A stretch of 64,000 nt of DNA, taken from contig CM060731.1 of NCBI GenBank assembly GCA_030704615.1, positions 34,410,001 through 34,474,000 of the forward strand. Direction: 5' to 3'. Positions 1-64,000 of this stretch are shown piece by piece; position 1 is the first letter of the stretch, and every line of letters begins with the position of its first letter. The translations under genes were made by a program, and so were the position numbers. Below the pieces are notes generated by a model. The model was given only the letters and a program-made list of their open reading frames with translations. It ran no database searches and had not been told where the DNA came from. This DNA is from Takakia lepidozioides (lineage: Eukaryota; Plantae; Bryophyta).

Positions 1-3000
1 GAACCATCTAGAGGACAGGGTGCAGTCTCTGTGGCCTGCAACCCAGCTCTTCAATTTTATCCTCAACTGCGCAGCTGCCAACGAAGAGGCCCTCTTCTAC
101 GGGCATTGTGGGTACCTGGTACTGCTGGATCCAGAAGCCCGGGATGCTAAATCCGCCGTGCACATCGACCAGATGGAAACTCTAGGTAATGACTTCTGCA
201 TCGAGGGAAAATCAGCAGTTGAGGTCTACATGGAGCATGGATTGGCAAACCACTACGCTTGCCTGGTTCACAATCTCTCTGCGATGAAGGAACCTGGCCG
301 TGAGTTGGCCGTGGTGCCAACACCCTCCCTTAGACAACTACTCCTAGATGGCTTGTCAATCAAGCAGCTGCTCTTCAATCCTTCACGGACTTGTTCTATG
401 CAGCTCAACCGCATGTTGTTAAGAATAACCGGCAACGAGTTTCAAGCTTCAACGTTATAGCATGCTCAGATGAAAGCGTCTCCTTACAGCAACTCACTAA
501 GTACTTGTTCTTATCCAGGAAAGCCCGGGTCAGATCATATATCTAGTGCAAATCTCATCAATGTGGACTTTTAGTGCACTTGAGAAAACACTGCACGTTG
601 TAGCTGCTTGCCTAATGATGCATGTACAGTGCATACATGTCGGATTCACATGTACATATACATTTGAACTTCTAAAAAACAGAAGTTCTAGGCACTGTAA
701 AGTCTCTGTTAAGTCTAAATTTGAGCTGATCAATAGAAGAAGTCATCCACATTTAATTGTTCCCGTAAATCTGCCTGCATTTGGAGATGTATGAATTCAT
801 GACCACATCACTTGGTGCTGGCTTTTGCAACTGATCTCGAGTGACCTGAATGTTGGGGTTATTCCTCAATCAATGCACAGGATTCATGTGCTCAGGAGCT
901 GCCTTAACAGCGAGCAGACTTCCTTTGAAACTTCCCGAATTATGTTTGACATCTGCACCTCCACTGAGCATGGAGTATGTGATTGACTACAGGTATGAAT
1001 TCCTTTCAGATTTGTAGTACTTATTGAGTCTTCCAGTGTAGCACTAGTGCAAGCACTTCACTTGGCCAATTTGCAAAGGATAACTGGCATGTGCCGGGCC
1101 TGCCTCCAAAGTGAGGGACGCGTTTTCTAAGTTACGTTCGGGGCCGGGCTTGCATCTTGAATTCCTAAGTGTTTCACAACGATTCATGATTGAGTTTTGA
1201 AGTAAAACTCTACCAGGCGGGGTCCCCCATATATACACACACAGTAAGTTGAGGATCGACCACGTGTGCACCTGCACTTTTGGAGTGACCGTCGTCAATG
1301 GAAGCAGCCGAAAAGATCTGACTCAGTTGTCTGGCCACAGTATTTAGTATATAAGCTAATCGAGTAGACCTTCTCCTCACAATTTACAGTCAACGAGGCG
1401 ACCCCTCTAGAGGTCAATTCGGGGGGCATTTCCTTGTTGGATTGGGCAACTGGGGACTTCCCAAGACTCTCTGCGGCACAGACAATGGCCGACCCTACAT
1501 AGACCTGTACATACGAAGTCGTATAGAAGTCAAGATTTATGTGAGATCTCATCCTGTACACTCCTGTTGCAACTTCAGGTGGAATGCAAGATGTAGAGGC
1601 TGTGCACGTCCGGATTTCTTGCATGCGCAATTCTAGCTGCTGCGGTTTCGGATCAATATTGAAGGGGGCAGTGGCAATATTCATGTAACCGTTTTACCTA
1701 GGTACTAAGAATTAAAATTGCAGACGACACCTGGAAAAGCCATTACTGTGCATGATATGTATGTGAATCTATCTTCAAAACAGCTACAAAATAGTTGATG
1801 ATCACTGTGTTGAACCTTATGTTAGTTCTTAGTGACTGAAGGCCCAATTGATGATCTACATAATTCAGTCTGCTCCTAAGAATCCATGAGTAGTTTGGTG
1901 ATTGTTTTTAAAAGCAGTGCATACATGTAGTCGACCTCCACCTTACTTGCCCTTTCTAGACCCGAGCAGAGTCGGAGAAAGGCAGGGTTCGATCAAAAGA
2001 AGGCTCAATCATGCAATTAACGTTGGATGCGGGAAAGAATAGTGCAGTTCTGTACACAAAACATCTCGGACACTGAACCAGACCGCTTGGCTCTCTGAGG
2101 GCACTGCACAATCTTTCCTCTGCACTCGTTCGCATTACTCATCTTTAAGTAGTAAGTACAATCAATAACCTGCCCTTTCTGCAATGGACCCTAAGCCAGA
2201 GGCGGAAGGAGGTGCGACACCGACCTGAGCTTGGGCAAGGTTGCCTCCCACCTCAGAGATGGAATTGGATGCATGCAGGCTTGCTATTGAGTTCAAAACA
2301 GATATTTATCAACAAGCTTCAGGAACTAATTTAATTTAAGATTCAGCTTGAATCCAAAGCGATTCACTTGAACAACGGAGTTTAGACAATTTAAGTACAG
2401 GTCTTCTGTCCAAATATCATGTTGAATCAAATCACTAAATAAGAAACCACCACAGTCTAGGGTAGCTCGAGGTCGGTAGTGCTCAGTTTTCCTGGAATCC
2501 CGAGAAGCAGGAATGTTACAACAGGTGAGGTTATGCAAGAGAACAAGATCTGGTAGCCGCAAACGGGTAATTGCAGACGAAAGACACAACTTGATCACGT
2601 CCACCGTGGTGGCTACGGCCAGGAGGCCGAGAGGTGTTCAGAGGTCAACATTCCACTTTCCTTCTGGATGAATGCCCTTGCCGTTGAGAGAAAGGGATTT
2701 CTCCAAGGAGCACTTGGGCCCCTTTAGAAAGCCCAGCACTTTCCATCAAGCTTGCAAGAGTTTTTGGACATCATTTGTAGTGCCAAAATGGTGGGGGTGG
2801 TTCTCTGGTATCTGCCATAAAAACCTTCGCAGTCCTCTAAAGCTAACATGGGGATGTCCAATTTTTCAGGTGAAAAATTCACCCTTGGGGAGACGAAGAT
2901 GAAAGAGAGAGCCTAGAAATTTGAGCAGGTTTGGGCCCCTGGATGTGGGGTTATGTGGCCGGAGAACGAAAGGTGAAGGGTAGAGCTAAGTTAGTGGCAC

Positions 3001-4202
3001 CATCGACTGGTGTTGGGTCCTCGTCGAATGGATCAAGGATCCACGTATCTTCAATCATGTTATCTGGCCCAATCATCAATCCAAGGCGATCCGACACCGG
3101 GCCTGGTGATGGGTCGACGGCCGTGCACGGGTTTCCCCGCCATACAGTAAGGCGGGTGATGACTCTGTTCCATTCTTCATTGAAACCAGAGACACAGGTT
3201 CTGCTCACATGCTGAGTAATCAGAGTTGCCTGCCTGACAGTCCCCTTCATGTTGACATTAATGACTGTCATCATCATGGCCACATGCAAACTAGTGTAAA
3301 GAGCTCAGTTCAAAATCCTTACAAATTTAAACAACTCTTAAGTTAGTAGGTAGTATTGTGTCTACTTACAACGTTGTTGCTAAGCTTACAGAAAGGTGTT
3401 CATGATTGTGAAAAGTGCTTCATCATATGCAATACTCTGCAGTATGCATAAGATATCATTTTAACTTCTACAGGGAGGCAGGCGCCTGTGAATCCAGAGC
3501 ACCCCTCTGATGTCGCTGGAAGACGACGTGATCAGATCCAGCATGCCCTCCTCAACATCTCCTTCAAAAAATCAGATTCGGATCCGGATTCGGATTCCGA
3601 CCTCTCTAGAAGAACTTGGATTGTTTCACACTCGAGCCCATGCTGATTCCCTCATTCGCATTGCAGAACCCACACTGGCCTTCAGTAATCAAGTTGTAAC
3701 TTAGCCGATTAGGGGCTCTCAGTTTTAAATACTAAGGTCTTCAATGCGCATGCGGGCCCTTCCAGGAGGGGCCGTGGGGTCACCCCAAGTCAAAGGCCGC
3801 CAGATCCGCTGTGTAACTTAAACCGTCCAATCCACTGGACGGTCTGTGACGCAGGTCAGTGGGGCGCCTGTCCGCCGGGTCCACTCCCGACGTTTGGTGC
3901 GGAATTATGAGTTCATAAAACATTTCTTTAACCTATAACTTAATTAAAACTCACCACTCCCACCAGGATTTGAGCACCAGATGTCATCATAACCATCCAA
4001 GACCTAGCTACCACTTTTTTTAAAAGTCTTTTGCACTTTTACCGTCCTTGGACAACCGTTTAAGCGATAATTAATTCAAAATGAAAGTGCCTAATGCGTT
4101 TTGGGAATTTTTCAGATTTTGGCCTAATTGTTCGGAAACTATGGGACCAAAGTGCCTAATGCCCAAAAATTCCACCAAAAAACTTGCAAGCCTCTTCTCA
4201 TG

Positions 4203-4538
4203 GCCACTCATTTTAAGATAATAGGGTCTTCAATGGGCACGAGCGATGTGGCCGATGGGCCCCGCGCACTAACGCCTGGCTCCCAGCACCCCGCTCGCCA
4301 CTGCGCGCGGTCGCCCAGCCGCGGGCGCGGCTTCAGCAACCGCGCCCGCGCCCCCGTCCGCCGCGTGGCCAGTCCCTCGCCCATGAGTCCGCTGCCCTCC
4401 TGTCTGCCAGTCTGCTGCCCAGCAATCTGCCAGTCCGCCAGTCCACTGGCCAGTCCCCTGCCATCCAGTCCGCTGACGGCGCAAGATCGCCACCGTCCAT
4501 TTCCATAACCCATCCGAGCCCTCCATTTTTAGGGCTGC
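4203..4538 (+). repeat. Left terminal inverted repeat of the MULE
   Basis: 4203-4233 and about 4379-4538 are reverse complements of 16299-16569. A GC-rich block at about 4235-4378 is present only on this side. Confidence 0.9.
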
Positions 4539-4682
4539 AATTCAAACCTGCATCCCTGCCGCCTGCCACTTGCCAGCAGCCGCGAACGTGCGCACTGTTC
4601 TCCTGGCACGTTGTCGATCGTGTCCTGTACTGCGGCGCGTTTCTTGCATGTTCAGAAGCGTGTCCTTTGTACTGTATAGGGC

Positions 4683-7600
4683 ATGGACATGGAAGCAAAA
4701 CCCGTTGGTTGATATACTGATCACGGGAAGCCCGCTTATACGGCCTCTTCGACAATGTTTGCAAACAGCAAAACCAGGACCCTTCAACAGGAAAGATCTC
4801 CATTGGAAGAGTGAGACGCAATATGGGTTTATGGGTGTGCGACTGAATGTTGAAAAGGCCTGCATACCTGGGATAGAGTTGGTGACTTCGTCCTGGGAGA
4901 GGAGAGTTTGGAGGACTACCCCACTCAGTTTTGGGTGAATGTCCATTCTAAAGTGGAACCCGGCTTGCGAAAAGCACCCAGAGCCAACACATTTCTGTCC
5001 AGTATTATGTGTGCACCATCCTCAGTCCTTTTGACGTTTCATTACATGTCTGTTGCCATTTTTTGTTTCACGAGTTCTCTGATTTTATGCTTCCTCAAGT
5101 CGTTGGATATCGATTTTAAAATTTTCTGTCCAGGTATCAATGCTGCTACGGTCCTGATGACAAGCGCACCAACAAGGCAATAGTGGAGGATCCAAAACAG
5201 AAGCGTGGATGACCTCTTGTGGGTGCTGGAACATCTTGCCCTCATAAAGGCCCAAGGAGAAAGAAGTCGGTAGTGGAAAGTCTTACAAACGTGGTTGCCA
5301 ATGCTGTTTCAAGGTCCAGCAATGCTATCTCGCCCCTGACATCTGTGTTCTCACGTACCACAACAACATGGAGCATACAGATGCGCAAGGGAAACCCTCG
5401 CATGGGAAGTCCGCAGAGTTCAGGAACACCCGCCACGCCTATGCACCACACATTAGCGAGGAATTGAAAGCCTGGGTCGTCGAGTGTTTGTGCCGAGGCC
5501 TGTCGGTCGCCCAAATCATGATGGAGCATAAAGAGCACGTGATGAACAACACCGGCTTGGGCGATGCATGGACCCGCGATGATTTCTTGTTGGAGCAAGA
5601 TGTTCGCAACCTTGCCGAGAAACGTGGTGGCAAACCTTCAAAAAGCACGCCGATGATGCAGAGAATATGCGCATGTGGAGAGACCAGAATCCTGCGTCCA
5701 TTTTGTTCTATCAAGAGGAGAAATTAGAGCCAACATTCGAGCATTTTGATGGAGATTTGACATTCACTATTGGCATACAGACTCCGTGGCAGAAACGATG
5801 AATGCTGGAACTAGGACATGACCGTATCGTTGCATGTGATGCAACATTTGGGACAAATCATGACAAGGTACTATTCGAACGATTCCATGGACTTGTACGA
5901 GCATGATAGCATAATACCATGCACATTCACATAAAATTTGATGTGCTGACCCTTTTGTATGTTTCATGTGTACATTGCGGAAGACCGAGGGGCAGACCCA
6001 TTGTGAACCGCTGCAGACCTCATCACTCTTATGAAGTCTTCTCGTGCAGAACTGAGCGGAATTTGCATGCTCTTACCATCTTACATTGTGCATTCCAACA
6101 GTTCCCATTGTACACGTTGATGGTCTTCGACGAGTGGTTGAACGGTATACCAGTTGTCTATATCCTATCCGCGAGGAATCGGACAAGAGACCTGGTTCCG
6201 TGGATGATAGCCTTGCGCGATTCACTCCTCGCAGATTTGCCGAGCTGGCGCCCAATGCCTTCATTGTGGACGATGCGAAGCAAAAATCAAACGCTATTCG
6301 GTAAGTCTATTGTCCATTGTTTCCACTGCAACAATCCAACATCCACTGGCAGACTCCTGTGGCGAAACCCGATGTGGCGAAACGCTGGGCAAATCCACTG
6401 GTAGTCCGCTGTCAAGTCCGCTCATCAGTCCCCTGGCAAGTCCGCTCGGCAGTCCGCTGTGGCAGTCCAATGGGGCAGTCCGCTGATGCAGTCCACTGCC
6501 CTAGTCCTAGCTAGGGGAAGTCCAATGGGGAAGTCCACTGGGTAGTCCAATGGGGTTATTCCAGCACATCAACGTCATGGCATTGTACTGTCCACTGGGC
6601 GAGTCCAGTGGCTCTGCCCACTGATACAGGTCGCTATTACAATCCACTCCGGCAGTCCACCATTGCAGTCCGATCCCAAGACTCTAATTGTTTTTGAAGG
6701 AGTACTCATTTTCCTCTGCCTTTGGCATGTCCGCAAGGCATGGGTGAAGCAATCATGCAAGAAAACGAAGGATCCGGTGACCGCTGTAAACTTGTTGAAG
6801 GATATGGGAGACCTCATGTACTGTAGAGGGGGACCACGCAACGAGAAAAGAGCGCTTCGGTGGGTTGTAAGGAGAATCCGTCGTATGAGGTCAAAATACC
6901 CGAAATGACATGAATTTCTTGACTATATCGAACAGTACTGGAAGCCCAAAATAGCAATGTGGTGTATAGCAACCCGCCATGACCCTCATGCGAGCCAAGA
7001 CACAAACGCAAGCATTGAGGCATACCATGGAAATCTGAAGGCAAGACTTGCTATGGGGAAAGGCAAGATGAGTGGTCGTAGAGTGGACTGGCTTATATGG
7101 GAACTCACTGGCCGTGTGCTAACACACTACTGGTACGCAATCCATTTGAAGACCACGGGTTCATAAGAATGACAAACACGAAAAGTACATATCCAGTTCT
7201 ATACTTAGCGGCACGAGACATTCCTGCTGAGAGTGTTACCCTTGGGTCCTGGTTAACCAGCCTACGTTCTCAGCAGCAACCACCCCGGCCACAAACATAC
7301 ATTGTTTACAATCCTGATTGCGATTGGGGTTGTTGCACATGCCCATGGGCATGAAGGGAAACTTATGCAAGCATCAGGTCCGTGTCCTGAAGATGCTTCA
7401 CCCTGACCTGCAGGATGGCCTCCTTGTGCGCGCTTGTGGCACGGCGCTGGGAACCATTCATGGAGGATTACCTAACTTGCTCTTGGGCAATGGTGCCAGC
7501 GGCAACGACAAATCCAATCAATTCATGGAAAGACATCCTCCGGACGAAGACTTCCCTACGACGAGGCACCTCTGGAGGTCTCAGCCTCATTGGAACAAGA

Positions 7601-7940
7601 ATTCACGGACATACTTCGCATTGTAGGTGATGACAAATACCTGGAGGCACATGCCCGATCTGCTCTTCATATGTGCAAGGGCAGCTCGTTGATATCCTGG
7701 CGAAAAGTGCGGCTAGAATGTGTTTCACCCTGCCAGCGGCAGAAGGCTTTCCGTCCTCTGAACGACACAACAACACATGTCTCTGAAGGGAGACGAGATT
7801 TCGTGGAGGCCTGGAAAACCCGGCCTAGGGTTTTGCAGAGAACCAGCAAGAGGGTGTTTGCACTTGCACCCGCAGCACATATATACTCGAAAATTCGCAA
7901 GGTTTCAGGTCATGTAGATGTCACAAAGAAGACAATATAA
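4683..7940 (+). pseudogene. MULE DDE transposase with SWIM zinc finger (At4g13970/At1g60560-like), spliced, frameshifted as assembled
   Basis: Motifs in order across frames: DRVGDFVLGEE..YPTQF; YQCCYGPDDKR; KRGCQCCF; HTDAQGKPSHG..YAPHISEELK..RDDFLLEQDVRN; DATFGTN (D at 5838); FPLYTLMVFDEWLNGIPV; FIVDDA (6269); CLWH; IEAYHGNLK (E at 7017); RRVDWLIWEL; SWIM CTCPW..KGNLCKH (about 7334-7374). Likely GT-AG introns near 5868-6101 and from 6301. Start and end are approximate. Confidence 0.88.
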
Positions 7941-8152
7941 GTCTGTAATGCCTCGAAAAGAGACAAGGTTTCATATCGTGTAGGTGTCACGAAGAAGACA
8001 ATATAAGTCTGCAATTCCTCGAAAAGAGACAAGGTTTCACGTCGTGTAGGTGTCACGAAGAAGACAATATAAGTCTGCAATTCCTCGAAAAGAGACAAGG
8101 TTTCACGTCGTGTAGGTGTCACGAAGAAGACAATATAAGTCTGCAATTCCTC
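7885..8152. repeat. 66-bp tandem repeat, about 4 copies
   Basis: CAAGGTTTCA recurs at 7898, 7964, 8030 and 8096. Unit TGTAGGTGTCACGAAGAAGACAATATAAGTCTGCAATTCCTCGAAAAGAGACAAGGTTTCACGTCG. Confidence 0.95.
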
Positions 8153-8782
8153 TGGTGGCATTGTCCCTTTCTGAAATACAAGTCCGCAATGGACTAATGC
8201 ACAGTCTCCCAACGGACTCCTCCAGTCTCCCAACTGACTCCTACATAGTCTCTCAAGCATAGTCTCCCAACGGACTCACGCACAGTCTCCCAACAGAGTC
8301 ACAGTCAACAGACTACGAGCGCCAGTAAACCAGTCTGCTGCCCACTCCAAAAGTCTGCTCACCACACTTCCACCTCATCACTGCAACTCTTCCAGCAGAC
8401 TGCTGGACAGACTAAGTCTCAAGCAGACTCATCCACAATAGCAGACTCAAAATGGACAGGCTCCAGTGGACTACCTCCCTAACGACTCATGCCAATCCAG
8501 CATCCCAGCGGACTCATGGACATGGTGCCTACCAGACTAGGTACCAGACCCACCCGTCCTAGCCTCGGTAGCGTACTGCTCGCACATTCAAGCTCAGCAG
8601 ACTCGGGTGCACAGTGCATGGAAAAATTGACACCATTGTGTCCATTGAGTTTAGTGACAACATTACAAAACATGCAAGCACCCACAGTACACAAAAGTGC
8701 TCATCACCACTGGAATAGTAAGCGAAAAGACTCGCATTTTTTTATTTCGGTACATAGACTTCACATGACAAGTACATCATAT

Positions 8783-10438
8783 TCATGAGAGTAGTTTCTC
8801 TACATTGTCCAACCCCCGCACGATATACTGGGCACACTGCATTCGCTGCCCAAATGCAAACTTGAAAGTAAACCAGTCCTTCGTGAAAGGTGTTCCTCTC
8901 TCTGGCTTTGCAGTCTTGGAGACATTTGCTCTGACTTTTACCCACTCATAAAACACTTGAATGAATGACATGACGTAAAAGCCACACTCCCAGCTGAATG
9001 GTTGCTGGGGCACATCAGGCGCGTGGAACTGAAATGCTTGGACAATCTCATGCCACTCTGGTGAGTCCATCGAGTACCCTAAGCACTCAGTATGAAGCTT
9101 CCGAATCCACCCTAGAACAAAGGGACATTTATGCGAGTCCCTGATAGAGTTCAGGTGAGTGTAACAACCTTTGCGGAGGTCGATGATACAAACACTCCAA
9201 TGCCCCCTGCAATGGTATCAAACAACATGGCGTCATTGCACAATCATGATGGGCAGACTCAACATACTGACACTCAGCAGACCAACCACTCAGCAGACTC
9301 AGCACTCAGCAGACTCAATCTTCAAACCCAGTCCACTGCACAAATACAGAGGTCAACTTAATCGCTCGGAGTCAAGACGACACTGCGAAACCAGACTATG
9401 ACTCAGGAGACAGTCTCAGCAGACTCGGAAGAGTTCTTACTCGTCCCCAATTGGCACCAAAATGAAATCGCACTCTTTCAAGTCCTTGCCCAGTCGTTCA
9501 GTGCTAAGGCAACCTTTCAAGACCTCCAGAAGGCTTTCACGTTGCCCCACCCCCAATGACTTCAACACCGTCCACGTCGACGTTGGAAGAACAACAATAG
9601 TGTTGGTGAACGCAGCCTTAACTGACTTCTCATAGAATCGACACCACAGCTCCAGGAGTCTATCTGTGCACTCCGACTCAACCTTCTGGAGCGCCTTTAT
9701 GTCATCCAGCGACAGTCCGCATTCAAACCGTGGGTCCCCTTCAAAAAACATCAGCATGGAATTACCCGCCTTCACGTGCAGAACATGTGCTTTGCCAAAC
9801 CGAGCACCCATCCTGCACAGAGCAGACCATCCTTCGGGAAGCCTCATGTACTGAACAAACTGACGTCAACATGGTACCAAACACTCTACAGGCTGAACAA
9901 TTCATCAGACTGACAATATTAACCACAACAGACAATGATGTAACCAGCAGCAGACTGACCAGCGTGCAGACTGACCACAACAGAGCGCAAAACACTTAAC
10001 GACAAAGACAGACGAGGAGACTGAGCACAGTACTCACCTGTGCTGCTCTAGGAAACGACCCACATCTTTGTCCATGTCCAAGGCCAGCTTGCGGTTCTTC
10101 TTCATAAAGACGTCAGACTTTTTCTTCGCCGGTCTCTTGGTACTCGGACCCTCCTCGACCTCCTCAGCATGGTCCCCGACAGTCCGCTTCTTGGCTTTGC
10201 CTCTCCCCTGGGAAGCAGGGACAGCTGTAGGCGGGCTGGATAGAGCAGACAAACGCAGCGCTGCCGCCCTACTTCGCAACAGAGGCGGGTCAGCAGGTTT
10301 GTTTACACTTGTTGGACCTGTCTTTGCAGCTTCGTGGGTCGCATGCGTAGAACTGACCCGCGCATCGGGAGGCGTGCTCACCCCCACACCTTTCTTGGTT
10401 GTCGATCCCATGTTTGCAGCATGGGCGGAAGATGTCAT
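8783..10438 (-). CDS. ULP1/SENP-like (peptidase C48, CE clan) cysteine protease, transposon cargo, spliced; probably the C-terminal part of a longer gene
   Basis: Exon about 9850-9441 ends ECDFILVPIGD(E) at a GTAAG donor. Exon 9206-8783 reads in frame GHWSVCIIDLRKGCYTHLNS...PQQPFSWECGFYVMSFI, giving His, Asn (Asp position), oxyanion Gln and Cys. The upstream exon in 10034-10438 is low-complexity and basic (KRPAKKK), and its splice phase does not match perfectly. Confidence 0.82.
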
Positions 10439-11099
10439 GTCCTAAAAAAGCAGTCTGCCGACAGAGGGACGAACATCCTGTGAGGATACCGAGCAAAATG
10501 ACGAATTAGCCCAATTTCACAATGTGCTAAAACATAAACAACAGTGCTGAAAGAAGAAATGGCACAACGTGCCTAAGGGGTGAGGGAGCAGACTCCATGT
10601 AATCCAGCGCTATACCAGACGGTGTCTGCGCCGCATGTGGTTCCTTGTCAGTGTGTCTGCCAGCATATTTAGTCTGTTGCTCAATGTGGGCAGTCTCCTC
10701 GGCCGCTGGTTCTTCGTCAGTCTTTTCGTCTGTGAACTGTGCAGTCTGCTGGCAACTCTGCGGTTCAGTCTCTTCCTCAATGTGGGCAATGTGCTCGATG
10801 GCAGGTTGGTCGTCAGTCCTTCCCTCTGTGAAGTGTGCAGTGTGCTGGTCAGGCCGTGCAGTCTGAACTATGCAGTCAGAGACGGGGAGCTGGATAAGAA
10901 TGCTTTACCGGTGACCTGATGACGTCGTCAGTGAATGTGCCTGGGGGAAAAGTGGACTTGGTCAAAACACTCATACTGGCAGATCCAAAAACATGTTGTT
11001 GGGAACTCAGCAGAAATTCGTCCACAAGGTCCCGGTGAGGCCAGTGCATCTGAGTCTGTTGCACAATCCAGAGAACAGACTGGCTGTTAGTCTCCTGGA

Positions 11100-11400
11100 T
11101 AGTCTGCTCGGCCATCTATTGAGTGGGTTCGCCAGTGTGCTGCACAGTCTGCTGAGGGGCAATCTGCTGGCTGGATTCGTCGGTCTGTTGCACGGTCTGC
11201 TGAGGGGCAATCTGCTGGCTGGATTCGTCGGTTTACTGCATAGTTTGCTGAGGGGAAATCTGCTGGCTGGATTCGTCGGTCTGATGCATGGTCTGCTGTA
11301 CAGTCTGCTGAGGGGCAGTCTGGTGGCCATGTTTGCTTGTCTGTTGCACAGTCAGCTGAGGGGCAGTCTGTTGGCCGGTCTGTCTCCGGTCTGCTGCAAA
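11100..11400. repeat. 48-bp tandem repeat, about 5 degenerate copies
   Basis: Unit CTGCTGAGGGGCAATCTGCTGGCTGGATTCGTCGGTCTGTTGCACGGT, visible as a 16-aa periodicity in the ORF track. Confidence 0.85.
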
Positions 11401-11729
11401 GTCTGCAAAATTCGCTACCCGCTCAGTACTGTTTGCACATACTGAGTATGTGTGTGCGGGGCGGTCTGTTGGGAGTGATCCGGCCTATTACCTGGGACGG
11501 TCTGGTGCACATGCTCGGTCTCCAGCACTTGGGCAGTCTGCCCACATGTGTCATAGGGAATACGTTGTTGGACATTCTTGTGGCCAGTCTGTTGGACAGT
11601 CTCCCGAATTCTTTGTAAAGCCAGGACAAGGTCCCTTGCACCTCTGGCAAAAGAGTTGAAAGCAGCCTGCACTTGCTTGTCTCCCAGATCAACTCACCCT
11701 GCAACACATGTTTATGCAAATGTGAACTT

Positions 11730-14526
11730 CTAAAAAAGTTGGCAAAAGAAATTGAGCTGAAACACGAAAGTTGCCCATAACATTTTACATTCCAAGAGAT
11801 TTCCGATGAGGCCAATGTCCTTGATTTGCCGGCACATGCATGCTCCATCGAGATGAGCAATGGCGCCGATGCGGTCTTCAGTTGGGATCCCACACCACAG
11901 GACTTTGAAGACATTGGGATTCTGCAAAACAATGTCGAATACTGCTCGCTCCATCACCAATGCAAACCAGTGCAATGCGTCATCCACCACAAACTTCTAT
12001 AAATGGTCTGTTCCATGGAGTAAGTCCATCCTCAAACTATGCAGATCCTTCATCAACTTGTTGTATGAGCGGAAATTGCCAAATTGCATCCATCTGTGTT
12101 GTAGGAAGGAAGCTGTCATGCGCTCAAAGTCCTCCTCAGTCAATCCGAACAAGTGCTTTCTTCGCACCCCAAAGGTTGGATGTGCCATAGGCATATGTCT
12201 AAGGTCTTCAGGCTGTGGGTCATCCATGAGAATCAGCTGCACAAGTAGAGGTGGCGCATTTTGGTCGCTTGTGGCTTCAATGGCAATAGCAGAGGCGGCT
12301 TCTAGAACATGGTTGGCTTCCTCAATAGAAAACTCCATGGAATAATGAAAGGGTACAAATGACCACCGGCGATCCGCAACAATCCGGTGGAGCTCATTAT
12401 GCCAATCCAAATAGGGATTAATTTCTCCCACCCTAAGCCGGGGAAGTGTGAGGTCTTCAGTGGCCTGCCTTCTATGACCTTCCAGCTTAGTCCCGTTTTC
12501 GTGCGCTCAGTGGCGAAAGCCATAGATGAGTCTTACGTGATGACCGAACTCAATCTGGGAACGCAAAACCGTATTATAGATCTTACAGAAGAGTCTGAGG
12601 AAGCAATTGCCAGTGGGTCTTCCATACATGTTCTTGATGTTTCCCAAGTCCATGGAGATCCGAACACCCAGCCGGCTGTCCACCAGACTGACCAGCACAC
12701 TGAACAGTGGACACATGGAAGGACTGCCGAGCAACCTGTGGCGCGGCAACATACTGTCTTCATTGATGAGCAAACTGAACCGCAGACTAACCAGCAGACT
12801 GCACAAGTCACAGATGGAAGGACTGACCAGGATGGCTCGGATCGGCAGACTGCACAGCTCATCCGGGTCGAATTACCGGTGATGGCGATCGCCAAACTGC
12901 AAAAAATGCCGTGCTATGTGAGAGAAAGGCAGTCTGCTGGTCCGCAGTCTATTGGATGACATGACTTCCCATTGGCATGCGCTGCATGATGGGCTCCTAG
13001 AGAGGAGTCTGCAGAATGACAGGCTGCTCGTTGGGAGTCTGCTCCGTTGGAGTCTGCTGGATGACGGCCTGCTGAATGGGAGTCTGCTGGATGGCAGACT
13101 TGGCTGTCCCAGACGCATTCCCCCCCGACGCGTCTTGAATATGTAATGCCGCTATAGCAGCAGATGACCCAGGATACTTCAATAATATGTACTCTCGCAC
13201 GCGGTCCACTTCCGCACACACTGCAGTCGCTTGTAAAGGAGCATCATTGCTAGGTATCCGCCAAGCTTGAATGGCCCTACGAATAGAAACACGTTCATCC
13301 TGGTACACGGCAGAGAACTTGGACGTCAGGAACATGGACGTGGACTCTATATTCACCTCATGCAGCGGACTGGACTCACAGACCAGCAGACTGTAACGTG
13401 CGTACGTAGGGTGGAAGCAACTAGTAGACTATACCAGTGGACTGGACCAGCGGACTGACAAACGGACTCAGTAAGTAATGCAGCGATATAAAACAGACTA
13501 ACTGACGAGCGGAGTGAGCCAGCGGACTGACCAGACTGAATAGGCAACGTGACCCCGATGATGGACTCAAACAGCACAGAGAACAGACTGGGCGGTCAGA
13601 CTGACCATTACCTCCTCTACTTCATCATCATCATCTTCATCTTCAAAGTTGTTCAACCAGTTCTGTTCCGCCTATCGGATGAATGTGCGTAGCAGACCTG
13701 ACTCGACAACTCTGTAGAAATAACGGAAGAAGTCTGGATCCCCAATTGGTGGGCACTCTGGTGGGAAAAGCCCAAAGTCAACGAGGCGCAATGTGCCAGG
13801 GCAGACTGGCCCTTCAGTGCTCTGTTGAGTTTTTGGTTTTGACCCTAAACCGATGGCATGGGTCGCGATATTTGTGTGAGTCTGTTGCCGAGTCTGGTCA
13901 GGCAAGTCAATGTCTACTGGACTTATCACCCCTTCCAGGCCCTGAGCAGATTCACTTTCAGTATTAGTACTGATGGTGTGGGTCTGCCGCCCAAGACGGG
14001 GTTCAGTCTGTTGCGTGGATTTTGCCCTTGCCTCGCGAGCAGACCTTGCAGCCTTCTCCTTTTTTTGCCTCTCCTTTTTTTGGGCCCCATCACTCAGTTT
14101 AAGTTTTCTGGGAGCGTCCAACGTTCCCTGCACTTGCAAATCCTCCATTGACGGGCCACCAGAATGGACGCCATACCGTGCGCGTACTTCATCTAATTCC
14201 AAAGTGCGGGGGTCAAGCACTGATCCGCGCAAGCGCATTGTGGCCTCTTTGACAATCGACATTTCTTTCAGTATCGGCCAAGGCTTGAAATCCCGTGGAA
14301 TCATTGCAACAGTCTCCTTGCAACCCGTGTCAACACAATGTCGATTTAGTTGGATTTTGTCCTTGATAACCTCTTCACAGAAGGGACAGAAGAGCTTGTC
14401 CTTCTGCCAATTCGAGTTTTTGGGCTTCCGGGCGCGGAGGTCTACAAATGCTTCCACTATTTTATGATCAAACTCGTCTGATGAGTACCAGTACCTTCGC
14501 TCCTTCTTCAGTCTGGTTTGGTGCAC
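11730..14526 (-). pseudogene. Uncharacterised MULE cargo coding segments, including a CxxC...HxxxxxC zinc-finger-like exon
   Basis: ORF 13672-14526 contains FCPFCEEVIKDKIQLNRHCVDTGC. ORF 12997-13356 and collinear ORFs 12302-12523, 11997-12431 and 11730-11990 are joined by one frameshift and one in-frame TAG and have globular composition. Same strand as the ULP1 exons. Confidence 0.55.
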
Positions 14527-16298
14527 AAATCCACCCAGTCCGCTCCACCCTTTTTACAAGCATCCTCCATCGCTACAAAATGAAACGAAGGTGCAAGGAC
14601 AATGAGCGACAGATAGAAGTCCTATGAAAAGACTCACCCTAAGCAAGAAGATGACACAGAATGGAATGGAAACACCGCAGCAAGTGAGAACCTCACCGAG
14701 CCGATGAACTTCGAGTTGTTACGAAGGCGAGCGTGTTTGCGACGCTTCGCGGCTCACCGCGACTCTCCACACCTGGGGAAGAACGGTCGTCTTTCGTTAC
14801 GGTGATGGAAACGCAAAGAGGAAAACAAAACAGTGCAAAACAATGCGAAGAAACAGGCGCGAAGAGAATGGAGTCGATCGCACAGGGAACATGAGAAGAA
14901 AGTAGAAGTAGAAGGGGGAAAGCGGGCATGGCACTGCCAACGTGGCGCAATTTCACAGGCGCCAACTATCCGCCGTCATCGCATTGAATACGTCCACCGA
15001 ACAAACGCATCGTACTTAATTCATCCACGGTCCTCGCAAGTGCAGCAGACTCATTTCCCATCGGGCCGAGAGTCCACCGGACCGCCAGTCCAGCGGACTA
15101 TTCGCTTTGCTGATGCGAAACGGCTTCATATTGGAGGCACTTCCCTGCCAGCGGAATGAAGACAAAAGAGAGTAAGGGGAGAACAGGAAAGTCGAACACA
15201 CCCATTGCGAACAGACTCGCGGCACAACAGACTGATGCATGCACAGTCCAACAGACTGATATCCATAGAGGAGAACTGTCCAGCAGACGGACGTTTCGCC
15301 AGACTGACGGAAGAACAAGCCAAAAGACTGTCCGGAGGGAAAATAAGAAGTCAAACAGACTTAGTGCAACAGACTTCCGACACAACAGACTGACAAATTC
15401 ACAAGTGCGACAGACTGATATCCCAACAGACGGACTTCTAGCAGACCACCTCCAAACTAACTGTTGTGCACGCGATAAGAGGAATATCCGGAGCACTGAC
15501 GGGCCAGTGGACCCACTGTGAATAGACTCGCGACACAACGGACCTCAAACATCCACACCAATTGTCTCAGCCTGGTCCGTCTCCTGGCAAATGCGACAAT
15601 GTACCGATTCTGCACCTACTCCCGTCGTGGCTCAGACATCTGTATTCAGCAGGTGGTGTGGATGTTTGAGGACCTTACGACTGGATGATGTTCCGTGACG
15701 ACTCGAATTGTTTTTTTGTGTTGTCATCCCTTATATAATACCATGTGGATCCATCACAAAGCTGGGTTGCTTCAGATTCTCCACCATTTTCCACAACTTA
15801 TGCACGACGGATGCAAGCCGCTATACTTGGTCACATATACAGTCCCATCGTCCGATACGAAATCTGCGATACACGCCCCCATGTGCATACGCTTCCACCA
15901 TTGTTACCCATGGGTTCCTTTAATGAACTAAACTTGTGAAGGCTCTCATGAGGGATGCAGTACGAAGGGGCTAAACGTATCATGACGGATCACAAGCAGA
16001 GGACGTTATCGACGACAGATGTCCGCATTTTCCATATTTATGACATAGAACCAAACCATAAAATGAAGGTTCCCGAAAGCACAACAAGAAGGCAAAAATA
16101 GTGGAAGCATATGCACGATGGTGGCTGTAGTGCCGAGACAGTCCTCTCATGTTCAAGCACACGCTTCATCATCATCATGAACATCGCGCGCAAAAGAGGA
16201 ACAGTCGCGTGCATGGAAACGCCTACCGCAACATCGGACAACAAACAGCCGTCAAAAGAGAGCGGCCGGGATTTGGTGGGAAGATCATTGCCATTTTC

Positions 16299-16569
16299 GC
16301 AGCCCTAAAAATGGAGGGCTCGGATGGGTTATGGGAATGGACGGTGGCGATCCTGCGCCGTCAGCGGACTGGATGGCAGGGGACTGGCCAGCGGACTGGC
16401 GGGCAGACTGACGGACTGGCAGACTGCTGGGCAGTGGACTGGCCAGAACCGGACTGGCAGGCAGACTGGCGGACTGGCAGGCAGACTGACGGACTGGCAG
16501 ACTGGAGGGCAGCGGACTCATGGGCATTGAAGACCCTATTGAAGACCCCATTATCTTAAAATGAGAGGC
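16299..16569 (-). repeat. Right terminal inverted repeat of the MULE
   Basis: GCAGCCCTAAAAATGGAGGGCTCGGATGGGTTATGG... matches the reverse complement of the left TIR. It has extra GACTGGCA-type units and a duplicated ATTGAAGACCC. Confidence 0.9.
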
Positions 16570-17269
16570 CTTCTCATGTTGTTTGTAATAAGATCAAAAT
16601 TTCATTGAACAAAAATCAATACAAATATATTCGTGCAAAAATAACTTCCTAACAAACCGCAATCTATTTGTGAGAGCTCCATGTAACTTCGAAAGGCCCT
16701 TGCATGGACTCCACTACGTCATCATAGTAGGGTTTCCAAGGAAATGAAAGGTAGTTGGAGCCTGGAAGGGCCCATGGACATTGGGTGTCTATTTTGTAAT
16801 TTTATTCTTAAGAAAATAAATGTTTTTCTATGCCTAAATCTAAAAAATTATAGGATGAAGATGCCTAATGTGAGAAATGGTTCTCAAAACGTGCCGAATT
16901 TGCTGATTGATTGAATTTATTATTATGCGCAAAAAAATGCCTAAAATGGTTGTATGGGGACGGTAATGTGTAATCTAGCTCAATTGGTTTTACAACAAAC
17001 CAAAACCAAGAAAATAAAGAATGACATGGCGTCTCACCGGGCATTGATTATGGCGGGAGATTCTTGGTCGAGGGACCAAGAAAGGAACCTTGTGATTTGG
17101 AGTTTGGCTCACCAATTCAAGTATGGAAACATTAAAATATAAATTTCTCAAATGACCCTGACCTTGAGTTAGAATCAAATGTTACCCCACCGCTTGCTAT
17201 GTACATGCCTCATGGCCTCCGGTCTTGGTTATTTTTTCCAAGACTCCTATTAATATGGCCTCCGTGGCA

Positions 17270-17488
17270 ACCAGCATGTAGCCCAGTGGTAATGGGCACA
17301 TACCACGTTAGATGTGGTTGTGGGTTCAAACCACGGTCTGGTGTGTCATGAAGGTGTCTATCTTTCAGCTGGAAGGCAGTAGCCCTTGTGGTAACGCCAT
17401 AAGTTAAGTTACACTCCCTTCAGGAGGCGTCATGCTTCTTCTTTAAAGGGCCTCTGTTCCCCTTTCTTTATTTTTATTTATTTTTAAA
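17270..17488 (+). mobile_element. Probable tRNA-derived SINE
   Basis: Pol III A-box-like TAGCCCAGTGG (17279-17289), B-box-like GGGTTCAAACC (17322-17332), and T-rich tail TTTCTTTATTTTTATTTTATTTTT at about 17463-17486. No intact cloverleaf and no clear TSD. Confidence 0.55.
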
Positions 17489-18691
17489 TCTTGAATGTGG
17501 CAGGAAAGATGAAATACACCTCATGTTAAATTTTCTTGGACTTGGAAGCTGGCCCCAGTTGGTCCATGGCCTTTACACATGCCAACTTTGGTCCCTACTA
17601 TATTATTATTCTAATATGCATCTAGGGACCAAGATCTGGACCAATTGGTCTAGATGCTTGATCCACAGTCTAAAGTGGCCCTTAGAGGGGAGAACCAGTA
17701 GCCAGTTACATGCTAACCCAGTGGTTTTGAGGAGTTTTGGAGTGATAATCGAAACCTTAGGAGTTTACATAGGAAATTGACAATTGTAGTTACCATTAGA
17801 TGGGAAGCAACCTACTCCCCAACCCACTTAGCCAGAAAGCTACTCTTTATGAACACATCCTGATCAGTTGATGTTCATTGCTCCTCACGAGTATGTATGA
17901 ATTGTCTAGGATTGCTAGCAGACAAGAGAGTAGTTAGCCCAAGTAATGAACATTAAAGCACCGAGCACCATTGCACGCACTGTTTCTCCAGTGTCCACAC
18001 ACTCACAACACAGACAGTCTGTACTCAACTTATTAGTACTTGATGGAAGAGGTTTTGTCGGGGGCGTCTGGGATGTTTGGTAGATGTACAGATTCAGCAT
18101 CTGGGCCGGATCCTCCTATCCACGACTATACTGTAGAGAAAATTGGTTCATCTGGTTGGGTTATCTGGCAGATTAGTGCATCGCCCTTCTACCTAGATCT
18201 ATAATGAGAGCAGTCGGATAACCCAGCTCCAATTTCTAAGCCTGTTTTAGAACATCTTCGGGAATCGGGGTGCTAATCGTCCACAGTGAAGGTTCTTGAA
18301 TAGAACCGTGCGCTAGGCCGATGGCGATGCGCTCGCACGATCTTGGTAATGGGCCGCACAGTCCGCCTGACAGTCCCCAGACTTCTCGCTTTCCTTCTGT
18401 CCGCTTTGCCTTGTTTCTGTAACTGTTCTGACTACCTACTAGGCTTGGAAGGCGTGTACACTGGGGGAGGTTTAGAAAGGCCTAGCTGCAGGTCTCTGAT
18501 CCTTACTGTCCACACATGAGTAGTGGGCAGGAAATAGGAGTTCACCTAGTTTGGATATCTCAGACTGGAGATTTCGAGGTGAGAACTGAAAAGCCTTAGC
18601 AATGCAACAGACATTGTAGGATTGGGGAGTGTCTGCACGACACAGCCAATCTCTCCACAAACTTGCGCAAGGAATACTTGGTCGGAAGACC

Positions 18692-19219
18692 ATGGCTGCC
18701 AGCTACAGGATCGTGCGCTCACAAAGCGCTGTGATTCTAGCATGGACCACTCTTCTAGCGTGCGGGATGTGGAAGCCAGCTGAGGCAAACTGGGCGGCGA
18801 GCGAAATCGAGAGTTTTCTCGGTCCCCAAAACGCGGCCCGAGCTCGGATTGGCCTCCGGCCCCTTCAGTGGGACGACCGTCTCGCAGGTTACGCACACTG
18901 GTGGGCCGTTGAAAGACGAGAGTATGGCGATTGCCAACTCCAGCACTCGGGAGGGCCATACGGAGAAAACATTTTCTGGGGATCAGGCAAGAGTTGGCAG
19001 CCTTCGGACGCCGCGAATGAATGGGTGAATGAGGGGAAATGGTACGACTACTACTCCAATTCTTGCTTCTACTACAGAGCCTGTGGGCATTACACTCAAA
19101 TCGTCTGGCGCAGAACTACCAGGGTGGGATGTGCGAGACAAGTGTGCAGTGACGGCAGCATCTTCATGACCTGCAACTACTACCCGCCTGGTAACTGGGT
19201 GGGGCAGAGGCCTTACTAG
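18692..19219 (+). CDS. PR1: Pathogenesis-related protein 1-like (CAP/SCP domain), secreted, intronless
   Basis: Hydrophobic N-terminus from ATG 18692. Motifs FLGPQNAARA, LQWDDRLAGYA, HSGGPYGENIFWG, CGHYTQIVWR and CNYYPPGNWVGQRPY. Confidence 0.95.
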   Translation: MAASYRIVRSQSAVILAWTTLLACGMWKPAEANWAASEIESFLGPQNAARARIGLRPLQWDDRLAGYAHWWAVERREYGDCQLQHSGGPYGENIFWGSGKSWQPSDAANEWVNEGKWYDYYSNSCFYYRACGHYTQIVWRRTTRVGCARQVCSDGSIFMTCNYYPPGNWVGQRPY

Positions 19220-20224
19220 GCAGCTGCAAGAAGTGTAATCTTTCTCTTTCTCTTCAGGACTCTCTCTTCCGATCAACATAATAACCACATTGCCTCACAC
19301 ATCTGTGCCATATTGTATACTGCAATCCTTCATTGGGCCGGCCTTGTGTGATCTATCTCCAGGGAGAGCGACCTCCGACCTGATATCCATGATGTTACAG
19401 ACTCCCGTGTTTGGGCTTAGAGTTATCAACCGGAGCTGTAACACGAGTTCTTCAACTTTAGCCTCAGTGTAATCTGTACTGAGCGCCAATCCTGGACCCC
19501 AGGTGGTGCGAACTTCGTCGTAAGAATAGACATATAGGAATTGTTGCCACTCTTTGCGTAGGCGCTCTACTCAGTCTGGAACTCTTACGACCTTGTTCCA
19601 TAATATTCCTTTTCTCAAAGATATGATCATCCAATGGGGGGGCCGGAAGCTTCGTCTCTCGAGTTCTGACCGGTTTTGAACTAACTACAATGTTCCAGCT
19701 AGGATGCCGATCTATAGTCCAAGGTGCAGTTGTATATGATGTGTCTACCTGCAGGTCCCTCATCAATTGATCATGCAGATGTGCCAGAAATTTTGAACCT
19801 CGCTAATGTCACGAACATCGAAGTAATCTCGACATCCATATGCCCGTGACACAGATTTACATGTAAAATAATCGGAGGGATCAGTCGGGTGCCATTGCTA
19901 GTCGATAGTCGGTTCAACATATTATGTATAGAGCTACCACGCTACCACCAGCTTGCTTTGATGGAAGCTCTATCAGGACTGTGAAAACACATGCATGCGC
20001 ATGCACATTGCAGAGGACCATGCTTGCAGCTGTAAGAGAGTTGTAGAAGATATATTTGTACTTGTCTACACGCTGTGATCTGCAAGGACTGGAAGAGGAG
20101 GCTTCAATGCATTCTTGAGCATGCATTTTGGCTTAGAAAACTCAAATCTCCATCGTCTAGGGGCGCGTATGGAAATTTCGATTGCTAAATTCCTCGCTGA
20201 ACACACCTACAATCTCGATGCACT

Positions 20225-23029
20225 CTAGTCTAAGCTTGTGGAAGAAGTAGCTATAGTTGCTGCTGACCCTGCGACTTGGGTGTCCAGAAACAGCCCATTC
20301 AGATTAGGAGTACGTGCTTGGCATTTGCTAGCAACACCATGCCTCACACAGCTGGGTGTCCTCAACATGAAAGAATTCATCAGGTCCAACTCACGATCAG
20401 ACCACATAGCAAGGTTCATGAATGTGGCAGTTGGTGCACAGACACAAGCCTTCAATTCTTAGAAGGGGAAAAAGAAACAATTAGCAAATGGCTGAGGTCA
20501 TCATTGTGCTGTTTGTCACCTGGTTGAGCCAAGACCTGCAACAACAGGGGTGCACCAAATGTTCCTTGGCAGGCTCAGCTTTTTCCTTCAAAGTGTCTGG
20601 CAATCTGAGTGCTCACAAGGTCCCCACTCATGCTGGATATTGAAACGTTGAAAAGCACTTCATCTGCAAAGGGCTCTACTAAGAGAAAACGCCATGGTGC
20701 TCACCATTTGAGTACTCAGACTGATAACGCAGAAAAGAATTTCATCAGCATGTCTAAATGTGCAAAGGGCTACAAAAGCAAAAGCCATGGTGCTTACTTC
20801 TTACTAATAACAAGGGTATTGGGTCATTCGAAGGTACTCATACATTTCTCAAGGCTGTCAGCTTCATGGCTCTTGTTGTGGATCATCTACCTATTTCCCT
20901 ATCACAAGTGAGGCATTAGATGTCAGGATTCAGAGTAATTGAGGTGATTACGAAGAGAACAGCTAGAAAGGACTGTAGATTGTCTATAAGTCAACTAGAT
21001 ATATGGGGATACATGCATCTATTAACATTGTCACCCCAGTTTCACTACGGCTTCCAGATGGAATGAAGTTCTCAATGTGGTTCTTGTGTCTTTGGTTAGA
21101 ATGTTTTGACACGTTTCTCAATGTCTGCCATGGTTGTCAATCTTTGGGACAGGTCAGGATGAACTATGATGTTGAGCATCCCAACCTTCCCAAGCCAAGA
21201 ACTGAAAATTAGCCGTAGTCCAAGGCAAATGTGTTAGACAGAATTTCTTCAACTGATAAGCAAATCTCCAGAACTTTCAGAAGACCATCACTTACTCCTA
21301 CCATAACTCCTTCTGAAGTCCCACAATCTGCACTACAAAAGGTAGACAAGCAGTACAAATTTCAGGAAAAGAATGAAGTTGAATATATGCTCTACCATTA
21401 CTCAAAGAAAGCTTTTGTATATCTCCGCAGCAGAGGTCCACATAATTTCTCCTTTGTGGAAGTTCTTCCCAAAAATGATCAGTGGCATCTTCATCTATTT
21501 AAAAGGAACTACATTGTTGAGCTACAGCCGTTGAATGAGCCCAAGTGCTTGATGATGTTGGCTTCATTCAGAACTCAGCCATGGGTTAGGATATAATCCC
21601 CTGACTCCTAGGAATGAGGGAAACAGTCTCAGAACATTACCAAGCCTCCCCATGAATTCTGAAGAATTAGCGTTCAGTGAGTGGGCCATTCGTAGAATGT
21701 AATGGCTGCTAGTTCACGACTCTGATGATGTTGCACCAGGAATTCTGGCAACGGCACTAGCCTGCTTCTCATTGGCCTCAACCACTACTTGGGCCTTCTC
21801 CACCAGCTTGTTGATGTGGGTAGCTAGTGCATCAACTTCCTTTTCTTGTGCCTCTGCCATATCCTGCCTTATCTGCACAGCACTTGCATCCTGCACAGCA
21901 GATATGTAGCCGGAAATTTAAGTTGAACCATGTGTACTTTGTACACATTTATGTAGCGCTCTCTCTATCTCAGGATGTGTACGTACTACATAACAAGAGG
22001 GAACAGGAATGAGAACTAAGTTCACTCGTTGGACGGCCCATTTATCCCAAACAATGAGAATATGCATTCTGACATGATTTTGTCCTTCCACTCCCTTCTG
22101 AGCAAATATATTGTAGCTAAAGGATGGGCCTAGAATTCGTACCTTAGTGAAAATATTGGATGCTTCTTCAACATCAAAAGATTGCAAAATGCCAACAGCC
22201 ACCTCCTTACCACCACAAAGTCAACCTCCAGATTACACAACTCAATTCCCGCATGGCCCAGGGACTCTAAACAACAGAAACCTTTGAGACGGTAACTTTT
22301 TGTTTCAAACTATCACTTGTGCAACTCCATTATCTGTACATTTTCTCAGTATTGGATGAGACATTTAACAAAGTAGCCATCCATTAGCATGGTCACTCAT
22401 CAAAACAAACTGCACCCATGACAAACTCAATGTCAATACAGGCCAGTCTTACTTCATATCACTTAAGGATTAACAACACTGAAACTTATCCAACCAACAA
22501 AGTTGAGCTGAAGGTCCTTGTTGCAAGCATAGATCATGAGAGGATCGTTATTAGCCAAAAATCAGCTGTGAGCACAGTGCAGAATGCAATGGCAGTACCC
22601 AACAACAAATAAACCCTCTCAGCATGCAAATAACAATCTCTTCTACACACATCGGGAAGACAAGATAGATAAGATAAGTTAAGACAAATAGAAACATAAC
22701 ATTGTCCGTTTCCCATGTTCGGAGTTTATTGACATTTATGATTTAATAGAGAGGGAGAGAGGAAAGTAGAAGACCTTGGCATCGTGCATAGTTTCCACAT
22801 CGAGCGTGAGGGGCTCGGTGGTAATCGAAGACTGGCGGTTGCCCGGTCCGTAGCGCCCCTCTCCTGTACATTGTATTCCTAGTGTTTCTGAACCCCCTGA
22901 TTCCTGGGTCGTGATACCCGAAAATAAGGAATCTAAAGATGCCCCATCCCTTCTTAGCGCACCTGCGGATATCTCCCCTGTTCCAGAAACCTCTTTGCCT
23001 TCGGGGCTCTCATCTGGCAGGCCTCCCAT
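20225..23029 (-). CDS. Putative multi-exon gene of unknown function
   Basis: ATG-initiated ORF 23029-22736 with a plausible donor after ...MHDAK, a coiled-coil-like exon after a CAG acceptor near 21890 (QIRQDMAEAQEKEVDALATHINKLVEKAQ), and a terminal exon in 20455-20225. No recognisable domain and exon chain unverified. Confidence 0.4.
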
Positions 23030-26003
23030 TTCCCTTAAGAAGACTTATGAGTACTTTGATTTTGTTTGAGTAGACAAGGCCGAAGGATACGTGGGCTGGA
23101 AATTCCTGTTTGCCGAGGTATTGCGCACAAGAGAAAGAGAATTAGAATAGAGGAGTGCAAAGAAGAGGGGCCAAACGAGAACTGAGAACAGATACGAAGC
23201 AAGATACTTGACCATACTATTCTCCACATATAGGGATATGGCCACGAGCACCAATAGGAGGAAAGTCTCTAGAATCTCGCAGACAGTCTTTCATCGCTTG
23301 CAAGGATACCGCTGGCTTATGAATGTCAAGAAAATATATCAGACGAAGACTGACCATGAATTTCTACAGGGGGATCTCAATGAAATATTACTTCGCACCC
23401 GGCAAATAAGAGGAACAGAGAAGAAAAACATGCTCTCACTTTTCGTCAGGATTTCCTATCGTACAAACGATGGAGTTGAAAACTCTGCGGAAAGAAACCA
23501 TGATCCTTGGGAAACAGACAGAGAGTACCCTGTATTCCGATGCCATAAAAAACTGAGGGGGGTCATCGGTAGCTCTACCAACTATGGCGGGGGAAAATTA
23601 GCTTTCTACACATCCGATGTCAGCTATGGCAGGTTATCGAGGTTGTCTACACACCCTTAGGGAAACCGACGCATTACAGGGAGAGAGCAGGAGTATACCT
23701 GTATCCCTTGCACGAAAATCTCGTCGATCGATTTCAGCTCCAATAATTTAGGAACCTATACCCAAGCATGGCGAGGCTCAGAAGAAGATAAGTGCAAAGC
23801 AGAAATGTGACCATGAAACGCTTAGCAGCACTCAGAGAAGAAAATCACAGGCCATTTGTGAGCGCTTGAGTAAAGGCAACTGGCTCAATCTCGTCAAGAA
23901 CCTCATCCACCATGCCGAATCTCTGCACACAGATGCAGCGCCTGGCAACTAAAGATCTCTGCTCGAGATTCTAGGCTCCAGCCTTCAATGCCGCTCCAGG
24001 GTTACGTGTCCCCAGTGTATACAACGACGAACGTCGGACAAATCCTGACAAACGTCGGACGACCGTCGGACGGAGGCGCACGAACGTCAGAGGGAACATA
24101 AGACGAGATCGGACGAACGTCGGACGGAGTCACTGCTGATTATTGAAGGTACACACTACATACCATGGTGGTCCTGAGTTCAATCCTTCAACATGTGCCT
24201 TCTATGCAAGATTTTCTGTTATTTTTATTCCCATCCATCTTATTATGGTAGAAGGGATAGGGCAAATAGGAAGGTTGGATGAAGTCAGTCCAAAGGAGGG
24301 GTCAACACAAGAATATGACGTGGCGTGATGTGATTGCATAATAAGGGCGTAGAGTAAGGTAGCCACATAAAGTCTAACGCCCTGCGGTTTTACCCTCACA
24401 AGGAAAACTTTTAAAGGCCACGTATTTACCACGAGGACAAGCTTCCATTAGTGTGAGGGATATGCACCGTTGGATGAAGATCTGGAAATCCTGGAATCTG
24501 TTTTATGGCACGCGCCGCGATGTAATTGGGGTTTGATAGGATGGAAGTATTTAACCCGTATACGAGGGGTTTGGTTTGACAGTATTGTCCACAGTAGATT
24601 CGTGTTTGACTGGGAAGTGGAAAGATGGAGCTCGGGGTGACGATGGGAGTGTTGCCCAAGTTTGTACAGTAGTGTGGGGGTGTGATCTTTTACAGGAATC
24701 TTGAGCGATCGCTGCCTGTAGCAATTTTAGCATGTTCCTGGCATTGCGATTGTGATGACAGGGAAGAAGCTGATACAACTCTCGGCGTATTTGATGAAGG
24801 TTAGGGCAAGTTGGGATACGTAGGATTCAAGCTCCGTCTGTGTCCACCGCCAGTTTCTTTCCATTTCATCTCTGTGCAGGGGTTGTGGTCTTTCTCAGCG
24901 GAGGAGATCAGCATTATAGAGCTGCTTCTGCAGCGCGATTATCAGGGCGTTTGATTATGCTTACTAGGGTTCCGCAAAGACTGAGGGACGCCGCGGCTTT
25001 GAATCTCAGTCAGTGAAGGCGGCCTGCCTCTGGTATGTGATCTAGCGTTATTGTTGTTGTTTAACGCATTTTGCGTGTTTGGATGATACAGCTTCTCGTA
25101 AGCGGTCTTGATGAATCATGCCTCTTATTTTGTCTGGAGGTCAGTTGACAGACTATAAAGCTGTTGTGTTAGATTTTCAGCTCTTGCTGGATTAGTAACA
25201 TCACTAAAATCTTAGGGTGTAGATCCGAAGTTGGAATCATGAAGCACCATCTCTTTGGCCAGCCACGGAGGCAGGCCCGATGTTGGCAGGTTTTTAACGA
25301 TTATGTGCATGACTGTGTCTTTCGTGTGCCTAGTGGAGAGTACTCTGTTACCATGAGTTTGGGGGGACTCCAGTAATGCAGTTCTGATGGAGCTCTCCTT
25401 TTTGTTTTGTCTTAAGGGCTACTTGCGTAGCATACCAATGCTCAAACCGTTCCGAATTGTAACTCTTTCTTGATGGCTTGTAATGCTTGGCTAGAGGCTG
25501 AGTTATTGAAGCTTGCTCAGCCACCTGCTCAAAAGTTTCGTTGGGGATTTGGCGCTGAGCTGATGGGGCCTCTTTGGAAAGGGCTTATGTGGGGTTCCAC
25601 TTGGAATTGTAGCGTCTTCACGCATACACTACGAATTGTTTTGATGACTTTGAGTCTGATAGTGCCATGTTCACATGGTACACTGGCCCCTGTCAGTCTG
25701 TATTTCCATGGCAAATACGCCTCCTCAAAAAAAATGCAAGAGTCTGAAAGAAGTCTCCAGTAGTTTCGACCCATATTTAGCTGATTCTATCCTACTTTGT
25801 GGACTTGTACAGTATGTTTCTTTCAGTAATTGATTGCAGTGCTCAGGTAAATTTACAATGGAAGAGATCATGCTTTGAATATGCAGACTGTGATATCGAA
25901 GTTGGGCAAGTTTTGCTGATCTTCTCAGAGTTTCTGGCCGTGCACACTGCTGCTGGATCTGATAAAAAAAACTGTACAACTGACGGTGTGTAGGGTAGTC
26001 ACA

Positions 26004-29000
26004 ATGGGACGGGAGGAAGAAGAGATGGAGGAGGTCAACATTGTGTACAAAACAAAGGTGGTGCAATTTCTTGGTCGTTCGGTGCCCATTATTCTCCAAA
26101 ATGACAATGGACCTTGTCCTCTTCTTGCCATCTGTAAGTGCTTCCCCTTCTCCTTCTTTTCCTCCCTGTTTTATTGATTGTTTTATCGTCATTGTTGGCC
26201 ACATTTCTTTCTGAAAGCACACAGTGGGGCCAAACTGCAGGCAATGTGCTATTGCTGAGGAACAATGTCAGCATTAGTCTGGACATGCCAGAAATCTCTT
26301 TACGCGAATTGTTGTCGCTTGTTGCTGAAAGGCTGCTCGATGCCAACAGCAATGTCGAGGTGAGAAACTTGATGCCTACTGGACTTGTAGTCACTACTTG
26401 TCATGGGTTTCATTCCTTTTCTTTCCAGGCCAATGTTTGCTAGGTTTAATATCGTTAACAAAGGTTGGCTATGTGTCAGCTAGTGCGTTTGCATGGATGC
26501 CTATGCCGTGCCAAATTTTGGTTGCACGGCATTGGGATTCTAGCTTTCTCCAAAAATTTCTATCACGTTGCTACTGCTTATACCCACTCTGCCACCAAAA
26601 CTGACCTGCAGAACAAAGATGACGAGTATGTTAACAACCAGCAGCAAAACATTTCAGATGCCATACAGCTCCTCCCCCGACTGGCCACTGGCATTGATGT
26701 CAATGTTCGCTTTAGACAGTGAAGTTACTAAACCCTTCACCCACTCAGATTATTGGAGTGTTTGCCAAGTAAATGTGTTTACAGAATGCTCATGTGGCCA
26801 GCAAAAGTTATGGAGCCAGTAAGAACTCAACAATACGACTGAAACAGTCTTCTGATTCGAGTGGTGAGGACACTTTTGCAGCATACATGACTTTGAGTTC
26901 ACGCCAGAATGTGCTCTTTTTGATCTGTTCGACATTGGCCTCGTGCATGGCTGGCTTTGTGACCCTCAGGTACAGACTCCACTTGTCCTTCCTTAGCACT
27001 GTGTCTTCGGTTTATGTCTGATCGTTATTGCAGGGCTGCTATTTAGACTTGAGTTGTCCAAGGAAGTTGCATGGTTATGGGTTAGGGTTCCGAAGGGTTT
27101 CAATCAGAATGTGCTGCTGGCTTTTTGGGAGTTCTAAGAAAAATGCAGTAACATTTTCTGTGACGGGAACTAGCAGTTCAAAATGATTTATCTCGAAAGC
27201 TTTTTGATGAGGAGAGATAAAATGATGTGGCTACGGACAGGGCAGACATGAATGGCTTGCTGATGCCCACTCCCAAAGAGAGACATAAAAGGCACCAAAC
27301 GAAAATATAATAAGTGGCTCTGAAATTCCTCGGTGTCATGGTCCTGGAGTAGACCTGTCAAAATAGATAAGGAGTGAAGATGGGAAACAGAAAGTGAGTA
27401 GTTGTAAAAGCTCGGTTTGCTCCACATCCCCAGGATGAGGAGACGAGCCAAGTGATAGCAGCCAACTCTTACAACACCCTTGTAGAGAAGCTGGTGGCAC
27501 TGCAAGCTAGCAAGGCCGAGTTGGCCGCAGACACTGCAGAAGAACCCACGGTCGACTTTGCAGCAGCAACAACTGCAGCACTAGGTGTGCCCACCCCATC
27601 TGCCAGTCAGCTTTGGTCCAGTGAGACATCATTTGAAGAATTGACTAATGAGTTGAATCAAGCGGCTTCCAACCAAGCAGCTATTGAACGAAGGAGGAGG
27701 GGAGACGATGAAGAAGCTGCTGAGCTTTTGCAGGTAAGGTTGCACTGCTTGATATCATGTCTGCCTCAGAAGCCTTCCCAGATGTCTGCCAAGCAGTAGT
27801 TGACTAGAATAGTTTAATGGGCAGAAGGTGAGGGGTGGTTTGCCGAGTTGCAACTCACCGCCACTTGTCTGCATTTCTTTCTACCTACATAGAATATCTA
27901 ATCAGCAATTAAATCAGAGGTAGCGTACTCATCATATTTAACAGGCCCAAGTCTGCTGGGCACTCTGAAGCAACTTGACATCCATTGTTGTGCTTCCATC
28001 CCTGTCATATTCCTTCAACTACAAGTTGTGGTGGGCGCACATGTGCACTAGGTTGTCGTGCAGTTGGAGGACTTTACTGAAGTTGAAACTGGTTGCACGA
28101 AATCTCAGTGGTACATTTCTGCAGGAGAGCCCTTACCAGTTCCTATCACAGTATTCGGAGTTGCTGATATTATCTAAAAACATATTTAACTTCTTAAGGA
28201 AATCCTCACATCAATCTCTAGTCACTCGGAATAATGTTATAATGGCTATGTGCGAATGTGTGTGCCAATCTGGATGCAGGCATTGCACCTGTCACAGAGT
28301 CAGTTCCCAAATGGAACGGCATTGCTTTCCCCTGAAGAGGATGGTCTGTCAAGAGAGGATGATGGAGATCTTGAGACCCAGTTACCGGGCTATGGTACCT
28401 TCACTCCTCTGTCTGAGGTATCCATGAGTTCTGTTGGGGATCCGCTCAATCAACTTGAAGTCATTGAAATGCCTTTTCAAGTTGCTAATCTGGGAACACT
28501 TGAAGGAGCTGGTTTGTACGAGTCTGATCTTAATACTATGGGGAGTGTAAGTTCTGTTCCACAGGGTGGAATCTATCTGCCAAAAGCAGGGCCAGAGGAA
28601 CTGGGAGTGCCCACTCTTAGACTCTGGTTGGGAGATGAGAAGTCCGTGGTAGAGGATGGCCTAGTGTCAACACTGCAAGAGACAACCACACCTTCAACTG
28701 CCCATGAGGGAGGTTTCAATGGGTCCTCAGACACCAAAGCCAGCACTTCCATTTTTACACTGGGTGATGAAGTCAACCGGGCTGTTAATCCTTTAGATGT
28801 CAGCGAAGAAGAAAGCAGCGAGAGCCAGAGAGAAGGAATGACAGAAATTCTGGAGTTCAGCCCTGAACATCCGGAAGAAGGGGCTACGCCACCAGGGTCA
28901 GTGAACAGTCAGCGAAATGACAAGCAGACAGGTTTGCAGAGTGTTTTTCAGGTAGATGGAACCAGTGAATTTGGGACTGGAAAAACAGAAGAAGGGCCAT

Positions 29001-32000
29001 CTTCCATCAACGACAGATGTCTTGGAGGGGAGCAGACAGGTTATCCCATTGGAGACAACAGAACGCAAGATTTTGCAAACGGCAGCCATGGAAGCTCAAG
29101 GAGCTTGGGGAGCTCAGGATTGGAAAGTGAAGAACCTCTCTATGAAGGGGAAGATGATCTTGCCAATCAAGGGGGTTCAAACTACGGTGATACTGAACCT
29201 CTTTATGAGGGGGAGGCTATCTTAGCAGAACAAGCCATGGGGTCGGGGAGGTCTTCCAGTGGGCAATTGATTGATTACGGAGTGGGGCCTGCGATGCAAA
29301 TTAGTACGGCTGCTGATGAGGAAGGTGAGCTGTAATTAACAGGCATTTCCATTTGAATCTGGGATTTCGAGAGTAGTTGCAGTCACTAGGTCTGGCAGTT
29401 TTCCGCTACTCCATGCATATACATGATTTTTGAAGTAACCTTGAATATTGGTGATTCCACATCTCCTCTTGGATGGAGTTGGCTGCACTGCCTGACCACG
29501 TGCACCACCTCCATTTGGTTGCCCAGATAAGTCAATTAGGGTAGCTGACTCTCTACCAGCTGAAGAGAGAATTTGACCTCATTAATATACATCATGGTTT
29601 TCCCTTAAGGGTAGGAAATGCGCTAGAAAGAGACTGCACGGTGGTGAAGTCGTCTGAATTGTGGTAAGGCGTACATCTAGTTGTTAAGTTGATTAATAAG
29701 CTCAGTCATGCGAGGGCCATTTGAATCCGCCATTTGAATCCGCGCCTAACAATTTGTTTTCAGGGTACGTCAGCACTTCACTTTATGAGCAAAACTGTCA
29801 CACTGATGTGATGATTGAATAGACCGTCTTTCCTCAATTTTTTCATTGGAATTGTGTTATGCTGCAATCCCAAGAAAAGGCATGATAGCATCTAGAGGAT
29901 GGTGTGATTAAGACCTTGCCTAAAAGCAAATCTGAAATGCATGGCTACAAATTTGACATGGAGTTTGTTTGTGAAGAACGAGATCCTGATGCATTTCTTC
30001 TCTTTCCTTGCAGGGAAAACAATTGAAAGCTTCCTAAATGGCAACGCCAGCCAGCTTACTTACTATGGGTAAGTTTCTAATGGTACAGTGGTATAGGCAT
30101 CTCAGGTGGGTTATCTGCTTTGGCTCTCTGTTTCATGCCAGCTACTTATCTTGTAATAACCCCAGTTTGAACATATGACTGTTATTTAAAGTCTAATACC
30201 CATGGTACAGAACCTTAACTTGACTTTTCTGTCGCATTTTTCTTGAATGTCCTTTGGTATTTGTTTTGAGTTCACATAGCAGGCCTGTATGTAGAAATGA
30301 CCCACTGCATTTCACTTCCACATGGAAGAGCCTTGTTGCTAGGCAGTTATTCAGGCCTCTATGTTCTATTTAGGGAGTCTTTGGGAGTTTCTCTGAAGTG
30401 ATTCGTTGGGCCTCTTTTCTGGGTAAACCCTGCATCAGGAGAATCATGGTTGCTACCAGGAAGTTGCTTTCCCCATCGACAACCACTTATCATGGAAGAT
30501 GTTGCACCTGTATATTAATCTGGGTACCTTATTTCTGCATTTTCCATACAAGGGTCAATTTGTGGCACAGTTGCTGTGATTGTCAAGCAGCAATGGAAGT
30601 TATGGGAGGATACTTGGTTGTTTCTTACTGTCTCGTGTATGTTGGATGTCACAGGCTCTTCAGCTTGCAGGAGGGTCTGAAGGAGCGTGAACTTTGTGTG
30701 TTTTTCCGCAACAACCATTTCAGTACCATGTTCAAGGTACTGTAGAGGTCTTATCTTGCTGAAGGTCTGAGATACTGTGGCACAATTTCTGGAGATTAAA
30801 AAAGCTCATCCAAAGAACTTGTGAGGGTGGTGCTCTTTACTAGTTGCACGAAGTTTGCTGCCCTGAAAGGAATGGTCATTTCTATCCAAACTGGAAGAAA
30901 TAGTAAACGCCTCAGTTGAACATGTTGTGATTCACTCATAGGATAATAAAACCAAATGGATGAGTCTTTGGAGGTGTGATGTTAGTAGTTTTGGTACGTG
31001 GGCAGAAACAAGGCCTGCATTCGAAAGTCTCGAACCACCGCAACAACTAAGAGAATATGGTTGCAAATCTGCACATATCCACCCTTTGAAAATTGTTGTG
31101 GAATATTTTGCTGCAGTTCAAAGGAAGCTTGTACTTACTGGCTACTGACCAGGGCTACTTAAACCAGCCTGACCTGGTCTGGGAGAAGCTGAATACGGTG
31201 TGTTTTCCCACTCTATCTCTCTGTCTCTCACACTCTCCTCCCCACTTGATTACACCTTCATATGCTCTTTCTTGTTGCACCAAAAGCGCTCTTGTATGGT
31301 ACTATGTGCTGGCTAATGTTATTTGTTTGTAGGTGTCATCGTTTCTGCCAACATGGAAGTTAATCGTCACATTCCACAGAAACATCTTTCATGTCCCTGT
31401 CCAAAACCAACTTCAATATTTGACCTCTGGCCACCTGCTGTGGGTACAAAATGGCAGACGAGTTCACTTTTCCCCTGCTTGGAAATATGTTGTTTGCATT
31501 GTTTTGGTTTGTTACATATGATGTGTTTCCTGACCTATTGTTGTCTGTGACAGGTTGATGGGGATTCAGTTTTCACAACAGGGAACTTCTTGGTATTTAA
31601 AGCAGACCAACAGAACAGCTCCTGGAATGAGCAAGATGCAGTGGCCGCCACTGCAGTATGTGTTTCTGGGCCTGAGATATGTGCAATAGTGTTATTCATG
31701 CTTCCTTAAGCTCATGTATGAGAGAGATGGTTTGTGGGTGTGTTTTGTGTCTACCTGCCCTGCCTAATGAGGCAGGGTGCAAACACTGATTTGTGGCGTG
31801 TTGTTGGTCAGTGTATTGTATGAATTGTTTCCTATCATCCTTTTTATGAGGTGGAATTTCTCGGTTGGGTATGGGTGGGGGCCTACCCTGTCTGGGAGGG
31901 TATACACTCAGTACTAAGGTTTGTTCAATGGAGTTTTAGACCTTTTAACGGGATGGAACCTGTGACTGGTCCTTTGCAATACCACACCACATGATGCTGG

Positions 32001-32876
32001 TGCATGACAGCTTTTTACGGGAGTACAAGAAACTATGAATCTCTTTCTTTCACCTCAAGTAAGTTGCCAGAGTTCTCATTCCTTAACTGTTTTGTGGGGT
32101 GTGGGGTAATCTTCAGGACTACATGTCATCACATACCATGAAAGGTGCAGATCAAGGAGGCCATGCCAACTACAAGTATGCCCTTACCTCCTTTCATCCC
32201 TTTATGATGATTCATGCTTTTGATAGGACCTCAGGTGTGCTTGCTGACGGTCATAATTTACAAATACAGAAAGTTGCAGTTGTAACCGTCCCCAACAAGA
32301 ATGGATCGATTGTCTCCACAAATTGACCACTTTCCATGTGCCCTTGCTCATCACAGCTCAGATCTACAGCTAGCCATGGCATTACAGCAGCAAGAGTTGG
32401 AGCATCAACAACAACAGCAATCGCGACCTGCGAGCAATAGTCCCTCTCCTGCATCTACTCAAGCAGGGTCCCGGCCAACTTCTGCCCTTGGCCCAGGTCG
32501 CATGATTACTGTATGTTACCCTCCAAACCCCTCGTTTCCATGTGATATCAAACTTTTGGCTGAGCGAGTCTATGATACAATAGATCCTCCTGAATGTAGC
32601 TACATAGCTGGGAGACTGTAGGCAAAAGTTTTAGGAGCTTTGTGCAAGACTTGTTGGGGCGTACTGTTTTGCTGTTCTCACGTATGTCGTTGCACTGCTG
32701 GGTTCGGGTTCTGTAGAGACAGACAGACAGACAGACCATATTTCAATGTTGTGTCCAGGATGTCTAGATTGAAGGAATGTGACAAGCAGTGAGATTTGAG
32801 CTGTGCAGGGACCAGCAAGAGCCTCTGCCCCCAAACCAGAAACCACCAAGGCCAAGGAGAAGTGTACCATAATGTA
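26004..32876 (+). CDS. MINDY1: MINDY-family (DUF544) K48 deubiquitinase, about 13 exons
   Basis: Catalytic QNDNGPCPLLAICNVLLL and FFRNNHFSTMFK, plus LYLLATDQGY, LVWEKL and the MIU-like SDLQLAMALQQQE. Approximate exons: 26004-26133, 26241-26359, 26612-26718, 26882-26969, 27433-27733, 28279-29324, 30013-30068, 30655-30736, 31116-31197, 31554-31655, 32118-32174, 32357-32510, 32809-32876. The CAAX end KEKCTIM needs a 1-bp correction. Confidence 0.93.
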
Positions 32877-34194
32877 GGCAAGCTGGAGGAATCTCGCTGG
32901 CAGCTTGTTCATTCTGAACAAATTATCAATTTGTATCGATTAGTAAATACTTCTATCAAATTGTCCTTGTATTGGTAATCTGTGGGCTCCTTGTTCCCCG
33001 CACACACACGCAATATGTACATACAAGCTAATTACTTGGGAGATGTCTGTTTTGGAGGTCAATTAGTGGCGGGAACATCAAATTTTTCCAGAAAATGAGA
33101 TAGATGCCTAGTGGCATTGTGTGTGTTGGGGGGTGCTGAGGCTGGCAGGGATGTAACCAGTATTTAGCCTGTGCAGGCTGTGTCATGATGGATTCTGAGG
33201 TCAATTGTAAAGCCATGGTCACATGCAGTGACATGTCACAGTGGGAAATCTCTATGGTGTGGTCTTGCGGACCTGAATGTCATGAGGACAGCAACCCAGA
33301 ACTAGTCGCAGGCTGTAACTGAGGAACACACTCCAGCCCCACACATTTTCATCTTGCCTTGAGAGAGAGAAGACTCTGGGCTGAAGCCAGCCTAACTCAG
33401 AGCCACTTCACATTGTGGCCACTTATCCCTGTTGGGGGTGGACTTTATATAGAAAAAGTAGGACCGGTCTTCTAGGCTGGCTGATTATTCTCAAGTTCTC
33501 TTGTGTTGGTAATGATGATTGGAAGGGAAGTCTTGCCTTGATATCCTACTATGAAACTCTGCTAGGGCTCCAAGGATTTTTTCTTTCTTCTGCCTAGTTC
33601 TTGTTATTGGTGGTGCGGAGTCTAGATGTCTTGCAGAAAAGATGCATCCCCTTCCTAAAGGCTCACCTCTACACCTTGTATTGAACGGTACAGAGCAGGA
33701 AATACTGCCATGGTCATGCCAGATTCAACCCAGCACCTTTTCCTGGAAGTGTTTGCTGCAAGTGTGGTGTTTTCAATTGATGGAGCATGTTCCAGACCCC
33801 AGACGTATTAACCAGTTAACCAAAGCAAAGAAGAGTCCTGGCAGCCATGGGTGCAGAACTCTGTAGCTCCCAACGTAGGATATGGTAGCTGAGGATGTGC
33901 TTATGCTTAGCTGGACTTGGACCCAGGAACTGAAGTCCTTGATCTTTCAAGCCTGAAGACGTGTGCCATATGTATTCACGGGAAGTTATATCCGGTTTCT
34001 GCTGCTGAGTAGAAAATGCTGATATTATTTCTCAAGTGAAAGAGAAACTTTCAACTTTACATTGGGCTGCCAAGTGGCAAATGGGGGGTACATGTGGAGG
34101 GACTTCTTACAGAGATCCCTGTCCAAAATATATAGCGCCAACCGTAGTTAGTGTTAATAAGAGCCTCTTCCCTTTGTGGGTACTGGGCACCATA

Positions 34195-34370
34195 GAAACC
34201 AGATGGTCACTTATTTAGGGAATAAATTAGGGATTGTTTGTGAAGAAGAGGTGAAAAAAAACTTGAGCTCTACCATTGTCAAACTTCTTAAGGTTTCTGT
34301 TATTGAAGAAGAGGTGAAAAAAAACCAGATGGTCATCATGAATGCTTATTTAGGGTTTGTTTGTGAAGCC
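34195..34370 (+). repeat. Detached satellite fragment, inverted relative to the main array
   Basis: Near-exact reverse complement of about 39005-39170, including the variant AATCCCTAATTTATTCCCTA. Confidence 0.88.
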
Positions 34371-34795
34371 ATAGGCATGACTCTCTTGAACAACTCTGCC
34401 CGCTGGGCACATACTTGTGTCCACACATCCGGATCATCAAGATTGAGGACTACTGCAGTTTCCTTGGGAATAGATGTAGGCTAATCTGGCTCTCGGCCAA
34501 AGAGAAGGAAATAAGGCGAGAACAAGGCAAGTGATGTTTGCTTGCTAAACCTGTAGCCCATGGCCAACCAAGGTCCCAATCTCCCAAGTGTCCCTTCCGC
34601 AAGCCATACTTGCGCAACCCTCGATTGACTGTTTGTACAATCCTCTCTACCAGGCCATCAGCCTCGGGATGATCCCGAGAAGTAGTGCGGTGGTCTATCA
34701 ATGCTTGCTCACACAAAGCCTAAAACTCCCTCAAGAATTCTCTCCCTTGGTCCGTGAGTACCTCGGCTGGAGCACCAAATTGGCTAAGCACTCGA
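34370..34795 (-). mobile_element. Ty3/Gypsy integrase core fragment, degenerate
   Basis: FGAPAEVLTDQGREF...IDHRTTSRDHPEADGLVERIVQTV, the second D and the E of the DDE motif. Confidence 0.88.
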
Positions 34796-36530
34796 TCTTC
34801 TGTTTTCCAGACGTTCAATAAACTGACACTGAAAAGTTATTCATCTTATATGACCTTAAGACTTGAGACCTTATATTTGGAGTTGTCAAACTTCTTAATT
34901 ATGTCGGGTTATATGAAGTTCATGAATTATGGGATGTTTGTAATGGAGGAGAAGATGTGACCATGCGTCTACCTGAGAGGTTGGGCGTGGCTATTATGCA
35001 GTGTTTATTAAGGTATAATAAAGGCTAAATCAAGTGCCATTTTTGGTTATCCACGCATGTCCATATCGAAATTGTACAGTTTGATTAATTTTCCGAGGAG
35101 TAATTACGCAGGATATTCAAAAGTGGTGTGGGAATTTGTATAGGTGTTGGACCCCTAGGTAGTAGATGTGCTCTTTGGTTCATTCACAAGAAATGTATGC
35201 AAATCACGTATGTCTAGGAGCCATGTCTAAGAGTCAAGCTTAGGTTGATGCCACCCAAAATGGGCATGTGCGTGTTAAGTGGATTGAGTCGTTTGAGGAG
35301 TTGGTAGTAGAATGAATGGCTCCAAATTGGCCCAATTGGTTTGCTTATACCTCATTACCCACAATGCCTATGTAAGAGCGAACTTTGTGTATGAGAATTT
35401 CTAGCAATGATGTGGAAACCACATCGATGATTGCTTTGATAAGATTAAGATCAATAGGAAGGTTTCGGTTTATAAAGAGGCAGCAAGAGACCAAGCTATC
35501 CATCAAAAAGTAATAGGTTGGAAGAGATTGGCATGCACAAGTAGGAATCTTGTCCGTTTGAACTGCAATCTATGCGACTGGTTGTCCAAAGGCACTCATC
35601 CTACGACTGTAAGTCACAACAAACACTATTTTGCCACGGTGGCATTGAAAGAAGTTATGTGCCATATTCCGGGTTGGGCACCCATTTTTGGCCATTTAAT
35701 GAAGAAAACAAAAAGTAATAATTATAAATATCTCAAATTGGTGAGTTGTTTTAACTACTTCAGTTGCGACTATAAATTGTTGTTATGTGTTTCATAGTGC
35801 GGTGAGTCCGCGCTTCATTTTAACCACTTCATTTTAACCACCCGTTCTGCAACTACCACAAATAAAATATTCGGATTATGTGGTACGTGGATGATTACGT
35901 CAAGGTTACTTGTTGTAGACTACTCCTTATCGGCTACGTGAACATGGCAGGTTGATGTTACATCGAGTTGCGGGCAACCGGCTATAGCAGGTCAGTACAT
36001 GTACCTACCCGTTTCTACCTTCCTTCCCGTTTGTCACCCTACCCCCTTGTTGATGTGAACGATTTAAGTTTTGGTGCAGTGCTTTGTTGTCTATGATGAT
36101 TATGCCATTCAAGCCAACACCAGTATATGCTCAAGCTTAGGCTTCTGATGCTGTTGATTACCAAGAAGAATGACGATTTTTGTACCGAATTTCAATGCTC
36201 CAATTGGCAATCTAGTGTTTCATTTCCATTTTGATGATGCTGCACAGGCTAAAGAATACTTCTTTGGCAATGAAATGGATTGTTGTTGATAGTCGGCAAT
36301 TCATGAAGCAGATACTCATTCTTCGTACAATGAATGACACTCATTCATCCAATAAAACTTGTGACGATCATTCCTATGAAGAATCTGAAGTGCACAATTT
36401 CGGTTGAGTATTCAATCTCATGTTGAGCATAGCATCATGTTGTTCATCAACGAGGAGAGGAGGGAGGTTCTGGAGAGGAGACGGGTTATGAAAATTCGTG
36501 GACCAATGAGGACGCAGCTTTCTACCTACT

Positions 36531-37390
36531 TGTTAAGCTCAGTAGGTCGTAAATGAGAAGAAGGTCACAGGTATTAGCGGGATCAAACCTATCTCCTATA
36601 TTCATGGCCTTATGCAAGTGGCTGGCAACCAGCATAAGGCTCTCCGCATTTCTCTATCTCGTAAAGTTGTTCTTATCTGATCCTCATTAGTGTAGGTATG
36701 TAGAGTAGTCAGGGCCACATTAGATTAGGTAGGTGGAGTAGTTAAGACTTTCAGGATATAAATATTCCTTTGTGTATTGTGTTCATCGCTCTCGAATGCA
36801 GATTTCTCATGGTATCAGAGTTTGGAACTTAGCTTAGACTAGTAGTGTTTTTGCACAGAGTAGTATTATGCACAAACTCCCAGGGTTGATACAGTTCAAT
36901 CTGTAATAGGAGGGTCTAGGGTGAAGTTGCACTTGCACGACCAAATTACATGTCTAACACTAGGCTTGGGTCCGCAAGACAAAAACGTAGATATTTTCTT
37001 GTTCTGTGCAGTACATGTATTATTTCCTCGTCTATTATTCTTTCAACATATTTATTTTATGAACTCATTCTACAATCACAGTAGATAGAATAATTAGACC
37101 ATAGTTCATTAGGTTGGGTTTTGAATCATCATTCTCTGAGCTTCACAAATTAGAAGGAGTCTCAAACTACGTCACTTGGAAATTTAGAATCCAGAGTATT
37201 CTGAAACGTGAAGATTTTGGGAACTAGTCGAGCCAAAGCCATTCCCCACTATCCCCAGCTCAACGGTTAGTGCTATTGCTACAAGTGTCACCTCCGACAT
37301 CGCCTCCCAAACAAGCTCCATGGACAATGTCATACTCAGAAAGCAGAATCGCAAGGCCTTATCCATCATCAAGTTGTCTGTGAAACATCT
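36531..37390 (+). mobile_element. 5' portion of a Ty1/Copia LTR retrotransposon (LTR, PBS, gag start)
   Basis: TG...CA LTR about 36531-36809, tRNA-iMet PBS TGGTATCAGAG at 36810-36820, and gag N-terminus KLEGVSNYVTWKFRIQSILKRED(L)WELV...RKALSIIKLSV at about 37148-37385, which is then truncated. Confidence 0.82.
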
Positions 37391-37478
37391 GTCGTGCACC
37401 TAAGCATCGTGCCACAACATACATCGTTGTCGGCCACCATACATTCTAAGCACACAATCCTAGAAAGCTATGCCACAA

Positions 37479-37841
37479 TGATAATGAAAGTGAACACAAT
37501 GGAAAGACTTCACTCTTGAATCCACTCAATCACATAAACTAAGTCAAGCCAAGGGCCCCCTTGCTAAGAGAATCCACCCTACAAAGCCCTCAACACACTC
37601 CCTCTCAATACCTAGAGCTATGGAGGTGAGAGAGGCTCATGGAGGCTCAACTACAAGAAGATGAGCCCTCCTCAACACTCACAAGGGGAAAATCCATCCC
37701 CATGTCCCAAGAGGTTTGATACCTCACTTGGCATGTGAGACCAATTGAAGTCCCAACACACAAAATACAAATATAAATATCCAAAATGTCCTAGTTACTA
37801 TAAGTATGTAATTCTAATTAACCATGACTAAAACCATGACA
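37479..37841. mobile_element. LTR-like segment (TG...CA) flanked by an 85-bp direct duplication
   Basis: Starts TGATAATG and ends CCATGACA. Flanked by near-identical 37391-37477 and 37845-37928. Confidence 0.5.
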
Positions 37842-37844
37842 GCC

Positions 37845-38350
37845 GTCGTGCACCTAAGCATCATGCCACAACATACATCGTTGTCCACCATACATTCTAA
37901 GCACACAATCCTAGAAAGCTATGCCACAATCGCCCTCTTAGCTGGTGCTTAGGTCCCTCTAACACCGGATAGCTGACAAATATCCATCTCAATAACATCA
38001 TCGCTTGGCCTTCAATTGCACATGTCCCAATTTTCTAAAGTATATGGATCAAGAGGCCGGGTGCAACGAGAGCCCCATCGTTGGTCGTCTGCTTGCAATC
38101 CATGATCTTCAATTGAGTATCCACGGCGTTGAGCTCCCACCAGCTAGACCTTGGATCACTTGTCAACCTCGCCACTACCATGCCCAACTACCTCTGTCCA
38201 AGGCATCGTGGACACAACCATTCTCCACTAGGAACCTCCTCAAGTGGCGGTGTCAAGCATCCAATGTGCCACCCCCTTGAGCATTTGTCACATACCAGCA
38301 TGGTTGCGGCACCACCAGCATGCCCACATAGCATGCAACACAATCCTGCA
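37845..38350 (-). mobile_element. 3' end of an LTR retrotransposon: PHD finger, polypurine tract and LTR start
   Basis: CMLCGHAGGAATMLVCDKCSRGWHIGCLTPPLEEVPSGEWLCPRC (C4HC3 PHD), then AGCTAAGAGGGCGAT directly before TGTGGCATAGC on the minus strand at 37928. Confidence 0.75.
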
Positions 38351-38529
38351 GGAGTGCAGCTACGTCGTGAGCCTAGCTGCGTGAGCCCAGGAGCTCGGCT
38401 CACGCTTTGCCCTCTAAGCGTGAGCCCAGGGGTTTAGTGGAGTAAGAAGCAGGCCACATACCCGAGTCCTCTGTTTAGAGAGGGTCCTATTGTCGTGGAA
38501 GCAGTTATAGCGCTTAAAAAAAGAGGTAT

Positions 38530-39600
38530 AGAAAACATGGAATGGTCATTGTGAAAGTTACTGAGGTTTTCTTATTGAAGAAGAGGTGAAAAAAAAGGCT
38601 GGGTGAGTCATCATGAATCTTACTTAGGGATTCTTGCATGAACAAGAGGCAAGAAAAGTTTGGATGCTCATTGTCAAGCTATCTGACGTTTCCACCTCTT
38701 CTTCTATAACAGAAACCTGAAGAAGTTTTACAATGATAGAGCTCAACTTTATTTTCACCTCTTCTTCACAAACAAACCCTAAATAAATGACCATCTGATT
38801 TCATTTTTAACCTCTTCTTCAATAACAGAAACCTGAACAAGTTTGACGATGATAGAGCTTAACTTTTTTTTTTACCTCTTCTTCACAAACAAACCCTATA
38901 TAAGCATTCATGATGACCATCTGATTTTTTTTTCACCTCTTCTTCAATAACAGAATCCTAAACAAGTTTCACAAGGATAGCTCAATGTTTTTTTTTTTTA
39001 CCTCTTCTTCACAAAGACATCCTAAATAAGCATTCATGATGACCATCTGGTTTTTTTTCACCTCTTCTTCAATAACAGAAACCTTAAGAAGTTTGACAAT
39101 GGTAGAGCTCAAGTTTTTTTTTCACCTCTTCTTCACAAACAATCCCTAATTTATTCCCTAAATAAGCATTCATGATGACCATCTGGTTTTTTTTTCACCT
39201 CTTCTTCTATAACAGAAACCTGAAGAAGTTTGACAATGATAGAGCTCAACTTTTTTTTCACCTCTTCTTCACAAACAAACCCTAAATAAATGACCATCTG
39301 ATTTCATTTTTAACCTCTTCTTCAATAACAGAAACATGAACAAGTTTGACAATCATAGAGCTTAACTTTTTTTTCTACCTCTTCTTCACAAAGACACCCT
39401 AAATAAGCAATCACAATGACCATGTGTTTTTTTTTCACCTCATCTTCAATAACACAAACCTGAACAAGTTCCACAATAAACTGCTCATTTTGTTACACAT
39501 CTTCTTCACAAACAAAGCCTAAATAAGCTTGAAGATGGTCATCTGTCAAATTTTCACCTCATCTACATTAATAAAAACCATTGCCTGTTTCACAATGAGT
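38530..39600. repeat. Satellite array of alternating ~60-bp A/B subunits, with a ~503-bp higher-order repeat and an orientation switch at about 38690
   Basis: About 15 copies of (T)nCACCTCTTCTT, followed alternately by CAATAACAGAAACC..TTTGACAATGATAGAGCTCAAC or CACAAACAAACCCTAAATAAGCATTCATGATGACCATCTG. 38530-38690 is in the opposite orientation. Confidence 0.92.
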
Positions 39601-40040
39601 GGTCATATTTTGGGGCCTGTTCTTGCCCATCCTCATTATTTTAATCCTGTCCTTCAATATTTCATCCATCCATCATTCATCCACCATGGATGAATTAGCT
39701 TTAAGCTGGTTGTATTATAGGTACTTTCTATAGTCACCACCTACTTTTAATCTTAAGGTCCAAGCTAGGCAAGGGCCGCTCCTTCTAGCCTGGTGAATCC
39801 TAAGTAGAGGAGCTAGATCCGAAAGTGTGAGCATGCAATCCGGAGGGAACATGTCCGAAATTTTGACAAGCATCATATTGTGGAGAAAATTGGGTGAGGT
39901 AGGTCTAATGTTGTGCCATGCTTTCCAAATGGCCGTCCAAGCTTGGGTGGGAGCCCTGGTTGGAGGAAAGATTATGCTTCCCTCCCTGAATGAGCCAACG
40001 CAGGGAAGGTTTCCAGTCCTCGGAGGAGAAAAGTTTGGAA

Positions 40041-40639
40041 TAGTGTTGGACTGGTATCAAGTTTTGCCCAGTAGGTTCCTGGTAGGAAGAAATTTATGGT
40101 AGGTTGTTAATAATGTTTTTCTTTTAAATTTTGGTACCAGACTAGTATCAACAATATTGCACTTCATGAAAAATTGGAGGTCTGATATCAACAATGGTCC
40201 TCGAGAATATTCTTGCAAAATATCAACAACGGTTATCAATACTTGAATTGCATAAACCCTGTCACTTTTGTAAGCTCCTTGAAGCGCCAATCTGCAGATC
40301 ACCAGGAAGCTCAACATGTTGTTGCCTATCTTCAATGCCTAGTTTCAAATCTACAGTGCATGGCAATGCTAATCCTACCATATCTGCTGTGGTTGCTACA
40401 ATATCCCCTCCCACATTGATACCAAGAAGCTCCTACCAGGAGTTGCAACATAACTGCAAACACGGTAACGACACGGGTCCTATTGCCGTAAGCCGAGGCG
40501 GGGGTTCCTGCCAATCACTCTTGCAAGCCCTAACCGTCGGGCCCGTTCTACATAGAATGTTCAACTTTCAAGAACCAGCTAACCTGGGTTGTTACCTGGG
40601 TTAATAACCGGGTCGATCCTCGATACCAGTCCAACACTG
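40041..40639. mobile_element. Non-autonomous hAT element (599 bp)
   Basis: 18-bp TIRs TAGTGTTGGACTGGTATC / GATACCAGTCCAACACTG and 8-bp TSD GTTTGGAA at 40033-40040 and 40640-40647. Confidence 0.92.
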
Positions 40640-40695
40640 GTTTGGAATGAGCGATATAAGGCCTGAGTAATAGTGACCACGGGGAAGATGAGACC

Positions 40696-40891
40696 ATTTG
40701 CACACTTGTTTGCAGGGATTTTTGTGATATGTAGAAGTTTGTCCTAGAGATTGAACAAGTTATAGTGTGGAGAGTCTGTTATGAGAGGGCGACAGGGTCT
40801 ATGGTTGCTCTGTTGATTCTAACCTGTCCGAATCGGAAAACTAGGGTCAGAAGCAAAGATATAACATGTAACCATCCCACTCCGGGGTTAT
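40696..40891 (+). repeat. Copy 1 of a ~195-bp diverged direct repeat (copy 2 at about 43473-43670)
   Basis: Shared ATTTGCACAC...AAGTTATAGTGTGGAGAGTCTGTT...GGGTCAGAAGCAAAG...CATGTAACCATCCCA..GGGGTTAT. Confidence 0.88.
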
Positions 40892-42009
40892 GGACTAGGT
40901 AATCAATGAGGGCTGGCCGGTTACAGGTAATAGCCGAGCCGCGTTAGCGGCGAGTCTATTACCGGTAACCGGTCAGCTCGAGCTGGCTACCAGACATAGC
41001 CAACAATCAGGAGCATCGAGCTGACTGGCTAATGACCGACGTAACCAGTTACATGGGAGGTACCAGCTTGGGGTTGGGAGGTAAGTAGGTATGTTGGTTC
41101 CTCTCTTTCTCTTTAGAATTCGTGTTTATGTTTTGTTTATTTCATTTTGTTGTTTCTAGTGCGCATTTGAGCGAGTTTTAGATTCTCAAATGAGGGTTAT
41201 GCAGTAGCTCTCAGACGGACATTCGTAGAAGCAGTCGAGTGCCTAAAACAAAGAGAAGCTATGATTCTAGTTCCAATAGTGAGAGGCCTCTTTTTAATCT
41301 CTTGCCGCTGTCGCAATTGTCACCTGTTTCTTTTGTTAAGAAGCGCAGAACTAAGAAGAAGCAGGGTGATGGGAATAAAGTGAAGAAGGTGTTACGTATT
41401 GATTCTCCGCTCTGTCCTATGCATGATAAATATGTCGAAGATATATTGATCGACTCGTCAACTGTGGCTAATGATCTTGAATTACTTTGATCAATTATGA
41501 TATAAGCCTACTGAGTTGCAGAGTGCTATAGATTGTGAGTAGGATCTTGTAATTGAGGTTGTAATTTCCGCTGAATTGAATAATGCTGTAGATGGTGATT
41601 CATATCTTAAAGCTGAAACTGCTCTCGTGGAAACTGACATTTCTATCAACAATGTTGATACAAATATTGTCGTGGTTTTTACTGTCAGTATCCTTGAGAG
41701 TTTGATTGTTGCTGTTGATTTTTTTGTCAATAATTTTGGTGCTGCTATTGTCTATGATGTTCTTACTCAGAACAATGCCGTTATTTTGGATGTTCCTGTT
41801 CTTGATTTGGGAAATGTAATTGTACCTCCAGTAGTAGCATCTGGATGATCTGATGTACGTACTAGTGTAGCTCTGGTACCCGATATTTCTCTGCTCATTC
41901 GTTCAGATATTGTAGTTCCTACTCCAAGAAATGCAATTGAGCACCCAGTAGTAGCTTATGGATCTAGCAGTCGTTCAGGCAATTTGGTTGTACCTCCTAT
42001 TCTGGGTTT

Positions 42010-42350
42010 CCTACATTTTGACAAGGATGAGTTTGATAGATTGATGAAAAACACATAAATCCTAGTGCCAAGAACGAAGCGTGGGCTAGGAATCGTTTTA
42101 ATACGTGGAGGAAGATGATGAGTATTGATGACAATATTCCTATCAAAGAATTGCCGCTGTCAGAAGTTGCTGATATGCTCTATGAGTTCTTCATGGTCGT
42201 TTGCAAACAAGGTGGCACACGATATCCCGTTGCATCTTTGATGAACATCTACATGTAGTTCAACCAATTGCTTGTGCGTATTTAGGAAGATTGGGTTTGC
42301 GTTTATCTCGTTAATGAGCCCAGGTTCAAGATAACAAAGCATCCGCTTGA
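42010..42350 (+). pseudogene. N-terminal (core-binding) region of a Crypton/DUF3504-like tyrosine recombinase
   Basis: NPSAKNEAWARNRFNTWRKMMSIDDNIPIKELPLSEVADMLYEFFMVVCKQGGTRYPVASLMNIYM*FNQLL fits the W..F..W...L..F...K..G..YP..SL....N..L pattern. Two in-frame stops; catalytic domain absent. Confidence 0.7.
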
Positions 42351-42633
42351 TTGTCATGAAAGACCTCTTTCACTCTAGTGGAGCAGATGTGCGCCATTGA
42401 AAACGTTTCATGGTTTGCTGGATTTTTCATGATTCGGTGTAGTGCTGAGATAGACGCTATTGAAAATGTTTCATATTTTTGCAAAAGGAAATAAAATTTG
42501 AGCTCGAATTTGCCTATTTTCATGTACATTTTAATCTGTATTTTGAATGTTAAATTTTATTCTAGTAGATGATTATGTAGAAATAAGCGGGAGATAATAT
42601 GATGAAATCGTCAAGTTCGATGAAGTGGTGTTA

Positions 42634-43033
42634 GAGCCGGGTTCCATAGGCAGCTGCAAGAGCCCCCCCATAAATCGCCCCGGGATTAAGGAGTCGCTAT
42701 TGGACGAAATAGGATATTCCCTAAGGGGCGCAAAAAAGCCGTCGGACGGATTTCGTGGCGCCCCTATCTGATAGCTTTGTATTTTCCTAGGGGCCGCAGC
42801 CTTACAAAAAATTATTTCTTTCCATCCAAACTAAGTTAGATTTTAAGAGAATGATTTTTGACATTTCATCCAAAACCTATATTAATGGGCCATTTACTAT
42901 GTCATGGGCCCACAACAATTGGTGCCAAAGACTTTTAGAGGGGTGAGTGGAAAGGTGTCCATGGAACCATCCCCTTTTTAAGGGACGATTCCTTCTTGGG
43001 GGCGCGCTTGGGAGTGCCCATGGAACCCAGCCC
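42634..43033. mobile_element. PIF/Harbinger (Tourist-like) MITE, 400 bp, nested in the Crypton-like element
   Basis: Imperfect TIRs GAGCCGGGTTCCATAGGCA / TGCCCATGGAACCCAGCCC and TTA TSD at 42631-42633 and 43034-43036. Confidence 0.82.
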
Positions 43034-43235
43034 TTAATGTAATTTTATTGAATATAAAGAAGAAACGAACTCTCTCCATATACAGGTCCGTCTACGGATG
43101 ATTTCATCCATTTACTGAACGGGTATGGGACAGGAAGGTCGAAAAACACCCTAGTAGGCAGCAAAATACGGGATATAACCAACGTTCTCTTGTCCAATGA
43201 GATCGAGCCACGTCAGCAAGACGCTCCCCACGACT

Positions 43236-43426
43236 GGCTATGGACTAGGTAGCGGGGGAGTTGACCGGCTAGGGGGGTGTAGCTGGTCAAGCCTCCCCGT
43301 CTACCGGACATAACCGTGGTTTCTGGACGTATTGGCTGGCGGTGGTGGGCTACGGCGGGTGATAGGTCTGTCCAGGACTAATCAAACGCCGCCACGTAGG
43401 GAAAATGCCTCCAAACCTCGGTTATG
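43236..43426 (+). mobile_element. Miniature (~190 bp) non-autonomous relative of the Crypton-like element, in tandem
   Basis: Starts TATGGACTAGGTA like the large element, has a hairpin GGGGAGTTGACCGGCTA/TAGCTGGTCAAGCCTCCCC followed by CTACCGGACATAACC, and ends GGTTATG (43420-43426). Confidence 0.62.
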
Positions 43427-44509
43427 ATTTTCAAGGCAATGAGTTGTTGGATGACAATAATCCCAATTGGAGATTTGCACACTCATTTGCACGGATTTTT
43501 TGTGAAATGTGGAAGTTTATCCCAGAGGTTGAAGAAGTTATAGTGTGGAGAGTCTGTTCTGAGAGGGAGACAGAGTCTGTGGTTGCTCTGTTGAATCTAA
43601 CCTGCCTCAAGTGGAAAACTTGGGTCAGAAGCAAAGGATGTAGCATGTAACCATCCCAGTCAGGGGTTATATTGTCCTAATTCTTTATTGCTGTGTAGGC
43701 ATATCATGAGGATTACAGGTTAGTTTGGAACAAAAGAACATGGTCGCTGTCATGGAGGCTGTCTCAAATTGGTATTCCACTGAGCACCAGTCAAGTGGAC
43801 TCCAGTAGTCTTTTGCACACAAGAAAGATGACTTTGCAAGCCCAAAACACCAAAAGGTAGGCAGCCATGAAAACTGCTGTGACAAAGCTGGAGAAACGAA
43901 GAGACGTGTGCCCAGAGCAGAAGCCTTCAGAAGTGCTAGGTAGAAATGGTTAACCTGGAAAACAGCAGGAGCTTGGTACACAGATGAGTCACCTGCAGTA
44001 TGACAAGATCTGTGGGAAAATGCTTCTCAAAACTAGGCTACACTAGTTGATTTTCCGTTGCAAATGCTTGAGAAGATGGGCCACACAATAACAAGGAACT
44101 GAGTGACTGCTCAACAAAGTGAACGACATCCTAAATTCAAGACTCTGTCCCACAAAGCAAATTTTCAGAAACGACAGTTTCTGTAAGGCCTGTGTGTAGC
44201 AATCCCACACCTACTTGAGATGAGCTGCGGGGAGAGGACGACAGCAAGCACATTGAAGACAGAGAACAAAGGGATATAGAAGGAGAGAAAGAAGTAGCTT
44301 TGAATTGTTGCAGAGAGACTAGAATTGTCCAAGCTGCAATGAATAAGGCTGTCAAGGCACTCTTTGTGAAGAAAAGCCCCTCAAGCTGATCTTTCCAACT
44401 ATTACAACCATACTCCAACTATACATGTCAAAGAATTTGCTAATATAAATCTTTCATGAGGTGTAACTATTGGGAAATACATGATCACAAGTCCCCTCTT
44501 TGTTGACAG

Positions 44510-45742
44510 TCAGAGAAATTGGAACATTCTCTGCAGTTCCGCAATGGCATGCAAATCAGCTCCTCTGGAAATAGGTGGAAAGAATAGCCAAGCGGCTGTA
44601 AGAAAAGTGAACCCCAGGGTAAGCAACCGTCTGCACGCCTTTGGAATCCTTGTTTTTGGACCATGAGTCTTCCAGGCTGCCTCGAGTCCAGTAGCAAGAC
44701 CATGGAGAATGAAGAATGCGGTCATCTCACCTGTCACTTGCGAAGTTACGTAGTACACAGCAAGCTCATGAGCTATGCCCGAGACAAAAAAAGTTGCGAG
44801 CATCGCCCAGAACTTCGCCTCAACGCTTGGCCGTACTTCGTCAATTGGATGTTGGGTTTGATCTAGAGTCCTCTCAACTGAGTTACTCCGCCTTATTTGT
44901 GTCGATGCACTTTCAGCACCACTAGCTGTGGGAGCTCCATCACCTGCCTTGATTTCTCTGCGTGACTGCAATTCGGCTGGGGTAGGGGATTTCGTTCTCG
45001 CTTTGATAGTAAGTGCAGCCAGGACTGGCTTATACACGACTTCTCGCAATGCATTACTCACAAGAAGGTTCCATCTTCGAGCCCAAAACTCCTCTAATGA
45101 TGCTGCTGCAAATGGGTTGTCGAAGTGTGGTTCCAACCTGACTCCGAACAGAGAATTGGCTATGGCGGCCAGTGTCTCCAAAACAAATGTCGCAAAGAGA
45201 TAGAGCTGAATTGAATAGAGAGCATACATGACAATCTGTGGCAGGGAATCTCGGAAGGGAATGATCACACGGAACAGTACCACTGCCAGTACCATAAGTT
45301 TCAAGGTCGAGCGCAGCAGCAGCATGGACAAAGTCTCATCTTCCATAACATGTTGCATCCATGATCTGCTTAGGTGCACATGCTTCACCACTCCGTCTCT
45401 CCTGACGTGTGAAGGGAAGCTCATAACAGCGGCAAATCGCCAAAAGGATGATGACACCCATGGGTCATATGCTGGACCCCGGCCCCAACACAGCAGCACC
45501 ACCTTGAAGGACCCCAACCATGTGAAGATGCAGAAATAAAGTGCCACCCCGATTATATGTGTCTCCCTGTTGAAAACTAAGGGCAGAAATGTGTAGGCCA
45601 GAAAGACAGGCGAACATGCCAGCAGCCGAGTGGCTCCAGGAGAGAGACATCGCACATACCAGTAACAGTAAGCTGCTACTGTCCAGCTCACAAACAGACC
45701 CACCGCCGTCCCTCCTCCCCACCCGACCTCCATGCCTCGCAT
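44510..45742 (-). CDS. MBOAT long-chain-alcohol O-fatty-acyltransferase (wax synthase/ASAT1-like), intronless
   Basis: 410-aa hydrophobic ORF with TWLGSFK, LEPHFDNPFAAASLEEFWARRWNL, ATFFVSGIAHEL (catalytic His) and TGEMTAFFILHG. Confidence 0.95.
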   Translation of the reverse strand: MRGMEVGWGGGTAVGLFVSWTVAAYCYWYVRCLSPGATRLLACSPVFLAYTFLPLVFNRETHIIGVALYFCIFTWLGSFKVVLLCWGRGPAYDPWVSSSFWRFAAVMSFPSHVRRDGVVKHVHLSRSWMQHVMEDETLSMLLLRSTLKLMVLAVVLFRVIIPFRDSLPQIVMYALYSIQLYLFATFVLETLAAIANSLFGVRLEPHFDNPFAAASLEEFWARRWNLLVSNALREVVYKPVLAALTIKARTKSPTPAELQSRREIKAGDGAPTASGAESASTQIRRSNSVERTLDQTQHPIDEVRPSVEAKFWAMLATFFVSGIAHELAVYYVTSQVTGEMTAFFILHGLATGLEAAWKTHGPKTRIPKACRRLLTLGFTFLTAAWLFFPPISRGADLHAIAELQRMFQFL

Positions 45743-46729
45743 ATCAATTCCTCCTTGCTCAAACTACAAGAGACGAACTCCAACACACTCTGTACGCACT
45801 GCTATCACAACCCAAGGTTGAATCCCCATTTGAATATACCTCAAAAATGAGTGATGCAAATTCCTCACAGCTGCTCAATTGTCTCCAATGGACTTCCGCC
45901 CAATTGCCCCCGTTGAGCGAATGATAACTCCAGTCCACACCCACAACTTCAGACTGGAGCCAGCAGCTTTAGCTCATCACCTCCGACATGCTCGGCCACC
46001 AGATTTCCGAACAGACTCACAAGATCGTCAAACACCGAGACTTTCAATTCGAGCCAAGGTGACTGCATCAATCCCATTCCTTGTTCTCCTCATCACGCTA
46101 ATCTCTCATACTAGAGGGCCCCGGCTCGAATCTGAGATCAGACCACAGCCCAAGACGTTTCTCCAGGTCATTGTCCTGGACTAGCAAACTATTTTCTCTT
46201 AAAATCTTTCAACTTCAATCTGGTTTGCTTATCCCTTGTGGGGTAGCTCAGAGTTCGGAGGGAGGCCAGATTCAACGTCTCGGACCCTCTGATCTCTCTC
46301 ACACCATCTTAGTGAAATTTGAGGACGGGAATTTCGAACTTTTGCTTATGAAACGTAGCGTTCACCATGAGCCCTTGAAATCCCAGGGGTGTTTGTTACT
46401 AGAGTCATCTGCCTGCCCCACTTTTGGATTTTGATTTCTCCTTTACACATTCAAGTGAAGGAATGCAGTGCTCTGTGCTGTGAGCGCACTTGCTCTAAAA
46501 TGCGCGGACTCATTGGCACACTGTTTGCCATGTTTCTTCAGATGCTAGAAGAGGTCTGCTGTTGTAGTACATCTCCCGGTCAATAAAACACGAGATTCTT
46601 ACGAAGGATTTCACGCTTTCGAGCATGGAATCAACTCTGCGGAGCTCGAATTATAGCTGTCTGTGGCGGAAAGTATCTGAAAGAAAAATTTAGGGCTGCA
46701 GATAGACACCGGGGATGTGGCGATGAAGG

Positions 46730-49700
46730 ATGGCTGAAGCAGAGGAGCTTTTGGAGCGGTCTCGTTCTAAAGCGTGCTTTGATGAGGTTCCCTCCCTCAA
46801 GAATCACCCTCTCCCTCTTTCGCATGCACATGGCTATTTCCGTGCTTTACAGCGTCTCTCTGACATCACCTTGCATCGCAATTTTGTGCATTGATATCCG
46901 TACCCATAGAATAAGAATTCGATTAGCTGGGAACGCAGTAATCCGAAAGGTTTCAGTCCAAGCATGTGTTTCCTGACGATCGATGAATGTGTTTGTGTGC
47001 GAGAGAGAGACATGTGCTCGCGGCTCTTGAGCTAGCCACAGACCGATGGAAAATTTTGTACACTGATCACAGTCTCAATCGAGTCTACTTGGAGTTCTGT
47101 CTTGAGCATTTGTCTTTATTTATTTCAGATTCATGACTTGGAAAGAAAACTGGGTGAGCTGCGGCAGACCAAGGGCCCTTTTGATCGTGCGGTAAGAACA
47201 CTTACTTCCAACATTCGTGAAAAATATGAGGCCATCATCTTTGAGGACCTTGCCACAGCGGAGGCTACTGAGCAACAGCTATGGCGGCTTCATTACACGT
47301 TCATCGAGGAATTCCGTGATCGTCTTCGCAAATTGAGGGCTGCCTCGGCAAACTTGGTTGGAAGGAAAAAGGGCTTCCATGAAGCGAAAATCGAGAGAGT
47401 GGGTGGTCAGTACAAAACCTTTCTGAACGAGGCGGCCGGGTTTTACCATGGCCTTATAGCAAAACTCAGGGCTAGACATGGGCTCCCTCCAGACGTGCCT
47501 GGTTCAGGCAGTGCTGCTGGTAAGAACATAGAAAAAAGGTTTTTCCATCTGAGGTAGAACTACAAGATTGATGGCACCTGGGATATGGCTGTGAACGAAA
47601 GGCCTGATTGAGTTTTTTTTTTATCTTGGAGAGGATCTCTTTTGTTCAGATCTTAATACATATAGATGCACTCACTTGACGTGTTGCTTGGCTTTTGGAT
47701 GGGACCGGATCAATTTATTGAAGCTTATGTCATGTATTATGAAAATTATGTGGGCAGATGGAATGGTGGAAATGAGGAGGGTGTGTAAAACATGTTCCTC
47801 AAGGGCTGCTAAATTGTAAGGGTGTGACAGACAGCCGGGAAGAGCTTCAACCGTGCCAGTGTGCATGTCACAGGTGCTTGATATACTTAGGAGACTTGGC
47901 ACGTTACAAAGAGTTACAGTCGGTTGTGGAGGGGCGTGCTGCTGACTGGTCAATAGCGGTCAATTACTACCGGCAAGCCTCTACTATCTGGCCCTCGGGT
48001 GGCAATCCTCACAATCAGGTTGCCCTCCTCTCTGAGCCCAGGGCTCAAGGACCTTGTCATGATTGTCTAAGTTTACAACAATGATCATACAAAGAAAAAC
48101 GTGTCTATAAGCTGATGGTGGGTAATTTATGGATCTAATTTCAGCAGTTGCACAGTTTACCCATCTACCTAAATTCAGTGTTTGTTATCAGAGTGCATGT
48201 TACTTTGTTGCATTGAGGGGATTCAATAGGTCAAGGGTGTAGCAACACATTGGTAGTGGGTATAAGTTCTCAAGCACAAAGAGAGACAGGCGAAGTGCAA
48301 CACAGAGAGTGGGGAAATGGTTGGATGCAGGCAGAACTGAAAACCCTTTATAAACTGTACATAACACTTGAGTTGGTCCCTAGTACCTGTTTGTTGTGAT
48401 TTGTCTGTCCATGGGGCATCTTTGCATGGCCAAACATGCTACTGGTGGACAGACTGTATCCATTTGTTGATTACCAAGCCGCAATGCTGGTGTGAGTCAT
48501 TCCTGAACTGGCACACCAACGCTGTATGTGATACTTTTGATTCGGATTCTGATGATCTGAGGGGGTTCACTGCCTCCAGAAAATTCTGGCAAAATTATTG
48601 ATGACTGTACTGATGATTATTCGGCATGACTCCAGCTGGCAGTGTTGGCCACATATGCAGGGGAAAATCTGCGGGCTGTGTATCACTACTTCTTCAGCCT
48701 AGCTGTGACCACTCCTTTTGTTACTGCCTATGCCAATGTCAAACTGCTGTTTGAGAAGGTAACACTGCTCTCTCTTCAACACACTTTTTGATTGGGACTT
48801 GATTTTTACCAGCTGTGCACGAGCACTGTGGCAATCTTGGGTTTAGTCTTATATACTCTGGTGTGCCCAATCCCACTAGTGTCAGTTTCATGTGTCCTCT
48901 CCACAGGCAACAGTGAATCAGTACGTCTCTCTCACATGTCTAGCTGTGAACAAAGGTAAATCAAGGACTGCCTTTGGTGGGACTCCACTAAAGATGGATT
49001 TGTCAGCTTGAGGGTGATAAGTGATAACTAGAGTCAAATCTTAATGCATGACTGTCATTCTCGTGGGGCAGAGTCAACAGCATGTTGCGCAGCTTTCTGG
49101 TGCACAGAGTGAAGGAAGGGCAGCAGCAGGATCTCATGAGGCAACTGTAGTACACAGTGCACAAGCTGTGGAGAGTGACCCTCTGGCATTGAATGATGGA
49201 TTGTGTGGTGAGGAGGGGGCTTCTCCATCAAAGCTCAATGCTGGAGATGTCTCTGAACTGCAAAGAGGGTTTCAACTTCATTTCATCAGCTTTATCGGAA
49301 TTCTGTTCACCAAGATTGGGTGTGTACATGTATTTGTCATCGCCTCAGTAGTTGGTTGAACATGTTATGGCTCTCATGATACCATCGATTGCTGCTCCTC
49401 TGAATGGGCATGTCAAAGTATACATGTGGTGAGGGGGAAGAAGGATGTGGAGAAGAGGATGATCTGAATCTGTTCCTTTTTTTCTTCTAGTTGGTTGTGG
49501 ATCCAACACTTCAAGTTTATTATTTATTATGACAGGTATAGTATAAAGTGTTTGTTTGCTGAAACGGGAGGAAGTCAAAAACACCAAGTAGGTGAATAGG
49601 TGTAATGAGATATGAAATCGTACATGAGCAAAGGCTCAATATGGGGATAACAATTTTCTGGTGGCACTCATAGGACATGAACACTCCTGGATTTCACTTG

Positions 49701-52376
49701 CCATGTTTCTGCTTGTGTGGGGCAGGTTGGAAGAATTCCAGAAGGTTTTATATGTAACCTGCCTAGAGTTGCAACAGCTTCTTGCTCTGGATAATGCCAT
49801 CCTCGGCGAAGTATTTATGTTAGACAAGTCCAATGTCTCGGGGGACCCTGCTCTGGGAGTCTTGCAGTTGGTTGTAACACTAATTTTCTCTCTTCATTCT
49901 GCCCATCGGAAGAGGGATCATCCTTCTCCTGTCAGCGTGGATCAATTGGCTCTGTGGATGCAAGCCACAATAGCAGCCCTCCAAATCATGTCTCAATTGA
50001 TGCATCGCACAGCAAAGTGTGAGCAGCCGGCAAGCAGCCCACTATTTCCAGCAGTTGTAGTATTCCTCAAATGGCTTGTAAGCCGGCCAGACCTCACCAA
50101 TCACATCCAAGTTGACGAGTATGAGAAGGCCCAATGCTCTTTTTGGAAACAGGCATTTGTACTACTGACAAGGTGTGTAGGACAGATTGGGAGTGACAGT
50201 GAGCTCAAGTGTGCGATGCCATCACTTATGTCATCATTGGATAAAGCACCGGGCAACAGGAATCAATCAGTTGACATAAATGATGTGATCCTATGGGAGG
50301 ACAAGGAATTGCAAGGTTTTGTCCTTTTGAGCTCTTCTCAATGTCTACCAGACGTTTCCAAAGCTTCTGGAGATTTAGAAATGCCAGTTAAGAAAGTGCC
50401 ATTGCTGGAGGGGTACCCAACTTCCGTGGAACCACATTGCGTTTCCCCATCTGTGGCGGGCGCCAAGTTCGACCTCTATGTTCGTGTGCATCGGTTTGTC
50501 AGAGCTATGAAAGCTCTCAGCTGCCAATTCAAGATTGATTCTGCAGATTTTGATCTTATTGAGACTGTGAAGAGAGTTACCTGTGCGGGTGGTATTTGCC
50601 ATGCAAAAAGTATATGCGAGGGAGATCAAGGCTCTCAACTTCCCAAAGAGTCTGATGGTTTAGCTAACAAAGTTACCAAACTGAACAGTCAAGGACCTCG
50701 ACTTGGAAATGAGGGTGGGGGGAAGGATCTTGGTGTCAGAGAGCAATCCATCTCTCTGGTGGATATCAGGAAGACCAGTAAGGACGTGATGCTTCAAAAT
50801 GGTTCAGATGAACGTGTCTCAGCTCCTACCACTTTCTTTAATTGCCTTGTAGAAAGGGACATCCAAGACTCCACCACAGCCACACCAAACATACAGGACC
50901 CACAGATGGCTGCCATGTCCAAGGAACAGGTCACCTGCGGTCAGAAGCCTTGTACTTTGGGCACTGCCCCAAATGATCCTGAAACTGCACCAAAGCATCC
51001 TGAAGATTTGGATCATTCTGGTGAGTACTCTGCACTCTGCTCTCCTGCAGTCTCCTGTGCACATTGTAGCTGATTGCAATTCGGCATCTCCTGAAGGTGG
51101 GGTCTAACTTGACAATCATTGATTGCAGTCTTCCGAGCTGTAACAAGTGCATCAAATGCAATTGGTGAGAGCCTTGATTGTCAATTTCATTTTCCAATGT
51201 GCTCGCTCTGTGGTAGTTGATCTGCCTAGTGGTCGGCTGCCAATATGGTCCCCATTATGTTATACCTGGTTTTGTGCATATGAGCCATACATTTGGCCTA
51301 ACTATCTGTCGGTTTCTTTTGCTTTCCAAGCTCAACCTTTTTTTGCGCTTTTCGGTGCAGACACCCCGGAACAATCTGTGAGAAAGAGAGCCACCACCGT
51401 GGAGCCACACATTGAGATTCCAGAACACGATCTGTTCACTACAGCATCCAGGTGTCATGGGTTGAGCCAGTCAGATCCTCTTCCTGCGAGTTACTGCCAG
51501 GAAAAGATTCCCACTGGCCCAGCAAGTTCTCTATCAGACCCCCTGTTCAATGCTCATGAGACGATCTCAGAGGCCAATGGCAGTTGTCCAGGTCAGCGCA
51601 CACTTTCTCTGCAGGACTGGGTGAGATCTGGTAATGGCTTTTCAAGTGTCCCTGCAGCAGGGCCTGGAAGGGAAGTCCTTGGCCAAGCCACCTTACCATT
51701 GGATAATCAGAAAAATATTTGTCTTGCTGAAAATGAGCCCCCGTCCAAGCGAAGCAGGAGCCTTTTAGCTTGTGCATCAAACTCAGATAAAATATTGTTC
51801 GGTGGTTTATCAAGGTTGTCAGGTCCTTCTGTCATAAAGGGGGCAGACTCTGCCATCAATCCATCATTGCAGCCTTCAGTACTGGAAACAAGGCAAGATC
51901 CATCCAACATGGACAGCATTCGAAGTGCTAAAGCTGGCCCAGGGTTATGCACTGGAGCTCCAGAATTTGCAGCCTGTAAAGGTGGTCCTGCAAGAAATGA
52001 GAACCCTTTAGGCATCTTTGGGGCCACAATCAGAGCAGCACCACCTACTCAAGTTCAGACAGTTGGAAAACCATATGGGGTGGAAATGGGTGCAACCTCA
52101 GGGGCAAGTCAGTTTTGTGGGCACACCCCCATTCTCAGTGTTTCGCACCATACATTGGGTTGCAGGTATGACGGCCTGTCTTCGAATCCATCTGGGACCG
52201 AGGAGCAGCAGTCTGTAGAAGATTACAGCTGGTTAGACACTTACACACATGTTAAGCCAGCAGCGTTGGAGAAATTTACCAATGCCATGGCAAAGTCAAC
52301 ATTTTCATTCGCTGATTTTGGCATCTGCTGTGAGCTTGGGGCCAGAGTGAGCGCAGGGAATCCACATGAATGGTAG
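46730..52376 (+). CDS. SMG7: SMG7-like nonsense-mediated decay factor (EST1/14-3-3-like TPR domain)
   Basis: EQQLWRLHY, FLNEAAGFYHGLIAKLR, CHRCLIYLGDLARYKE, WPSGGNPHNQLAVLA, LWEDKELQGF and the C-terminal EDYSWLDTY. Approximate exons: 46730-46786, 47129-47519, 47835-48018, 48635-48758, 49072-49319, 49725-51019, 51361-52376. Could be the SMG7L paralog. Confidence 0.88.
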
Positions 52377-53340
52377 AATGGAAACTACTGGCCTGTGATG
52401 TTGTGCAGCTTAAGGTCCTGCTATACTCCAGGCAGCACTCTACACTTCATCCATTCATGGTGTGACAAAAATAACTCGTTGCATTTGTGTGAAAATAGTT
52501 GGCAACTCGAACAGCAGATGTTGGCCAGAGGTTGCATAGCGAAGAGCCTCTTCCCTGGGGGTTACTCCCCTCTTTTGAGAGTGATCCGTCAGTTGATCAA
52601 AGATAATTTAAAACAAGTTATTGGACTTTCAAAGCTCAGCACTTCTCTGCCCTTGTGAGTTGCTAAGCCGCAGGACAGATATTATTGCATGCTTCCCTAA
52701 GAAGATGCTACAAAGTCTGAGAAATCACATGCAGTCAGATTGCCACATGGAGACAGGTCCAATAGTGGAGGGGGTGTGTGTAAGGAGCTTCGTCGTCAGA
52801 GTAGGCGGTAAATCACAGCTTTTCTCTTTCCCTGCACATTGGCCATCATACCTTGTCTTGCATCTTGTTAGTCCATTTGTTCGTGTCATCACTCTTGCTA
52901 AGCTCCCTGTGGGGTCCCAAATTGGTTGTTTCTCCCTGTTTGATTACTATAATTATTTCATCAAAAAAATAGGGGGCCATATGCCTCTGAAAAAAAACAA
53001 AGAAAAACCTTTAAAGGCGGCTTGCCAATTTTGTCTCCAGCATGTTTCCCTGTAAGTATATAAAAGAGAAACGACAGCACATGTCATGACAGGATGTGGG
53101 AACTCTGAATCCAGGACCCCACCGTGTTGACAGTGTGAGAGCAGGGAAGCGTGGGTGTGGAGATCGCTGGCTATGGATTCTCCGAACGTCTTGCACGCCT
53201 TGCGGCGGTGTGCATAGACAGAAACCTCGGGAGGTCATCTCGCTGGATCCCACAATTCGGCTCCTCTGCTTGCTGGGTTGTTACTTCCACGTCTTTCGAT
53301 GAGAGGTGAGTGTGGGGTGGTCAATTGTTGCATCGTAACG

Positions 53341-56300
53341 ATGGATAGCCACTTGGGTATGAGGTCTGTTTCAACGGGACGTAGGCCTCACACCACTCTG
53401 TACCGAATTCCATACAGTGTCGAGGTGGGTTTCAGTGGTTCGCGTCGGTGGGGTTTGGAGCTGCTTCCAGGGAGAGGGGTTGTACATGGAACGATTTTAG
53501 GGTTTTCTTGGAAAGAAGTTTTGTTTTGTGGGAATGGTATCACCCACCCGTCGACTTCATATCCCCACCAAGTTGATCGCAGTCGAAGTATCCACATCTG
53601 ATGTTTCTGTAGGGCAATTGAGGTAGTGCTTTTAGGGGCAGAGATCGCCCTTCTTGATTACTGACATCTCCTTGCGGGGGTCTTTTTTGCGAGCAGGAGA
53701 CAATGCACGCCCTAGTAAGAAGCCCAAACGCACCTCAAGGAAGGTAGATTCAAAATTCTATTCCGTGTTTTCCAATGTTCTACCACTGATTAGCTGGAGG
53801 TGGGATAAATGCTATGAGATAATGCAGATTCAGATTTGTTGCGACCTTAGTATAGCGTCTAGTAAAATAAAGTGAAGTATGAAGAAAATCGTGTTTGTTG
53901 GTAGAAAACCTAATTGTGTATTTGCTCAGCACTTGTTCACAGACATTACCATGTTAGAGCCTCTGCTGTGGAGAAGAGTACAAATTGGTCCTGCAAATGG
54001 TCACGAGATGTCTAAGTGTCCTGAGCTTGCATGGCAGGAGAAGGCAATTGAACCAGAAGAGGACCTGAATGATGATGTGGAGTACTATGAAGAAGAAGAA
54101 TTTCTTGTTGAAGGTCAGTATAAAGTCATTACAACAGGTTGATGATTGTGTGAAGGGATTTCTAGAGGATATCGGGAAAACTCAGATCAATTGGAATCTG
54201 ACTGGATAGAGTTACAGGGTTTAGGGTTTGTGGCCATCCCTCCGATTTGATAAAGGTAATGTTACTTGAAAATTCACAGCGTTATGTGACCTGAACTTTG
54301 AATGTCAGACAATTGTTGCCTCTTGTGCTTTTGTGGTAACAGGGGAGGGGGAGGAGATCAAGAAGCGTGACTTCACAAAGCTGGAATTAAAGGCAGACCA
54401 TCTGAATCGTCCACTGTGGGTGTGTGCTGATGGCCGAATTTTTCTCGAAACATTTTCACACCTCTACAAGCAAGCCTATGACTTTCTCATTGCGATTGCT
54501 GAGCCTGTTTGCAGGTCCGGTTCTATGATATGATCCAGAGCTGCTTGCTAAAATAGTGTAATGTGTATGACTCTGACAACTTAGAGTTGGATCAGGACCC
54601 TTACCTGGTTTGCTCTAAGAGTATTTCATTATCTATATCAATGGCATCTTTCCTTATGCAACTAGCTAGGAGTTCAGGTTAGAAAGTCCAAGGTGAAACT
54701 GCCTGGTTTTATGCATCATTCTTTATGTGGTGACGATTGATCCTAGGAGTAAGAAACTGTGGGTAACTTTGGTTTTGTTTCTCTGCTGAAGAGGGCCTTA
54801 ACTTCTCTTTTAAATCAAGAACTCTGATGTGTGTATGCAGGCCTGAATCAATGCACGAATACAACTTGACGCCACATTCCCTATATGCAGCTGTTTCAGT
54901 GGGACTGGAGACAGAGACAATAATTACTGTGTTGGATAGATTGTCCAAAACAAAGCTTCCTAAGGAAATTGTTGACTTCATACGTGATTCCACCCTCAAC
55001 TATGGCAAGGTCAAGCTTGTGCTGCAGAAAAATCGTTACTTCGTGGAGTCACCATTGCAAGAGGTGATTCCGTGATTCCGGTCTCTCAGTTTCTCCACTT
55101 AGCAGTAAGCTTTATATTTCTTGTAGTTATTGCATGTCTTCTCATATAATTGTCTGTTGAAACACCTGAAGTGATATCTATGAAGCAAATGAAGTTTAAA
55201 CATTACCAATGGCTTGCACTAGCTACACGATTTCCACAGCATTTGACATCCTAATCTCAAAATCACTGCGCATAGGCTAGCATATCTAAATGGTGTTTTT
55301 TACTGGCTCTGTTTATGATCTACCTACCCGTTAAAAGCTCATGTCGCATATTACTATCAAACCTGCTGCAGGTATTGCAGACTTTGTTGAGGGATGATGT
55401 GGTAGCTCGTGCAAGGATCATTGCAAATGAGGTTTGTATTTACTTTATTGCCCATGTTTATGTCCTTACAAGGTTCAAGTGACTTCCTACATGTTATACA
55501 CTAAATTCATGTGTTTTCTGGAGAGTATAACTTCTGCTCAAATGTTAATGTGCTGTTATTCACAAGAGTGATTTGTGAGTAAGCCTGCTGGCAGGTGATG
55601 CTTCATTTACTGATTTGCTGTTGAGAGAGTACTGCAGTTTAAAACTAGCCACCATATCACAGACTGCAGATGGTGCACCAGCGGGGCCATCGTTTGCAGT
55701 CAGTAAAGCTCCCAAAGATGAAGGGGTAGCTGATCAAGAGCTGCTTGGAGGTGAAGATGTGGTGGCAGCAACTGAAGAAAAGGACTTGCACTCATTTGAG
55801 ATTGACCCTGCCCAGGTTCTTATCCTTTCAGATCTCCATGCGGTCCGGCTGTTTACATGCTCAAAGGAAGTTAGAAGATGGCAATCAGGATTTGTTGCTC
55901 ATAGCATTCCATGTCAAGGAAGTGGAACTGTGAGCTATTAATGGGTTGTAGAGTTCCTACAATTTTTATCTGTATCACTTGTGCTAATTCTGAGTTCATT
56001 TGCATGTCAGGTGGAGCATGTGAAACAGCGGTGCCTGCCAAATGCCCTTAATTACCCTATGCTGGAAGAATATGATTTTCGCAATGACACTGTAAGTTCC
56101 AGTTCTCAACAGACATAGTTCTTATTGACGGGGTGTAGTATGTCATTTCTTTGGGACCAGGTAGCTTGTAATTGTGATGTTGACGTTGGTGCTGGTAGTT
56201 TTCCAGGTTAATCCAGATCTGAACATTGAGTTGAAGCCTCAAGCACAACCACGGCCATACCAAGAGAAAAGCTTGAGCAAAATGTTTGGGAATGGTGAGT

Positions 56301-59300
56301 AGACTAACTACAGTAGACTTACAAAATAAAGGGCTCTCTTTTGTAGCAATGGGGGTTTCCTGTGTGAAGGCTTGTGTCAGAAGCCATATTTTGAATTGGA
56401 TCTCCTAGTGGCGTTGACTACCAAGAGGTTACAACTGGCAGGGCGTGCGCGATCTGGCATAATTGTGCTGCCATGTGGTGCTGGAAAATCACTTGTTGGC
56501 GTATCTGCGGCTTGCCGTATTCGCAAGAGTGTGCTTTGTCTAGCCACAAATGCAGTGTCTGTGGATCAGTGGGCATTTCAGTTCAAGTTGTGGTCAACAG
56601 TTGGGGACCACCAGATATCACGGTTCACATCTGATAGTAAAGAGAGGTTTCGGGGCAATGTGGGGGTTGTTGTCACTACCTACAATATGGTGGCTTTTGG
56701 AGGCAAGCGCTCGGAAGAGTCTCAGAAAATCATTGAAGAGATTCAAAACCGGGAATGGGGCCTGCTTCTGATGGATGAGGTGTTTCTTCTATTTTCTTCT
56801 TTCCAGGTTTCCAACTTCTGAGTTGGACCTACATTTTACCTTCACTATTTCGGTACTAATGCTAATGCAGAGGTTGCTCACTGACCAGGTTGCAATGCCT
56901 TGGCTGTGGCAAACCCCAGCGACTGATTTCTTTCATGAAATGAGACGACCACATGTGATCCCCCACTTCAATAGCTACATGATGGCAGTCCCTCTTTGCA
57001 CTAGGAAGCAGTAGCTGAAAGGATTCATCTCCTCAGTTGGTTTTTCTGACCTACTACCAGGTTCTAAGTGGTGTCTGTAACTTGGTGGGTTGGCAGGTGC
57101 ATGTTGTGCCAGCTCATATGTTTCGAAAAGTTATAAGCATCACCAAGTCACACTGTAAACTCGGCCTCACTGGTGCGTGCCCTCTTTGTTGAATGGACAT
57201 ACTGAGACAAATCCCTTTGCACCCTCTATGTACTAAGTGACAATGTAATGATGCTAGTGAAGCTCTCATGGATTAATAGTAACATGTTGCTGAGCAATGG
57301 ACTGAAGTTATATGGGTCGTCAAGTTGCAAAAATTCTTTGCAATGTGGAGAAGGGGTCTAGTATAGGGAAGTAAGCCCTCAAACAACTCATAATTACCAT
57401 AGTCTGGAAGCTCTCTTACTTTTTAATTGGCTCATTATTTCTGATTGTTCACTGCAGCCACACTGGTACGTGAAGATGAAAGGATCAGTGACCTCAACTT
57501 TCTGATTGGACCTAAGTTGTACGAGGCGAACTGGCTGGATTTGGTGAAGGGGGGCTTCATTGCCAATGTGCAGTGTGCAGAAGTGTGGTGTCCCATGTCC
57601 AAAGAGTTTTACGCGGAGTATTTAAAAAAAGAAAATTCTCGAAAGAAGCAGGTGGGTACTTCCTGTTGGCCAACATAACATTGTCTCATTCACTTGTGCT
57701 GTCCTGCAAGTTCACTGTTCTTTCAATGATGAAGTGGTTCTCTCCTCAATAGCTGATGTATTCAGAATTTAAGATGATCTTTATGATTTGTGCCAGGCAC
57801 TGTATGTGATGAACCCAAACAAGTTTCGAGCTTGCGAATTTTTGATACGATTTCATGAGCAGCAGCGTGGCGACAAAATCATTGTCTTCTCTGACAATCT
57901 GTTTGCCCTGCGCGAATATGCTACCAGGCTTCGCAAGCCATTCATCCATGGCCCTACCAGGTACCGGACAGTCTGTCTATACATACCACACATGGAGCTG
58001 GCCATCGTGACAACAGCCATAGTCCAGTATAGGAACTCGACCTATACCTCTTCCTTTTTAGGTTTAGGACACAGTTTGTAAATCAATAGCTAAGACAGTG
58101 CAGGTGAGGATTGACTGAGTGGGACATCACATAGCGGAGTACAGACATGTGCAAATTTTTGTTCTAACCAGACTCCCACTTAAGGCTCAAAGTCGATACT
58201 CTATGAAGGAACGTCGATTTCTATCTTTCCCAGTAAACGCAAAAGAATGTAAGTGTACGTCCACGAAATGAGCATCATTGAACGACTTTCAAGGGAAACA
58301 ATCTCTAACCAGGATTCTCAAACAGAGAAATCTGTCAGGATCCTTTCCTTATTTGTGATGTTTTTAGGTGTTCTTCTGTTTATGAGTTGTGATCTGACAA
58401 GCCTACCTTGATTGTGACAGCAAGAATCTGACCTCTGCCAGTCACTTGCGTTCCTATCACCTAATGGGGCTTTATGATGGGGTTGGTTGCTTTGTTTGAA
58501 GCCATCATGAACGGACCCGGATTTTGTATGCGTTCAAGCACAGCCCAGAAGTCAATACTGTATTTCTTTCAAAGGTGCCACTCGTTGATTCCCAAATCTA
58601 ATATCAACCTCTCTCTTTAAAGGGACAGCTTCCTTGGTTTTTCGTTTTTCTTGCATGGTGCATATTGTCTCTCCGTATACAAATGATGCTGGACTCTGAC
58701 CGTTCCTGTTTGACAGGTGGGAGATAACTCCATTGATATCCCAGAGGCCAATGTTATTATACAGATATCATCGCATGCTGGCTCACGTCGGCAAGAAGCT
58801 CAACGTTTGGGCCGCATTTTACGAGCCAAGGTTAGACACCTCTGTTTTGGGCAGACTCAAATGAAGATACCTGGCAAGCAATGCATCTAGATTTATTCCA
58901 TCTAGTGCTGGCCTCAAGGGCCAATGGACCAAAAGAAAATTACCCAATGAGAGAGGGAGGGAAAAAAAGCTTCTTCGTTTCTCTGTGCACCATTCAGGTA
59001 CCCAAGCATCATTGGCTTCAGCAGAATCTAGCCTGAATCCAAAGGTATCAGGGACCTGAAGCAAAGGTTGGCTGCTAGTTGCAGTCAAACTGGAGATGCC
59101 TTTTCATACCTCATTTACTGATATTTTCTTGGGGAGTCCATGTTGCAGGGGAGGCCCCAGGATCGCGTGGCGGGTGGTGCTGAGGAGTTCAATGCTTTCT
59201 TCTACTCTTTGGTTTCCACAGATACACAAGTAAGATTTTATTGTGAATGAGGAAAACAAGGTGTTCCATAAAATAGGGATTCAAGATCAAGTTGTTTATA

Positions 59301-60840
59301 AAGATCAAAGTAGGACATCTCACTTAGGATAAGGTTTATTGAGGTAAGATGCTAATGTATGAGGCTGAATATGCTTATGGCCAGGAAATGTACTACTCTA
59401 CGAAGCGCCAGCAGTTTTTGATTGATCAAGGATACAGTTTCAAGGTGCTCTCACCTTTACTTCCAAGTTTTTGACACTTGCTTTACCATGTTTTACCTGG
59501 TTGTTGAGTTAAGTGGTACTCTCCATTGCTTCTATTAAAGTCTGATCGTGCTGGTCATTGGTTTGACATACTGCAAGTGCCCAAGCATACACCGGTGTGT
59601 TTGTTGGATGTAACAGCAAGATAATACTCGTTTGGAGATGTATCTGGATCGTCAAGAAAAAAGGGAATTGGTTCGGAATGGTACAAGCACCATGAAATTG
59701 TTTCTGGTTCTTAAAATTTTACTTTGGATGCTCTCTCTGCCCTGTGCAGGTCATAACAAGTTTACCTCCTCAAGACACAGGTGCGGAGCTTAGCTACTAC
59801 CGACTAGAGGACCAGCTTGATCTTCTTACCAAGGTGACTGTCAATGCTTCCTTTATCAGGGGTAAGAGGCACGGGTTCACATACTTTTGTGACACAAGGG
59901 AAAACCACTGTCATGACAGTAAATCTAGCTATAATGCCTTCTTCAGCCCCTTGGCATACGTAGTGCGTGAAGATCCATCAAGATATCCATATTGGGAAGA
60001 TCAGAACAGAGCTGTCCTTTCAACTGCCGTACAGTTGGAATACAAGGAAGTCTCGAGTTGTCTGTAGGTGCAGCTTTTTCCTTCACTTGCTGACTGGAAT
60101 ATGTGAAATGTTGTGGCAGGTACTAAATGCAGGGGAGGAAGCAGCCGGTATAGAACAGCTAGATGAAGACATGGATGATGTGACCCGTATGAGGCCGAGC
60201 CGCACACTGGGCTCCATGAGTGCCATGTCAGGTGCCCATGGCATGGTCTACATGGAATACAGGTACTATCACTACCTGTCTGGATAAAGTTCAAATTTGC
60301 AGGGATTAGTCCTCAATAGATATATTGGACCACTATGGCCAGTATAGCTTCATGAGTACGATCTGTCTTTTTCTCACACCTGAGATATGGTGGAACCTGG
60401 TCGTCTTTGTGAGTACTATGCAGCGTAACTAAGACCCCATGTTAGTTTCAATCATCAGCATTACCACTGTTGCTCCATTTGCACACCCAGTTGTCAAGTA
60501 GGTGTTTCACATTATTCTTACCGGGGGTGCAAACATTTCAATTTAACTCTCTAAACAGAGAGTAGGTAACATCAGGTAGATGACCAGGTATGCCTGTAGT
60601 TCACTCTGGGCCTTCAAGAGAGCAGGAACCTGGTTCCAAAAGTGTGATAACTGGCAAATTCAGTACGGAGTGATATGAAAAGAGCATTGTGGTGATGAGG
60701 GAGAAGAGCTGTATGTTGAGAGGTTGTCTTGGATGTGTCGGTGCAGCCGGGGAAGAGGCATGGGCCGGGGCCAACTGAAAAGCAAGCAGCGGGATCCGAA
60801 TAAGCCGCGCAATCAATTGTTTAAGAAGCGGTTTGGTTAA
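53341..60840 (+). CDS. XPB: TFIIH/NER DNA helicase XPB (ERCC3/RAD25), multi-exon
   Basis: [28 protein letters not shown], Walker [40 protein letters not shown] and C-terminus NQLFKKRFG* ending at 60840. First exon MDSHLG at 53341. Confidence 0.97.
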
Positions 60841-61857
60841 CGAGATAACATTCTATTTTATCCAGAATTGTATGATCAAATGAAAAGTAAGACACAGAAG
60901 GAAAGATTTGTTGCCATGTTGAGTGGATGTTTGGCAGGTTACTTCAAAATGAAAATGCTGAGAATGTTCAACTGGCAGGACACTTGTTTAATTGGCTCTT
61001 TGCGACAATTGTGGTTACAAACATGTACAATAAAGATTGGATGTGTTATGCTGGTACAAGGTTTAAATGGAAGCATTTCACTTACAGGTTTTGGGGAGGT
61101 AGTCTTAGTCATGGATGGCATCCGAAGCTTGATCAAAATTGATCTAACATAATACTGCAAAAATTTACAATTGTATGTCCAAGCTTTGCTAAGCCTCAGC
61201 TACAGCATTAACTAAAGTGTGGTGTGCAATTTCCAGCTACAAAGCAATGCAAAGAGAGCAGGAGAATGTGGAATGTCATTAAACAGTGATATCTAGTTTA
61301 GCCATAGCCTCACAAAACATGATGGATGCCTTTTTGCTTAAAGACTTGGAGCTCCTGAAAGAAAGCTAACATGTCAAGAAATGTTAGGCGAACCCTCTTC
61401 ATCAGAACATGAGTTGCTTGCTGAATTCCAGCTTTATATTTACTGAATGCACGTTTGATACGCGAGGATCTTTCAACAGTCAGTTTTCACAATCCAGGGG
61501 AAAAGATCTGTCACACCCTAAAGCCTACATATGCAGCTCCCTGGACAAATCAAACTCAATAATCTTCACGTCGAAGACTGATTTGAGTCCCAGCTACTGA
61601 CCTTCAGCCACATAATAGATGGAATCTGCTACAAGAAAGCGAATGCACCTGCCTTCAGCAGGCAAAAAAGCTCAGGCCTATGACATTCCCATGCATAATC
61701 TACACCTCTCTCATTCTCAGCTGGTCTGTTACATGCATTTATCATACAGATGAACAGTGGAACTGAGACGATCACATGTTTCTCCTTTTGATCTTTAATA
61801 CACGACTGTGCTTCAAATCCCGGAAACAACTGTCTGGAGCATGAAGTGGATGCTGAA

Positions 61858-64000
61858 TCAAGTGCCTGTCACCGAGGGAAGCATAGCAACATCTACAGGT
61901 TTGGTCTTCCGCTTTTCATGCTGGTGATTTGGCCTACCAGCACTATTACTTCGGGAGCCAAGGCTTGCTTGACGGAGCAACTTTTGGAACTCTGATAGAC
62001 TTATTCGCCCATCTCCATCTATGTCTGCTTCATCAAGCACTGTGTCGATTGAGCCCTTCAGACCTGTGGCCTGCACCAGCTCTCATCATGCTTGGCTTTA
62101 GTTCCCTTAACGCCATTTTCAGCTCCAACCATTGAGTCACTAGCAAATATTCACCCAACATGTATGGCCAAAGGGTGGGAATTCCCAGCAACTGCATGCT
62201 CAGTCAATCCTATTTAGTGGACCAGCAACAAATGAGCCTGATATGTAGTTTCACAGCCAATTGGTGCAAAAAGGTCAAAGATGACTGGAGCATTGGTTTG
62301 GTATCACTCACAATCTTGATCTCATCAGCAGTAATAAATCCATCTCCATCAAAGTCAAATTTGGCAAAGGCAGCTCGTGAGCGACCTAGCCATTTGTCAG
62401 AGTTGGTCATCTCCAGTTGGTCGACATGTAGCGTGGCCGCAACAAACTCATCAAAGTCCACCAACCCATCACTATTGCTGTCCATCTGTGCCATCAAAGG
62501 ACAACTTTCCTTGAGCATACTCTACTTGGCCATTAGCCTAGAAAACATAAAATTGTGAGCTGCAGGACTCTTGTAGGTGGAAGTATTCAAAATTCCTGTA
62601 ACCACAGTTCCACTTGAATTTTATTTTGCAGGGCACAGCCTCGCAACCTCCCAACCTTGTGCTCCCCAATAGATTCAATGTCCTCCCCTCTCTCTGTGCA
62701 TGAAGAACTCCCTCTATGGACATTGTAGATGTTTTCAGAAGTGGTTTCTTATTAGTCTACTTATCCCCTTGGGGATGTTAAAATTGTATGTATCTCCTTT
62801 CTCTCTCACTTGATTAGCAAATGTTTGAAGGCTTCATTTCCTTCTTTCTTTTTCATATCCACCCATCATGTGTCCTACCCTCTCATAAAAAGTAGAGGCC
62901 TTGAAAAGGATTAGCACCAAATAACTTACTGCTTGAAGGATCTCAAGTACGCGTGATTCTTTGACTGTCCAAGGCTGATCCTTTGACAAGGCCTATCCAA
63001 AACAGGAGCACACACACCCCTACTGTTAGGAGATAAATGTTTACAGACATGCCAGTAGCAAAAGGGGAGAATCGCTCAATCTGGCATGTTGATCTACTTC
63101 ATGATGATATAACAATGACAGGCAGTATGAGGTACAAGCTTACATGTCTAATCTCTTCAAGAGTGATTGTGCCATTTCTGTCCACATCCATGGCATCAAA
63201 TTGATCCCGCAAGTCTGAAATCTCATCGTCGTCAAGCGTGCTTGCCAAAGCCTGCACTTCCAAATAAGGTAAGCATGCAGAAGCAGAATCAAAAAGGCAA
63301 ATAAACTCCATTTGACAGTCTCCTTAAAAGCAGAGAAAGCCGCATAACAGGTCACCACATGCAAACAGTCAACACTTCTATCCTTCAAAAGAGAAAAAAC
63401 TTATAATGGACTAGGTAGAAACTACATTACCCTTAAAGCAAATTGTTTCAGGCGGCTGTACTTCACAAACTCACGCATATTCGAAAGCACCAAAATGTCC
63501 AATGGCATGTCAGATGCATCCCCTCCCTCTCGAACCCATGGATGTGCTGCAACCATCAGTACACTTCCTTAGAAGCAGGTCTTCAAAGACTATATTCATT
63601 CAAATAGACAAAGCATACAAAATTTCCTTCTAATTTGTGGAGTTATAAGTAGGAGGGAGAGACATACACAAGGCTTGAGCAGCAGTGAGCCTGACATGTT
63701 TATCCTTCAGCAATAACTTTTTCACAAAGTCCTTTGCACTGTTGCTAATAGTTGGCCATGGCTTCTCATGAAAGTCGGGCTTTTTTTTAAGTACCTGGCA
63801 AACACACCGACCCCAAATATTAAGTTGAACTGCCCCAACCATAGCACAGCCTGCAAGACAAGTACAATGGCAGGCACTAATATCACTCAAGGTTCACTCC
63901 ACCGCTGGAACATTTTTAATAAATAGATCCGACCTTCCAGACTGCCTTAGCAAAACCCTTTATCAACCATCCACTTCTTGAGGAAGGAGCAGAATCAGGA
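61858..64000 (-). CDS. Calcium-dependent protein kinase, group IV (CPK16/18/28-like), 3' part; gene continues beyond the window
   Basis: [58 protein letters not shown], and four EF-hands ([48 protein letters not shown]). Confidence 0.95.

Follow-up and report, generated by a model that had tools for sequence, protein, structure and literature searches.

A decayed multi-gene MULE from Takakia lepidozioides, a probable cousin of the transposon domesticated into a seed-plant SWIM gene family

The window of Takakia lepidozioides DNA analyzed here (64 kb in total) contains at positions 4203–16569 an element of ~12.4 kb, flanked on both sides by the same 9-mer. The element is very probably a decayed member of a high-copy family of multi-gene Mutator-like (MULE) cut-and-paste transposons, from a green-plant clade apparently apart from MuDR, FAR1 and MUSTANG, and a cousin of the transposon whose domestication gave a seed-plant family of three paralogs, annotated only as SWIM or zinc-ion-binding genes.

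The boundaries proposed in a preliminary description of the window, along with a perfect 9-bp TSD, were confirmed. The TSD, CTTCTCATG, is identical at 4194–4202 and 16570–16578, with no match at lengths of 5–8 or 10–13 bp, and a single copy of this 9-mer is present in empty paralogous targets, in agreement with the 8–10 bp TSD typical of MULEs. A scan for TSDs of 8–11 bp with paired ends identified this as the sole 9-bp TSD and TIR pair around the transposase gene; the one further pair recovered lies within the TIRs and is coincidental. An 8-bp TSD with GG ends was rejected because it did not match. The TIRs, previously described as intact, proved to be composite and interrupted: the terminal 35 nt (91% identity) are followed by ~140 nt found on the left arm only and then by subterminal blocks, one of 34 nt (4379–4412/16492–16525, 97% identity) and one of ~130 nt (4406–4538/16299–16443, 88–90% identity). 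Together, the paired blocks amount to ~200 nt at 88–97% identity, exceeding the 100 bp that marks the long TIRs of the MULE superfamily. The subterminal blocks of the left TIR (4203–4540, plus strand) hold repeats of the motif GCRGACT, and the right TIR (16291–16569, minus strand) contains an expanded block of the same repeat.

The transposase gene adjoins the left TIR, covers ~3 kb of the element and consists of four exons on the plus strand, separated by introns at 5009–5133, 5868–6101 and 6301–6685. All three introns are GT-type, and the donor of intron 1 is undamaged. Exon 1 (4756–5008, start codon approximate) has a frameshift near 4868. Exon 2 (5134–5867) encodes YxCxYGPDD, the zinc-finger-like region KRGCxC...H and the first catalytic Asp (DATFGTN, near 5838), and is damaged by stops at 5210 and 5799 and by frameshifts near 5270 and 5626. 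Exon 3 (6102–6300, frameshift near 6250) includes the second Asp (VDDA, near 6269–6272), and exon 4 (6686–7760, 3' end approximate) encodes CxxH (6717–6728), the conserved Trp, the catalytic Glu (IEAYH, at 7017) and the SWIM finger (~7330–7375), with a stop at 6906 and several frameshifts. Intron 3 contains an array of a 12/13-nt tandem motif, and a 66-nt tandem repeat (3.9 copies) lies at 7898–8152. The spliced gene and the motif series of the preliminary description are present in the translated exons, but not as an intact ORF: with three TGA stops, at least ten single-base indels relative to other copies and the deleted acceptor of intron 3, the frame is closed, and no transposase can come from this copy as assembled. 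Assembly error could explain some of these frameshifts, namely those within homopolymers. The differences from other copies tend towards C>T and G>A, a pattern seen when methylated DNA decays. A contig found in samples X7 and X8 (possibly RNA) reads through the junction 5008|5134 at ~90% identity, indicating that a related copy is spliced at this point. Single exon pieces were used for the database searches, and a joined model, with X at each break, served for alignment and trees only.

The summed contig depth in sample X1 was 57 in the unique flank versus 11,000–62,000 across the element, on which 4699 contigs were placed. This 200–1000-fold excess, a sum of depths rather than a copy number, points to hundreds of element copies, as befits a dispersed, multi-copy MULE. 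Sequencing runs of only 3–5 million letters contain 42% of the words of the element, which also fits a high-copy repeat. The preliminary description had suggested looking for empty sites in other accessions, and contigs from two other samples (X7 and X8) join positions 4053–4202 to the 30 letters that follow 16578 (29 of 30 matching). These contigs represent an unoccupied target that carries the 9-mer once. Because they differ from the flank of the element at 15 of 150 positions (90% identity), and because that flank is repetitive, the empty site is paralogous rather than allelic; the element is inserted in a small repeat.

The Ulp1 gene, the further ORFs and the GCRGACT array reported here are additions to the preliminary description, in which no cargo was mentioned. 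A two-exon gene for a Ulp1/C48 SUMO-protease-like protein (8783–9847, minus strand; PF02902, E = 3e-12, above the cut-off) is convergent with the transposase gene. Its catalytic residues are the His of an HW pair, Asn in place of the usual Asp, Gln and Cys, and its C-terminal motif occurs at the same position and on the same strand in three distant relatives from metagenomes (L001, L005 and L006). A basic, low-complexity ORF piece at 10034–10438 (minus strand) is possibly an upstream exon of this gene. The ORF pieces at 11730–12443 (minus strand), bracketed by an internal inverted repeat (10716–10852/12688–12827, 76% identity), could be assigned to no family, with no match in Pfam or, for a 148-aa cargo piece, in the Atlas. 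A 284-aa ORF (13672–14526, minus strand) includes a CxxC...HC zinc-finger-like stretch, for which the zf-Di19 match reached only E = 0.13, and its single-sequence structure model was uninformative (pLDDT 43). Similarity to VANC was not detected by Pfam and Atlas searches of the cargo ORF pieces. The GCRGACT motif is present in 64 copies in the element, versus 3.5 expected by chance, and in 10 copies in the other 51.6 kb of the window. It is densest in the TIRs, where it is mirror-oriented, and nearly absent from conserved exons; 51 of the 64 copies lie beyond the TIRs, chiefly in intergenic and intronic sequence, with one in the transposase exons.

The element shares with VANDAL/KAONASHI and other Ulp1-carrying MULEs the combination of a transposase, Ulp1 and an unknown gene, as well as a short motif densely amplified in non-coding tandem repeats, but VANDALs lack long TIRs and belong to another transposase clade. 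Two readings of the cargo were considered. According to the first, which comes close to an even chance, GCRGACT is the TIR-binding repeat of the transposase, spread by slippage, and neither Ulp1 nor the other ORFs have an anti-silencing role. The concentration and mirror orientation of the motif in the TIRs, resembling the subterminal repeats of Muta1 (PMC5499845), and the failure of the Pfam and Atlas searches to reveal VANC similarity favor this reading, whereas the copies beyond the TIRs avoid conserved exons as VANC targets do (PMC5735166), and Ulp1 keeps its position in distant relatives. The second reading, that the Ulp1 gene, the other ORFs and the non-coding motif array help the element to resist silencing, is plausible, if somewhat short of an even chance. 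It draws on the parallel with VANDAL and VANC, the targets of which are motifs in non-coding regions (PMC5735166, PMC13317346); transposase-binding repeats of the Muta1 type would explain the copies in the TIRs equally well.

To place the transposase, we compared a 135-aa piece of exon 2 with 1.84 billion proteins, obtaining 154 matches. The named ones are low-copy or single-copy angiosperm genes and proteins from Taxus, Cryptomeria, Adiantum, Riccia, Diphasiastrum, Amborella and Trebouxia; in Taxus, 18 members at ≥90% identity indicate a multi-copy family. A profile search added Ginkgo and more than 100 angiosperm proteins, one of which (P0282) is named 'like AT1G60560'. Matches between the element transposase and the host SWIM proteins are reciprocal, with 29–36% identity over ~600 aa and, in a local search, full-length E-values of 1e-75 to 1e-109. 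One host paralog is the At1g60560 type, a tie made through the source name of P0282 rather than an Arabidopsis sequence. The longer paralog, named 'zinc ion binding' by several sources, is probably the At4g13970 type, a tie made through the shared annotation (PMC6265505), again rather than an Arabidopsis sequence. Hence, of the two Arabidopsis genes to which the transposase had initially been matched, At1g60560 was recovered by name and At4g13970 by annotation only. The relatives match PF10551 above the cut-off, whereas the exon pieces of the window itself fall below Pfam cut-offs. The RNaseH-like domain PF21056 also matches the relatives, as it does the animal ZSWIM1/3 and DUF5575 proteins, which share the Atlas neighborhood and are animal host genes of distant similarity. 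A PDB sequence search with the family profile gave no match, and MuDR and Muta1 are too distant for retrieval by these searches. Scans for TIRs and TSDs around relatives in Riccia, Trebouxia and Sphagnum-sample metagenome contigs found none that were convincing, the Trebouxia relative having inverted arms of 26–40 nt without a TSD, and a metagenome scan for this element family returned only distant decayed relatives.

Introns 1–3 of the element coincide in codon and phase (2, 0 and 2) with introns 1–3 of the host genes, represented by Carica (long type), Jatropha (At1g60560 type) and Macleaya (690-aa type). In a tree of 28 rows (LG+G4, rooted on algae, with five short or gappy rows omitted and without MuDR, FAR1 or MUSTANG rows), the host genes form one short-branched seed-plant clade (support 100/100) with three paralogs; each of two has its sister in Ginkgo, and the third is sister to an unnamed transcript protein. 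This clade is surrounded by transposon-like proteins of liverworts, ferns, conifers and green algae. The backbone is unresolved, and the branches of the element and of the Taxus, Cryptomeria, fern and Riccia proteins are long. Homology along the full length and the intron positions held in common unite the element and the host genes in a wider clade, which, judging from the search results, the missing FAR1 and MuDR Pfam domains and the introns, is apparently separate from MuDR, FAR1 and MUSTANG.

The initial view of the element as a mobile member of the lineage from which the host genes were domesticated is thus borne out insofar as a mobile-type member of the transposase lineage holding the host genes is concerned, by the reciprocal matches, introns, copy number, empty target and tree. 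The special closeness to the host genes that it implied is not: in the searches and phylogeny run with host-type proteins, homology was recovered, but the element is not sister to the hosts, and fern proteins are as close or closer to it (34–38% identity) than host proteins (31–36%). A place for the element in the host genes' own donor sublineage, as their closest mobile sister, is therefore improbable, even if the three common introns and 34–36% identity to the Ginkgo and 690-aa paralogs speak for it. Forcing the element and the hosts together costs 35 log units and is rejected by the AU test (p-AU = 0.0185), identity to Ginkgo is higher for Taxus (41%) than for the element (36%), and the fourth intron of the host genes, missing from the element, is present in Riccia P0035 and Trebouxia.

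The element retains the full catalytic set of MULEs, namely D, D, CxxH, W (upstream of E) and E. The three acidic residues highlighted at the outset (DATF, VDDA and IEAY) are all kept, but are not diagnostic, because most host proteins keep D-D-E as well (97 of 111 and 110 of 118 host-type proteins). The full set is complete in one of 111 and none of 118 host-type proteins, compared with six of the seven fern and Riccia proteins. In two host paralogs, the His of CxxH is replaced by Arg and, in the angiosperm 690-aa type, the first Asp by His. The C/DxxH motif is common to MULE and hAT transposases (PMC5499845, PMC7780238); in Hermes, the His of this motif contacts the scissile phosphate, and CxxH matters for catalysis (PMC7780238, PMC5499845). 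By one or the other of these substitutions, the host proteins most likely became unable to cut DNA. The reverse direction, with an old host gene captured by a Pack-MULE-like shell or transposons derived from the host gene, is highly improbable. The element gene is spliced like the host genes, and single genes in Riccia and Amborella are possibly domesticated, but the catalytic set is complete in the element and not in the hosts, relatives from algae and ferns that have all of these residues fall outside the host clade, and the gene occupies the usual transposase position by the left TIR and is multi-copy both here and in Taxus.

Among known MULEs, maize MuDR and Aedes Muta1 have, like the element, a 9-bp TSD, TIRs >100 bp that start with G and hold subterminal repeats, and a DDE + CxxH + W transposase with a SWIM finger; the element differs from both in its N-terminal finger, its 12-kb multi-gene layout and its interrupted TIRs. 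Least credible of all is an ordinary plant MULE of the MuDR/FAR1 type with only a generic likeness to the SWIM genes, for, although structure prediction for a relative gave a fold similar to those of FAR1-like and other MULE proteins (TM 0.6–0.7) and a 9-bp TSD, long TIRs and Ulp1 cargo are usual MULE traits, a Pfam search found no FAR1 or MuDR domain in the element exon pieces or the relatives, the nearest Atlas clusters of a fern relative are plant SWIM genes followed by animal MULEs, and the host matches are full-length with introns in common. The three types of seed-plant SWIM genes share with the element the homologous ~600 aa, introns 1–3 and, mostly, D-D-E, but are low-copy and slow-evolving, lack TIRs and TSDs, have the fourth intron and have lost the CxxH His or the first Asp. 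FHY3/FAR1 and MUSTANG, from other MULE clades, provide a precedent for host genes derived from MULE transposases. In contrast to MUSTANG, which is dated to early angiosperms (PMC3435246), the present host clade includes Ginkgo, and the family is apparently older. A limited literature search found no description of these SWIM genes as transposase derivatives, and the text and part of the supplements of a study of exapted genes (PMC5715367) contain neither At4g13970 nor At1g60560.

Under the preferred reading, that of a decayed cousin of the donor, and by analogy with the biochemistry of Muta1 and IS256, the transposase of the family would bind the TIRs, its N-terminal zinc-finger-like region probably contacting the subterminal GCRGACT repeats, its DDE/CxxH site would cut both ends, and insertion would proceed with a 9-nt stagger. 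One clade member would have been domesticated once, before the gymnosperm/angiosperm split, although Riccia P0035 and P0077 and Amborella P0040 also look domesticated, which renders the date and number of domestications tentative. The domesticated gene would then have duplicated into the At1g60560 type, the probable At4g13970 type and the ~690-aa type, the paralogs keeping the DNA-binding fold while most likely losing cutting activity, and the element would be a cousin of the donor transposon, not the donor itself. A more ambitious version is rather unlikely as a whole: a green-plant MULE clade not yet described, with recent mobility in a bryophyte, would have given rise to an unrecognized three-paralog domesticated family that predates the gymnosperm/angiosperm split and was disabled by His>Arg or Asp>His while D-D-E was spared, and its mobile branch would have its own anti-silencing system of Ulp1 and motif, independent of that of VANDALs.

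Given the ancestry shared with the element transposase, including intron positions, the seed-plant genes look like an unrecognized and very old family of tamed transposases. Conserved genes with no annotation beyond 'SWIM zinc finger' or 'zinc ion binding' thereby gain an origin and a function open to testing; on sequence grounds, they are probably derivatives of a transposase that bind DNA without catalytic activity, comparable to FAR1 and MUSTANG. The cargo possibly represents another, independent system against silencing, and the recently mobile cousin offers a comparison for testing which changes tamed the protein.

The element inserted into a repeat of ~550 bp, the two parts of which now lie at positions 4042-4202 and 16579-16963 of the window. 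This target carries TA at either side, ends in CCGTCC/GGACGG and has high depth in X1, the sequencing run used for depth comparison; it is probably a Tc1/mariner-type MITE. Upstream, an isolated stretch of 38 nt (3713-3750) with 79% similarity to the left end of the element probably represents the end of a related element, and no partner for it was found. Within the element, an internal inverted repeat (10716-10852 / 12688-12827; 76%) flanks unknown ORF pieces on both sides. A second, foldback-like element (34210-39530) has long AT-rich repeat arms with 60/125-nt units and includes chromovirus-like integrase and PHD-like fragments. Nearby host-like genes, recognized by eye only, comprise PR-1/CAP-like (~18500-19220, + strand), MBOAT/wax-synthase-like (44510-45742, - strand) and SMG7-like (49661-52376) ORFs.

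Like the element, the Taxus loci of the related protein P0151, which are multi-copy relatives, have a convergent gene downstream, at a distance of 4-7 kb. In Trebouxia (locus L004), two nested pairs of inverted arms (9745-9842 / 13574-17760) enclose a related transposase, with no clear TSD around it.

A third host paralog (P0200-P0211), absent from the genes named in the preliminary description, is represented in Tetracentron, Macleaya, Papaver, Elaeis, Liquidambar and Ginkgo (Gb_37568). The angiosperm proteins retain an intact CxxH motif and have the first Asp of the D-D-E triad replaced by His; their Ginkgo sister carries CxxR and has kept the Asp. Active sites are degenerate in Riccia P0035 (locus L016), P0077, P0040 (Amborella) and P0188 (Diphasiastrum), and P0035 additionally has long introns and no TIR was found around it, suggesting that these four may represent further or older domestications.
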